Assembly (NCBI GenBank): GCA_001949185.1
Contig: BDGG01000001.1
Location: 5,571,527 to 5,635,526 of the forward strand
Source: Ramazzottius varieornatus
Taxonomy: Eukaryota; Animalia; Tardigrada
DNA length: 64,000 bases
Direction of reading: 5' to 3'
Of the stretch, positions 1 through 64,000 are shown in pieces. The position numbers and the translations under genes were made by a program. How positions within the stretch are numbered: the first letter of the stretch is position 1; every line of letters starts with the position of its first letter. The notes under the pieces are model-generated. The model made no database searches. It was not told the origin of the DNA and worked only from the letters and a program-made list of their open reading frames with translations.

Positions 1-327
1 AGGAGTTAACTTAAAGCTTGTCATATTTATTATAGCGTTTAGGTCTCCATTTTACCGGAACACTCAGATCTTCAATAGTTCAAGCTATTTCAGAGCTTCT
101 CCGAGAGAAAGTCGAATATCAATCGACAGCAGCGTTGAAGCGTAAGAGTAAAACAGATGATCAGTTGATGGCCACTGTCCATGACAGTTTTCTACGGCTG
201 AATTTTACTGCGTTACGTCATTTGTCCGATTTCTGTTTCTGACTTCCATACAAATTGTAAATTTGCCGTCTTTTCCGCCTGGCCCGTAGTTTTTACTGGC
301 CCATGATATCTCGTCGTTCGTGTACAT
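1..327. mobile_element. Partial non-autonomous TIR element (Tc1/mariner-type MITE family); other copies at 57610-57920 and 62902-63925
   Basis: About 90-327 aligns by eye with 63690-63925, and 1-160 with the reverse complement of 57610-57770. Shared terminus ...TTTTTACTGGCCCATGATATCTCGTCGTTCGTGTACA. Confidence 0.7.
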
Positions 328-1610
328 GTGGAGCTACATGTGGAGAACTACCAAAGTTCCATCGGATCAAACTGTGACTTTGATCGGCGCGAGTTCGATC
401 GCAGCAAACTGGTAAAGACGGTCAGAGTGGAACGATACTTTAGATTACCGTTCCATCCTGTTACGGTGTGGGAAATGCGTCCTGTTCGGTACCCCATCTG
501 GATTTGTCATTTCGGCTTTGTCATTTGAGGGAACTTCGACAATTTTTTTCCAGTTTTCCGAAAAGATCTTGCATCTCCGACAGTGCTTAAAAATTAGCCC
601 AAGGACTGAGCAAGACGAAAAGCGGTTGTAAGTACAAACTCTTGGTTTAGAATACACTTTGCAATTTTTTTCCATGAGGAGAGGTTTCCCGGCAAAATGG
701 TCAAAGTCGACGATATTAATTCATTTTCAAAGTTAGTTTGAACTTCTTGCGATCTATTCTGATTTCAATGAGAACCTAGGTAGTTATAACCAGGTTAAGA
801 TCAAATGGAGGTTGGGTTCTCAAACGGAGTTCCAGAGAACCTGTTTCATTCGTTGCGAGAAGTCTTCCTCACCGGAATTCACGCCAATCAACTTTTTCAC
901 CCCTGGTCTCAACGCCTACAGATGAACTATAACTCTTTGAGAAGAGCTTGAAAAGTTAAATAAAATCTGTGAAGGACCGAAAAGAGAACCAGCACTTTGA
1001 ATTTAAGTTCCAGGTGGTATTCACTTGGCGTACTCACCCTGTATTTTCACGCACAGGGCAAAACGTCGACGAGCCAGGGACGGTCAATGGTACCTGCTGG
1101 ATCACGGAGGGGCGATTCTGTGATGACGATAGTTTCCGTGTTCGAACGGCACACTCCCCAGCTGGACATGCCGTAAGAGTGTGAAAGAGAACTTCGTAAA
1201 TAAACTGCTGCGTTTCCGTGTGTTATTCTCTTCCAACTTGACGCACTGTGGACATTCCTTCTGATCGGATTCGTTCGTTTACTGATAAAACGGTTCGAGG
1301 ACTATCAATACCCCACATGCTGGAGAGCGTTACAAGTTACAGTATTGGTCGTTTCATCTCGGCAAAAGTAATCGCGATTGTAAAGAAGCACAGAAACAGT
1401 GCGATTCAACAATTTGAAAATTGGAAATCAAAAGACCGTCAAATCCAACTGGGCGCGTACACCAAAACAAATACCGGCATACAGGTGAACGATTGAGCAT
1501 TAACAATAATACGACTTTAAACTAAACAAATATGACAGAAGATTCAAAAAAGGGGTGATTTTATCTGCGGGTCATCTGTACAGGAGCAGAGACGATCATA
1601 ACTGGCAAGA

Positions 1611-2887
1611 CTACTTCAGCCACTTCAGAAGGGTTTCTTCGAACGTCTTCCAGTGGCGCATACTGTCGCGCTTGTAATCTTTGTTCATAGCTCTGATGGA
1701 AGCTGTAAAAACAGGAAGCCTGATCATTCATGAGTCAAGGAGAGGTTGATTCATAAAGAAAGAAACTTCTGATCAATGTACCACAAGCATAGATGAATGC
1801 GTCGAGATTCATCTGCGCCGACGAAGATCCCTTCTTGCCAAAGCGAGCACATAGTTTCTTGCAGAAGTCTGTCGAGAGGTTGTAGCCCATCCCCACAAAC
1901 GCTTCGGAGATTTCGGTGTAGTTGATGGTGCCGGAGTGGTCTTTGTCGAAGTGATCGAAGACGGCGCGCCACTTGCGAATGTACTTCTTGAGCTCTCGGA
2001 ACTCTGCGTACTCGATCGTGTTGTTGCTGTTCCGATCAAACATCTTCAGCATCATCTGGATAGTCTCCACACTGAAAGGGGTGTAGTTATCATTGAGGAG
2101 GGCTTGTTGCGATTCTTGGACCGTAATTCTTCCATCACTGCAAAGTAAGAAACTAGAATGAATAAAAATGGCGCTTTTAACTCCCGAGAAGTAGAACGAG
2201 GATCACGACGTCACGCTTGTCCATTGAATCACGTTGATCGTCGGGACGTAACAGTACACAGTAAGACGGCCTGATACAACAATGCTGTACGATGTCCACA
2301 TAACATGGAGTTTTTGAAACTGGACTTCAACTCACTTATCTTCATCGACTGTCGCAAACCACATTTGCAACTCGGCTTCTTCTTCCTTCTCTTGCCAATT
2401 GGGACTCGCAACAGAAGGTCCATCGTAGCTGTCTTCCTCGGGTCCTTGTGGAGCGGAAGGATTGTACGCATGTGGCTGGGCAGGCTGCGCAGGTGCCGCG
2501 GGATGATGAGCTACATGATCAGGGTATGAGTGACTGGGAGCTCCATATTGTCCTTGTGCCCATGAGGAGTCATTTACTCCACGAGCTGAATGACCAGACG
2601 AGGTGGCAGGAGGTGACGTGGCGCTCTGCTGAGAATGGTAAGACTTACTGGAGGCTCCGCGTTGTCCTTGTGCCCACGCTGTCCATCCTCCTTGACCTCC
2701 ATTATTACTGTGCACTCCACGAGCAGATGCGTGTTCGGAAGAGGCAGCAGGAGGTGATCCGAAGATGGCATCGTATGACGGCGGAGCGTCTCCGTTCCGT
2801 CCTGCAGGTAAAGAATACTCAATAGTCAGGGTGAGAACAATGTAAACAAATCAAAGCAATCAGCGCATGCAACCTACCTGTATTCAT
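1611..2887 (-). CDS. Penta-EF-hand protein (peflin/PDCD6-ALG-2 family) with Gly/Pro/Gln-rich N-terminus; 4 exons (2887-2878, 2801-2336, 2137-1767, 1702-1611)
   Basis: Spliced translation MNTGRNGDAPPSY...ELQMWFATVDEDNDGRITVQESQQALLNDNYTPFSVETIQMMLKMFDRNSNNTIEYAEF...FDHFDKDHSGTINYTEI...TFEETLLKWLK*. GT-AG junctions keep the frame. Confidence 0.88.
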
Positions 2888-3645
2888 ATTTTGGGAAATA
2901 GCGCAGATAATTTGACGTGAGGTGCAAACAAAGTTCCCAAAAGAAGAGGAGCGTAACTGCGGTGGCCAACTTGCGGTTTATGGGATTACTCCGGGCTAAA
3001 GAGGCATCATCGATCTTTCTTTCTCCTTGGATCACGAACGGGTACAACGTCAAACAGATCCTACGCCTTGGCATCGGTCGATGAGATCAGATCATCGTCA
3101 GAATGTGATGGATCAAATAATCCGGCAATAGGTCATTCCGCTTCGCCAAAGGCAAATCCTGTGGGCTTTCTGGCTCCGCTTCGCTTCCTTCCGAAGTAAA
3201 CCTAAACTAGCGTCATACGGATGACGTCATCTGCCAAATTTCAAAATACTGTGACGTCAGCTGTTTGGCCTGCTGTCTTCCTTGTTCGTTCAACTTAATT
3301 AAAATCCAGGCCACCCTAGCGATTTGCAACTTCCGTACGCAAACGCTCACCGCTTTATAACCCTAGGCGTCTCTAGGATCTTTCTAGTTGGAGTGTCATA
3401 ATTCAGCTCCACACACGCATCAAAATGGGGACAAAGCTAATTCAAAAGCCTTGACGTCATCGGGAATCAGAAAAATAAAACATCTCACAGAGTCCTGATC
3501 TATGAGTCTACAACAAACATCATCCTGGACAAACTCACGCGTAACTGGCGTATCAGGACTATGTATAGACGAAGGAACGCATCTGTTTGATATTGTGAGT
3601 CATCACCGAAAAGATATTCTAGGCTAGTGGTGTCATCAAACGGTG

Positions 3646-4713
3646 TCATGTCTTGACGGAGAAAGAAGAGCCGCAGGAACATCCGTGTTCCGCTTTGGGG
3701 TTGTCGAGTATCCGAAACGCCGACCGTATCAGCTCGGTATTCCAGTCAATTGTCGCGCCTTTGATAAAGTCCAGAGACATGGTGTCCACTACGATCTTTG
3801 CTCCGTCCTTCTCGAAAACCCTGCCAAAAGATCAAGGAGACCTTCGTTCAAACTATTTCCAGGTTATTATTGCTTAAAATTTTGTGCAACACCAGACTGC
3901 ACTGCACGTTCCTTCAACCTGGCTGAATCAGCTAACAAAATTCAACAGGTTATACCGATCGTCTTCGTTGACTTTATGATCTAGTGTAAAGTTATACTGA
4001 AAGCCCGAACATCCTCCACCTTCGACACCGATACGAAGCATCAGGTTGGTATCGGGTTCCTCGCTTTGCAGTTTCTTCAGTCTCTGCAGAAAGAATCAAA
4101 TTTGCTGTTTAAGTTCTTCTGTCAAGAGTTCCACACCAGGTGATTTGTTCTGCTGGGAAAGTTGCTGTTAGCAAGAAAGGTAGACAGCTCCACAAGGACG
4201 AAGTAACGCAGAATTTACAAAGCAGGCCGGCGACGTCACCGGAAGTCAGCGTTACTCCAATCGACTGGCACACATTGTAGTATCGAGATATTCCCTTCGC
4301 CTGTGCAAGTAAACTGTTTACAGATTCTCAACAGCTCCACGACAAACCTTGACGCAGCTCGGCGAAAGACGAAGAATGGCGTTGCCAGTTTCAGAATCTT
4401 CGCTGTCGACAGAAGAACTTCTGCTTGTGGATGTCGACCATCTTTTCGCATACGTAAATGAAGGGGCTTCTGAGAGGTCGGATGGTGGCTGGGCCGCTTT
4501 TCGCCAGATTATTCGCTCATGGTGTCTGAAAACAACAAAGAGCGAGCTGCAGAACTGTCGACTACCCTCCGACCAAACCCCCAATGATGCTTACCTCTCA
4601 TAATAAGCAGCGGGGAAGTTGCGCAGGGAAGAGCTTTGTCGAATAAACAATCTCCATCTTCTCGTCGAATCCAGCATAACTAGTACTCTAGATCTCATAA
4701 CACTTTCCATCAT
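3646..4713 (-). CDS. ISCA2: Iron-sulfur cluster assembly 2 homolog, mitochondrial (A-type carrier); 4 exons
   Basis: Spliced exons give LRLSPSCVK|RLKKL...[17 protein letters not shown]...[44 protein letters not shown]. Arg/Ser-rich N-terminus resembles a mitochondrial presequence. Confidence 0.92.
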
Positions 4714-5046
4714 CTCACTTGGATTGACTGGATCAACACAGTAAAAAATTTTTCTCGAACAATCGAAGGCAGGGATGGGAAGAATCAAGACCTTTCGCTT
4801 TGGATATTAGGAACTTGGAAGAATCAAAACCAAAACACAAACTACGAAGTCTCAAAAGTCAAAATTTAGAAAACAGCTGGTAAATGTTGCAACCAATCAA
4901 GAACCAACGCTCCGTATGTTGTCCAGCCAGGTCGATCAAGAATCAACCAGTCAAATCGCTTTTTCGGATTTTCCCAATGGGCAAACTGTTACTGTGCATT
5001 CCGGGGGTTACGAAACAGGGGGAAATTCTCCGGACGACCTCTCCAT

Positions 5047-5482
5047 TAGAGCACGGAATCTGGCCGCATACGCTGCACTGCACTGCAGCTGTGCTGTGCT
5101 GCAGTACAGCCGCAGCGTATGAACTGACGAGATTTGTGCGGCACAGCACAGCATACAGCAGAAAGCCATAGACTACCGCGCAGATGCACCAACCGAAACC
5201 TAACAAAATTTACAGTTTTTGGGCATTCGAACGTCAGCCGTCCCAGCTTTGCCGTACTTTAGGGCAACGCTCTCCAGGCTGACAACCGATTTCGCTGACT
5301 GAATTACAGACCACGTCAATACATCGGCGTTCCGCGCAGTTACGCCAGGTCAACGTGCATCCGCAGCACAGCTGCTTAGCCACTGGGCATGAAAGTTGTG
5401 CAGCACAGTACAGCGTACAGCGACCTGGTAATGTGCGCAGCACAGTCACAGTGTACTTTCGGACCTGCGGCCTAGTGCTCTA
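5047..5482. mobile_element. hAT-type MITE (436 bp) between ISCA2 and HCCS
   Basis: Termini TAGAGCAC...GTGCTCTA with a perfect 8-bp TSD CTCTCCAT (5039-5046 and 5483-5490). Related copies at 29644-29984 and about 37732-38119. Confidence 0.88.
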
Positions 5483-5620
5483 CTCTCCATCTTCTCTTTC
5501 CGTTTCTGGATTATAACGCTGGATTATAACTTGGAGAATTTTTCACTGTTACCTTTAGGTACGTAGCATTAGGTTCCGCACATGCTGGACTGCTGTTTCT
5601 GAGTCGGTTCGTTTTGCAGG

Positions 5621-6774
5621 ATGGGCAATACTTCGTCGACTGACGAAATCTCGGCGGCCAAAACACTCGCCACCTCGCTTGCCGCTCCCTCCAACCCGAC
5701 CGTGCCTATGCCAGCCATGGAGAACTACCAAGGGGACATCAGTGAGTGTCCCATGCACGCTGGGACGGCGAAGCCGAAGCCCCGGACTGTTCTTGTGTCG
5801 GAATGTCCAGTCAAGTACGACGGGACGCCTGGTGGAGGTGGAGATGTTGATCCCCTCAACATGATGCCACCGCCTAACCAGCGTCCTGCGCCCGACCAAC
5901 CCTTCCCTCTACCTACCCATCGACAAGAGTCATCCATCCCGAAAGCTGGAGGCAAAGAAGGCGAAAAGTGGGTCTACCCTTCGCAGCAGATGTTCTGGAA
6001 CGCCATGTTGAGGAAAGGATGGCGATGGAAGGAAGAAGATATTGCGCAGAATGACATGGCTCATATCATCCGCATACATAACATCAACAACGAAGTGGCT
6101 TGGCAAGAAGTGCTAAAGTGGGAAGCGCTGCATGCTACCGAATGTGGACAACCAAGGTTAGTCTGAAGAATATTAATTTTTGGATTTAGGCAGATCAGCT
6201 CTGCAACATCGCTTTTATAAGTGGCGCACGCTTTTAGCCTGCAACGATGGAAGTTTCCGCCACTTGGGTAGACAACCAAGATCGACGAAATCATTTTTGA
6301 AAGTGGCGCACTCATTCACTTGAAAACAGTCACGACGTGCGACACTTAGGGAAATGATCCCGATTTTGTTTGTCGAGCTTGCGTTTCGTCCTGGAACCAT
6401 TTTGCATTGAAGGCTGAATGCTTTTCAGGTTGAAGAAGTTCGGCGGAAAAGCCACGGAGTTCTCCCCTAGAGCCAGGATGCGTTCATGGATAGGATATGA
6501 ACTGCCTTTCGATCGACACGACTGGATTGTGGATCGATGTGGACAAGAGGTGAGGTACATCATTGACTACTACGATGTGGGGGACGTGAATCCGCAGACG
6601 GGCAAGTTTGCCATGTTGGATGTCAGACCGGCCATGGACTCGTTCGGAGCCGTGTGGGACCGCATGAAGGTAGCGTACTGGCGAGTGCGCCACCACGTGG
6701 ACGAGAACCCACAGCAGCTATCAAAGAATGAAGTATTGCAACAAAGTGTGTCTGCCTCGACTCAAAAATCGTAA
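5621..6774 (+). CDS. HCCS: Holocytochrome c-type synthase (cytochrome c heme lyase); 2 exons (5621-6156, 6429-6774)
   Basis: Heme-regulatory CP motifs (ECPMH, ECPV) and the conserved motifs [54 protein letters not shown]. Confidence 0.95.
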
Positions 6775-7764
6775 CGATAATGGCGAGAATGAACGGCGGT
6801 ATAGTCAATGTAATACGTATTTTGACCTGGGTTTGTTTTTTTGTGCGAGTTCTTATCCTTGCTTTTTGTTTGACTTCTCGAGATGATTAACCAAAATAAT
6901 CAACCAAAATTCAGCTTGGTTGAGCACCAGCCATTCGTGATAAATATACGGAAAACCGAGAATAAGATATTTTGTGTGGAAGAGAAGCCTTCGTATCCAC
7001 AAACTCAAGGTATCATGACTAATGAGGCGGAAATTTGGGAATACAGTATTCAAATATTGAAGACCAGAAATCGAAGCCTTCGATTCGAATGTTAGATCAG
7101 CCTGGAGGAGGTAGAGAACCGCTTTGTATACCGCATAGCCGAATTTACAAAGATATGGGATTAACCCAGCGCAAAATCACCGAAAGTGATAGTTTAGTTT
7201 TCGACAGAAGCCTTCGCTTGAACACCTGATTCACCCGTCTAGCCAACCAAACGCGCAGCTTTCTGCGGTTTCTTGATTGTTTGGTTCAGATGACTTTAGC
7301 ATAACCCACCACAAGCTCACCACCCACCATCCATGTTAAAATGTGATGAGTGACGCACGTGAATTTTGAGGGGTAATGCAGTGGTGATCATTCACCTGAG
7401 ACAACGTTTGGTATTTTTTGCAACAGATCGCCATGGGCTACTTTCCGTCTACTCGGTGCCTGACGTCGGTCAAAACGGTCAAGCAACTTTGCGCTGAATT
7501 ATGATGGCCAAATAGTCGGATGAAACCCAGTCACGGCACGCATTCTTGTTTGCTGTTTATTGGCTACAAGGGATGAGATGCGGTCTCACTCTATCAGACA
7601 TCAGGAGCTGCCGCATACATTGAAGCAGAAACTCATCGGTACAAAAACATTAGTGGCACAAAATTTGAGATTTTTTACGTACTTCAACTACATGTGTACA
7701 GAGCTTTTTCTGATATCGGATTGCTCAGGTACTCGTACAGTACTCCAGCAGATGAGGACCTCCC

Positions 7765-8376
7765 TTAATGAATGGAGTGGTGATCGTTCTTCTTGCCGGC
7801 CTCCTTGTCGGCATGGGCTTGGGCCTTGGCGGACATGGGCTTACCCTTGTTCATGACGGCAGGATGTCCGCTTGCGGGGGCGGCAGTGCTGCCAGAGTCC
7901 GAGTAGTAAGCAGCAGTGGATGAGTCCATGGTAGCAGTGGTGCCAGAGGTGTCACCTCCAGTCGAGGAACCATAGTGGGAGGCGCTGGTGGTGTCAGCAT
8001 GCGTGGAAGCATGGGTGGTCGAGTCCGAAGCGGCTGTGGTATCGGTGGTGGATACGGAGTCCGAAGAACCATAGGAAGCATGGGTGGTGCTGTCGCTGGA
8101 CACTACAACCGAGTACGCGTGGGTGGTCGAGTCCGAGACGGCGTGGGTCGTCGAGTCCGAGACGGCGTGGGTCGTCGAGTCCGAAGCGGTAGTTGCATAG
8201 TCCGAGGTGGTGGAGTCGTCAGCCGAGTAAGAGTCGTCAGCAGAGGTGGTGTCGGGATGAGTAGCGGTGGTCGTACCGCTGTTCATGTTTCCGTAACCAC
8301 GTTCCTCAAGCAGAGGGAGTGCGGAGGCAGCAACGATCAGTGCACCGAGGCATGCGACGACGGAGAGGACCTGCAT
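7765..8376 (-). CDS. Secreted low-complexity Ser/Thr/Asp/His-rich protein with SDSTTHA repeats (intronless CDS, 203 aa)
   Basis: Hydrophobic signal peptide MQVLSVVACLGALIVAASA, five SDSTTHA units, no Cys in the mature region, and an upstream TATA box. Confidence 0.8.
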   Translation of the reverse strand: MQVLSVVACLGALIVAASALPLLEERGYGNMNSGTTTATHPDTTSADDSYSADDSTTSDYATTASDSTTHAVSDSTTHAVSDSTTHAYSVVVSSDSTTHASYGSSDSVSTTDTTAASDSTTHASTHADTTSASHYGSSTGGDTSGTTATMDSSTAAYYSDSGSTAAPASGHPAVMNKGKPMSAKAQAHADKEAGKKNDHHSIH

Positions 8377-8483
8377 GGTGGATGGAGGCTGGGGACGGAG
8401 ATCACGGTGACGAATGAAAGAATCAAGGTAGTAAGAGACTGAAGTAGAATACGACTAGTGAAGAAAATGGACTGAATGACCAG

Positions 8484-8491
8484 TTTTTATA
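8484..8491 (-). promoter_or_regulatory. TATA box (TATAAAAA) of the secreted Ser/Thr-rich gene
   Basis: TTTTTATA on the + strand about 110 bp upstream of the ATG, with initiator-like sequence 25-45 nt downstream on the minus strand. Confidence 0.55.
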
Positions 8492-9952
8492 CATCGGCTA
8501 CAGACGGAATGCTCTCGGGGGATCGTGACTCGTGAGCGAGATGATGGCGTCCTTCTGAAAGCCGGACAGGCTGAAATTGATACGAGGTATATGGCCGCAC
8601 GTTTCGGAACCGTGATTAGTGTTATGAAGTTTTGATGGATGCCCGGAACCATAGCACTGACCGTCGGACGCCATGCTGCAGGCGAACGCATAGCCTTTTG
8701 TAAGATTCAAGCACTCTTCGAGGCCAATCGAAGATGCACGGCAGCGGTGTGTGTCGATGAACGAGACTGACCCGCTGTGATGGCGGCTTCGTGGTCTGCA
8801 TCAATTTCGTGTAGATTGACGCAGTAATAAATCTTTTTTGACGCAAGACATTACGCAGTAACTAGTAGTCGGCGTGATGCTGTTGAGTATTTTTTCCACA
8901 AATAGAAACCGGGGGACGTCGTCCGATTTTTGATTGGTCGAATCCGGAACAAAACTGATGAATGTCAAGGGACGAAAAATCCAAGCTATGAGGTAGAGGA
9001 TACACTGTAATTCGGACACAGTCATTTTCGCATCATAACTCGGCCATATTTTTTGAACTCCTGCTACACGCAATCACGTGTTTCCTGTTTCCAGCGGTAA
9101 ATTAATCTCTTTCCTAAGGTTCGAATGGCTTTCGGAACGACGAAATGTTGTATGTCGGAAGACTCTGTCGTGGGGGAATGACGGGTCCGTCCAATGTGAA
9201 GAAGCCCAAAGTTGTTTCGATTGGTGTACAATGAGAGATCAATCAAGCGTTGACGATAATACTAAAACGTTTTGCATAGCCGGAATAATGGTGCGAAAAT
9301 CGCTGTGCCCGTATTATGTCTATACCTCGTATATCAATCTTTAAAAGCGGACCGAACTTCGTTTATTCCTGGCTTCCTCAAGGCTCCTCAAACGCCTCGT
9401 GGAAATTCAGGGAGCGGCATTCGAGTGCTGGTTGCACAGCGCGTGCTGTGACGTCAAAGATCGACACAACCTGCCACCAGTCTGATGACGCCGTGTCTCG
9501 AACTCTAGTCGAAAACCCATCTTTATCACCATAGAGCGGGCTGGATCTCTATTTCGCGACAGTTCATCCTACTTCTGGAAGGCATGCACCGCTTGAGCTG
9601 AGACCAGATACAAGTTCTCTGTAGAGCTGTGGAGGAAAACTATGTTTACTACCTGAGCTTCTTCGATTTTATGGGCGGCAATACCACTAACTGCACATGG
9701 TCCATAGACTGAATTATGTTAAGAGGTGTCAAAGGGCGAGCCCTTATCTGATATGCCTCTGTAAACGACCAAACAGTTGAGACTAAACAGTTAAGACCCA
9801 CAATAAAGACGAGTTACTATCAGAAAAGAGTGCCATCCCAACAACATAAGAGACAGTCCTCCTTTCAGCAACTGCACATACTTCCCACTTTAACCCCTAA
9901 CAGAAATCTAGATATTTTGAATTTCCTTGAAGAATAACTTCCTTGTTTCACA

Positions 9953-10369
9953 ATGGAGATGACGGAGGTGTCACCGAAAGACAACACCGCTTACCGTCCT
10001 GACTATGTTGACTATTCTTCAGATGTTTCGATCAAAAATCTGGGCTGGCTGACTTGTCCAGTGTCTGTCAGCGAAGAGGACGAGGAACTTCCGGCCATCT
10101 CTGTCTTCGCGGACCCCGAAGCTACGGAGGAGCTCGAACTGGTGGTGCACTCTAACGGCGAAGGACAAGCTCAAGTCGCAGGACAACGTTTTGTGTCGTT
10201 AAAATCACAAGGGTCGGACAGGCCTTCGGTGGCCAGCTTCACGGACATTCGCATCAAGCGAGCTGGCATGTACGTCTTTGAAGTCCGTGCTGTACGCAAC
10301 ACCGAGATCAGCCTGGTGGCGGACCATGCTACCACCATCGGTACATGCGACCTGTATCTATACATATAA
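9953..10369 (+). CDS. Hypothetical single-exon protein (138 aa), possibly a beta-sandwich/Ig-like fold
   Basis: ATG in acaATGG context, protein-like composition, and alternating hydrophobic strand patterns such as VASFTDIRIKRAGMYVFEVRAV. Family not recognised. Confidence 0.4.
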   Translation: MEMTEVSPKDNTAYRPDYVDYSSDVSIKNLGWLTCPVSVSEEDEELPAISVFADPEATEELELVVHSNGEGQAQVAGQRFVSLKSQGSDRPSVASFTDIRIKRAGMYVFEVRAVRNTEISLVADHATTIGTCDLYLYI

Positions 10370-11236
10370 AGGGGCAAATTTCAGAAAACGTAATGGGGAA
10401 ACATAAGTGAAATATCTGGTGGTTTTACAGAACCAAGGATCTCTACACACAGTAACACCACCGATGTGACTCTGCCGGAGGAGCTGGGCCTGGGAAAGAT
10501 TCAAACTTGGGGAGTCTAAAACTGTGATGCTTGTTTGATTGTGGTAAACAGTATACGTACGCAAACTTTACTATGAAACACAACTGGAAAACATTGGTGT
10601 TTGGTGTCTTTTACCTCGATGGAAATCGGCAAAGGAATTGAACTAAAGGGTTGTCCCAAGTGGCGCACCTTTTCGATGGTACAGGCCAAAAGTGTGCGCC
10701 ACCTGGGAAAATGATCATGTATGATCACGTTCAGTTCATTTGCCGACGATTTGGCTCTGCGAAGAGAACTAGTTCAGTTATTCCACTGAGATTCCGATCA
10801 AATACGTTTGCTCCGGCACTGCCATTACAAGTTTATAAGAACAGTTGACTAGATAACTATGGCCGGACTAAAGCTGTCCGAGGAGGTACGATAACATTTG
10901 ACCAGAGAGCAAGAGCCTTTCCAAAGGATCATATTCCACGGCCCACGTCAAGGCCGATCGAGACAACCATAGCGCGCCTGGGTATTGCGTTCGCCACTCT
11001 CAGAGACGTTGTCGCCACTTACCTCATTGTCCTCTGCCCATTGTTTTTACGCGAACTAGATTACTGTAAATTTAACTACAAAATTTTCGAAGATTTTTGT
11101 TTATCACCATGTCGAACACACTTCCGAGTTCGTCCTTGTTACTCCAGTCTTATCTCGCCTAAAACCATCCAACAAGCATGCCGCTGGACGTAAATCTGTA
11201 GAGTCGAGTACTTATGACCGGACCTCTTGCGATCAT

Positions 11237-14200
11237 ATGGTGGAGGGATGCACTATGTTGGGTAGTGGACAATGGACACCCGGCGCCTTGCTCGTACTCG
11301 TAATCTTCCTGTGGATTTCCATATGTTGTTACTGCGCACCGATTCGGACCGAGTACCAAGCCTCCGTGAGTTTGGGTTCTCTGGGCCATTGTCAATGTTA
11401 AGGTCGATATGAAAATAACTTGTTATCTCAAGTATCGTCATTGTGTTACAGCAATACCTGACACGGTATGGATACCTGAAGCCTGTCACCGTGCAAGGAG
11501 GCGCACAAGCTTTTTACTCCTACACAAGCATCGTCGAGGCCTTGAGAACCTTTCAGAGGTTCGCTGGACTCGCTCAGACAGGTCAGTACTTTTACTGAGG
11601 CTTTCCACTGCGTGACCAAACCACTCAACAAGATATACAGTGTGGCCATGCCAACTTTCTACAACTTTTTCGAAAAATTCGTTCGAGATACAAAATGATC
11701 GCTGTAGTTTTTCTCCATCACTGTCCGATAGCTGGTGCTATCTTCTTTCAGAACACAACAAAACATCCCTATTCTGATTTCGGTACTTAAACTTACCACT
11801 GGAGAAGTCAGAGGACAGAACTCTAAAGCGGCGCACGAACTGATTTTTTGAATTAATGAGCAAAAGTACTTTTGTTTTTTCCAATTTCGTTCACCATTTG
11901 GGATAAAAACGCTCAAGCAGGATGATAAAGCATCTAAAATCGCTTTGAATTCAAGACGAACCCAGACCAAAATTCTGAATAAATTGGGTTTTCCGGCTGT
12001 ATTTCATTTTCCACAATTTGTGGTTTCGGTCATTTTTGTTCAATAGTTGCGACTGGCATGCTTTAAATATCGGTAGCAAATCAAACTTTTTCCGACAGGC
12101 GAGATGGACGAAGCGACAATACAGGTCATGAACTTGCCTAGGTGTGGCGTGCCAGATATCCTTTCCCACAATGCGTCTGCCGAGGGAACCAACTCATCAA
12201 GCAGTCACTCTAACCATCGCGTCAAACGTTTCTCGTTACAAGGCAGCAAATGGAGCACCACAGGTCAGCGAACGACCCATGTTCTTAGTTGAGTTGGTAT
12301 AAAATGATGGTCTTTCTTTTCCAGATTTGAGTTATAATATTGCACGATATACGCAGGATCTCAGCAAGCAAATGATCGACACCGAAATTGGTCGTGCCTT
12401 CAAAGTATGGAGCGAATTTACTCCGCTAACTTTCTCACATAAACGAGCGGGTCCCGTTCACATCGAACTACTCTTCGCTACCGGCGACCATGGAGATGGC
12501 CAACCTTTCGATGGGCAAGGAAAAACTCTTGCCCATGCGTTCTTCCCCCAATTTGGTGGTAAGAAAATCTTTCCTCATCTGATCGCAAATGCAGCTGGTA
12601 CCGCAGCAAGAATTTTTTCATTGTCAAGGGGATGTCCACTTTGACGATGACGAAGGATGGACACTCAGCTCCTACTCAGGTGATGATCCGACACGTAAGG
12701 ACTTCGAGATTTTTTATCTTGGCGTGCCAGGAATGATTGTGCGATTAGTAATGTTTTTTTTTGCATTAAGATGAACCTTCCAACGGAATGGCACCTCTAG
12801 CAAAACAGTCCCTACTAACTACGTGTTTCGCAGAGGCTATAAAAACACCACAGATAGTATAGAAGGATGTTTGCCTTCTTCTTCTATACATGGGGATTCA
12901 CAGTCGAATCTGCCGTGTGTAAAAAGATATGAATTTTGAAACCTGAAAATTTCAAAAATTCGTACCCGTTCTAGCTAGCATTCTGAAAGAATCAGTGTAC
13001 GGTAGGCTTCTTTGTCATTAACGGTGCGTGCTTTAATTTCTGCGCGTTCCATACCAAGCCGCCACGTTGGAATAGACATGATTACGACGGTCGTTTGTTT
13101 TTGTTTGAATGACCACTCGCTGAATCGTTAAATCATGCAGCAATGCCACAAGTCTATCGTGAGGACGGTAGAGGGCATTTAATGTCGGTCGTGTCCCTTT
13201 TCTGGCAACTCGCCAAACTCATGTCCATTAAAAAATTGATATCTGCATTTTATGTTAGGCAAATTGACTTGTAACGACGCGACCATCCGTTAGAGACGTT
13301 AAAGTAGCCATACCATTTTTTTGAACTGGGAGTTTGGCCATAACTGTCCATCCATTATTGGTAGCATTGATGGGGGTGAAGCTGGATCTGGAATCTTATC
13401 GTGTAACTTGTTTTGAAGGCGTGAATCTACTGCAAACGGCAGCTCATGAAATTGGGTAAGCGCTAAAGACTGCGCTAGTATCAAATGCTACTAATGTCCG
13501 CTGTTCTGTTTTGAAACTAACACTTCCTTGTTTCACTAGCCATGCGCTTGGCTTAGAGCATTCGGAGGTCCATGGAGCACTGATGGCTCCGTTTTACCGT
13601 GGATTCAAACCCACACTGCATCTCGCTGAAGACGATATCGCCGCCATACAAGCGCTATATGGGGACATGCCGACCAAAAAGAACAAGAAGCACATTCATG
13701 CAGAGACGGCTGTCAGCCCAGCTCCGACTTCCGGCAATGCTTGGCCTAACAGCGGACCAGCACCACCGCGAGCGCCATCTGCACGTCGTGGACCCGAAGA
13801 GAACAATCCTTACAATTCAAAGCCGCATCCCGGCTTGATGGCTTCCTCTCCGCACTTTCCTAACGATCCTGATATTTTCAATGCGGTACTGAATCCCGGC
13901 TTTCCCATATGGCCCGAGTTGTGGGACGCTCCGGTACTCAGTCCTGATCCGGGGTACACAGCCAACGGCCTACCGGATATCTGCGCGCTGGACAAGATCG
14001 ACGCTGTCACAATGAACACTGCTGGTGAAACTTTCATTTTCCGCGGTAAGCAGTCCATTCTCTTCTTGCGCTCAGTCGAACGGCGCACGGCTCATTCGTG
14101 TGCTCGTGGACTTGCAGGGGAATATTATTGGAAACTGGCAGACACGGAGGTTGTTCTTGGATATCCGCGGCGCATTTCTGACGGATGGGGAGGGATACCT

Positions 14201-15287
14201 TCCAACATTGATGCAGCGCTATCGTGGAGCGACGGGAAAATTTATTTCTTCAAAGTAACTTTTTTTACACTGGGAAAATATCAAAGTTGCCACAAGTAAC
14301 GCCCAGTCCTGTTTACAGGGGAGCTACTACTGGAGATGGCGCGACAACGCGATCGACCCAGGCTATCCTAAACAAATTCGTCATGGCTTCGCCGGTATAC
14401 CGGACAACCTGGATGCTGCGTTTGTCTGGGGCGGAAATGAGATGACATATTTCATTAAAGGTACAGGAGGAGTAAGCATGTGTGACCCAGTGAGGAAATG
14501 TGTGACCCAGTAGTCTCAGACGGCGCGACATGTTTCAAGTATGCATTACGTTAGCAGAAACACTTTTTATGTAAGATAGACAACACTGTAATTCGTTACG
14601 TCATAGGCTTTATTTCAATTACGAGTGTCTCATGCTTTTCTATGGATGCGCCGTCTGAGACTACTGGGTCACACATTTCCTCACNNNNNNNNNNNNNNNN
14701 NNNNNNNNNNNNNNNNNNNNNNNNNNNNNNNNNNNNNNNNNNNNNNNNNNNNNNNNNNNNNNNNNNNNNNNNNNNNNNNNNNNNNNNNNNNNNNNNNNNN
14801 NNNNNNNNNNNNNNNNNNNNNNNNNNNNNNNNNNNNNNNNNNCTTCCTCCTCCTGTACGGATAGTCCAAGCTAGCTTAGTTCAGTCAGTCGACAATGCAC
14901 GGGGAATAATCTGCCGCTTTTACAGGTGACAAATATTGGCGGTACGATCGCCTATCAAAGCCACCAGTAGCCTCATCTTATCCTCGCCCATTATCGGTAT
15001 GGAAAGGCCTACCCAAGAAGATCGAGGCGGCATTCCAGTGGAAGAACCACAAGACCTATTTTTTTACCGGTAGCTCGTACTATCGTTTCGATGATCGGGA
15101 GTTTCGTACGGAGAGCTCCTATCCTCGCGCCACAAACCTTTGGTGGTTCGGTTGTGGGTCTGTCAAGTCTTTGCGGTTGACCGCCAACGAAAGTGCCCGC
15201 ATGGTTGCAGCGCATGACGATCATTCGGTTCGAAAAGTCTCTGGTTCTCTTGTGCATTTTGACGATGCTTGGCATAACGGCAAATAA
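11237..15287 (+). CDS. Matrix metalloproteinase (M10A, invertebrate Mmp1-like) with hemopexin domain; about 10 exons
   Basis: Signal peptide exon (11237-11365), QYLTRYGYL propeptide, cysteine switch PRCGVPD, furin site RVKR, LAHAFFP, zinc motif split by an intron AAHEIG|HALGLEHS, Met-turn ALMAP, Pro-rich hinge, and hemopexin repeats ending WWFGC. Confidence 0.93.
14490..14684. repeat. Small inverted-repeat element in an MMP intron, next to an N gap
   Basis: GTGAGGAAATGTGTGACCCAGTAGTCTCAGACGGCGC at about 14490 and its reverse complement ending at 14684. Confidence 0.65.
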
Positions 15288-16873
15288 ACGAAGACTTGCA
15301 TACAGTACAACTCGTGATGGGCAGCGCTCGACAAGTGTGTCAGTTGTCCATGTCCGCTCTAAACTGGGGCAGGCTGAATAGAGAGCCAGTCATCTGAGCC
15401 GGGCACTGCTGCACGAAATGGAAAGGGTGTTCCTTTGGTCTTTATTCTGTAATCAAGTTGGTCAGATATGTAGCGCAGCAGGTTTTGAACACGCAGTTTG
15501 CCTAATTATAGGCCGAGACATGATCCCCATGCTTGTCAAGCATCTGAATCTAGTGGCGTTCATCGGAGGGTAATTCATGTATTGTACACTTCACGGGACA
15601 CCAGCAAAAATTCGTCGAAGTTGACGTTGATATCCTCACCATCTTCAGCTTAAAGACGTAATCATGACGTTCAATTCATCTCCTCATATCTAAAGTGAAA
15701 AGAACGTCGGCTTTTGCAGTTCTCGCAAGCAAGGTAAGCAAGTTTGTGCTTTGGTCGGAGTCATACGTACAATGTCGAAAGTTCCTCCCAGCCCGTGATC
15801 AAAATTGATTGGTTTAGCGTGCCTGCACAAGTTCACTATAACTGCAGTAATGTTTCCACAACTGCTAATCAAATACGATCACGGGAGGGGAACTTTCGAC
15901 AGACATTGTACTAGTTCGAAACGTTCGTACCGTACGCCGCTCTGGCCGTAAAAACCTTGAGCTTACAGGCTTAAAGGGCCAGCGGTTGTAATAATGAAAT
16001 CCATTAAAATTGTGGACCCGTTTTTGACTGGCTATTCAAAACATGACGTGTTAGCACGCCTGATGCCTGTGTTGGGTGACGTACAGAAGAGCTCGTATCA
16101 TATCGTTTGATCGCTCCGACTGATACATGCTCGTAATGTTTGGATTAGTGCCTGGAAGAGCTTCCCATACTGCCGTAAAGTGCTGACCCACACGGCAGTC
16201 TTGCAAGCTGTTCCGACTATCGGGAAGAAACATAAACCGCTGACTTGAGTCAGGAGAACTCGACGCAAAATCTGACGAACAAGTTAAGAGGTGCCGAAGT
16301 CTACCGTTGACTGGACGCAGGCCAGAAAAATATTACGCCCTGAGGCATTTCTCTTTTTCTGACACGTTACCATAAGCTCCGCGTACAGCTCAACAAGTGT
16401 CCACGGCGAAAAACAATGCGTACTTTGTGGTATACGTCCATCTGGGTTCGTTTGCACGGAAATGTAGGCCCGCGTACAGCACTGATCAAAAACGGCCAAA
16501 AAACGCGTTCTCGAGCTCTCCGTACTCTAGATTTGAGACATGTACAACCCCTATAATCAGAGTCCATATAGATCTTGCATAGTCCCGCAGCATTGATTGC
16601 CCGAACGGTTAAAACGGCAAAGCTTTAAGGGAAACTTCGACAAAGCTTTGCCGCAACAAGACGACACAAGAGTGCTTATTGGTTCAGACGCGTACGCGTC
16701 TCCGCCCAGTAGTTGTAAGGTGGTGCGTGTCAACTGTGGTAACTTACAATGAGATATAACAAGCACATGCGAACACCACTGGCACGAGTCAACTGGTACT
16801 AGTATGTCGGACTCCGGTTTAGTTGAACACCATACTGTTACCTTGTTGGGGGTTTGAGTTTCGTTTACCGTTT

Positions 16874-17146
16874 TGTAAAGCCTCCCACTGGCTTAACAAG
16901 AACCCTACAAGGTCGGTCAATGAAGAAGGAATTAGGATCAAAAGAGAACTGATTGGGGAGAGTTTTCTTTATCAGTAATGCTAGGTCTCAAGAGAAGGAA
17001 AGGAAAAAAGGAGTCCCGACTGTCACTGACCAGTCGGTTTATATACTTTGACAGCGAAGCAGAAGGAAAGAGAAAGTTCTAGAAGTACGTGAATTGTTCG
17101 TGCTGATTCAGCACGAGTGCTTCATTGCCGAGGTAAGCTCTTTACA
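16874..17146 (-). repeat. 3' LTR (273 bp)
   Basis: TG...CA ends with 7-bp terminal inverted repeat. TATATAAA on the minus strand near 17038-17045. Short purine-rich tract GCGAGGAGG just inside. Confidence 0.95.
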
Positions 17147-17495
17147 GAGCCTCCTCGCTGATCCTACGCGTCCTCGCGTAGTGCTCCATCGACCTGTTAT
17201 TCTCAAGTATTTCCTTGTTGGCTGCGGTTTGGCCTTCGGTCGATATTGGGTTGTCTTGAGTGTGGACGATTTAATGGCCCACTTGCGTGAAGTGGTTGTG
17301 GGTGTTTGCGGTTTTTCGATTTGGCTTGCGGTCAATGTGCAGATGGCTTGAGCTTGGACTGCGGAATTGCTCATTCGTGTGAAGTGGCTTGCGGACTTGC
17401 CGTTTCTCGATATAAATGCTCCGTGCTGTTATCACTGTCATTCAGTTGGTATTGCTTTGGATGTGTTATGGATATCGATTCGGAGGTGGAATGTG

Positions 17496-18008
17496 TCAGC
17501 GACGGGGAACACGAGGAGGATGATCAACTTGAGCGCGAGGAGGTCCGACCCTCTGGATATATAAGTTTCCGGGCCATTTTCTGCTTGTTTCCTTTCGTCG
17601 TAAGTTCAGGATTGCTGCGTTGTAAACTGGCAGCATTGTTGGCATTGGATCGGACACGCTTTTCCAGCCGGACGGCGCGGTTGTTGTGTACCGTACCCGA
17701 GACTTTGGTGTGACACTACGACTGAGTAGGCGAATGGAAGTCGAAAACATGGAACGGCGGGCAACGCAACGAGAGGCACTATATGCGGTAGCCCGTGACG
17801 CTGTTCGTTGCGTGAGTGATTTGGAGTCCAATTCGCTGTATCTGAATGGTAATGTTATGATGGCCTGTGGATGAGCTTTCTTGTTTTCTTCAGGTACCCA
17901 TGCATTCTGGTTCCCTTGGTTTTCCATCGTAGGAGTTCTTTCCGGCGTAATGTCGGGTGCTTGGTGCGTTTCCCTTGACGGAGCTAGGCATGTTGAAACT
18001 TCTGCCAT
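17496..18008 (-). CDS. Possible third accessory ORF of the LTR element (170 aa)
   Basis: Long sense-strand ORF before the 3' LTR; no recognised motif. Confidence 0.3.
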   Translation of the reverse strand: MAEVSTCLAPSRETHQAPDITPERTPTMENQGNQNAWVPEENKKAHPQAIITLPFRYSELDSKSLTQRTASRATAYSASRCVARRSMFSTSIRLLSRSVTPKSRVRYTTTAPSGWKSVSDPMPTMLPVYNAAILNLRRKETSRKWPGNLYIQRVGPPRAQVDHPPRVPRR

Positions 18009-18866
18009 GTCGTCTGGAGGGAAGGGCGGTGAATTACTTGAATGCCTAATCTGACATCATGCCGTTCAATTTCGTGGGTTTGTCTGATGTGCTTGCGGTC
18101 AAGCCTGGTGATCCAGTTCATTTCCGGTACTGGTACGAGCACTTCTGGGAGGTAGTGGAGGCAGGCTTCTTGTTGGATCTACATGGCGCTTGGTCTGGGG
18201 AATGTCTGCAGCTCTGCATGGACCGGGACGACGTGGAGCGATGTATGGATTATCTTGACGGACCTCCGGATTGGATGGATTTGGGGCCTTTCATGGACAT
18301 GATTGGCAGCTTTGATGAGCAAGGAATGCTGGTAAACAATTAATTTGTTCGAGTACTAACGGGAACGTTTTTGACTAAATCGTCCTGTTAGCACGAGGAA
18401 TAAAATGGTTTTGAAGTGTATCTGTAGAGCGAATTTTAGCGTCGGAAGACAGAAAAACGGTGAAGGAACAGAACAAATAGTATCTTATTTCTTACAGCGG
18501 CGTACATACACAACTGTAGTACACGGACAAACGGCTGCAGTAGAGGAAGAAACTACCGCAAAGGAGGAAGAAACTACTGAAGGACAGGTACAGAGCACCC
18601 TTTTCCCGGAAAAGTTTCCTCGGACATTCTTTTTTTTCTTCTGAACATTTTCATTTGCAACATCCCGTAACCAATCTTTTCTTGTTGCGTATTTTCCGAT
18701 ATTTTTTCGAACTGTTCGTTTTCTTTTCACCGTAATTAATTTCTTTTTTTAAAATAAGGACAGACACAACAAATTACAACTGCGATACAATACAATACAC
18801 GTTACAATAGCGTAAGCTGATTCGAGCGCACACTCACCACTCTCCCTTGGTGAGTGGCGCGTCGGG

Positions 18867-19349
18867 CTAGTAGTCCGACTCTCGCGTCGCCTCTGCGATG
18901 TTGACATCAGTCTCCTCTTCGGAGAAGCCGTACTGGGACAGGTCTCCCAGCCGGTCTTGGTCAAACATGATAAAATATTGGATGCACTTCAACTGGAGGA
19001 TTGACCCTTTGATGAATGGGGTGTTCTGGCAGTAGTCAGCATACATTGTCTTGACTAGCTGGATGGTAACTCGACGTGAATTCATCCTTGTAGCCAAGGG
19101 AGATGGTGCGTGAAGCAGGTGTTGTTCCTCGTAGTTGTACAAAGGATTACACGCTTTGAATAGAGGGCTTCGAGGCTGAACAGGAGGTACTTCTCTAGTG
19201 ATGCGTTTTTGAGGGGCATCCAGAGACTGATCAAGTTTTCTCCAAGCTAGGAGAGTTGAGATGGTCTTACGGTTTCGCGGGTCGCGCACGAACTGGCTAA
19301 CCTCGGGACGTTCCCGGCGTGGGGTCACTTGTGTGGTGGCATTTGGCAT
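18867..19349 (-). CDS. Second accessory ORF of the LTR element (about 160 aa); unknown function
   Basis: Open from MPNATTQ to ...EATRESDY* with protein-like composition; no recognised motif. Confidence 0.4.
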   Translation of the reverse strand: MPNATTQVTPRRERPEVSQFVRDPRNRKTISTLLAWRKLDQSLDAPQKRITREVPPVQPRSPLFKACNPLYNYEEQHLLHAPSPLATRMNSRRVTIQLVKTMYADYCQNTPFIKGSILQLKCIQYFIMFDQDRLGDLSQYGFSEEETDVNIAEATRESDY

Positions 19350-19669
19350 GCCTGCCAGAACTATAGCGACAGCCAAGAGGAGCAGGGATGAATGAATGTC
19401 GGTAGTGTGATATGATATGCCCAGTTGGTGAGATATCAAGAAGACTGTGCGATAGGAGGTTATAATCCAATGAGCCAGGAGAACTCCAGAATGAGAAAGG
19501 ACGACTGTGGTATAAGTAGAGAAAACACAGGTTCCTTGATGCCGCGGTAAGCAAAATAATAGATTTGCAGACGATGTAGAACGTGAGGTACATCGAAGTA
19601 TTTTCAACCAAAAACTGCGTCGGTCGGCACAAACGGGGAAGGGCAATCAGGTAATAAGTCTGAAGTGTG

Positions 19670-20460
19670 TTATTTTTTTTGAATTTTGAGATTTGATGAC
19701 GTCGTGCTCGTCAAAAAGAAACATGTGATGCTGGGTATAAGTGACTATCAGGCCGTAGTCGGTAAGGGAAAGATAAAGGATAGATGATTGACTGCCGGTT
19801 CGTCGGTTAGCGATGTAAACCGGCCATCGGACAGGCAGCTCAGAGCAACTGAAGGAGCTCCTCAGGCATGTCGAATGCCGTGAAGAACTCAGCGCATAGG
19901 TCGTGCCATTCAGGCACCATCGTCTCTCGTGGTTAAATGATGAGACAGGGTAGAAGGTACGTGTTGATGGCCATAGCTTTGACTAGCTGTTGGCCTCGGC
20001 GAATTATGTGCGCCGGTCGCGCGTACTGAAGTAAATGGTGGTAACGCTCGGTGTAGTTGGTACTAGGGTCTAGATCAAGGTGGCATCTGTACTGTCTGAA
20101 GGTAGTGGAGCTGAAATTAAATTGATCCAGTGCTTCAGGAAGCCGTGCCAACATGAGGATAGGCATCGCTTCCGGATAGACCACGTTGGTGACTGTACCG
20201 TCACAGAAGTAGTTGATGATGCTTGGAATGGTGCGGAACAGCTGGGCTTGACCCTCAGTGTGGAAGATCGGAGCGTAGATGTCATACAGTGCCGTCATCC
20301 ACGTGTTAGTGGTGGCGATGTCTTGGTGGTAGAGTATGCAGTACTGACGGTACATCGGTATCTGCAACAGCAACATTTCGGAAATGGGTTGTTTCGCGAA
20401 AGACTGAGTCGGTCGGAAACTAGCGCACGCATCGGTGGGATAGCCGAAAAGGTAAACCAT
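19670..20460 (-). pseudogene. Accessory ORF downstream of env (about 260-270 aa if two in-frame stops are ignored); unknown function
   Basis: The 175-aa ORF continues in the same frame past TAA and TGA: PRETMVPEWHDLCAEFFTAFDMPEELLQLL*AACPMAVY... Confidence 0.55.
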
Positions 20461-20529
20461 TAGGAGGGTGAGTAGTAGTTGTCGGGGTGGGATGCCGGGG
20501 TTGGTTGATCGTTCGGCAGTCGTTGATTG

Positions 20530-23240
20530 TCATTTTTTTAGCTTTTTGACAACCTCGGTAACCTCTTCGTTTAATTCATTGATTTGCTTCCTTGCTGGCT
20601 TCATCGGCGCAACATTCGGTGGCGCTGTCGGTGGTACCCCGTAGGATTTGTTGTTGATGGTGACTGGTGGTGGCCTGGTGAGGTTTTCTAAGGCGTTGTC
20701 GTTCGCAGAGTTTTCCAGCCACCGCATTCGACTAAAATCAGGCCTACGATGACAATCGGAGCGAACACAAAGAGAACTATGTAGACGTTTCTGAGAGAAG
20801 ACACGAATCTCTCGATTGCTCCTGAAACCCCTTCGCAAACTTCTGCGACAGTGTTGGTCTGTTCGCTACCCTGTCGCTGAGCGTGAATCACTGTGTCAAT
20901 CAGGGAAGGGCTTCCGGAATTCTCCATGACTGCTGATAGCTCGCCAAAGTAGCTGCAATCAGATGGCTCGTGCCAATGGGCCAACGACTGCATTGCAGTC
21001 GAGTCAGCCGCCATCTTGTACATGGCTGCCGAGTGATCATGGCCAATGGATATCGTTTGTTTGGCCTTCTGTCAGTCATGAGCATCTTCTTTCCATTACA
21101 TTATTTGATCGCCAATTGTCGTAAAGAGGCCACCGTGTAGGCAGGGAACGATGGGATTGATCAGAGTGTAGCCATCAAGACTTAGAGAGGAGTTGAGGAC
21201 GAACGGCTCCATTCCACACTTGGTCTTCTTAGCACTGAAATCTGTGGTTACTTTCTGACACTGGTACAAAAGGGCTTGTGACGTCCCGTGTGCCGTGATA
21301 GAATGGCAATCGTTTAGCCCGATTAGTTTTGCGGCACGGACCCCTAACTGCTTCGCCATCATGGACAGGAGGGCTGCTTTGTTGAGGCGGGATTGACAGT
21401 CCAAGTTGTGGACTTCATTATTCAGAATGTTGAAAATCTGGACTTGGTTATCGCGTAAGTACTGTAGGTGTGATATCAGGAACTTTTGGGAAGATCACCA
21501 GAGGCTGCATACGGGAATACTTCCTACACGTCGGTATCGCTTGACTGGCGTAGTCGGTTCAGAAAGCCGACCTTTCTTTGTGCTCGCAATCCGGATTTTG
21601 ACTGCTGATAAGCTGGCTGAATAAACGGTGGCTGAATCTGTGATAATACCAAGGGTAGAGCTACGGGTGACTCAGGCTTGGTGGGATGAATATAGGCTCG
21701 TGTTGCGGTGGTAGTACTTGCATCTGCTTTGGTGCTTGCATGTAACGAGGGCCGTCGTGGAAGCTTTGATGACCGCGAGCGGATTTGCTGATTCTGTTAC
21801 CGTCAGGGTCATACTGTCTTCGGACATCCGCCCGGAACTGGTTTTCAGTCTCGAGGTTGTCCTGCTCTTTTCGCAGCTGCTCCTGAAGGAGCCTTTCATC
21901 TTCCGTTCGAGTCCATTACATTTGCAGTCGGTGTTGCTCTAACCGGTCTTCGTACTCGGTTAGTTGTTCAGGAGTCGGGTGTTGCATGTTCGGAGGCTGA
22001 GGTGTCGCCTCTTGGTATTGAGCGGGTCTTGACTCTATTCGCTCATTTGGTGGCGTTTGCGACAATGTCTGTGGTGGCGGTCGCTGTGGCAGGTCGACAG
22101 GGACCGGCACTGGTTGCGAAGTACTGGTAATGTTGTTTGGTCGTTGGTTTATGACTTGCTCCGTCGTTACGTTGATAATCGGTGGCATGACCATTTCAGG
22201 CATGACTCGTCTGGATTCGGAAATTTTGGTGGGGGTGCCTCCTCGCTATTTTCTGAGTTGCCTCCGTTGAGCCTCTAGTCGTAGTTCGTACGGAGACTTG
22301 GGTTCAACCCATCTTGGACGGGAGGTTGGTTTTGTGCGAGGCTGTTGGGCTTGACGTTTGTATCGACTTGCGACCAGATCTAGAACGTCATCGTGCTCTT
22401 CTGATGTGTAGGTGAAGTTGAGGACGTCGGAAAATCCTTTGACGACGTAATGCATGTCGACGAGCGTAGTACAGTTAGTTTGCTGAGCTTGTTCAAATAG
22501 GATAAATTCAACTTGCTTAGTAGGGTCCCGTAGACGAGGACGGGTCTTTTCGAGTTTTCACATAGTACCAGAACCGTTGGCGACAAGCTGGTACTCGCAT
22601 TCTTTCTTTTTGGGCGATTGGTCAATCGCGTTCCATATCACGGTCATGTGATTCTTGCTCGCATAACCTTTGTTGCGGTCGGCACCGAGCTCACCCAAAA
22701 ACGAGATGATGGGGTCTTTCGGACCGTTCTGAGTGAGGACTGTATGTAGGTCAACAAGACAGTTCCAAACAGAGTTCTTCGAAGTGGTCATCCATGAGTA
22801 TTCACGGGAAGGCGGCCTGGTAAAGGCGTACGTCTCGGAATTTGGTAAGCGAACCATAGGGTTCCCGTTGCAGGAAAGCGTTTGAGCCATTCGCTTACAG
22901 CCTGTATCAGAGAAATCGACTGGGCCGGACGAAGGTATCGTATCTGTGGCACCCCAGAAGGATTTGTAGGTTTCAATGTGTTGCAGCGTAGCTTTGCAGG
23001 TTGTTCCGATAAAGTGCTGGGCATCCTTTTTCGTGGCGTGGATGGAATAGTTGACATCCCGTGGCTTGGGCTCTGGCGCCAGCTTTTCACATGTAGTATA
23101 GGTGGCCAAATCCAGAAGGCCCAAAAACTGTTGATTTTTGCAATTGCAGATGTCTGCCTGAATAGCAAAGGCCGTAGGCAGCAGGATGAAACAGATTACG
23201 AATGTGAGCCAAGCAAGGAGGTGGTGCATGGCATTCATAT
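20530..23240 (-). pseudogene. env: env-like type I membrane glycoprotein, class III fusogen-like (about 900 aa, fragmented)
   Basis: Signal peptide MHHLLAWLTFVICFILLPTAFA, Cys-rich ectodomain with FWG and YSW putative fusion loops, furin-like RYKR, central helix ending LDCQ, and TM segment VYIVLFVFAPIVIVGLILV. Confidence 0.78.
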
Positions 23241-23729
23241 GGCGTGGTGGTTTTGTACGGGTTGATCGGCGAACCCTTGCAGCCGACTGGGTTTGGTCCT
23301 GGAGGTCCTCGTCGGACTTTGAGATGCTGTCAGCGCTAAGGCCCGATAACATTCGGTTTCCGCGTTATTTCTTGGTGTTTAGTACCTTGACCGCCTTGAC
23401 CAAAGACGTCGTTTGCGGATGAGTTCCCTGTCCGGATAAGCTTGGACTGTTCTCCCGCTCAGAGTTGGGAGGGTTTGCCAGATTAGAAACGCTGCGGTAC
23501 TTGCGTAGGACGGGAGGGTCTTCAAGTGCCTCCAACCTAGGTCGAGGCTTTGCTTCCCGAGTGGTGGCTGCTTGCGGTGCTACCTGCCTGCGGTGCTACC
23601 AGGCGGGAACCGGGAATCGTGAGAGGGGGCGGCATGGCCTTGGATGCGATATTCAACCTTTTTGGTGGGGTACGAACCCGTGGGTTGTCCATGCTGGACT
23701 TCGGAAGTATCTCGTCGGTTGTGGACTTG

Positions 23730-26700
23730 CTACAACGAGCAATCGTGATGGATAGTTGCAGCGTGTTGGGTCGGGTTGCAGGGTTTGTACGAGGAGGAGG
23801 TGGTTCGACTGTCGTTCCAGCAGACTATAAAGTCGTCCTCGTCGGCGTCGTCGTCGTGTTGCTCGTTGAGTTTTGCAGTTGTAGCATTCCGCGACACTTG
23901 TGTAGCTAGTATTGGACGGTCATTCGCTGGAACTGCTTCGTTATCAGAACTCTCAATGACTTTGAATTCAATAGGGTGAAGTTCATCGAAATCAGGTTCT
24001 TCGGGGTCCTCGAGGTCCTCGTCGCTGCCGGTGCGTCTAACATAACGTTTCAAACGAGCTATGTTAACAACGGTGCCCGTGTTTGAACCCGGACGGTTGT
24101 AACTAATGCGGAAGTTGTTAGGACCAGTTTGTTGCAAGATGTCGTAGGGACCATCCTAATAGTGATGGAGTTTGGATCCTACTCCTCTTGACCGTGCGGG
24201 GGGCTGAAGAGTAAAACTTGATTGCCTACTTTGAACGGAGTTTCCTTACGCTTGGGATTGTTATATGCCAAGTTGTATCGGCGTGACTCTCCCAGGTTAA
24301 ACTGAGCGTAGGCTCGAATGTTTCCGAGATGCTGGTGTGTGTCAGCGAGGAAGGTTCCGCGTAGTCGATCGGAAATGCAGAATCGAAACCGAAAAGACAC
24401 TTAACCCCATACATAACTTTGTAGGGTGACACTTTGGTTGTTTCGTTAGTTGCCGCATTAATGGCGAAAACAGCGTAAGGAACGTGACTGGCCCAGTCCG
24501 ACTGGGACTTGGCGCAAAGCTTGGCGAGCTGAGAACCCAACGTGTGGTGTCGACGCTCAACCACTCCTGTGGTTGTAGGTGTCCACGCCGTGTTCTTCAG
24601 ATGCTTCATGTCAAGCATTCTGAGCAGATGTTGCGTGATCTGACCAGTAAACTTCACTCGTAAGTCCGACCGTACTACACGGACAAACCCGTAGCGAAGA
24701 GCTGCTTCCAGGAGGAACTTAGCGAAAGTGAGTTCCGTGTGGCTGGATGTTGTTTTGGCAACTAGGAAGCCGCTGGACTGGTCGATGCAAGTCAGAATAT
24801 AGGTGTGACCGTTAGATGACCTTGTGATGGGTCTGACGGTGTCGCATACCACCGAGTGCCAGACTCGAGGTACCGTGGTCATGGACAGTCTCACAGACTT
24901 GTGTCCATAGTGTTTTCGGAAGGACTAGGCGCTGAATCTCATATCCCCGTTGGTCGTTGGAGACGTTGTAGAGGATCCCGTTGTCGATGGTGAACATCTG
25001 GGCGAGACGTTGGACTCGTTCTGTTGTATCCTGTGACTCTGTCGATAGGAATTCGATAATCGGTTTACAGAAGGGGTCCGTCAACTGTTCAGACGCAATG
25101 TCCAGTGTTTGTAAGTCGAGCTGAGCGGACAGGTATAGAAGCGGGAACTCAGCAGGTTCGGTGCTATCCGGCGGAACGTCACCGATGGCATTGCGGCTGA
25201 CAGCGTCAGCATCTTTGTGCTTCGAACCCGAGCGTTGGATATAAATGAACTGAAATTCGGATAACCGGATGGACCAACTCTGAAGCTTCGCGTTTTGAGG
25301 TTATTAATGAAGGTGAGGGAGATGTGGTCGGTGTAGACCACAACTCGTCTCCCAAGAATGTACTTGCGCCACCGATCCTCGCAGTACAATTTGCCCAAGG
25401 CTTCACGTTCCGCAGTTGAAAGGTTTTGCTCAGGGCGGGAGAACTTGCGAGAGCAATACGCAACCGGGTGAAAGTACTTGTCTGTACTATTAACTTTCTG
25501 TAGAAGAACTCCTCCACAGCTGGAGTTACTCGCATCCACGTGCATGGAGTACTCTGCTGTTTTCTCGTCAAAAAACGAGAGAACAGGAGAAGAACACATC
25601 TTTCTCTTCAACTCTGTGAAGGCAGCATCCGCTTCTGGACTCCAGATTAGCTTTTGTGTCTTTTCGACCTGCATACACTTGCGTAAGCGGATTAGCGATG
25701 CGGGCGAATCCATCGATGAACATTCTGTAGAATGAGCAAAGGCCGAGAAAGGAACGGCGTTCGGTTACCGTAACTGGTTTAGGGTAGTCTCTGACAGCCT
25801 CCGTTTTGGCAGGGTCTTGGGAAATTCCCGCTTCGTTGACGATGAAGCCGAGAATCTTTGCCGATGGCATGGCAAACCGTGACTTCTTCACGTTGACTGT
25901 AAAGTTTGCTTCCCGTAGACGCTGGAACACAAGGCGTAGCTTGGCTAGGTGTTCATCGAAAGTTGTGGAGCTAATTGCCAAGTCATCGACGTAGATTGAC
26001 ACGTCGCGGTTTAGCATGTCGCCGAAGAGAGTAATCATGCTTTGTTGAAAGATGGAACTGGCGAGGTTTACTCCAAACGGTAATACTTTATACCGAAATG
26101 TTCCAGCTTCTGTGATTACGCTAAGCTTGTCGCGCGAATCTTCGTGTACTGAGATTTGGTTATATCCTTGTACAAGGTCGATGGTTGTAGAATAGCGGCC
26201 TCCACGCATGGAATCGAGGATATCCGATATGAGTGGCATACAGTATTTAGGCTCCACTACTACCGTATCAAGACGCCGGTAGTCACCGCACATTCTCCAA
26301 CTGGGGGGATCGGTGTTCTTTGGGACTAGGACTACTGGGGAGGCCCAAGGACTGCGACTAGGTTCGATGAGCCCTTGGTCGATCAGCTTCTTTATTTCTG
26401 CGCTGATTATCTCCCGCTCTTTCTGTGGCATCCGGCGCACAGGCTGCCATATTGGCTTGGCATTCCCAGTATCGATACGAAGTGGCTCGACGTTAGCTAC
26501 GCCAATAGGGTGCTCTGCTGAGGAAAAGAGGTCCATGTGTTCTCTCAAGAGCGCTTTTATGGCGAAAAGCTGGTTTGATTCAAGATGCTTCCCGAAGACC
26601 AGGTCTGAATCGACGGCATCTGTCCTCTGGTCAGGATCGTTATCCACGAAATTTCCTGCTATGCAGAGTGTCAGCAGGCTGGCTACCTCTGCCGAAGGTT

Positions 26701-26980
26701 GTTTGTCCCACTTTTCATACAAAGTGGCTTGGTCATTCATCTGGTCACTGTCTTCCGTGGCGTAGAAGCAGTATGGCTTATCGCATGTGAATATTGTGTC
26801 ACGTACATATTGTATCATCGTGCAAGACCAAAGATGTGTTTTCCCACTGGTCTCGGTTGACGAACTCTTGCTTACAGCGACACCTGAAATTAGGACCAAG
26901 GTGTTGTGCTGAAGCGTGTGGGTAGGAGAAGACGTAAATGCGGTAGGCAAGCCATGAAGCATTTGGTGTCCCGCATACAC
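23730..26980 (-). pseudogene. pol: pol: reverse transcriptase, RNase H and integrase; several frameshifts
   Basis: PSRSPWASPVVLVPK, WRMCGDYRRL, LPFG, YVDD (RT); HVDAS, AEREAL, YTDH (RNase H); HTYILTCID, VRSD, GVVER (integrase core). Confidence 0.93.
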
Positions 26981-27025
26981 AGGTGAACGGATCCTTGGTT
27001 GACTCCAAGGTAAGAAGAGCCCTGT

Positions 27026-28973
27026 TTAGCCCAGAGCGAAAGATAGGGCTAGTTGATCCGTGTGATGCTTCGTGACGTTAATGGGAGGATATGTTGGACT
27101 CCTGATACACGATACAAACGTAGCGTTGTCCTTCTCGACCATTTGTTGATTGGGTAACTGATCACTAGGGACCAAGACTGGACTATTGGTCCCGGTCAGC
27201 TTGAGAAAGTCTGGCCAAGACAAGATGAAGTCGTATTTCTGTGGCATTAGTTGTAGTACATGAGCTCTGCACCATGTAGATCTGAAGTAGGCTGTAATTT
27301 TGAGGTCGATATGGCCTTCTGTGATCATCGTGTGACCGGTTGCTCTCACAATCTTGATGTGCTCGTCACGTTGCAGGAGGGGTAGCAAGGATAGCTGCTT
27401 GATAACATCCAAGGATACGCACGTGACTGTGCTTCCAGAGTCGAGTAGGGCAAAGGCTGGCATACCTTCGATTTCTAGCTTGACGATAGCTGGTTGACCG
27501 GAATCGGTTGAAACATGGTTCGTCAGGACATCGGTAGCAGTGTTGCTGTCATCGGAGGTCATCACAAGAATAGAAAATTGTTGTGGTGGCGCGTACGTCA
27601 TGGTGTTCATCTGGTCGCGACGTGCTTGAGATCCGGTAGAGACTTTGTTGGGTCGGTCCGGACAACCGGAGGCGAAGTGTGGTCCGCCGCAGACATAACA
27701 AGACACTGCTCGGTTGGTTGGTCTAGACGTGGCAGTGAAAGTCCTTGCTGACTGACTGGTGGTATTTGTGGTACCACCCGTGATGTTATTGTTACCTGGT
27801 CGTGTCTGTACTGTTTCCGTTGTGACCACCTCTTGTTACTGTGGTCTCGGTGTCTGGTTATTGGTGTCGCCGTTACGGTTATTGTAACCACCGTTGTAAC
27901 TACTGTTGGACCTGTTGAATCCGTTGTTGTTGCGGTTGAAACCTCCACTGAAACCACCTCTGTAGTTGTTTTCGTTACCGTTACCGCGGTATCCGCCGTT
28001 GTTGGAGTGTCCACCATAGCTCCGGTTGTTGTTACCGTTCTGGTACTGGTTGTAGTCGTTGTAACCTTGGTATCCTCTGTTGGACTGGCTGCGGTATCCT
28101 CCTCGGAAACTGGGTTGTCCGTTGAAGGCACCGCGATAATTGTAGTTGCGGTTGAAACCTCCACTGAAGCCACCTTTGTAGTTGCGGTTGATGTTACCGT
28201 TGTACCACGTCCCATTGTTTTGCCGTTCGGGCGTGTAGACACGAGTCTGCACAACTTGTGCTGTTCGGTGTGGCATCGGGTCCGCTTTGTCGTTAGGCAT
28301 TTGTTGTTCCCTAAAGAGTCGAGTTTGCTGTGACGATTTCTTCTCTGCCTCGATGACTCGAGCAGTGATCTGCTTGAACTGTTTCGTTGTTGTGTGCTGG
28401 TCGGCGGTTCCACCAGGAATCCGCTGAGTCACGGAAGCGTAAGGACGCATGTTCCACCATGTCCCTCGCTGGAATACGTTGAAGCTTGCAAGCCGTCTCA
28501 AACTTCTTGATGAACATACCGATTTCTTCGTCGTCATGGCCGTGGAACAACCTCATTGGAATGTTGATTTTTGTGGCTGCTATAGCGTCGATGAGGTTAT
28601 CGGCATCGAGCTTGACTTTCTTCGGTATTTCGTTGGCGTTGTCATCGTCCTGCTGTTCGGTCTTAACTTTATCGACAGCGTCTGTCTTGGGCAAATTAAC
28701 GAACAGACCTTTCGCTTCGTCGTTTCGTTCACCTCTTTCTCCCCCTTTTTCTCCATCTTGTCGTTCGATGTCGTCACTGTTGGCGTTCTTGGCCATTCTA
28801 TTTTGTTGTTGTGCGGCTCTGGTTGCTTGAACGTGCTGGTTGTGGTGATGGTCTACCAGATCAGCGTTGATCGAAGAAATTGGTGGGTCCACGTCGGAGG
28901 CAGGTGAATTGATATGTCCTCCTAGTCGGCGGAAGGTGGACGCAACAAATGACTTTGCGTACTCAGTTGCCAA
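27026..28973 (-). pseudogene. gag: gag (capsid-like region, N/G/R/Y-rich region, CCHC knuckle) plus aspartic protease; frameshifted
   Basis: LFHGHDDEEIGMFIKKFETACKL...ADSWW (retrotransposon gag-like), CYVCGGPHFASGC knuckle, ALLDSGSTVTCVS protease motif. Split over ORFs 28311-28973, 27836-28537 and 27026-27829. Confidence 0.88.
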
Positions 28974-29281
28974 GCTGTCGGTGGTAGCGAAGAAGTAGTC
29001 GAAGTTGACGACTGTAACGTGCTATTGGCAGAGGGCGGTAGTGGCAACGTTGAGTCGTGATGATCAGATAGATTAGGAAGTTCGGTATCCGTGTTAGTAA
29101 CGTGCTTAGTTTTGACGACGGTTACTTCGAAACGTTCTTCTGTTTTTTGTGGTGACGTAGGGACTGACGAAGCGGTACGAGCTGTACCCTTTTCGGGCGA
29201 TGCTGATATTGATGCAGACTTCCTTCGCGGAATTACCATCAAAAACGGTAAGATGATAATGAAGTGCAAGGCAGACCGTTT

Positions 29282-29554
29282 TGTAAAGCCTCCCACTGGC
29301 TTAACAAGAACCCTACAAGGTCGGTCAATGAAGAAGGAATTAGGATCAAAAGAGAACTGATTGGGGAGAGTTTTCTTTATCAGTAATGCTAGGTCTCAAG
29401 AGAAGGAAAGGAAAAAAGGAGTCCCGACTGTCACTGACCAGTCGGTTTATATACTTTGACAGCGAAGCAGAAGGAAAGAGAAAGTTCTAGAAGTACGTGA
29501 ATTGTTCGTGCTGATTCAGCACGAGTGCTTCATTGCCGAGGTAAGCTCTTTACA
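29282..29554 (-). repeat. 5' LTR (273 bp)
   Basis: No differences from 16874-17146 found by eye. Confidence 0.95.
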
Positions 29555-29643
29555 GTTTTAACCAGCAAAGGGTCCTTCAGCATTAGAAAGGCCGAGCGAG
29601 TGAGGAAAAACACCAAGAAAGGACAAACTAAGATCACTCAAAG

Positions 29644-29984
29644 TAGAGCATTAGGCCGCAAGTCCAAAAGTGCACTGCTGGTGTGCGGCACACCTTACCA
29701 GGTTGCTGCGCGCTGTGCTGTAATGCATAACTTTTCCGCGTGGGAGCTGTGCCGCTGCGCTACACACCGATTGGGCGGCATAATTGTCAGCAGAAGGGGT
29801 GTTCTTTTGGAAAAACGCCAGCTTGAAGTACGGCAGAGCTCAGAATTCCGAAGTTCAAAGATCGAAACCTATGTTCTTGATTAATATTGACGCAGTCTCG
29901 TCCCCCGCTCCATGCTGTGGTATGCTGCACAGATTTAGAATTTGCAACTGCAGCGCAGCGAATGGCGCCAGATTCCGTGTTCTA
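29644..29984. mobile_element. hAT-type MITE, older copy of the 5047-5482 family
   Basis: Starts TAGAGCATTAGGCCGC and ends GCCAGATTCCGTGTTCTA. Degenerate 8-bp TSD ACTCAAAG/ACTTAGAG. Confidence 0.72.
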
Positions 29985-30053
29985 ACTTAGAGCAGTCTGC
30001 GTACTGTATCGAACAATTTCTATACGTGCACTATCAACGTAACCCCCACTTGA
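29751..30053 (+). repeat. 303-bp direct repeat, copy 1
   Basis: Reads identical to 31903-32205; the ORF track gives the same 68-aa translation in both. Confidence 0.9.
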
Positions 30054-31902
30054 ACCCATTCCCGCTTCTCTTCGCTCCTCCCCCTCTTAGCGGGGAGCGC
30101 AGGAAAGGCGAAGCGATGCCGTTGTGTCCACTATGGCCGACTCAGTGGCGATAGTGAGAAAAATTTATCTTTCACCGCGACTGATAGACCAAGCAGTGGT
30201 GCAGATACCATACCACACCGAAAAAACGACGCTATTTCGGTATGCGGAAAAGACCAAATCGAAAATAGTGGTGTTCGTTTTACACCGAGTTTTCGGTTTC
30301 GGTGTCCGAAGACACATCACACTAAACCGAAAAACTTAAGGTGCATCACTTCATAGGACGATCGTCGACTTGGGCTATTGATGGTGCGCTCTATCGGCCA
30401 AACATGCAGGAAGAACCTGCAGAACCAGTAGAATTATGCATGCTGACGTAAGGTTTAGCTTCGGCGTGAGCATTATTAGCATGCCGTTTCTGTTTTTACA
30501 TCTTTGTTACGCCGAATTTTGCTTCCTAATGGTTATCAGATTCAAATTTCGCTGTTTCGGTTTGGTACGGTGTGGTGCACCAAAAGCGTTGTGTCCGATT
30601 CATACCACCCTGACAAAAGTGGTGCGGCTTTCGCAACTAATAAGTTGGTTTCCCAGTCAAGTTCTGAAGGCGGCACTGCCGGTTGCAGAATCAGCTTAAA
30701 ATCAGCTGACGACCGCAATGCAACTTGGTCGAAGTGGGTAAAGTTTCAGCCAATCCGCATTCGCGGTGGAAATTTCCGCCTTGATTCAATGATCGTTAAA
30801 ACGTGTTGGATGAACGCACAAGACGTACTGATGGAAGCGCTTTACATCACCATGCCTCCCCGATTTGTGGACAGATCTCGCCAATTCTGCTCTCAAAACA
30901 TAGCCCAAAGCTGGTCCTAATTGTCAAAGCCAAGGATGGGAGGAAAGAACTGGCCGCGACAGGCGGTTTCCCCTAAACAACGTCTTCGGTTTGGAAAATG
31001 TACTTCCGATTACGGCATGCGCCACCAAAAGGCTGAAAACAGCTGGCAACGGAACCAGCGTAAGGGAACATTCAAGTATTGCGTATGATTCATAAAAACG
31101 GGATGGATCAAAGCCTCATCCATTAATTTACTCTGATAGGGAGGTCCATTCGGCGCATTTGATCTTGTCTTACGTAATACTTGAATGAACCCTGACTCGT
31201 CTCTTTCACATTTATCCACGTCCGGCTCTAAGAGCGAAAATTACTGTAGTGCTACCAACCCAGATAAAAAGGTCAAAATAGTAAGACACTAGAAGTGGAT
31301 TCGATACACTACCGATTATTACTGGTGTCTAACATCCATCAGCGGTGTCTTGAAAATCTGGCAGGTCTACAACTTGTGTATTCTGCTCTCAGTGTTTTAC
31401 TCGGATATTTCAGTTGTACTGCGGGAATACGGCGAGAGACTGATTCGTGTATCCTCACAGGCGCCCTAAGTATGCGTTACATAGCATTACCGGAATGTTT
31501 TATGTCTGCTAAGAGCCAATTCGAACCCCACTGCGGGTATCTTACCGTTGCACTTTATGAGTCTGACCGCGATATGATTCTGACCACGACCACAAGAATT
31601 ATTAAATTGAAAAACTGAGCCAGATAAGCGCTGTTTGAAATGTCTCCAGAAACTAAAGAATAGAGAATAAAAGAAAAGACGGTTCTGTACAAGCTCGACA
31701 CCGAAAAAGAAGAATTTAATTGTCATTGTACAAATACTTAATGGTTCCCATTTTGTAGTCTATGACAGACTCGAGGAAGCGAAAATACTTTCCACGTTGA
31801 TGGCGGCGCTTGTCTGGAACGATCTCGTCTAGGGCGATACAGAGTCTGAAATAAAAATATCACCAAACACGACCTACGCAAACTGGAAAACAGAGTGTTG
31901 GG

Positions 31903-32205
31903 GCCGCTGCGCTACACACCGATTGGGCGGCATAATTGTCAGCAGAAGGGGTGTTCTTTTGGAAAAACGCCAGCTTGAAGTACGGCAGAGCTCAGAATTC
32001 CGAAGTTCAAAGATCGAAACCTATGTTCTTGATTAATATTGACGCAGTCTCGTCCCCCGCTCCATGCTGTGGTATGCTGCACAGATTTAGAATTTGCAAC
32101 TGCAGCGCAGCGAATGGCGCCAGATTCCGTGTTCTAACTTAGAGCAGTCTGCGTACTGTATCGAACAATTTCTATACGTGCACTATCAACGTAACCCCCA
32201 CTTGA
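31903..32205 (+). repeat. 303-bp direct repeat, copy 2
   Basis: Reads identical to 29751-30053. Confidence 0.9.
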
Positions 32206-32215
32206 CACAGTTTAC

Positions 32216-32985
32216 CTGTTGAGGACAGCGGTGACACCTTCGTTCTTTTCCTCATTGAAGAAAGCAAATTTACCTTTTCCCTCAACCATCCTGGAACGAC
32301 GGATAAGATCCAGAGTGACTTCCTTCAGTTCGCCTTCCACAAATTCCGGACAATCACCTTCGATGGGTGAAGTTCGACCGTACTCCTCGTCACCGTATAC
32401 TTTTGGATTCGCGCTACAGTCGACAAAATTATCTCCGCGGTCAAAGTCGTAGAAACCGTACTGGTTTTGAGGGCCAGCTTGAGCCGTTAAATGGTCGAAG
32501 TCGCTGCAACAGGAACGATGACTGATGTTATTTGGTAAAATGAACCTTCAGGAAAGACTGCATTACCTTGCAGGACACCACTTTCTCGTGCCTTTTCGAT
32601 GGCGTCAGCAGCCTGAACATAATTGTTCACATTAAGCTACTTACAAACCAGTAATTCAAGAAGCCTTACTTGTTCTTTTGTGAGCAGAAGTTCGCCCAGT
32701 ATATTTTGGTTCTGTGCGCTCTCAAATAAAACCGTTGATGTGTCCACCTGATGAACACACGAAAGTTGTAAATCATCTCGCTAGTTAATAGTATAATAGC
32801 AAAAATCCAACTTTCGTGTCTTTGGTATACCTGCGTAAAGTCTTGAGGCTCTACATGGATGTCAACATCCATCTCTTCCTTGTCTTCTTCCTGGTAACCG
32901 TCCACGTCCATACCGTCGTCAGTGTCCCCAGTATCTTCGTCGGATTCTTCGTCAATTTCTAAAACCGGAATAAAACGATTCATTA
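32216..32985 (-). pseudogene. Spliced acidic-protein gene fragment (4 short exons), ending at the duplicated block
   Basis: Exon-like segments with GT-AG ends: MNRFIPVLEIDEESDED...FTQ|, VDTSTVLF...TKEQ|, a short third exon, DFDHLTAQ...GVTAVLN|. No downstream exon is evident. Confidence 0.4.
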
Positions 32986-34354
32986 TGATATCCGTAGACT
33001 GCCATAATTTACTGTACGTTCCAATGCGTACCCGGATCCATATACATTCCTCACAGAACGCAGTTACCGTACCTGCACCGCTCACAATGTAAAAACTGGT
33101 GAGGGGCAGTACAGTTCCCGCCGGTTTCGCAGACAGGAAGAACATTACCAGGATGCTTTCGTATGAAAAATATCTGAAATACAAACCGGTATAAACACGC
33201 GCACGAAGTCAAGAAACAGACCGTGATGCGTACTAGTCACAAAATTTGGAGCAATCAGTGCTTGACGTCACATAGCACCTCCGATATGAATTCATAATTC
33301 ACTTACGTGACATTGTGAGCAGACGAGGGGTGCAGTCTCTTCATCTATGAAACTCGACAGTCCAGCACCAGTACTCTGGCCTTCCACGTACTTCCGTAGC
33401 TTACTCCCATTAAAGTCTGTAATGTGTAATGAATTAAGAGCAACGGGGTAAAGTGACGAAAGTTGGATTTTCGGAAGGTTCGTCTGATGCAAAATACACT
33501 TTTCCAACTTTCGAATCTTTGGATAGCACTACTAGTGCACTGACGTTAGACGGTACGTACGTCGTTTCAGGCGCTTCCCGTATCGGTATAGTTGGGAGCG
33601 CGATAACTATCGATCTTCCTCCTGTGACATTGCAAATGGGAAATTCCGTCAGACAACTGAAACAGTAAACGCACAAAACTCGTACATTCGATCTTCAAAC
33701 ACCGAAACGGAAATGTCGGAAAAGATAAGCTTTAACCGGTATTGTCACTTAGTTAGGAAAACGGTTACGGAACGGACTATTCCGGACCACTAATGCCATA
33801 TATCGGATACGAAGCGATCCCGTGCGGTGCGACTACCCGTACGTACGTGTTTACCAGCGTCGAACGTCAGGTGGTAGAATTCGGAAAATCCAAGGCAATC
33901 ACTGCGGCGGCATGGTCCTTCATCATGGCTCCAACTCCGCCCCTTGCCGCGCGGGATGGACGCGTCGTCGAAATCCGAGAAAACATGTTGTGACGGACTG
34001 GTTGCGCAATCTTACGCTTCGTATCATTGTAACACTGTCGCGAACTGCAAATGCACTACGAAAGCTTCTCGCCGTTTTCTTTGTAGCTTTCTTAGCCACG
34101 TTACGACTTTCATCATGTCAACCCAAGGAGTTCGACGAAGTTCGAGGGCTTCATCTCATGCATCTCAACATTACGATAACATTCCAGAAGACGAAATTGC
34201 CACAATCAACGCCATTTCAACCGTCCATCGCAGCGCAAAACGTAAGCTCAATCTTTCTAGATACTTGCTACAAACTCTATCTTAACTATATTTGTTTATG
34301 GATGGAGAGTTTGTATGTTTAGTTGTCTCTTCTCTTAGACTTTGTATTTGTTCA

Positions 34355-36100
34355 GAACACTGTCGACCAGAAGATGCGAGCCATAAACTTTGGCCAAGTT
34401 AGAGGTGGGAACTGGGTAAAGATCAGAATGGACAAGGAAGGCCACCTGGATGAGAACGGGCTCCGGGTTGGCGACCACATCGTCGCGTACTTTGGCCCCA
34501 CGGAAAAGAGCAAGCCTGGCTACTACTCCACCATAGTCCGCCGTGTCTACGACGATAACTTGCGATGAGGCGCTGAAAGCTCTTCGTGCCTCTAAACTGA
34601 AATCAGCTGGCCCAGTGATAGAAACTGAGCGCACTAAACGTCTTCGCGGAGTAGCCCAGTCCCAAACGGACGAAGATCTGGCCGACGGTAATAAGTGATC
34701 GTACTCTTTACTTCCAGAACGCCTCTCGAACTCGATCCTCCATAGGTAGCCTCTCAGCACATTGCGAACACGACGGTAAGCATGTAGACTGTTAACGTTG
34801 GCGTACTAATTAGTTTCGGATTGCCAGTTTTACCAGGTGCTTCTCCGGAAAGAAACTTTCAGGAGTCTTTTCAACGTACGTGATTTCTCGCTCAAAACTT
34901 TTACGTCATACTACTCACAAACTGTCGAAAGTTGGAAAATCGACCGCTACTGAATACGGCGAAGCGCTAAATCCTCCTTTCGTGTCTTTGAAATGTCCAT
35001 GTTAATTTGTTTGATCGCGCATCTTTTGTTCCAACTATCGAACATTTGAGAATTTGGACCGTTCGTTTGGTTCACCCTCAATCACTGTACGCTGAACAGC
35101 CGTAGCTTCAAAGTTGCGAAAGTTGGACCCCACGCTGCTCGGTCCAGAAAACTAACAAGGAGATTTGAAAGACACGAAAGTTGGATTTATCGCTTCAGCT
35201 CGTTAACTGCAAAATTCGTTTTCCCAACTTTCGAGTCTTCTGTTCTCCCGTAGTCAACTTGAGCCGAGACAACACTCCAGATTCGGCAGTCGGCTTATCA
35301 TCAGCAACAGAGAATTCTGGCCGTGCTGCCGCTCGAGGTAAACATTGCACAAGCTGGCCAGACGAATGCAACCTAATTATTGCTGCTCTAGGCTCAGCTC
35401 CGCATTCTCCACGTACAGATCGGAGCTCAAATACACCAGCGTCAAGTGAGTAAGCCTTTGTCAACCGCCTTCGCCATTTCGATACTGAAAAATTGCCTGA
35501 CCCATATAGGTAATATTGCACCTTTGCCGAGAAACGTGTCTCAAGCTGGAACCCCTACCAGAGAGCAAGGCAGTGATTAGACTCGGAAGCTAGTCGTCTG
35601 ATAGTGTTCAGTTCAGTAGAAGCTACAAAGCATCGTCTCCTCGTTCTACTGGAAGAATCAGACCCCTGGTTCTCAACAGCGATCTGGGTACGACGTCTGG
35701 ATAAAGAAGACAGTTCTGGCAGGTCTGGTCCAACATTACGGTCCCGAAGCAGTGTGTCCAAACAACGGTTGGCCAAAGTACGCGTGGAACTCGGTGCTAC
35801 ACATGCTTGGAGGAGAAGAAAGCGTGTTTGCGACTAAATCCCTGAAGAAGAAGATCGGGGTGAACGCAGTTTTGAAGGAGCCAGCTATACTCGCGGTCAT
35901 CGGTAAGTCTACAGTGTCAAAACTGATGAAATGCTGAAAGTCTGAAATATTTTCTGTTCGTGAGTCTAACTATAACTTTGATATCCGTCCTTTTAGGTCA
36001 CGTCACCAAGATCTTCGCACTTATCGACCCTATCAACAAGGCCTTTTTCAAGCAGAAGATGAACAACAATATGGCATCGGTCAAGAGTTGCTTCGTTTAG
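34355..36100 (+). pseudogene. Degraded spliced gene with possible Tudor/PWWP-like N-terminal and BEN-like C-terminal domains
   Basis: LRVGDHIVAYFGPTEKSKPGYYSTIVRRV and WPKYAWNSVLHMLGGEESVFATKSL...PAILAVI|GHVTKIF...KQKMNN. Frameshifts are present. Confidence 0.3.
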
Positions 36101-37731
36101 CCATAACTTTCTGTTCCCACGATAAATTCAGTTTCGACAGTCGTAGCTCTTCGTTCCTTCCATGATGTTGGTTCATCATTAGAGCGGACACTTAATCCAG
36201 CATTGTTACGCACATGAGAGAACGCACGAAAACCGCTCATTGAGTCTGACTCCCCATTTGGCAGTATATCAGCTAAGGGTATCAAGTGTGTGGTTGACAG
36301 ATTCGGTTTCACTAGTTGGAATATTACACCATGATCGTAGGTGTACTGCACTTCTCTTACAGCCATCCTTTTAATGACTATCAAACGCGTTTCTTAGTTT
36401 TTGAGAAAGATTTGGCCCCTGGCCTTGAGTTTACTGCTAAAGTACTGCCAGATCTCGGCTAATTATCGGTCAGACGTTGGCGAGTGCATTATCGAAATAC
36501 TTCTGTTGTGCGAAAGCAATCTGTTCAACCACCCAGCAGGCGTCATCCGGTAGGCTGCCTGCATCTTGCACGTGTACGGTATGAGGTTGTTGCAAATTTT
36601 AGCAGTAAACTACGGAACGCCGACCGCACTCGCTGTCAGTAATCTACCAGTGTTCGACCAGTGTCTGACCAGTGTCTAGCGAATCTTGCTGACATATTTC
36701 AACGGAGCTTTCGAAAGATGACCACAGTACGACAAGTTCCTGATGACTGTGTTTCTGCTTAACTATCTGGATGGACTTCCCATGGACTGAAACACAACCT
36801 TTACAGATCCACCACAGGTTCTCCCTAAATTCCGATTTTTATATGGGCAAATTATCGCGCACTCAACCACGTGAACAGTAAATGATGCCCGGGTGAGGGT
36901 CAGCGAGGCTACACTGATAACATCTGATCACGCTGGGCAGTGATGACTCATCACGTGGTTCAGTGCGCGAGAATTTGGTAGCACCACAGTAGTTTCAGGC
37001 TACATTTCAGTACCGGGATGGCCTTGGTCCAACCTTTGAGAGCTGAGGCACAAGCAGGAGGCATCCTTAAATGAGTTATTGTCTCTCCGTGGTTTCTTTG
37101 TGGATATCAGGTGAATTACAAGAGAAAGATATCCTTCAGAATTCGTTAAGGTCGGTGGAGAGAATCCCGCAAAGATCAGTACCAGGCACAATAAATCGCG
37201 GAAGGGGAAAAGAAAAAAAGGAAAGCCATCGCTGGTCCAGATGGGGTGATGAAAATTTTCGAAAGCAAAGCGTTTTCGTTTAGGAGCGGGTAAAGTTGTA
37301 GACGTTCCGCTTTCGAGTATTACTGTACATCATCGATAACCTTGAGTATACGTTAAAAAATGTTCGGTCGGTCACATAAATGGTCAACTGGGCTCGGCTT
37401 CTCGTCCCTTTCGCGAGAAGCGTGCTCGCCAGTATCGATCGAGATTCCTGAACGACTTCCCCTCTAAGGTTTTTCTGTCATGATCTTCACCTTGTTCCCC
37501 CTCGGATCGGACAGGAATGAAGTTACGTGTTCGAAGATGCTTTCGAATTGTTTCCGAACGCTGGTGGCAGAAGGTCAGTGAGAAACCGTCAGTGGAAAAG
37601 AGCCTCGCTCCTCGTACTGTGTGTGCGAGCATTAAAAGTGTCACCGTTTTGACGAAACATGAAGCATCACGACACCTGCGAAAGTTCTCGCTTCGCTCGA
37701 CCTGAAGAATTTTTCTCCTGTTACCAGTAGC

Positions 37732-38119
37732 TAGAGCACTGGGCCGCAGGTCCAAACGTACGCTGCAACTGTGCTGCACAACTTTCATGCCCTATGGCTA
37801 GGCAGCTGCGCCGCCGCATTAACCTGTTGCAACTGTGCTGTACGCTGATACGCTGACGTATCTTACAGCTTTTTCAGCAAGATCGGTAGTCAACCTGGAA
37901 AACGTGGCCCTGCAGTATAGCAAAAGTCTGAAGTTCGAATACCCAAAAGATCCAATTTTTTGTTGGGTTTCGGTACGTGGATCTGCGCGGCAGTCTTCGG
38001 CTCCCTACTGCAAGCTGTGCTGTGCTGTACGAAGATCGCCATTTTGCGCACTGCGGTTGTGCTGCAGCACAGCACAGCGGCAGCGCAGTGCAGTGCATGC
38101 GGCCAGATGCCGTGCTTCA
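37732..38119. mobile_element. hAT-type MITE, third copy of the 5047-5482 family
   Basis: TAGAGCACTGGGCCGCAGGTCC start and internal GCTGTGCTG repeats match the reverse complement of 5047-5482. No clear TSD. Confidence 0.75.
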
Positions 38120-39191
38120 GCTTTCACGTACGTCTAATGCGCGTTCTTTCGCACGCATGGCGTAACTAAACGTGTCCCTTCTGGGCCACTGTGTGCTGTG
38201 CGACTTCAATGCGAAAATGGGCGATTGGGCCAGCGGTAAGGTTTAAAGCTGTACGAAAACATAGTCCCACAGTCTTTCACCATCTTTTTTGAAATGGAGG
38301 CGGAGCGCACAGTGCGCACTGAAAGAAAGCATGCGCACACTATAGAAGTAACGTGCGTGACGTCAAATGTGTTCGCAACTCAGAGCGAGACTGTGCAGGC
38401 GGTATGGTGCGCTAGGTTATCTTATAGCTATAGTAATGTTTACTTGCTGCGCATACACGCCCACACTCGGAAGGCTCACCAATCAGCCTGATATACCTCC
38501 TGCATGATCAATCTGTTGGGTAAACAAGCCGAGCAGGTTGCATTCAAGTAAGGCAGTAGACTTGACATCCTGATGAGTGAGCGTCGCACAAACTCGTACT
38601 TAGTAGGACCAAATCTGACTTTTGCTGCACAAGTTGTGCACAGCAAATTTAAAGTAAAGAGAGAACCATACGAAACAGTCTATTACCGGTACTGTATTCT
38701 CTCCGGTAATCTCCGTACGTCACAGCCGATATTTATGTTAGGGAGTTTGCGAAGCAAGCTGTCAACTTTTCATTTACGTCACCTCACTAGGTCAATCTGA
38801 CGAAAAATTGTGAACACTGATTTACTCGTCCGAATCGAAGTTTCTAAGTCCGGTTCCTCAATCTACTCATCCTTCACAGTAATCTTACAAGCAGGTTAGA
38901 AAATCAGAGTGTGACCTGAACAAAAAAGTTTTGCTAGAAAAAATGCAACAAATAGCACAATGCGAATCTTACTTACGATTGATTGCATATGCTTGATTGA
39001 GTGTGAGGACGACACGGTTTTACCGCTGTGGCGTACACCGCAATCTCACTGTTACATCGTTTGTTGAAACCGTTCGAGTGACGTACGGAGATTACCGGAA
39101 AGAATACAGTAGAGTACAAATCCAAGAGATTAGATAAAAACACAGACACGAAATTCTGCATCAGGCTCAAAGCAGTCGCACTGACGTTGTG

Positions 39192-39410
39192 AGGAGGAAC
39201 ACTCGTCCATACGCCCCGACACCCGGGGCACCGCCCTCGAGAGATGGTCCTATGAGGGGGTTCCCCTGCTCGAAGAAGTTGTTCGAGGGTAGGCGCCCTA
39301 CTGACCCCAATAAAATGGCGCACTACGTCACCGGAAGTGCATGACGTTGTCGAATCGATCCGATGGCGCACTCGTGACTTTCTTTGATTTACTTTGCGGG
39401 TCTTCAAGAC
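39192..39410 (+). repeat. Left TIR of the Polinton
   Basis: Reverse complement of about 50930-51156 with scattered mismatches. Confidence 0.9.
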
Positions 39411-40939
39411 CTCTTTTGTCCTTTTGTTGATTCATGTTTCTGGATCTTGGGATTTCTTTTTTCTTTTTCTTTATTGTATTATTACAAGTAAAAGGTCTGA
39501 GAAAGAAAGGTTCTGCTAGGCCTCAGAAATTCCTTCGTCAATGTCTAGATCCAAAGGCAAGTCGTTTTCGTTATTTTCGTACTCGGTTAGACAGAAGTAG
39601 TCCTCAAGAGGAATCGGCACCGTCTTCCCCGTCCTTGGTCACCCTCGGCAGCAGACAACGATCTTTCAGGTCCTGGTACACCATTTTGGCGCATGAGTTG
39701 ATGGCGCACTTTTCGCAGCACGAAACCTATCCTTTGTAGTCTTGTCCAGAAGCAAAGCAGTGCGCAGTGAATTTCCCATACTGTAGGGTAATGATGTAGT
39801 CCCGAACATGACATCCTGCGTCCTGAAAAAGAATCCGGACAACGTCGGCATAAGTGGGATACACCATTTTGACAAGCAAAAGACTGAAGAATGAATAGCA
39901 CAGCACACTGTGTGATTTTATAGCAAACTCAAGCCACCCAAGAATAGTCTGTGACGTTGGAGAAAATGACGCTTAGTACCCAAACAAATCAAAAGTGCTC
40001 GGGCGTAAACGAAGTACTGTCGTCTTGGATGCCTTCCAGCCGCGGATATAGGAGCAATCAGTGCACGGGATGATGGTTCTAGCACCAGGCTGGACGGCTT
40101 TGGGGATCATGCCTGATTTCATGGATTGGTAGACCTTCAAGGCGCAAGAGTTGCGAGTACAGACGTCACAACAGGAAGAGTTGCTTCCTCGGAATGGCGT
40201 AGGAGACCAGGGAGTTTCTACCACAGCAATGAAACTGCGGGAATTGGGATGAAGATAAAAGTTTTCCAGATGGATGCCATGATGGAGCGCGATACAGTCC
40301 ACAGCTTCAGCAAAGGAATAAGCTGTCATTCTAATCGTCCGTGGGCTCCACAGGGATGAAACCGTTAGGAATGCAGTACTCCTGCCGCGTGTTTCCGTAC
40401 AGTGCGACCTTCTCCAGACAGAAATGATCCGAGCAGGGGATAGGCAGTTCGATTCCAGAACGCGTACTCTTTTCCACCTGTTGGCACTCTTTCAGGTAGA
40501 TCTAGACCTTCCTGGAACAAGAATTAACAGCACAAAGACCACAGCAGGAGACTTCACCCTTAAAGGATGTCTTCCACAGACGAAGTGGAAGCTTGACAGT
40601 GGCCAAGAATTTGCCGTCGTTAATCGAGATTATGTTGTATTGGGGAGTAATTCCACGATCCGCCAGGATAGTTCTGACAATCCTTTCAAAAGTGTAAGCA
40701 GACATACTGGCAAGAATGGGACTGGTTATACGTTGAGCAGGTTTGTTAAGTATAACTTTTCAGCACCCAAGCAGAGTGAATGAGATACATACAACACTCA
40801 TGATAAGGATCAAGAGAGCAGGGGAGGCGTTATCTTGTTCAGACGCGTTTGTACATGTCTAATCTTGTTAGCAGTGCCGACTGTTGAATAAAAGGCACCC
40901 AGGAGCTGATTTCTGCAGTTGTAACTTTTAGTTTACAAA

Positions 40940-42257
40940 ATGGCGCCTTTTGATGTAGGTGGTGTTCTCGTTTTCGGCGTTTCGGATCCCGTGTGGCAAA
41001 CGATGGCTCAGAACCATGAATGGGAGTCCCTGGGGATTGTTCGTCAGGATGATTCCATCTCGATGGACACAGTCCTGGGATTTGCTCTGTCGGATTCGGG
41101 TGTAGGCCTGACTGACCTCATGCGAGAGCGTCATGGGCACAAGGGAAAATCCAGAGCGGCTCTAGTTGCTCATTTGGACGAGTTCAATCAACTGGATCCG
41201 TCCGTTCCATCGCAGACACCGAAAGCTAGCGCAAAAGATGAGGATCTCCCTGAATCCCTGCGGGGAAGCACTCACCAGAACACTTCGGTGGCTCGTCTCT
41301 TCCAGGATTTCGACATTGGGGAACCAGAGGCACTGGCAGATCTGACTGTTTTACTGGAGAAGCACAATAAGTTCCAGTTTGGTTCTTCAGTCTGGAGTGT
41401 CAAGGCAGACCATCAAGGATGTCCAGTGTGGCTGCGAGGAGTCAAGAACCGAACGGAGATGCATCTTCGTACACAGGAGGTTATGCATCTTTTACAGTAT
41501 CTAGTGTCTAGCCGGTGTTTCTCGCAGATGGAGTTAGCAACTATAGAGCCGGCAGGAGAGAGATGTATTACCCATGTATTACCTGGATGACGACATCTAC
41601 TTCACCTAGAGCCGATGGAATAAGCAAGATGTGGCTACCGTTTGTCGTTTTAAGCAGCGGAAGAATCTGGACCTTTATCCAACGAAGGAAGGCTTCAGCT
41701 TTACGGAAAAGTTTTACTACGCACTGTTGGACATTTTCCAGACCAAAGAACCACTTCGACAACTAGCCCGTCTGTCACCTGATGGTTCAACCGGGTTCCC
41801 TTTGAACCCATCAGCCACAACTTTTGATTCTCCAACGGTCCTTGACGCTATTGCCCGTGCTCTGTATCATCTCGTCTATGTTCGACGTTGTTCCACATGC
41901 CAACCCTGCACTGACTCTGCGCGAGGCAACGGTCTGCAGTACATACAGATGCGCAGTGTCCCTGGCCATACCTGTGTCAGCAAGTCGGTTGGCATCACCA
42001 CCAGAGACGGACCCATCACCGAGGGAGAATGGAGCATGGTGGTGGATTCACTTAAGGCGGAACACATGCTGGAAGCGTACCTCTTGATGATTGGACAAGG
42101 ACGAATCTCCGAATTGGCCACACTGAAAGTGGATGAGTATCTGAATCCACGACGAGATCGTCTTCATAATGCCATCGACACCTATATCAAGGATACAGTA
42201 CGCTTTGAGATCAATATCTCTGCGTATCGTAACGATGATTCTAGTCCTGTAGTCTAA
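40940..42257 (+). pseudogene. Polinton accessory gene with PC4/SUB1-like ssDNA-binding domain and Cys/His cluster
   Basis: YLDDDIYFT*SRWNKQDVATVCRFKQRKNLDLYPTKEGFSFTEKFYYALL resembles the PC4 PxKKGISL signature, followed by CSTCQPC...HTC. One frameshift and one stop join the two ORFs. Confidence 0.5.
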
Positions 42258-42489
42258 GTAGAGTAGCAGTAATTGAAAACTAAATAATTCTGCGATTTTG
42301 CTTTTATTTTTATCGCATTTTTATCTGTCTTACAAATTTCTCAAAAACTCATCACTAAGAATTTCTGTGTTTAAATGCAAAAAATGGTTAACGTATTGGC
42401 ATACCATGATACCATTGGCTTTTGTATAGTCAGTAAGCAAATGAACAATGTGTGAATATGACTCATGACCAACTCTTCGCTCTTCGCAG

Positions 42490-43357
42490 AAAATCCTCAC
42501 TGGGTACGAAGCCAATGAAAACAACTTTGGGCAAAGCGCCGATATGCAGGTTGGAAATAATGGTGGTTTGCACACCTCGTACAATATCGATCGTTCGCAT
42601 AATAGTACGTTCAACGGTGTATTTTATGGTTTGCTTCGGTAATTCTTCGGTAACTTTGATTGAATAATCGGGAGCAGGGATGAAACGCCGAATAGCAATC
42701 TTGGGATTCCGAATAACAACTTTGAACTCTTTATCTGGTGTTTGATCCCACACCTGGAGATAATACTCTTTACGGCTCTGAGCCACCAGCCGGATGCCCA
42801 AGGGAACACCGGTTATAAGCGGTTTATCTTATTCGAAAAGATCGCACGCCAGTTTGCCCGAAAGTTGTACGAAATCGCCGTTGGAAAAGAGAGCACGTCG
42901 CCACTTGGCACTCTCGTTGTGATCCTGCGAGTTGTGCCGACCAGGTATATCCACTCGAAAGCCCGCGTGGCCCAGAATGCTTTGCGCATTAGCGCGAGAG
43001 TGGAAGAGCAAAGCTGCCATGTATGCACGATAACCCATAATTGCAGTTTGCGTCGGAAACTAGTTTGTTCCCTACGGTCAGCTCCACTGATTGGAACAGT
43101 GAATGAAGAATATTATTGACAGGTGCTACGAGATCACTCTCGCCAATGAAAGCCCACAATCCATCCTTCGTTTTTACTTTGATGGCGAGCTCCAGTTCCA
43201 GAGTAACGTTAGCCAAATCAAGTAGACCGTTACTGCTTGCGGGAAGAAAAAAATTAATGTCTCCGGTAGTTCCGTCATCCGTCAGGATAGTTGTTGGGTT
43301 TATCCTTTCAGTCTCTGTTCTCCATCGATCGGTATTCGTTACGGGCACACTAAACAG
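42490..43357 (-). pseudogene. Polinton major capsid protein (double jelly-roll), truncated
   Basis: LFSVPVT, INFFLP, LDLANVTL, VAPVNNILHSLFQSVELTV, NYGYRAY, LACDLFE, GALPKVVFIGFV. Confidence 0.88.
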
Positions 43358-43554
43358 CTGCGGCGCTGCTGCGCGAAGAGCCAGTTGAGCCATCGCAGCT
43401 ACCCCAGCAAAAAGAGCTTTGAGTACTTGCGGGAATCCTGATCCGTTTTGGTACGCCGAACCGCGGTACCGGACCATTGGGTTGCCTCCGCCCTGCGCGT
43501 GACCAAAAATTTGATCATACCGCTTGGATCCGGTTCGTATCGAGTGAGCTGCAT
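43358..43554 (-). pseudogene. Amphipathic virion protein (cupiennin/pVI-like), fused by deletion to MCP
   Basis: QGGG...YRGSAYQNGSGFPQVLKALFAGV matches the Polinton pattern QxGxG...GxxYQxGxG. Confidence 0.65.
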
Positions 43555-43559
43555 AGCGT

Positions 43560-44483
43560 TCAGAGGGGACGAAAACGGCGAAAGTGAAGTTTGACTACAG
43601 TTTGACTACGTTGAACTTGACCGTTTCTCCCAGATCGTTAGCCAAAGTGATGTGTATCGTTTCAAAGTTTGTAAGTGGTACAGGGACGCAATGGCCAATG
43701 TCGAATCATTCAGTTACCACGTCCATAGGACCGCCCTTAATAGGCACACTTCTCAAAAACTGCGCTTCGACATCGCCTACGGCGGAGTAATCTGCTACGT
43801 CGCAGTACACGTACAAGTGATTGATTCCCGGCCTTCAGGTTCAGGACCCTTGTACCTGTTCGAGTTCGGGCTCCATTTTCCTTGTGAAAAGTTTGGTCGA
43901 ATGCAAATTCAACTCCCAGTTCGCTATACTCCCATTCGTGCGGTGACCAATTAAAATCTTTAATTCCCATTTCCGATGCCGACGGTTTGAAGAAGGCGTC
44001 GCCGTCGGGTAACCCCAAAATACCACACAGCTGTTGCGCATCTTCGCCAAACTAGAAACTCACGCACCAATCGAAAAACGTAACGTTCACTCAATGATCA
44101 TTGGGCCCCACGAAAGCAATAGTAAAAGGCGTTATATCTTCACCGTATTCGGGCATCTGCGAACGAATGCAGTTTAATAGGTCCTCGCCGGTTTTGTAGT
44201 ACCCTGGAGGGACAAAAATGTCCTTGGTTTTAAATTTTATATCGTTTTGCAGTGCACCAACACATCTCCACTTGGTGAACAAAATTACTTTGAATTTTTG
44301 TTCTGTTTGTAGTGTGAACATGCTCTGCATATATTGCAGCTCAGACAGACACAATTCCCATTGTCCTTTTAGGTTGACTGAGTGAAGTAGCTTGGTGTAC
44401 CAATCGGCGGCACTGTTGGTTGAGAATTTGTCCATATAGGCATCACTGGGTAGCGTTAGGTAGAGCTCTCGGAACTCGGGCAT
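43560..44483 (-). pseudogene. Polinton minor capsid protein (penton)
   Basis: LYLTLPSDAYMDKFSTNSAADWYTKL...GQWELCLSELQY at the N-terminus and PVPLTNFETIHITLANDLGETVKF near the C-terminus. Confidence 0.82.
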
Positions 44484-45316
44484 CGTTTTCAGGTAACCAG
44501 GAATCGGACGGTTCGTTGTATCCCAACCACCGAACTTTAATCATTCGTCGACCGCGAATAATTTTACGTTTCGACACTCGCTCAGTTTTACATGTCCAAT
44601 CGAGTTGATTGCGAACAAGGGACATTTCACCTTTGATAGACCTGTTGGTTTTGTGCTCTTTCAATCTGTAGATGGGAACACGCTGAGGTACCACGTGATT
44701 GACGACGTAAAGCTCTGGCTGGAAGCGGTCCTCATATCCTCTTTTAAACTGGAGCTTATTCTCGAATATTCGAACAATGTCGCCCACTGTGTATCGATGT
44801 GTCTTCTTGGGCTTTTCTTCCCGCTCAATTAAACTGGCACAGCGTGTTAAACGTTTTCAGTGAAGTCTTCTCATTCTCATTGTTCTTTTCCAGGGTCTTG
44901 TTGATAAATTCTCTCCCCTTATCGAACTGGATTCTCTCTGGGACTCCCAGGTCTTTGATTACTTGATTGATGGCGTCTTTAACAGGAGGGGTGTTTTTGT
45001 TGGGGAGTGGTTGTACGCTGGCTTTGCGGCTGAAGCAGTCGTTGGCCACCAGGAGATACTTTGTTCCGTCGTTCTGTTCGTGAAACTTTCTCATGTCGGC
45101 TAGATCCATTTGGTACTGCTCCGTCATGTCGTAGACAATTATCCGATTTCTCGGGAAGCACCGCCTTGTTTCTTTTCCAGTAGTATGAGGATCGGTATTT
45201 TGTAACGCGCGTAATACGTCGTCCTTGTTCGCATCGGTGGCTCAGCGTAGTCTCTCCACACCCCCGAAGCTGCCCGGGTTTTGTGAATCGGTATACGCTT
45301 CGATCAGTTGATCCAT
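44443..45316 (-). pseudogene. Polinton retroviral-like integrase with C-terminal chromodomain; internally deleted
   Basis: NPGSFGGVERL, YQMDLADM, KYLLVANDCFSR, IQFDKGREF, GDIVRI...FKRGY, VRWLGYNEPSDSWL. Confidence 0.9.
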
Positions 45317-45451
45317 CGGTGCAGCAAGAACTGACGAAGGTTACACGAAATTCGCGACAAAGTCGCAGCACAGTGGGTAGAAATGCAGAATTTATGATGT
45401 TACTGTAGGACTATCCACCGTTCCTCAAATCCACCGGCACCCTTTTACTTT

Positions 45452-46235
45452 TTAGTGACACTGGTGGATAGACGTGGAGGAGCGCGCTTGGAACCACGAG
45501 TAGAATGTCGTTTTTTTGTCACCCTTTTTATCAGTTTTGTCAGGCATTTGACGTTTAGCACTGCGGGAAGGTAGGGCTGAAACTTTTAGTGGCGCCACTG
45601 GTTCGGCTTGCGATTTAGTGTTTGACTCGGCGGTGTCCGTTAGATCAGATACCTGGACCGACCGACGTCTGCGGTCCGGTTTCGGTACAATCAGTTCCGC
45701 TTGCGATTTACTGTTCGGTTCTGCTGTGTCCATCAGATCGGATTTTTGAACGGGTTGACGCTTCCGGCTCTTTCTCGATAGAATCGGCTCGACTTGCGAG
45801 ACGGGGGGCGTCTCCGTGGTATCCATCAGATCGGCTTGAAGAAACGGGTCGTCGTTTTCGAGCTGGCTTTGACTCGAGTGGTTCGGGTTCGATAAGGTCA
45901 GGAGGTTCGGTCATATCCATCGAGTCAGCTTTTTGCACTGGACCCCTCTTTACTGGCACACCAGGCACGTCTATGTCGTGACCATGTCGTGCTTTTTTGT
46001 TCAACAGCCTTCTTTGTTTAACTCTCTTACCCAGTAACGTCGCGAAATTCGCAACCTTCCTGGTAGGTCGCATAGGGGCTTTGGCTGCTTCCTCTGGCCT
46101 TTCAATCGTTTTCACAATATTCCCCAGTAGATATCGTAGTGAAAGGCCGTCAGAAGATTCAGCTGGGTGACTCGCCGCCTTATCAGCAACCTGTTTTTCC
46201 ATAATATGTTTGGGAACAATGCAGTATGCATCCAT
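45452..46235 (-). pseudogene. Basic/acidic repeat protein of the Polinton (putative core protein); frameshifted
   Basis: About four ~30-aa units (KRxPVQKxDxMDxxE...) across ORFs 45708-46235 and 45452-45826. Confidence 0.5.
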
Positions 46236-46563
46236 TTGCGTGGGAAGTAATCACCAAGCCTATAACGGAAGCTAAAATGGGTAAGATTGCTCCGATGAAT
46301 CCACCTTGTTGTAGGATTTTCCTTTTTTCTTTCAGTGGATAACGCTTTAATACTAACAGACGCAGAGGTTTCCCCCAACGACGGCAGACCTTGGCCTTAT
46401 CTTCTGATAGAAAAACAGTGTATTTAACTATGTTCAGAGCCACTTCTTCCATCGCTCTCATCTGATCTTTGGATGCCATGGACAGTAAAGTTTTCCTCTG
46501 GCTTGGTCGTAGTCCTGCCAGCGTGATGACGTACGGCGTTAGGCGGTCTACTTTCTCGGACAT
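46183..46563 (-). CDS. Adenovirus pX-like Polinton virion protein
   Basis: EVALNIVK...KRKILQQGGFIGAILPILASVI, i.e. a GG-F cleavage-like site followed by a hydrophobic stretch. Confidence 0.75.
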   Translation of the reverse strand: MSEKVDRLTPYVITLAGLRPSQRKTLLSMASKDQMRAMEEVALNIVKYTVFLSEDKAKVCRRWGKPLRLLVLKRYPLKEKRKILQQGGFIGAILPILASVIGLVITSHANGCILHCSQTYYGKTGC

Positions 46564-46614
46564 GGCGTGGAACTTGCGTTTGGTTACGCGAAACGTAAGT
46601 TTTCCTTAGCTGCC

Positions 46615-47243
46615 CTAAGCTCTGTTTCATTTGCTGATGCGTAGCACTTTTGCTACCCTGACCACGCAAGCGTTCGTCTTTCCCAGAATCTGAAACGGCT
46701 ATAATTTTTTGCTAGCTCGTGGGGAACGAATGGCCGTTAAAGAAAGTCGAGATCAGCTCTTGGTCATCCCGCTACCGGGGAATATCAGCCGATAAGATCT
46801 TTGATCCTCGTCATGTACGACCCCGTACACGTACGTACGACGGGAATCAGGCCCCAGTCATAACAGACTGTCAGCGCAGTCCACGTACCAATCAACANNN
46901 NNNNNNNNNNNNNNNNNNNNNNNNNNNNNNNNNNNNNNNNNNNNNNNCGCCCAAGTCTGATGTTGATTGGTACGTGGACTGCGCTGACAGTCTGTTATGA
47001 CTGGGGCCTGATTCCCGTCGTACGTACGTGTACGGGGTCGTACATGACGAGGATCAAAGATCTTATCGGCTGATATTCCCCGGTAGCGGGATGACCAAGA
47101 GCTGATCTCGACTTTCTTTAACGGCCATTCGTTCCCCACGAGCTAGCAAAAAATTATAGCCGTTTCAGATTCTGGGAAAGACGAACGCTTGCGTGGTCAG
47201 GGTAGCAAAAGTGCTACGCATCAGCAAATTAAACAGAGCTTAG
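46615..47243. repeat. Foldback insertion: about 283-bp inverted arms flanking an N gap
   Basis: 46615-46897 is the reverse complement of 46961-47243; one mismatch seen. Confidence 0.85.
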
Positions 47244-47840
47244 TTGAATGTGACTTCGCACCCTTAAATAGTCTGGTGTGTCAGGTTCCATATCAACCAC
47301 TAGTGGTGTGTGAAGTTTCTTGGTTACAGCAGCATAGGCTTCAGACAGGTGAGACAGCCCTGTTTGACGTTCCACGACTTTGATCTGGTTAACATCCCGG
47401 ACATTTTTGTACAGAATCAAATACTGGGCGTTGAGATGCACATCTCGCATGCTTTTTCCCTGTTTGTATAAATTCCGCATAGGCAACAGAATACAAACGT
47501 TTTTGTGATGGATGCCTTGAGTGAATAGTTTACTATAGCCAGTGTCGTCCGCTACGTTCTGTGCCAGATCGTCAATGACGAGAAGAGTAGGAACAGCTGC
47601 ATCAAAAAAGTCCTTATCTAACACTTCGGCTAATCCCGGAATGAACTCGACGTCATGGTTTTCCTGTATGTCGCGAAACTTGTCTTGCCACGCGCCGTAA
47701 CTATACACAGTGCGGGGTGGGGGTTGATCAATCATCTGGTCTTTATGACGAATGAGATCAAAGACAAACTGACTTGCCCGACATTGTCGGTCCGCAAATT
47801 ATGGCGCCGAACGGCACCCGTAAACGTGTATCGAATGCAA
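47229..47840 (-). pseudogene. Polinton A32/FtsK-like packaging ATPase
   Basis: Walker A ICGPTMSGKS in a shifted frame near 47770-47800, Walker B LLVIDDL, LFTQGIHHKN, LNAQYLILYKNVRD. Confidence 0.9.
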
Positions 47841-47914
47841 CGGAAGAATACATTTTTAGGTGCTCAAAAGAGTATTGAAGCATGAAGTCTCTGTACTGAT
47901 CCGTACGTCCTAGA

Positions 47915-48378
47915 ATGGCTCATCCAGTGATTTTTGACTATGACTGGTTCATCATCGACGGCAAGGCGCACTTGAAAAAACTAGCCTATACCGTTCCTAG
48001 TTTGAGAAAGTTTGGTTGTTTTTCGTTCACCTTACCGCCAGGGTCGCAGAATCATCGACACGTCCTTCGGTCTCAGGCTTTCCACTCTCATCATCTAGCA
48101 TGGTCAACACGGGGAGATTTCCATTATCATCAGGTGCCTCTGGCCATCTCGATTATTCTTAAGCGTTTATGTCGTCGCCCATCGGAGATGCGATTCCTTG
48201 CCAAAGCACGGAGAAATGTCAAATCATGGAGGAGTGGCTGCCGGAAGTGAGAAACCTGGAGGACTTGGGTTGTCCCAAATACGAGGAGTTGACGGAAGTA
48301 CCAAAGAGCACTCGCAACAAGGCTCTTATCTTTGCCCTGTGGCACGCATCACAAACGTCGTCGCAACGGCCTCGTTAG
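47915..48378 (+). pseudogene. Polinton accessory DEDD-like nuclease-fold protein
   Basis: VIFDYDWF...LKKLAY, HHLAWSTRGDFHY, K..EK, VRNLEDLGCP; one frameshift. Confidence 0.6.
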
Positions 48379-48457
48379 GATGCCAGCTCGACCTGAGGGA
48401 AATTGACCGAAAGCTTTCCATGACGCAGTTTATTCCAAAAGAATTTTCCGGCCTGCC
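48339..48457 (+). pseudogene. TATA-binding protein (TBP)-like N-terminal fragment
   Basis: ARITNVVATASLGCQLDLREIDRKLSMTQFIPKEFSGL versus the TBP first-repeat pattern NxVxTxxLGCxLDLxxIA......YxPxxFxxx. Confidence 0.72.
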
Positions 48458-48680
48458 ATTTGGCACTTTGAAGAAAGTACGGTAGGCCTGTTTGCCGAGT
48501 ATATCAACCGTTTCCTGAAACTCAAGACAGAATCGAGTGGGTGGCCGGTCAACTGTACAACTCCAGCGGAAAAGAGGCAATTCATCATGGAGTTTGAGCA
48601 GAAGGAAGGAATCCGTTTAGAAGAAGGTGAAATGGAGCAGAACGCGGGGATGAGGGCCTTGTCCAAGCTGTGCCTGAACA
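48458..48680 (+). pseudogene. Protein-primed DNA polymerase B fragment
   Basis: IWHFEESTVGLFAEYINRFLKLKTESSGWP...EGIRLE...NAGMRALSKLCLN (Polinton pPolB up to motif B); not listed in the ORF track. Confidence 0.88.
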
Positions 48681-49303
48681 GGTAAAAACTTTTTTTATGG
48701 ATATTCTTGGTTGCTGGATTTCGGTCACTGGTGTCACGGTCTTCATCGTTGATGGTCGCATAGGATACATGGCACTGCATCAATCCATGAAAGGGGATGG
48801 CGACTACAATGACGACAACACTCCATCGACAATGGTTTTTATTTTAACAAATATTTTTATACAATACTTATATAAATATTTTTATTGTTATTTCAGGATC
48901 AAGATTGGGGAGAAGGGATATAACCCTGATTACCTGGCTATCGAGTATCCACTCGAAGCCAGAGTAATCGTCACGGGTTGCGGTGAAGGGACCTGCGAGA
49001 CCGAGCACTACTTGCCCGCTCCCATCTCCCCAACAACCACCGACGAAGGGATCAACGTTGTTTCGGGGGGCTTCACCCCACCACCAACTCCATTGTCGAT
49101 GCCACCGCCACCACCACCAGCAAACCTGGACGAGGCTGCCGTTGGTCTTGCTGCTGTTTCTGTTGATGACGCTTCACCATCACCAATCACTCGTGAGCTA
49201 TCTCAACGCGTCGTCAGCGACCTTGCAGCCAAGGTTCCTAAAGAACCCAACAACAGCAACAACAACGGAGACCATAAAAATAGAGGAGCTGTGCCATTAC
49301 GAC

Positions 49304-49757
49304 TAATAATGAGCATTACACGCAGCTGGTCCGTGTAATGTAAAGTGTAATGTAAAACAGTGTAATTGTAAAAGTGTAATTACATTTCACACTAGTTTAT
49401 ATTTTACACACCGAGCGGTTTGTAACGCATGAAAGTGACAAGGAGCGACGAAAACGACGAATCAGCTATGTCTATGTTTGCATAGAATATAGATCTTAGT
49501 AATTGTCTTCCAGACAAAGATAAAAATACGGTTGCAGAATGACCATACTCAGGAAGTTTCTGACATTTTTCCGCGTAAGTCAGTCGAATTTCAGATTTCT
49601 GGCGGCAAAATACTCAAAAATACCGCAGATTCTGGCAGGTAAAAGTTGTAATTACATTCTACATTTACATTACAACTTCCCCGTGGTTGTAATGTCGTGT
49701 AAAAGTGTAATTGTAATGTAAAATGCAATCTAATGTACAATGTAATGCTCATCATTA
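49304..49757. mobile_element. hAT-type MITE with TGTAA subterminal repeats, nested in the Polinton
   Basis: TIRs TAATAATGAGCATTACA / TGTAATGCTCATCATTA and a perfect 8-bp TSD ATTACGAC (49296-49303, 49758-49765). Confidence 0.88.
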
Positions 49758-49857
49758 ATTACGACGACAAGATGTGTCAACACAACGGGAAGCTGTGCTG
49801 TGTGCAGATCCGGGTCAAAAAGTGGGACCCGATGGAAACGCCGTGGTGTAAGTTCTT

Positions 49858-49930
49858 ATGACATGACATGACATGACATGACATGTTATGTTGTATGACA
49901 GGCATGACATGTTATATGACATGGCATTAC
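49858..49930. repeat. (ACATG)n pentanucleotide microsatellite, degenerate
   Basis: ACATGACATGACATGACATGACATG followed by variant units. Confidence 0.85.
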
Positions 49931-50929
49931 ATTAAGTAAGCAAAATTCAAAAAAATCCCAAAAAGTTCAGAGCATTTTGTTCTATATTTCTGATGTATGA
50001 TTTTCTCTCTTCGCAAAGGCAAAGCGACACGCGAGCTCTGAAGAAGATCGTCGAGTTCACTGTCAACCAGCAAGGGTACCCGGACTTCTACAAGTTGTAC
50101 GTGTGGGCATTTAGCGGTCCCGTGTGGGTGCGCGCGATCGAAATGCCGCAAGAGGCAATCCATCGCCTAGCCTGCTTCCACCATCAGCGTCTAAAGAAGG
50201 CGCGTCGACCCTTGAAGGAGCCCACCTGAAGCTGACCGTGGTCCAGAACCAGCTGGTGGAGCTTGCCCAACCAGACGAGGAGCCACCTGTGCAGTATGTC
50301 CGTCGTGGGAAAAAGATGTCAGTCAAGAACCGATTGGTTCTTCAACGTCACCACCTGGAGAAGACCATCAAAGCGGCCCAAGAGGTGTACAACGAATAGT
50401 CCCGTTTCTTAGAGGCCAAGTTGTTTGACTCTTGAGGCGTGTATCGGTGTCGTGTGACACCAAAATATTTTTTCACATAACCTTCTGGAAAAAATATTCC
50501 CGTTTTATTCGAGTAATCTTTCATTGTGATTCTTGTGACATTTATAACTGCATTTTATCGAAAGGAACCTGCATTGATATCTACCTGTCCAGAAAAAAAA
50601 GCTAAATGTAAAATTCAAAAAAATCTGTAACAATAGGGTTCTGCTGCTCAAGCTTAGGGAACATTAAATCTCATAGAAAATTGCCAACAAAAACTTTGAA
50701 AATTTGTCAAAAATTACCAGGACAGAAAAATCACAAATACCTTCAGAACAGACCAAAAGTCAGTGATGCGGATCAGAAACAACGAACTAGTACCGAAGAT
50801 TCTGAAAGATGGAAAAGTTTTTTGGAAAATGCGCCATTTGATCGGGCCAAGCTTAAAGAGCCTACCCATGTCGTGGGGCGCAGGATCAAGTAGGTTTAAC
50901 ATAGGATGTTGCGCCACTTCATCCGATCG

Positions 50930-51156
50930 CCCGCACAATAAATCAAAGAAAGTCACAAGTGCGCCGTCGGATCGATTAGATGACGTCATGCACTTCCGGT
51001 GACGTTGCGCCATGTCATCGGGGTCAGTAGGCGCCCACCGTCGAACGACTTCTTCAAACAGGGGGATCCCCCTCAGAGGACCATCTCTCAGGGGCGGTGC
51101 CCCGGGTATCGGGGCGGTGCCCCGGGTATCGGGGCGTATGGACGAGTGTTCCTCCT
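50930..51156 (-). repeat. Right TIR of the Polinton, with an extra 20-bp tandem copy of GGGGCGGTGCCCCGGGTATC
   Basis: Inverted match to 39192-39410. Confidence 0.9.
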
Positions 51157-51564
51157 GTTGTGGATTCCAGTTTCCTCATCCAGCCATGGTGCTAATTCAA
51201 GCAAATCACAAACCGTTATACACGTGCCGCCGATCATCTCGTCCACCTTTTTTTCAGTCTTCGCGATATGCGGAAGCGTTTTCTTCATGGCGCACTTGAC
51301 CTTGCTTCGTATCGACTTTTTGAAATGTTTGCTCAACATGCCGTAATTTTTTTCTATGAAAACGAGGCATGCAATCGGCTTGCAATGGACATTAGTGTAC
51401 GCAAAACCAGGTGTATCAACTGTCAGACAATCTCCCAGAATTTCAGCCACTAATTTACGTTGATCAGATTGTCTCGTCTGCTTACCACATAAAGAACGAA
51501 ACAAAAAATTCACATACTTATCTATCCTGTTGGATTTATTTCCTTGGACTTTCAGCTTCACATA

Positions 51565-52625
51565 TTAAACAATGGATGGATTAAAGTCGTCCAGGTCCTC
51601 TTCAGGTTCCCAGCTGCCGGCTTCAGGGCTGTATTTTTCCACCGGACGAGCGAGAGATTCTCGCTGTCCATTGACTCGTCTATCGTTGATTATCCCATTC
51701 ACCTCGTAGACATCGTCCTGATCTTCTGGCGGGATGCTAGGCTGCGAAAACTGACGACGGATGACTGGCACGCGATAGTTAACAAGGGATTTACGCCAGT
51801 CTGTCAACTGTGATCTTCAAACAAATTTTTACAGCGCGTTGTGCTTTGTACAAAGTTTTGTTTGCCCAAGCTACTGAGTGTTCTCGGTTCTTGTCTCTCT
51901 GAATAGGGACTACTTCTACACCAACCCCAGTAGCGTCGGGTATGAATTTGATCGACTTATCCGAATCGAAGTGACATAAGGTCGGTAGAATAATCAGCGT
52001 ATTCTTAATTGCCACAAAAGCCATTTCGTTTAAGTCACTGAACACGAGGCCTTTCTGTTTTAGTCTAATAAAAGGATGCGCAGTAGGGGCGAACTCCCTG
52101 ATGGATCGACGGTGGTACGCTGTAGGCAAATAAGGTACTCCAAAGGAACTCCAAAGGTGGCCAGGTCAAAATAGAGTTTTTGACCGGTGACATAGAAAGT
52201 AAACAGCTGATCAAGCTGCAATCCAGAGCAGTGAGATGCAGCTTGATCAGCTGGTTACTTCGAGTCGAAGTTCCTACGTCACCAATCGAAAACTCGGTTT
52301 TTGCCCTGTCCCCTTTTAGAGTACCTTATTTGCCTACACTGCAACCAGTTAAACCTAATAAAGATCGCACGGCCTTAAGACTTCCTGGTGGGACGAAGTT
52401 CCTGACTGCCACTATTAACACCTCCTTCTCATCAGGTTCTAAACCACTATTCTAAACCAATATGATGACCGATGAAGTTATGCCACTTTTGCCAAAGTGG
52501 CATTTGGACAGTTTAATTTTAAGACTTGCCGCCTCAAGTCGTTTCAGAACTTCCTCTAAATGTACAAGATGGTCATCAAACGTTTTAGAGAATTTGTTAA
52601 ATCATCCAAATAAGAAAGAAAGTTT
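51565..52625 (-). pseudogene. Old Gypsy pol remnant (RT C-terminus, RNase H start, chromodomain)
   Basis: YLDD, DDHLVHLEEVLKRL...KLSKCHF, AVRSLLGLTG, PTLCHFD...DATGVG, YEVNGIINDR...SWEPEEDL. Confidence 0.8.
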
Positions 52626-55600
52626 CATGTTAACTTGCCACGACTTGTCATCCAATTCCACCTCCAGCTCCTCCTCAATGTCTGCCACGGGCTCCGGTAT
52701 TGGACCATCATCCACAGACTCCACCAGAGAACCAGTGACGTCTTCGGTCGTGGTATCGGTAATGTCCCCATTGCAGCTGTAGTCGATGGAGGTGTCGTTG
52801 ATGGTGTTCTGGCTGGGGAGGGACAAGACTTCCGCAGAGTCCAGAGAAAGGTCCTCCGGGTCCACCGGGACTTCCAGATTTTCCTCGGGAAATAAAACAG
52901 GATGACGTTGCCTAACGAAGAGCCGACGTCGCACATGGCGAAGCTGTAGGGACTGTCAATCGGAGTCGGGGCAGTTGCTGGCTCGAAGACTAGAATCGGC
53001 TTAGGCGTGATTGAGCGATTCACCTGAAAACACAGAAAACGAAATATCGTTAGAAAACGAGGTTGTCTGGTAATGTTATTACCACGAAAGTAACGGAACC
53101 CAGTCAACTGCAGGTTAGTTTTTTCCAGCATGTTTGCGAAGATGTCCAGGTCCCGGCTGCGCGATGTTTATCGAACTGGTATGGGCGAACCGCCATAAAT
53201 GACGGAAGAACCGCAAGGTGATATCAACTGACGGATCGTTATTGAAATCCGGGAGTTAACATACTTTTCCTTACTTGGCTATCTTCTCAAGTATTCTTCC
53301 CTTGTTAAGTTTTCGACCTATGGTTTTATCCGGAACTAGGCATTTCTGAACAGTTGTCGCCGTGTCAAGTGGAACGGAAATCAATTTTAAAATAGTTGTA
53401 GATGGTCGAGTTGTACCGGGACCACTTGAAACGGTCACGAATACCTTCTAGCGTCCTGTATAGGAACAACAGAGTACATCCACGATAATATGACGTCATG
53501 GCATTCCATCATCCCACTTCCACTAAAACGTGCTTGTAGAATCCCACCATAACTTCAGCGTATCACACTTCCTTTACACGTAATGAAACTGTGGAGTTAT
53601 GCAAACAGGATTGACGGACTTGGAAAGGTGTGAATCCCGCTGACGTCACTACTTTGTCACATCATACGCATGATTTGTACGAAATGCATAACGAAAACGC
53701 ACCGTCTGATACTGGATTAGAAATGGCGCATTAAACAGAAACAGGTTGCTCGTTTGTTTTTTGTAAGCCATGCATAACATCTTGACTTTATTATAGCTCG
53801 TACACGTACATAACCAGAGATAACGACTATTGAAACTGTTGTAGCTGAATACAGTCCGTCTGAGCAGGGTATCTTGCAAATAGAAATATGCAGTCGGTAT
53901 TCAATAATAGGAGCATGGATACGTCAGGAAATGGCGGTGACACGTGAAAAATTTCTTGTTCTGCATCCGTCCGTATCCGCAGACGTCTTGTCCAGAACTT
54001 CGCTCCGCTTCTTGTGGCGTCGATTATACACAGAGTCTCCACCTTGCCCGGAGGACTGACGACACTATCCGGCGCGAAAGACTTTTATGGCTTGTTTTCT
54101 GCAAACGATGAAAATTCCAAATCATTTTCAATGCACGTGAAATTTACCAGCAGCCAGCACACTTTTCAAGTTTTCGCGTTTGGGAGTCGTAGTGTAGATG
54201 TTGATAGCCGACTGAAACGGACGAAGGGAATTGAACGGAAATCGGACAAAACCATCATCAGTCCTGATTTCAAATTCCCGACCACCGGTAGAGGTATGGT
54301 TGACAAGGACTTTTGCAGACCTTCTCTGGCTGCGAAACGCTCAGAAGCATGAAGATTGTTTCTGTTCGTTCCCATGAAGCCAAGTCCTCCATGCCGCACA
54401 GAGCTTGTACTTCTGAGTCTAGCAACTCAGTGCCCTCCTCCTTGGCCTTTTCGTACCCCTCTTCAGGAGAATCGCATTTGTAACCTACGGCCATCTTTGC
54501 GGTTCCATGCTCAGGATTAACGGTCAGTGATACGCGCCAAGGAACCTAAACAAGACACACCCAGGTTACAGACGGTCCCAAAGGTAAGAAGGGCATGAGC
54601 CTTATTTCGAAGACCGAAACTGCGTTATTTGATTATGCAAAAACTAAACATAGTCTGGTTCGTTAACCTAAAACGAAAACACAACAAAAGTCAAGACCCG
54701 AGGTCTTCGGGGTGAGGATAGTGAGCGTTCAACTACGACCACAGAGGACTCCATGCACGTAACATCAGCCAGACATGTACAAACGCCGAAAGTTGATGGC
54801 ACTGACGAATTACCTTTGCTCTCGTTATTTTTCCTGTACTCTGTCCACATTCCAAAGTCATTACATTGTGCGACATTCGCTTCTACCGTAGTTTCATGCT
54901 TCTCTCTCAAATTGGTAGAATGGCTTATTCTGATTCTCCATTGTATCCCATCGTTGTAAAACATGTTGCTCACTTATGCAAAGTCCTTGGTCAATTTTAT
55001 TCTGGGTCGAATATTTTATGCACTGAGCACACTGGCAGGCCGCCGAAAAGCAACTGCGCATATGTGTCAGCGAAGTCCCTGCACTATTCAGAACATCATC
55101 CCCAACTGGAATTCAGTAATCGGTCCACCGAGAGATAACCCCAGCCGGAACTAAAACTGCTCAGAGCGATGAAGTAAACGAAACCTTGGACCCAATCGTC
55201 GAACCGGAAGAAATGAAGGGCGTCGTGGGCGTTGGTCAGCACTTGTCGGATGAGTCGGAATTGGAAAACATCCTTAGATCATCCATCGCGAGTGCAAAAC
55301 CGAAATACATATACTGCAAATATTCGACCCCGGTGCTCAGGCAGTGAAACCGGACCGGGGCTGTACTTCACTTGTACGATCACGCGCTGCGGGATAGCGT
55401 GGAATATTTACAGTAACACTGGAATCTATATGAGGACTGTCAAGACAGAACCCTAAGTATCGAATTTATCTTAACTGTTCAGGAACCGGTCTTTTATGTT
55501 TTGGCACCTGGGATAAAATTGAGGGTTATTGTAGTATGCGATAGAGCAAGCTCAAGAGCTTTCGATCGCGCTTTACAGAGGTACCAACAGACTTACGAGA

Positions 55601-57609
55601 CCGACGATATTGACGAGGGAACCAAGGTGCGAGGAAGAAGTTTTCAGAAGCACAAACTTCTGAAAAAGTCTTAAATATGATTCCGCAATGAATATCAAAA
55701 ATACAAATCACGTTTGAGAATGTAAAATGAAAAAAAAAACATGGAATAAAACGACAGACAAAGAAGTTCGAAATGATGTAAAGTCAGTCGCTCAGGAATC
55801 TTCCTCGTTGAGCTCCTCGTTGCTTTTGTCTTCCACGTCCTCCATGGTTGGCTCTTTGTACATCGAGCTGACGTAAGTGATGAATTCGTCCTGCTTGTCA
55901 GACGACACAAACTTCGTAATATCGTTAATGAACTGGCTTTTCCGGACCCATTCGAGACCTGCAACGGGTAGCTCTCTCGGGACCGGCCTTTCAGCGGCAC
56001 GCTTTTGACGTGCCTTACTCTTTTCTTGTGAATGTATTCGGAGATTAGCTCTTCTTCTTCTCCACCTTCGGCAGCGCAGTGAGGGAGCTTTACATCTTCA
56101 TCTTCGCTTTTGAAGGGCCTGAAGTGAAACGATCCCTGTGTACCTTTTACTTCGTCGTAACGAGGTTCGAGGTACGACTTCCAGTCAAGCCCCTTCCAGC
56201 TGTAGAGTTTTTCGCCCTTGAAAAACGTAGTACTGTACTTTACTTGTTAACCGACCCTTACACGTAGCCCGTTGGATAGATTCAGATTCAGATGGCGAAA
56301 TGTCCGCTTGATTAAGCCGAAAAACGCATCTGGGCTAAATCTGGTATGTATGTGCAACGGGCAGGAAGTGAACTTCAACTTATTGATACTTGTACCCGGC
56401 AGTGTTGATCAGATGAGCAGCGTACCCAGTCAAGAACCGGTTTTTGTTTTGACCGCCAGTAAATGAACAATTATATCCAATACGTTTCCTTACTCGATTC
56501 TCGAGGGAACGTGCGTTACCGCAGCAGGCTGGGGTAACTCCAGGCTTAGTCAAGCCCGATTCTTGGCAACGTTTATGTGGTAAAGAAATTAGCATTGGGG
56601 ATTAAGATAGCGAAGTAAGAGAAATACTTGAAGGTTTAGCTTGAGAGGGTGATAATTTCTTGTATTGTCCGTAGATACGTGTTTACATCATAATGCAAAA
56701 CAGCGTATACTTTGAATATTCGGTAACTTGTGTGGAAGGCATATGCGTCGGCCTTTCTTTTCTTGAGTGGCCGTTCCTCTTTGCGGATAGCAAGAAGCCT
56801 CTTACGGCTATTGTTGATTGCGACTGGTTGTACTGGATTAAGTAACTTGGGTGACGGTACCAAACCGGCGGAAGGCTGTTGGTCAAATTTATGGGCTCAT
56901 TTTTCTGCCCAATATTTCTCAAAACAGAAGGGTTCCTCAGGCGTGATCCGCGATGATGGCGCTGGCATTCTCAGTGCTGCTGACAGCGAGGCATTACGCT
57001 CCTTCTGCCTGCGTATATTCGTGGCATCTACGGTCAGCCAGAATGTACTCTCGATTTTCCAAACGTCAAAACCTGGTAAATTAGCGGCCTCTTGCTCGGT
57101 AAGCTGATACGGTCGGAAGGAACTTACGCCACACTTCTTTTTGGTGGAAGGTTCGGCCTTCATTGTAGAATCATCAGGACAAGTAGACATCACTACAGGA
57201 TGGATAGTATGATGGAGAATAACGGGCTCCCACAGAGTGAAAGAAGCAAACTGAGGTAACAAGCTTTTGGTTGCAATGCTGTCCGTGGTCGGCTATCTCA
57301 ATCTCTTTGCGAACAGTGGACCCCGTGATCAGCCAGAGGCAACGAGCACTTTAGCGTTCGCAGATCACGAGCATCAAAGCTTTACCTTTGACTCAGTTAT
57401 GTATAAGTGTGCTAAGGGTAGCGAATCCACGGTCTTGATTGAAGCAACACCGCTTATTGACCCGTTAATAAGCATCGTCGTATATGAATGCGCTACTGAC
57501 GAACACACCGAGGACATATATAAGGGCGGTAGCAGTCAGTAAGAAGTTGTCAGCTTGACCACGAGGACCCAACACGGAGGACACACCACCGGGACCCATC
57601 ACGAGGAGC

Positions 57610-57920
57610 TGTTTCACTCTTACGCAGTTACGCTTCAACGCTGCTGTCGATTGCTATTCGACTCTCTCCAGGAGAAGCTCTGAAATAGCTCGAACTGTTG
57701 AAAATCTGCGTGTTGCGGTAAAACAGAGATCTAAACGCTGTAATAAATATGACAGGCTTTAAGTGAGCTCCTCGGCGCAAAAATTCAGCACGTACGTACA
57801 GCACTGCAGCCTTCGATGTTGATTTTTACTTGTAGCAAGAATCACCTGCCCGTGCCGCCGTAGCGAAAGGGCCTGGCCCGTAACTTTTACTGGCCCATAA
57901 TATCTCGTCGCGCGTGTACT
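57610..57920. mobile_element. Partial copy of the MITE family seen at 1-327 and 62902-63925
   Basis: Reverse complement matches 62902-63320 (without the insert) and 1-160. Confidence 0.7.
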
Positions 57921-58539
57921 ATGGAAAAAAGAACCATCGTTACAAAATTGGGCCGCCACGACCTAAATGGAGCTTAGGATTTTCTGGAGGGTTGTAAATC
58001 AGATGCTTCAGCTTTTGGGCAAGCTGCAGCTCTGTGTTGTGCCAAAGAAGGCGGAACTTCCAGTCGCTCACGGCGTGAGAAGAGACACCGCTCCACAAAG
58101 TTTTCATCTGTAACATTTAGATATTGCGGGTGTGATGGCTCCGGCTGAAGTTTGATGAAGAATCGGAAAAAGCCTGCATAAAGACACATAAAAAAAATTC
58201 ATCAATTTACGAAGACCAATCGGCGGCAAAAGCCCGTGACAGCACTGGCAACAAGAACTATTCACGAAGTCAAAACAGCAGGTCGCCGATAAAAGTGCGT
58301 ATCTACTGCGTACTGTATTTCAGAAAAGTACTCGTACTGCGCATGACCAGATCTTTGCCGATTTCCATGAAACAGAACCATGACTCGTGCTTGGATGGCC
58401 TACGTCCTTCCGTGGGTAAGAAGCACCGCGAGTGAAACGTCGTCGCGCAGTCAATAGGCTAACGGCTGTGAAAGCTATGATTGTTGACCGTCTGGTAGCT
58501 AACTGACGCAGTAGCTCTACCAAATTTTACTCTCCCCGA

Positions 58540-59337
58540 CTACATCGAACCTTTGGGCACGAATATCTTTTTGCCCGTGTCACTTCCGGTGTGAACCAGC
58601 TGATGCTCTCCTTTAGTTATCAGATGCCAAGCTTTGGGTACAGGCATCTTTTCAATCATTTGGAAGCCAATCCTGTTCTCGTTCCAGCTCATTGCGTAAA
58701 GCCAATATACAGCCCAGAAGAAGGCTATCAAGGCGATAACACTAGCGATGAACATGTACAGTGGCGACAGAGGGTCCGGCATATCCCCGTATCCCTGTGG
58801 CATGACGACGAAAGTAGTGTTCAAGTTGCAAAAACTGTAATTTCCATCCAGGACCTGGGCCGTAAAGACGTAGACAGTCTGATGATCGGACGGGAACAAG
58901 ATGGCATTTGTCCGGCTGTTGTTCAAGATTTCATACGGTCGTGTTGAAGAGACTTCGTCGTCATTGCTTTGGGATGGCGAGAAGCAGTTCTCATAAGTTG
59001 AGGGTCCCCAGCAGGGGTTACCATCAGTAGAAACCAAGCTGACTGGAGATGGGCAGTCGGGCTTGGACATTGCTTGGTCAAGATTCTGGGCCCGCTTGCC
59101 GCAGCCCGCTGTCATCTCCGTGAAGCTGTACATAAAATCCGTCCGCCAGTTGTTCTCGAAAAGATAGTAGTCTACCGGCAGCATTTCAACGAGGGTGTTG
59201 AAGTAGAACAGACCCAGTTGAGGCTGATAAGAGGAGCCATAATACGGGGCGTCGCACAAAAGGTTCGGCGGAATAGTCACTCGATCTTGCGTGTTCCGAG
59301 CCGTATCTACGTAAACAAAATTATTACTCAAATCCAT
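58540..59337 (-). CDS. CatSper auxiliary subunit epsilon/delta-like C-terminal region with TM helix (terminal exon or gene fragment)
   Basis: AGC..AQ, WGPSTYENCFS, PYEILN, YVFTAQVLDGNYSFCNL, then TM LYMFIASVIALIAFFWAVYWLY. Preceded by an AG acceptor-like sequence. Confidence 0.75.
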   Translation of the reverse strand: MDLSNNFVYVDTARNTQDRVTIPPNLLCDAPYYGSSYQPQLGLFYFNTLVEMLPVDYYLFENNWRTDFMYSFTEMTAGCGKRAQNLDQAMSKPDCPSPVSLVSTDGNPCWGPSTYENCFSPSQSNDDEVSSTRPYEILNNSRTNAILFPSDHQTVYVFTAQVLDGNYSFCNLNTTFVVMPQGYGDMPDPLSPLYMFIASVIALIAFFWAVYWLYAMSWNENRIGFQMIEKMPVPKAWHLITKGEHQLVHTGSDTGKKIFVPKGSM

Positions 59338-60059
59338 CTAAGGTCTAAAAATTTGTCTGCATTCCGCTCGCTCGAAATCCGTGCCAAATTTTCCGATTTC
59401 GAAACACGAAAATCTTTCGAAGTGAACCATACTGCATGCCATCCCGACAGAGCCGGATATCAGCGACTTGTTACCTCATTACATTTTTCGGAGCACAGTG
59501 TGATGTATGTATACTGTAACAAGCAATCGCAAAACACGAAAATGTGAATGCGTGAAAGCTCATCGTCACCGTGAAAATGCGCAGAGCCTGATTCGGTATC
59601 TCGCGCCAGCCAATGGTCATGTGTTTCGCTTCGCTCGGCTGGCAGATTCGCTGCGTCCGCGCTTTAGGGCGATGTTAAAGGCTAAATACTGGACTGGCGA
59701 TCTATCAGGTGCGGAAGTATGACTTGCACCTTTTAAAGCCAAAAACACAAAGCAAATTTGTGTTTTTGCTCTCCCTCGTCAAACTGTCCTGGAACTTCTT
59801 TCCGGTCACTTGACAGACTCTCCTACACCTGCTAGTGGTCAAGTTTTTCATGTTTTGTAGTTCGCTGGTGAAGGATAATCAATTTTGTTGGGGCCGGGGA
59901 GAAGGGAACTTTCGAGTCATTTGGGAATCCCAATCCTTTTGGTTTACCATGCTTCGCGTACAAGATAATAATACCGGTCTAGTGCGTGGGAGTGAGAAAA
60001 GCTAGCAGAGAATACGTGGGAGGTTGGATAAATTGTTTCCTTTCTGGAGACTTTTAACT

Positions 60060-60300
60060 CGAATGATATCCCTTCTGAAGACGGAAACTGAAAGTGAACA
60101 ACAACCTGCTGAAGGAGCTGGTCAAACTCGATCCTTCCCAAATTATCGTAAAACTTCTACGAGACTTTGGGGGATCTGTCCAAACTATCAACAGGCATTC
60201 ACAAGAAAAGGGGAAGCAAGAAATTGGAGAAGCCTGTACCCCGTTTACCTTGCGAACCTCTGGAAAAATGCAGAGCTCCGCCTTTCTTTTTATCCCTTAT
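60060..60300 (+). pseudogene. Mariner transposase HTH fragment
   Basis: NNLLKELVKLDPSQIIVKLLRDFGGSVQTINRHSQEKGK...PFTL resembles the second mariner HTH leading to the WVPHEL linker. Confidence 0.5.
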
Positions 60301-60576
60301 CGCGATCAGAAACGTGCCGACTTCAGACCATAGCACCATCGCGGATAGGAGACTTACAGGATGTTTCTGAATAAGAATCGGTTTGCTGAGACGGTAAGGT
60401 TCTGATTGGGCCGTATTTAGGGGGCCCAGAATTTCGGACACTTCTCTTACGCGCGCTATTTGATCGAGTCAGTGCGAACCAACTGCGCATAGACCTGACG
60501 CACAAGTGCCGAAACGCATGCCAGCCGTACGGAGTGAGTCAGACAAAACCTGGCTGCCAGCTGACACTGTTTTGTA

Positions 60577-62313
60577 CTGTACTCTCGCGATACACATGGA
60601 CATACTCAAGGCTGTACTAGTGAAAAGTAACCGCAAGTAAAAAAGTACCGTTTAAATGACGCACTTGATTGCTTGAAACGGTATCTTGACTTGCGCATGT
60701 TCAACCAACTGTTAGGGACTATTTTCGACCTCGAAAAGCTGGGTTCTTGAGAAGTTTTGCCTCTGTGCTACTGTACGTAATATTACACCATGAGAAGATT
60801 TAGGACTCGAGCTGTGTACCGAGTATCGGAGGCTCAGAGAAAGCTAGCTCAGGCGGAAAGTGGAACGTCGCTGCGAGCTTATGCAACAGCGGTGAAGATA
60901 CCGCGTTAGATGATATCTCTGTGGAGGTAGGACAAAGCTTGAAGCTGTTTGCGTCTTTAACCGTTCATGTTCTAAATATATACCGTTTGAGAAAAAAGTT
61001 ACCTGAAGGCACTTTTAAAGGACGACGTAGGCCGATCTACGAGCCAACAGAGAAAAGGGTCTATAACGAAGTGATCAAAAGTAGAAATATTGGACTTCCG
61101 GTGCGCGATAGCGACGTTCGGTCTTGGGCATTACAGTTCGCCAAGGCATTGAGTATCCACGGATTCAAAGCGTCTTGCGGTTGGATATCCAAGCTAAAGA
61201 AGAAGTATCGTTTGACTTATCGAGCAATAACTAAGGTCGGACGAAAAACCACGAAGACTCCCGCAGACGAAGTAAGCCGAACACAAACTCCCTCGCTGGG
61301 TTTACCGTTTCCTGTAAATGTGTTGAGGCTTAGTCTGTCTTTTGTTTGCTCGAATAGCTTGCCGAACATGTTTTCATGGAGCGAGTGGAAGAAATCGTCA
61401 CTCTGGAGAAAACCCATCCAAGCCGTATAATCAACTTTGACCAGACTAGTGTCCTCTTGCAAAACACGTACGGAAAGACTTTATCACCTGTTGGAATCAA
61501 ACAAGTCCACGTCGCTCAGCCACCCGGTGAGAAGGAACGATTTACGGTAGGCCTCGCTGTGACGGGAGACGGACAGAAATTTCTAGCTGCGATAGTTTCC
61601 AAAGGTGGAGTGAAGACTGGTCAGCTACGCGTAACATTCTAGCGAAGTTAGTGATTCCCGACAACGTCAACGTCTTTTCTACCAGAACTGATTGGTGGAA
61701 CTCTAAAATCGACCAAGACTGGATCGAGCTGTCTTTCGAACAGGACCAACCTGAACCGTTATTTCTACTTCGGGATCATTTCCCGGGTCACTTGAAGTTC
61801 GAAAGCGCAGTATTGTTGGACGAGAGAAATGTCGATCAGGTTTTCGTACCGAAAGGGATGGCGGGTATCTACCAACCGCTCGACGTTGGCATAAACGCAC
61901 CCTTCAAAGCCAACCTTAAACAAGCGTATCATGAGTGGCGGAAAGAGCGTACGGAAGTCACGGCCAAAGGATACCTGCGGAAGCCGACTCGGCAAGACTT
62001 TGTCAACTTAGTTAGCAAAGCTTGGGAAGCAATCAGACCGGAAACGATTGAGAATGCGTTCGTAGGAGCTCAAATTCTTCCTGAACCGACGTATATGCTT
62101 TCGGTTGAATTGGTTGAAAACCACAAACAGCTTCTGCAGTTTAGCTTTAGTTCGGTTGAAGAAGACAGTGATGCTGAAGTAGCGGAAGATCCCTCTTTGG
62201 AGTACAGCTTTTCGAATGATTATTGATTGAGTAAAACCGAAAAAGTTTGCCCCCGCCAGGTGTAGTTTCCCAGCGCACAAGGGTATATGTCCATGTGTAT
62301 CGCGAGAGTACAG
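60577..62313 (+). mobile_element. pogo/Tigger-family DNA transposon, full length, with inactivated transposase
   Basis: 28-bp perfect TIR CTGTACTCTCGCGATACACATGGACATA flanked by TA on both sides. Confidence 0.92.
60790..62226 (+). pseudogene. pogo-like transposase (CENP-B HTH plus DD35D), with a probable intron, stops and frameshift
   Basis: FKASCGWISKLKKKY, INFDQT, ERFTV, LLRDHF..35 aa..QPLDVGINAPFK. In-frame TAG stops. Confidence 0.88.
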
Positions 62314-62449
62314 TATGTAATTCGCTGTGTATTACCATTGTATAGTACGTCCTTTGAAAGCCACGACAGCCAGGCTTATCCAGCCTCGATTTCTACTTGA
62401 ATGAACTTTAGAGACTCAAAATTCATTGTTCGTCCGTCTCTGCACCAGA

Positions 62450-62600
62450 CTTTACAGTTGATCCACCGTCCCAACGAAGGTTTTGAAATATGTAGCCGAG
62501 CAGCGAATTCTCTGACGGTTACGCCGGTGATTGCCTTCTCAGCATAGTAATCGGCTACAGAGCGACGCTTTTCGGCTTCCGAATAGTACTTTCGGGTCAC
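62450..62600 (-). pseudogene. HTH fragment of another DNA-transposon protein
   Basis: RKYYSEAEKRRSV...TVREFAARLHISKPSLGRWI. Confidence 0.45.
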
Positions 62601-62901
62601 CACAAAGGCTTGATCACGATATTGGTAGAGAAGAAAGGACAAGAGAGAACCATTTCTTATCTCTGCTGAACAGAAATGAACACTCCCCGCTGACTACAGT
62701 GCACTCGCTCGATATGCGTACACCGCTGTTCGATTTCAAAATTTTAAGATCATCGTGAACGCAAGAGCGTTCGCCATAAACGTATTTGAGTGTTTTGTTC
62801 ATGAACGCAGCGGATGCACATGGTGGAAAACAAATACTTGATTTTCATTCAGCTTAACTGTTTGTGAGCTGTTGACGACGCTTTCTTCCGCTTCTGGTAA
62901 G

Positions 62902-63925
62902 CTGTACACGCACAACGAGATATTATGAGCCAGTAAAAATTATGGACCAAGCCTTTTCGCTACGTCGGCACGGGCAGGTGAATCTTGCTACAAATGAAAA
63001 CCAGCATCGAATGCAGAAGGCTCGGCGAAGCTCAAATAAGCCGCTCTAGCCGTTCTCAGCCGTGGCTAAACATATTTTAGCCACGGCTAGAATGTATTGT
63101 GTGTTTGAATGATTTATTGATGCCAAACTATTTCAGCCGACTCAATATCAATAAATCAATGGAACGCACAATACAGTCTAGCCGTGGCTAAAAGTATTTT
63201 AGCTGCTTTAGCCGCGGCTAAGAACGCCTCAAGCTTCGCCGAGCCTTCTATAGCATCGAAGGCTGCACTGCTGCACGTGCTGGACATTGGGCAGAGGAGC
63301 TGAAACTTGTCATATTACTATTTTATATGATACTGTATTCCCCCAATATATTCGCGAACCCCGTTACTCGTGGCGCCACCTACAGGACATACGTCATACA
63401 TACGCGCCTATCTGTCGTACGTCATGTACGTTGTCGTAGGTGGCGCCATAGGTATCAGGCTTCGCGGAGATATCGGGGGAATACAGTATTGTGTGGTATC
63501 TTCGGCACAACGTAGGACGGTGCTGCGCGGAACTTTGAAGACCGGAGCTGCTTCGCGTAATCCCATTCTATTCTCGACAGCAGATAGCGCGTCCTTCGGG
63601 GCTTCTTTGGTGTATCATCGAGGCTGCTTGGTCTTGAAGGGCTGGATATACTCAAAAACCTTTACGGAAAGGATATCGAGACAGCGAGTCCAGAGCTTTT
63701 CCGAGAGAAAGTCGAATAGCCATGCACAACAGCGGAAAAGCATAAGAGTGAAATAGCTGATCGGGTGACTGCCGCTGTCCATGACAATTTTCTACGGTTG
63801 AATTTACGGCGTTACGTCGTTTGTCCGATTCTGTTGCTGGCTTCCATACAAAATGTAAATTTGCCGTCTTTTCCGCCTGGCCCATAATTTTTACTGGCTC
63901 ATAATATCTCGTCGTGCTTGTACGG
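62902..63925. mobile_element. TIR MITE (about 50-bp imperfect TIRs) carrying nested insertions
   Basis: CTGTACACGCACAACGAGATATTATGAGCCAGTAAAAATTATGG at left and its near reverse complement at right, followed by TA. Confidence 0.75.
63012..63252. mobile_element. 241-bp palindromic MITE nested in the 62902-63925 element
   Basis: TIR core AGAAGGCTCGGCGAAGCT and 8-bp TSD GCATCGAA (63004-63011, 63253-63260). The homologous empty site is visible near 57812. Confidence 0.85.
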
Positions 63926-64000
63926 TAAACGTTTGACTGGTGCCAAATAGAAATCGAAGAGTGATGTACACATCTCGAACGATTGAACTGTACCGGCACA

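What the first reader, a model, noticed from the sequence alone, without database searches (positions are those of the whole stretch)
20530..23352. Gypsy retroelement with a class III (rhabdovirus G / herpes gB / chuvirus-type) fusogen fused in frame to the Pol tail: a candidate new invertebrate retrovirus-like lineage
Seen: after integrase, one frame runs through a disordered tail (one TAA) into RRSTRTKPPRH, a typical Gypsy Pol end. It then continues directly into a signal peptide and a Cys-rich ectodomain. GTTC-x12-FWG-x17-C and a second loop YSW resemble the spacing of the two fusion loops in VSV G (GWMC...WYG...C...GYA). Next come RYKR plus a Pro/Gln linker, a long helix ending LDCQ, a CGMEP/DGYTL/PC block and a TM anchor. 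Known: insect errantivirus env derives from baculovirus F (class I), whereas class III captures are known from some Bel/Pao elements and nematode Mavericks. Inference: an independent class III capture by a Ty3/Gypsy element, expressed as a Pol-Env polyprotein and possibly infectious.
Basis: partly seen in the sequence, partly recalled or inferred. Interest (0 to 1): 0.85.

Follow-up and report, generated by a model that had tools for sequence, protein, structure and literature searches.

The report
Dead tardigrade retroelement with herpes-like envelope
This is a broken copy of a retrovirus-like jumping gene, likely from a tardigrade, carrying a gene predicted to encode a herpes/rabies-type membrane-fusion protein; the combination is real but has already been described in tardigrades and many other animals.

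Summary
The motifs are real. The window holds a 12.7-kb Ty3/gypsy LTR element (minus strand, 16874-29554) with gag-PR-RT-RH-IN followed by an env. A natural relative, 36-41% identical to the env pieces, is predicted to have a class III fold (herpes gB and rhabdovirus G tied).

It is not a new capture. Chary and Hayashi (eLife, PMC13524379) describe gB-type env on gypsy elements across animals, five of them in tardigrades. The env groups (SH-aLRT 99) with a Hypsibius protein that matches their Hduj_errantivirus_6 at 97 of 100 residues. The RT clade could not be tested.

This copy is dead: env has at least five stops and two frame changes, and integrase is not in the env frame. Pol-Env fusion is still the likely ancestral state: tardigrade and Daphnia relatives read integrase-tail-signal-env in one predicted protein, and the paper's supplement labels some elements GAG-POL-ENV.

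I found no description of the 3.4 kb between env and the 3' LTR, which holds two orphan ORFs and a possible antisense spliced gene. The scan noted this kind of element before, in springtail and flatworm genomes.

The parts
29282..29554 (-). 5' LTR, 273 nt, TGTAAAG...CTTTACA, identical to the 3' LTR; preceded by AAAC (candidate 4-nt target-site duplication). No TGG-type primer-binding site follows it.
   Evidence: loose contig ends at 29282 and 29554 mark the same boundaries
27662..28796 (-). gag, broken (frame change near 28550, stop at 27838), with an Asn/Gly/Tyr-rich stretch and a CX2CX3HX4C knuckle at 27700-27662
   Evidence: read; no Pfam gag hit, so the name rests on position and knuckle
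27305..27484 (-). aspartic protease
   Evidence: PF13975 E 3.3e-5
25276..26560 (-). reverse transcriptase and RNase H, with frame changes near 25677 and 25290
   Evidence: RVT_1 E 4.9e-25, RT_RNaseH_2 E 1.4e-24; second PDB hit is named Ty3-G Gag-Pol, E 2.8e-47, against 1e-27 or weaker for retroviral RTs
24039..25294 (-). short RNase H-integrase bridge, integrase core and C-terminal GPY/SH3 domain; zinc-finger region largely missing
   Evidence: rve E 3.7e-6, Integrase_p58_C E 4.2e-4; residues 747-805 of Paramacrobiotus P0155 have no match
23239..24038 (-). acidic, Pro-rich Pol tail spread over three frames, one TAA at 23367, ending RRSTRTKPPRH
   Evidence: sister-copy protein P0004 reads through the TAA position without a stop
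23164..23238 (-). env signal sequence, with its own Met at 23238 (second Met at 23229)
   Evidence: hydropathy peak 2.38; cleavage site inferred
22366..23163 (-). env fusion domain and PH-like domain (class III domains I-II); predicted fusion loops FWG 22959-22951 and YSW 22800-22792; stop at 22560
21495..22365 (-). furin-type site RYKR and Pro/Gln/Arg-rich linker with a charged stretch; stops at 22248 and 21918, frame change before 21494
   Evidence: similar long linker in P0003 and P0008
20730..21494 (-). env central helix (ends LDCQ), crown domain and TM anchor (20786-20730); stops at 21098 and 21074
   Evidence: 41% to P0003, E 3e-64; helix 505-551 and strands 566-645 in the P0003 model
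20533..20729 (-). likely env cytoplasmic tail, in another frame
   Evidence: position after the TM; inferred
19843..20529 (-). ORF4, orphan: 198 open codons, continuing past a stop to 19843; hydrophobic stretch near its start
   Evidence: 74% to P0163 from another contig of the same species; no family named
18867..19646 (-). ORF5, orphan: 259 open codons
   Evidence: chance test; no family named
18050..18644 (+). candidate antisense spliced gene: exon to 18331, GT..AG intron, exon from 18498; the join keeps the frame
   Evidence: one contig of run X12, depth 11.3, 29 letters on the short side; not in DNA run X1; donor and acceptor
16874..17160 (-). purine-rich tract (17147-17160) and 3' LTR (16874-17146), followed by AAAC

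Best explanation
This is a decayed copy of a Ty3/gypsy LTR retroelement, likely from the tardigrade Ramazzottius, whose env is predicted to be a class III (gB/G-type) fusion protein and which likely belongs to the HSV/gB-type errantiviruses already described in tardigrades. Shown: LTRs, gag-PR-RT-RH-IN order, env motifs, and many breaks. Inferred working of the intact ancestor: one long frame ran from Pol through a disordered tail into an internal signal sequence. The signal would have threaded Env into the ER and signal peptidase would have cut it from Pol. Furin would cut at RYKR. Env trimers on budded particles would insert two fusion loops (FWG, YSW) into a target membrane and carry the element from cell to cell, perhaps soma to germline as Drosophila gypsy does. 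The linker sits where about half of the scanned relatives carry a beta-trefoil lectin domain, so this is likely a variable attachment or shielding slot. This copy makes none of these proteins.
For: LTR pair with TG..CA ends and candidate AAAC duplication. Ty3-type RT and domain order. Env: 185 homologues. Model of relative P0003 from a 106-row alignment has pLDDT mostly above 90 over residues 11-140 and 541-640. Every row shown in the PDB Foldseek list is herpes gB or vesiculovirus G, best E 3e-6. VIA: PRV gB Z 10.0, rmsd 5.9 over 201; Mokola G Z 9.7, rmsd 3.8 over 125. The family profile puts the FWG and YSW columns on the FVGY and YHW loops of four PDB 'Glycoprotein' chains, E 0.004-0.009 (that these are rabies G is recalled). 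The window env keeps all 14 of the most conserved Cys columns. It groups with Hypsibius P0005, P0003 and P0008 at SH-aLRT 99. P0005 equals the paper's Hduj_errantivirus_6 row at 97 of 100 residues, counted by eye. Fusion: P0155 reads RT-RH-IN-tail-signal-env in 1742 aa; P0013 and Daphnia P0112 carry integrase above cut-off, P0131 weakly; P0007, P0013, P0031 and P0131 have no Met ahead of the hydrophobic core. Four supplement labels read GAG-POL-ENV or POL-ENV, one of them tardigrade. Host: best named hits are Ramazzottius proteins at 85% and 99%.
Against: The structure is of a relative, not of the window's own protein; pTM is only 0.38 and whole-chain rmsd to gB is about 40 A. RT membership in a described clade was not tested. 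The tree is the quick method without bootstrap. 100 of 112 homologues with a locatable N-terminus start at or near the signal sequence and only 12 of 112 have a long extension (38 of 150 could not be placed). The nearest described element is labelled GAG-POL, not GAG-POL-ENV, and the window env has its own Met. Fused relatives are gene predictions, and some skip breaks with imposed introns (P0004, P0007, P0162). Fusion activity and infectivity are not shown here, and the paper calls the entry mechanism of these elements unknown.
Confidence: 0.88

Rival explanations
1. Same element and fold, but Env was made on its own from a spliced or internally started message using the Met at 23238; the open frame from the Pol tail is incidental.
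For: Own Met just ahead of the signal. 100 of 112 homologues are called from the signal. Hduj_errantivirus_6 is labelled GAG-POL. Drosophila gypsy env is spliced (recalled).
Against: Relatives P0007, P0013, P0031 and P0131 have no Met before the hydrophobic core. P0013, P0155 and P0157 read integrase into env. Sister copy P0004 has no stop in the tail. Gene callers can choose inner starts, which inflates the 100.
Confidence: 0.3
2. An independent, recent capture of a rhabdovirus- or chuvirus-type G by a gypsy element: a new lineage.
For: The fusion domain alone fits rhabdovirus G closely (rmsd 3.0-3.8 over about 120 residues). The top seven BFVD hits are glycoproteins of invertebrate RNA viruses, several named rhabdo-related. 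Weak Rhabdo_glycop_FD hit, E 0.13.
Against: Identity to any viral protein is 7-16%, against 36-41% to retroelement env of a described family. Relatives span tardigrades and Daphnia. The paper already lists five tardigrade elements. gB aligns over the whole ectodomain, G only over the fusion domain.
Confidence: 0.04
3. The 3.4 kb behind env is captured host DNA or non-coding filler, and its ORFs are chance.
For: No family or outside homologue found. Under an order-2 Markov null, a longest frame of 259 codons or more arose in 88 of 1000 trials and both long frames on the minus strand in 34 of 1000.
Against: Under an order-1 null the figures are 3 and 1 of 1000. DNA contig depth over the stretch resembles that over env, so it travels with the family. 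One RNA-type contig shows a frame-keeping splice.
Confidence: 0.45

Closest known systems
Tardigrada_Eutardigrada_Hduj_errantivirus_6 (HSV/gB-type ENV, Tardigrada_C2 set; Chary and Hayashi, eLife, PMC13524379)
   Same: Collinear env domains I-II including FWG-T-D, RYKR and the long linker insert. Hypsibius P0005 of this family is 40% identical to the window piece, E 1e-44, and shares its clade. Both lack the extra CxxC pair. Short RNase H bridge.
   Different: Other host genus; this copy is dead. The supplement labels Hduj_6 GAG-POL. No 3' accessory region is described in the text I read.
Pmet_errantivirus_4 and related Paramacrobiotus elements (P0013, P0155)
   Same: Tardigrade gypsy with gB-type env behind the integrase tail; label GAG-POL-ENV; RT 34% identical to P0155.
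   Different: Separate env subclade; CxxC pair present; much shorter linker.
Herpesvirus gB and rhabdovirus G (class III fusogens)
   Same: Predicted fusion domain with two loops, PH-like domain, central helix and crown.
   Different: 7-16% identity; encoded by a retroelement; long disordered insert after the furin site.
Anakin BEL/Pao elements with chuvirus glycoprotein (PMC7642597, search listing only)
   Same: LTR element with a class III glycoprotein.
   Different: BEL/Pao, not gypsy; no sign here that this env is the chuvirus type.
Drosophila gypsy errantiviruses
   Same: Ty3/gypsy element with env; the model for soma-to-germline infection.
   Different: F-type class I env; pseudo-RNase H bridge (PMC13524379, section 7).

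Membership tests
Ty3/gypsy LTR retrotransposon | Flanking LTRs with TG..CA ends and target-site duplication | tested here: met
   273-nt identical pair, candidate AAAC duplication
Ty3/gypsy LTR retrotransposon | PR-RT-RH-IN order with Ty3-type RT | tested here: met
Ty3/gypsy LTR retrotransposon | tRNA primer-binding site behind the 5' LTR | tested here: inconclusive
   No TGG start; other copies differ from this one at 29275. 4 of 5 tardigrade elements in the paper also list none.
HSV/gB-type errantivirus (PMC13524379) | env behind pol with signal sequence, ectodomain and TM | tested here: met
HSV/gB-type errantivirus (PMC13524379) | Five-domain gB-like class III fold with fusion loops | tested here: met
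   On relative P0003 (36-41% identical, collinear); loops mapped
HSV/gB-type errantivirus (PMC13524379) | env homologous to described tardigrade members | tested here: met
HSV/gB-type errantivirus (PMC13524379) | C2c cysteine-bridge pattern | tested here: inconclusive
   14 conserved Cys kept, variable CxxC pair absent as in Hduj_6; the figure that defines C2c could not be seen
'Ancient' errantivirus group (PMC13524379) | RNase H plus short mini domain rather than a second pseudo-RNase H | tested here: inconclusive
   Bridge aligns with P0155 623-746 and has no second RNase H hit; not folded
'Ancient' errantivirus group (PMC13524379) | RT falls in a described clade | not testable with these tools
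Intact errantivirus (paper's inclusion rule) | Uninterrupted gag, pol and env | tested here: not met
   this lowers 'active element', not family membership
Insect F-type errantivirus | Class I F-type env | tested here: not met
   Fold matches are class III
Infectious retrovirus-like element | Particles that fuse with and enter cells | not testable with these tools
   Needs bench work

The most novel reading that the evidence does not exclude
The Ramazzottius lineage is a 'complex' errantivirus: besides a Pol-Env polyprotein cut by signal peptidase, it carries two accessory genes behind env and a spliced antisense gene read from the 3' LTR side, an invertebrate parallel to the accessory and antisense genes of complex retroviruses.
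Probability: 0.25. Interest if true: 0.55.

Novelty: new member of a known kind. Interest (0 to 1): 0.22.

Why it matters
The headline claim adds little: gB-type env on gypsy elements is published, tardigrades included. The element adds a third tardigrade genus. The paper's screen counted one POL and one ENV candidate in this species but annotated none. Two side points could matter. First, Env behind an internal signal in one frame with Pol would tie envelope amount to enzyme amount and need signal peptidase to free Pol; the paper's main text does not discuss this. Second, real accessory or antisense genes would make this a complex retrovirus-like element in an invertebrate.

Tried and rejected
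Word-index search with the N-terminal env piece among longer proteins: none of 478 candidates. Single-sequence PDB search: one unrelated weak hit. Atlas: no usable hit for env, only scores of 0.78 for ORF5. Single-sequence fold of P0003: pLDDT 42, not used. No genomic loci of relatives could be fetched: P0003 and P0008 in metagenome contigs and P0003 in viral contigs gave none, and alignments were too divergent for the tool. The Pol-Env junction and the 3' region of relatives were therefore not seen as DNA. gp64 is not among the rows shown, which does not exclude it. No listed run is on record as RNA, so cover by X4, X5 and X12 is not evidence of expression; no joint into env was listed. Selection on ORF4: 3 of the 10 listed differences fall on third codon positions, and 2 of 6 in the env C-terminal frame (counted by hand, which shows 40 of 605 rows), so copies look neutrally decayed and the test is uninformative. 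ORF5 against phages: no match. P0162 matches the window in three pieces and is probably a gene model of this same locus, so it was not counted as support. Identical LTRs were not taken as a date of insertion: the identity runs 7 nt past the LTR end, other copies differ exactly there, and the inside is heavily decayed, so recent LTR-to-LTR copying or assembly is as likely. Paper searches for tardigrade env elements and accessory ORFs found nothing on point beyond PMC13524379.

Full report
1. Observation. The claim of one frame from integrase into env does not hold for this copy. The integrase C-terminal domain, the middle of the tail, and the tail end with env lie in three different frames, and a TAA stands at 23367. 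Env carries stops at 22560, 22248, 21918, 21098 and 21074, one frame change in the linker and one after the TM.

2. The element. A 273-nt LTR pair (29282-29554 and 16874-17146, identical, TG..CA, candidate AAAC duplication, purine tract before the 3' copy) bounds 12,681 nt. Contigs of other copies leave the window at the same boundaries. [quoted passage not shown] The two best solved RT matches score E 3e-48 and 3e-47, the second named Ty3-G. Every gene is broken, and about 60 residues of the integrase zinc finger have no counterpart. DNA run X1 lays 281 contigs on the inside: 117 at 99% or more, 87 at 95-99%, 77 at 90-95%. This is a small family of decayed copies. The best named relatives are Ramazzottius varieornatus proteins at 85% and 99%, so the host is likely that tardigrade.

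3. The env. HMMER over 1.84 billion proteins gave 185 hits at E<=0.001, of which 150 were listed. P0003, a natural relative that lacks its N-terminus, matches both halves of the window env collinearly (36% over 258, 41% over 265). I aligned 106 sequences (the two window pieces and 104 relatives, chosen mostly for length) and folded P0003 with them. Mean pLDDT is 68.7, mostly above 90 over residues 11-140 and 541-640, and low in the linker. All rows shown by Foldseek against PDB are herpes gB or vesiculovirus G. The top BFVD rows are glycoproteins of invertebrate RNA viruses. VIA gives gB Z up to 10.2 across the ectodomain, with rmsd near 40 because the domains are placed differently, and rmsd 5.9 over 201 residues for domains I-II. 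Lyssavirus and vesiculovirus G score Z 9.0-9.7 with rmsd 3.0-3.8 over the fusion domain. gB and G are tied within 1 Z. The family profile places the FWG and YSW columns on the FVGY and YHW loops of four PDB glycoprotein chains (E 0.004-0.009; their identity as rabies G is recalled). Two homologues pass the Pfam cut-off for Monjiviricetes_fusion. The class III reading and the loop assignment are supported.

4. Known or new. Chary and Hayashi (PMC13524379) describe HSV/gB-type env on Ty3/gypsy elements across animals and argue for a pre-Cambrian origin. I read the abstract, sections 3, 6, 7 and 14, part 1 of 2 of sections 5 and 9, passages found by term, and supplement rows found by search; the figures were not visible. 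Five tardigrade elements are listed. The row for Hduj_errantivirus_6 is collinear with the window env, including RYKR and the long insert. Hypsibius protein P0005 equals that row at 97 of 100 residues by eye. In a quick ML tree of domains I-II (99 of 106 rows; 7 dropped for covering under 140 residues there), the window env, P0005, P0003 and P0008 form a group at SH-aLRT 99. An RT tree against the paper's elements could not be built. The paper's screen counted one POL and one ENV candidate in this species and annotated none. Three earlier notes of this scan reached the same paper for other genomes; I had found it independently.

5. Pol-Env fusion. It is not visible here, but it is likely ancestral. 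Sister-copy protein P0004 runs through the TAA position. Hypsibius P0007 runs tail-signal-ectodomain. Paramacrobiotus P0013, P0155 and P0157 and Daphnia P0112 and P0131 join integrase to env. Four of these relatives have no Met before the hydrophobic core. Four labels in the paper's supplement read GAG-POL-ENV or POL-ENV, one for a tardigrade; that these mean single ORFs is my reading. The main text has no hit for fused, in frame, single ORF or polyprotein. Against: 100 of 112 placeable homologues start at the signal (38 of 150 not placeable), Hduj_6 is labelled GAG-POL, the window env has its own Met, and all fused examples are gene predictions. I put the polyprotein at about 0.65.

6. Mechanism (inferred). 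In the intact ancestor, translation through the Pol tail would expose an internal signal, Env would enter the ER, and signal peptidase would release it. Furin would cut at RYKR ahead of a disordered linker, the position of the furin loop in several gB proteins (recalled). Trimers would insert two loops per subunit into the target membrane. 15 of 32 scanned homologues have a beta-trefoil lectin in the linker's place, so the slot likely tunes attachment. The likely purpose is spread between cells of one animal, by analogy to Drosophila gypsy; the paper calls the entry mechanism of gB-type elements unknown. This copy is inert.

7. What is left over. Between env and the 3' LTR lie 3,387 nt at a depth like env's. 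ORF4 and ORF5 are open for 198 and 259 codons. Both on one strand arose in 1 of 1000 order-1 and 34 of 1000 order-2 simulations. ORF4 has one independent homologue, in the same species (74%). No family matched. One contig of run X12 (RNA status guessed) joins 18331 to 18498 across GT..AG on the opposite strand and keeps the frame; it has only 29 letters on the short side and is absent from DNA run X1. Extra ORFs behind pol are known in rotifer elements (PMC5408684, passages). Long pol-to-LTR regions are known in plant Retand elements (PMC11963269, search listing with counts for 'antisense ORF'). I found nothing on such regions in tardigrade elements. Unread figures and unsearched supplement parts may bear on this.

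8. Verdict. Real, correctly typed as class III, but a new dead member of a described kind. Interest 0.22. Most novel reading not excluded: a complex errantivirus with accessory and antisense genes, probability 0.25, interest 0.55 if true.

Noticed in passing
window 17147-20529: 3.4 kb between env and the 3' LTR with two long orphan ORFs on the element's strand (198 and 259 codons) and a third open frame of 186; the stretch is multi-copy like the rest of the element.
   Followed up: partly
window 18050-18644 (+): Frame-keeping GT..AG splice, antisense to the element, in one contig of run X12; further donor and acceptor candidates lie upstream at 17445-17932.
   Followed up: partly
homologues P0017-P0134: 15 of 32 scanned env homologues carry one or two beta-trefoil (Ricin_B_lectin) domains between domain II and the central helix, where this element has a Pro/Gln linker. 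'lectin' does not occur in the paper's main text or supplements, which note only 'extra domain(s)'. A candidate sugar-binding attachment module.
   Followed up: partly
homologues P0011, P0075, P0175: Another env subgroup is fused behind a Cys/His-rich, zinc-finger-like region rather than integrase; P0075 is from Paramacrobiotus.
   Followed up: no
window 29282-29540: In run X12 a 3950-nt contig at depth 253 has an LTR copy at one end and goes on in other sequence: possibly a host transcript that starts or ends in a solo LTR.
   Followed up: no
window 29275-29281 and 16867-16873: The LTR identity runs 7 nt past the LTR end at both copies, and the 5' LTR has no primer-binding site; other copies diverge at 29275.
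   Followed up: partly
window 12303-15287 (+): Host matrix metalloproteinase gene (Peptidase_M10, Hemopexin) ends about 1.6 kb from the 3' LTR.
   Followed up: no
window 40300-47800: Fragments that look Polinton/Maverick-like by recalled motifs (packaging-ATPase-like frame 47232-47798, capsid-like frame 42992-43594); no Pfam hit.
   Followed up: no
window 58543-59337 (-), 60804-62223 (+), 51812-52123 (-): CatSper delta/epsilon-like gene piece, a Tc5/pogo DDE transposase, and a second short RT/RNase H relic.
   Followed up: no
window 29751-30050 / 31903-32202 and 46615-47243: Exact 300-nt direct repeat and exact 283-nt inverted repeat, possibly assembly joins.
   Followed up: no

Follow-up and report, generated by a model that had tools for sequence, protein, structure and literature searches.

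In Ramazzottius varieornatus, we identify a fragment of a TATA-binding protein (TBP) gene that is almost certainly a piece of a real, conserved TBP family encoded by Polintons, preserved in a dead element. The fragment lies in a 64,000-nt stretch of contig BDGG01000001.1, hereafter the window. The copy in this genome is too short to work: it is half of one of the two TBP repeats, in a decayed element, and therefore can neither redirect polymerase nor act as a decoy. Its intact relatives in other data sets encode full-length proteins, on which the discussion of function below is based.

The 39 TBP codons match positions 3-41 of the Pfam TBP profile (PF00352), which describes a repeat of 85 positions, with an E value of 2.8e-7 and 30.7 bits (cut-off 22.9), and all 35 PDB chains matched at E<=10 in a sequence search with the fragment contain TBP. 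These results bear out the initial annotation, which had proposed a TBP-like gene here. Its further description of that gene as intronless is true of the sequence over the 39 codons, and the overlap that it noted with the end of the upstream DEDD-like gene is confirmed, the final 13 codons of that gene running over the TBP start in another frame. The stop-to-stop frame holding the fragment spans 48099-48485, with no Met at the site where most relatives begin. In yeast TBP numbering, anchored on the first Asn, the fragment retains N69 and F99; the remaining intercalating Phe and central Asn sites are absent with the missing part. A six-frame scan of the window with the family profile found no second TBP piece. 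With half of repeat 1 left, the window lacks the two-repeat saddle that is predicted for the intact relatives.

The fragment sits within a decayed Polinton (Table 1). Like Polinton/Maverick elements in general (adintoviruses, Polintoviricetes), this element has terminal inverted repeats (TIRs) with AG...CT ends, a 6-bp target-site duplication (TSD), an rve integrase (broken), pPolB (a 74-codon remnant), an A32-like ATPase and putative capsid genes; it differs from them in being broken, without a detectable protease and without almost all of pPolB. The rve match and gene-by-gene matches to five Polinton loci (L002-L006, described below) support the identification. As had been claimed, the fragment lies inside the TIRs; these have GTTGTG on either side. 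Stops, frameshifts or internal losses break the ATPase, integrase, PC4-like and DEDD-like genes and both putative capsid genes.

Table 1. Features of the element and of the TBP locus (positions in the window)
Feature	Position	Strand	Remarks
Decayed Polinton/Maverick (adintovirus-like) element	39192..51156	.	11,965 bp as assembled; AG...CT ends, TIRs, 6-bp TSD
Left TSD GTTGTG	39186..39191	.	
Left TIR	39192..39400	+	about 87% identity to right arm; other genomic contigs show loose ends at 39192
PC4-like gene remnant	41571..41978	+	one stop in aligned part; 25% identity to L002:7976-8527
Putative major capsid remnant	42490..43369	-	frameshift, stop; 47-52% identity to 442-aa L002 ORF
Putative minor capsid (penton) remnant	43613..44462	-	frameshift and 3 stops; inferred label, Pfam blank
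Retroviral-type integrase remnant	44494..45301	-	stop, about 90 internal codons lost; rve E 1.2e-9, weak Chromo
Small basic protein gene, weakly adenovirus pX-like	46246..46563	-	57% identity to L002 homologue
A32-like packaging ATPase remnant, frameshifted	47247..47885	-	head to head with DEDD-like gene; 53% identity to L002 ATPase
DEDD/DnaQ-fold (MAEL-like) gene	47915..48378	+	frameshift near 48200-48223; 3' end overlaps TBP start
TBP gene fragment	48339..48455	+	39 codons left of about 168, covering the first half of repeat 1
Rearrangement junction TBP/pPolB	48456..48458	+	bridged in runs X1 and X6
pPolB remnant	48458..48681	+	74 codons; 51-54% identity to L002 and L003 pPolB
GT-AG intron	48682..48763	+	removed in run X4 contig (RNA by guess); joint 48679>48762, cut +2
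Second GT-AG intron	48835..48896	+	removed in run X4 (RNA by guess); joint 48833>48896, cut +1
Right TIR	50930..51156	-	contains short internal duplication
Right TSD GTTGTG	51157..51162	.	

Several gene labels draw on the better-preserved relatives. The L002 ATPase exceeds the Pfam Pox_A32 cut-off, and the L003 counterpart of the pPolB remnant, which is the sole pPolB piece in the window, matches DNA_pol_B_2. The L002 homologue of the PC4-like gene matches PC4 with E 7e-5, under the curated cut-off, and the small basic protein matches Adeno_PX with E 0.059 in the window and 0.0028 in L002. Pfam gives no match to the putative major capsid gene, which is labelled from its size and position, and the conserved ORFs fit both; its 3' part was not found. 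A tblastn search for an adenain-type protease gave no match in the element at E<0.05. L002 has one (Pfam Peptidase_C5), and we read its absence here as a loss in a decayed copy.

To our knowledge, TBP is not a Polinton core gene. A phmmer search of 1.84 billion representatives with the fragment gave 37 matches, of which those with the highest whole-fragment identity (48-55%) form a distinct group. The top phmmer match (P0003) was set aside as a repetitive, spurious protein. A profile built from six members of the group drew 105 proteins from 2,771 candidates, and 61 had E values of 1.3e-33 or less. We define these 61 clusters, of about 170 aa and mostly 168-186 aa, as the TBP family; our family alignment (A3) holds 56 sequences, with six short or partial members of the 61 excluded. 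A separate word-index search with the 42-aa fragment gave one archaeal-type protein from seven candidates.

The family HMM scores the fragment at 50.9 bits, compared to 31.2 for eukaryotic TBP/TRF1-like, 39.9 for archaeal and 42.6 for other divergent TBPs. All of the best 30 among 117 BLAST-scored rows belong to the family (49-68% identity to the fragment). Family members share a median of 21 residues with the fragment (maximum 25), compared to 13 (maximum 19) for the eukaryotic comparison set, which consists of 10 TBP/TRF1-like proteins and does not include TRF2/TBPL1. The very high identity expected of a canonical host TBP is thus missing against these 10 proteins, none of which exceeds 19 identical residues. 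A tree with host TBPs had been proposed as a check: the fragment falls inside the family clade with support of 100/99 in a careful 29-row tree and 99 (SH-aLRT) in quick 72-row trees, the comparison again being one without TRF2/TBPL1. Forcing it together with eukaryotic cellular TBPs is rejected, if marginally, with p-AU 0.041 for a fragment that fills 23% of the tree columns. Accordingly, the claim that this lineage carries its own divergent TBP holds, since the fragment groups with the Polinton-borne family. The two findings that had been named as fatal to it, a failed HMM match and near-identity to host TBP, did not arise: the HMM match reaches significance, and canonical TBP is only distantly similar to the fragment.

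The only named family members are two copies from another tardigrade, Paramacrobiotus metropolitanus (P0102 and P0149), annotated in RefSeq as 'TATA-box-binding protein-like' genes. Annotated host TBP paralogues such as these may be Polinton genes.

The genomic context of the family comes from a scan of at least 597 metagenome stretches, which gave at least eight confirmed loci. Five of these (L002-L006, four of the five from the single assembly JFJP01) hold family members, and Polinton genes are present in all five. A DEDD-like gene lies directly upstream of TBP in four of the five relatives, as in the window, and overlaps the TBP start in L003, L004 and L005. The gene order of L005 is that of the window: capsid module, ATPase, DEDD, TBP. 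In L006, TBP adjoins the ATPase and no DEDD-like gene separates the two, and in L002, L003 and L004 pPolB is convergent with TBP. Three further loci (L007-L009; 35-38% identity), in which no Polinton context was seen, were dropped from the synteny count. Scans of viral contigs confirmed none of 28 stretches with the DEDD-like protein and none of 155 with alignment A1; they gave one weak locus with the pPolB remnant (L001) and three with A3 (L010-L012, of 212 stretches), all left unused.

The DEDD-like gene itself matches its family HMM in two frames (iE 7.5e-27 and 5.8e-16) and ends with a stop at 48376-48378. Pfam is blank on the gene and its relatives. The AF2 model of one relative (P0187; pLDDT 93.9) has as its best Foldseek match an RNase AS-like protein (E 2.3e-4), the only one at E<=0.001; the listed matches, weak as they are, are nearly all DEDD-type nucleases or Maelstrom. 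An ESM Atlas search leads to Maelstrom (0.84). As candidates for the four catalytic acidic residues of such nucleases, the family has a first motif of the form D/E-x-D, an Asp that never varies and, later in the sequence, an equally invariant Glu. The 42 residues upstream of the fragment in the TBP frame are an off-frame shadow of the DEDD C-terminus and match the N-termini of P0048-P0050. Three of nine DEDD-like matches share the source and contig size of a TBP match, which, like the shadow, speaks indirectly for the DEDD-TBP pairing.

Recovery of full ORFs from intact sibling elements had also been suggested, and was achieved only outside this genome. We searched Logan contigs for siblings. 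In run X1, possibly the source of this DNA, 47250-49333 and 40332-46600 are each covered by a single contig with zero differences and at flat depth, so we find no intact sibling of these parts at >=80% identity in that run. Support consequently rests on elements from other data sets, where full ORFs are found. For the TIR region, run X1 holds a few other, internally shortened copies. Other genomic copies of 39192-40600 retain the TIR and left-arm region with internal deletions. These copies have deep cover in runs X4 and X11, both RNA-like, and are possibly expressed non-autonomous derivatives.

Per-residue scores place the end of TBP similarity at 48455 and the start of pPolB similarity at 48458. 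Contigs of run X1 and of run X6, a different sample, span this junction with zero differences, and the junction is therefore real DNA; two pieces of run X4 extend too few bases past it to count. The initial annotation had explained the joining of TBP to pPolB by a deletion. The junction stands, but since all three relatives that show pPolB (L002, L003 and L004) have it facing TBP, proof of a simple deletion is missing, and an inversion plus deletion fits equally well. The fetched DNA of L005, which otherwise shares the gene order of the window, contains no pPolB. A marginal TBP-like extension beyond the junction was rejected: it scores 1.3, a value reached by 1.9% of random frames, against at least 23 in family members, and it overlaps clear pPolB sequence.

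The TBP/pPolB remnant probably belongs to the 5' portion of a spliced RNA, given that most of 47250-49000 has cover in run X4 (RNA by guess) and that two introns are removed just downstream. The contigs of this run show neither strand nor level. Zero cover of 42510-46071 in the same run is not used as evidence. On the spliced RNA, an open frame with two exons and about 160 codons (48797-49338) comes after the pPolB remnant; its second half is Pro-rich, and its last exon has no match in Pfam or in L002-L006. The pPolB genes of the relatives (L002:10507-13650 and L003:1548-5683) are divided into at least five open frames, with a pyrimidine-rich ...AG at the two boundaries inspected, which suggests spliceosomal introns. 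The remnant in the window begins about six codons past one such boundary and ends at the spliced GT donor.

The TBP of intact relatives is a compact protein with two repeats, about 170 aa long and without N-terminal extension, predicted to fold as a normal, full TBP saddle: the AF2 model of P0063 has a pLDDT of 97.1 and a TM-score of 0.93 to human TBP (1cdw), and ranks structurally closer to cellular than to viral TBPs. The L003/L004 pair is under purifying selection, with a dN/dS of 0.075 (8.5/372 nonsynonymous and 30.5/120 synonymous sites by Nei-Gojobori, for this one pair, from assembly JFJP01).

Among the 56 aligned sequences, N69 is kept in 50, N159 in 56, F99, F190 and F207 in 55 each and E188 in 54. 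The two central Asn and three of the four intercalating Phe are thereby retained, and the fourth Phe has become Tyr (F116Y, 55 sequences). The alignment further shows that family-specific swaps are fixed on the strands expected to read DNA: L114Q (53), V122T (55), T124N (56), V213N (54) and T215L (52). One Glu of the TFIIB stirrup (E188) is thus kept, and another (E186) is found in 24 of 56; L189/I and the PELFPG loop are retained, and the basic helix-2 patch is variable and mostly lost.

Based on these residues, we favour, without great certainty, the view that the Polinton TBP serves its intact elements as their own promoter-recognition factor. The nearly invariant, non-cellular residues of the DNA face, the partly kept TFIIB stirrup and the eroded regulator surface together point to a private promoter factor working with host Pol II; we infer this role from residue patterns and from the herpesvirus precedent. 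The family TBP would bind and bend an AT-rich box unlike the host TATA box, and would recruit TFIIB and Pol II of the host without being subject to TFIID. It might thereby drive the capsid and packaging genes, as herpesvirus TBP mimics do. In R. varieornatus, a rearrangement has joined the first quarter of this gene, now dead, to the 74-codon pPolB piece. A search for a shared promoter box upstream of 33 genes of L002-L006, with starts guessed from ATGs, gave nothing significant: the best words were TTAAA (family-wise p 0.25), CATCGC (0.15) and ATTTAAG (0.10), with TTAAA-like words near the top of the ranking. With these values of 0.10-0.25, the earlier proposal that the protein redirects host Pol II/III to viral promoters is not borne out.

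The same null promoter search is consistent with an element TBP that acts as a decoy or competitor on host TATA or TFIIB sites or on TBP regulators, damping host transcription or defence. The predicted full saddle and the retained E188 would suit such a role, and the neighbouring gene with a DEDD/Maelstrom-like fold could be counter-defensive ('MAEL' labels appear in the text of Suppl. Fig. S2 of Starrett et al.). Cellular regulators grip the basic helix-2 surface of TBP. It is this surface that is eroded in the family, while the new residues of the DNA face are nearly invariant; a protein decoy predicts the reverse, and we regard this explanation as unlikely. Less likely again is a role in replication, integration or packaging rather than in transcription, in which the protein would bind element DNA and, for instance, bend terminal or origin sequences. 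The family-specific conservation of the DNA face, the variable E186 and the position of TBP next to pPolB (L002-L004) or the ATPase (L005, L006 and the window) would agree with it, but E188, L189/I and the PELFPG loop are retained and the TIR in the window is GC-rich with no obvious AT box. Known viral TBP homologues, moreover, act in transcription. For KSHV ORF24, a role in transcription is described in PMC12529657.

The remaining alternatives concern what the fragment is. A piece of host TBP or TRF captured by a single copy, or a chance match, could be suspected from its 39 residues, from the single copy without intact sibling in run X1 and from a comparison that leaves TRF2/TBPL1 aside. This explanation is barely credible given the identity to the family (median 21 residues, above the 13 of eukaryotic TBPs), the tree and the AU test, and the identical DEDD-TBP overlap in intact Polintons; the synteny largely refutes it. 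An exapted fusion, in which an 89-codon frame from an ATG at 48216 through the TBP fragment yields a dominant-negative half-domain, is very improbable as well. The frame is open from that ATG, and run X4 (RNA by guess) covers this part and shows splicing downstream. Nevertheless, the ATG arises incidentally from a Lys-Cys dipeptide that is conserved in the overlapping DEDD frame, the sheet cannot be built from half a repeat (the model has strands at 39-64 and beyond), and selection is not measurable on one copy.

Returning to a promoter factor of the element's own, we compared the family with known TBPs. Cellular TBPs (yeast 1ytb and human 1cdw) share the two-repeat saddle with the relatives, whose model gives TM-scores of 0.92-0.93, whereas the relatives show 30-34% identity, no N-terminal extension, the fixed swaps and the eroded helix-2 basic patch. 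Beta- and gamma-herpesviruses and nucleocytoviruses likewise encode a TBP fold, with viral promoter recognition as its likely role. The nucleocytovirus TBP-like proteins in BFVD are only 8-23% identical to the family, with TM-scores up to 0.82, and are structurally further from it than cellular TBP. The KSHV ORF24 TBP mimic requires an extra C-terminal DNA-binding domain and partner proteins (PMC12529657), unlike the Polinton TBP, which is a bare core in an element of about 15 kb with no RNA polymerase gene seen.

A TBP in such elements is not wholly unpublished. The legend of Fig. 5 in Starrett et al. 2021 (PMC8502044; preprint 10.1101/697771) carries the label 'TBP' for a MELD-virus, without analysis; there too, a midsize element of linear dsDNA with pPolB has a TBP-like gene. 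The label belongs to a section that treats non-animal data sets, and the animal adintovirus maps of Suppl. Fig. S2 have no TBP label in their text. Adintoviruses in the same paper carry 'MAEL' and 'SSDBP' labels, which may match the DEDD-like and PC4-like genes here. We found no paper analysing a Polinton TBP in the literature searched, with most subscription papers and figures outside its reach; term look-ups gave no occurrence of TBP in PMC11296320 or 10.64898/2026.06.19.733378. In PMC11662393, 'PC4' is a cluster label. The PC4-like gene in the TBP-bearing elements is a putative second host-type transcription or ssDNA-binding cofactor, perhaps the 'SSDBP' label of Starrett et al.

Tentatively, these genes may mark a widespread Polinton branch with a minimal transcription kit, consisting of a specificity-rewired TBP core, a MAEL/DEDD-fold gene and a PC4-like cofactor, that runs a private late-promoter programme on host Pol II. 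If so, an integrating virus of about 15 kb would be a miniature, independent parallel to herpesvirus late transcription, and the elements would offer direct evidence of a regulated viral cycle. This bears on how Polintons turn on their capsid genes and on whether they form particles alone. An element TBP with a changed DNA-reading face predicts a TATA-like box different from that of the host, and would be a natural TBP of altered specificity in the form of a small, soluble protein. Being a fossil, the locus in R. varieornatus tells little about function. What it contributes is an independent host lineage, an element with exact bounds and evidence that DEDD and TBP were paired long ago.

Finally, the surroundings of the fragment hold further repeats. 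A high-copy MITE-like repeat (49304-49760; summed X1 depth above 3,000) is inserted in the right arm of the element, and a perfect 283-nt inverted repeat flanks a 50-N gap at 46615-47243, probably as an artefact of scaffolding; another of this type, 37 nt long, ends at the gap 14685-14842. Chromodomain and RT-RNase H remnants lie just beyond the right TIR (51568-52165), which suggests that an old Gypsy-type element lay at or near the insertion site of the Polinton. Further upstream, identical 281-nt direct repeats enclose a 12.7-kb stretch with long minus-strand ORFs (16867-29555), likely a recent LTR retrotransposon, and another identical repeat pair, of 303 nt, is found at 29751 and 31903.
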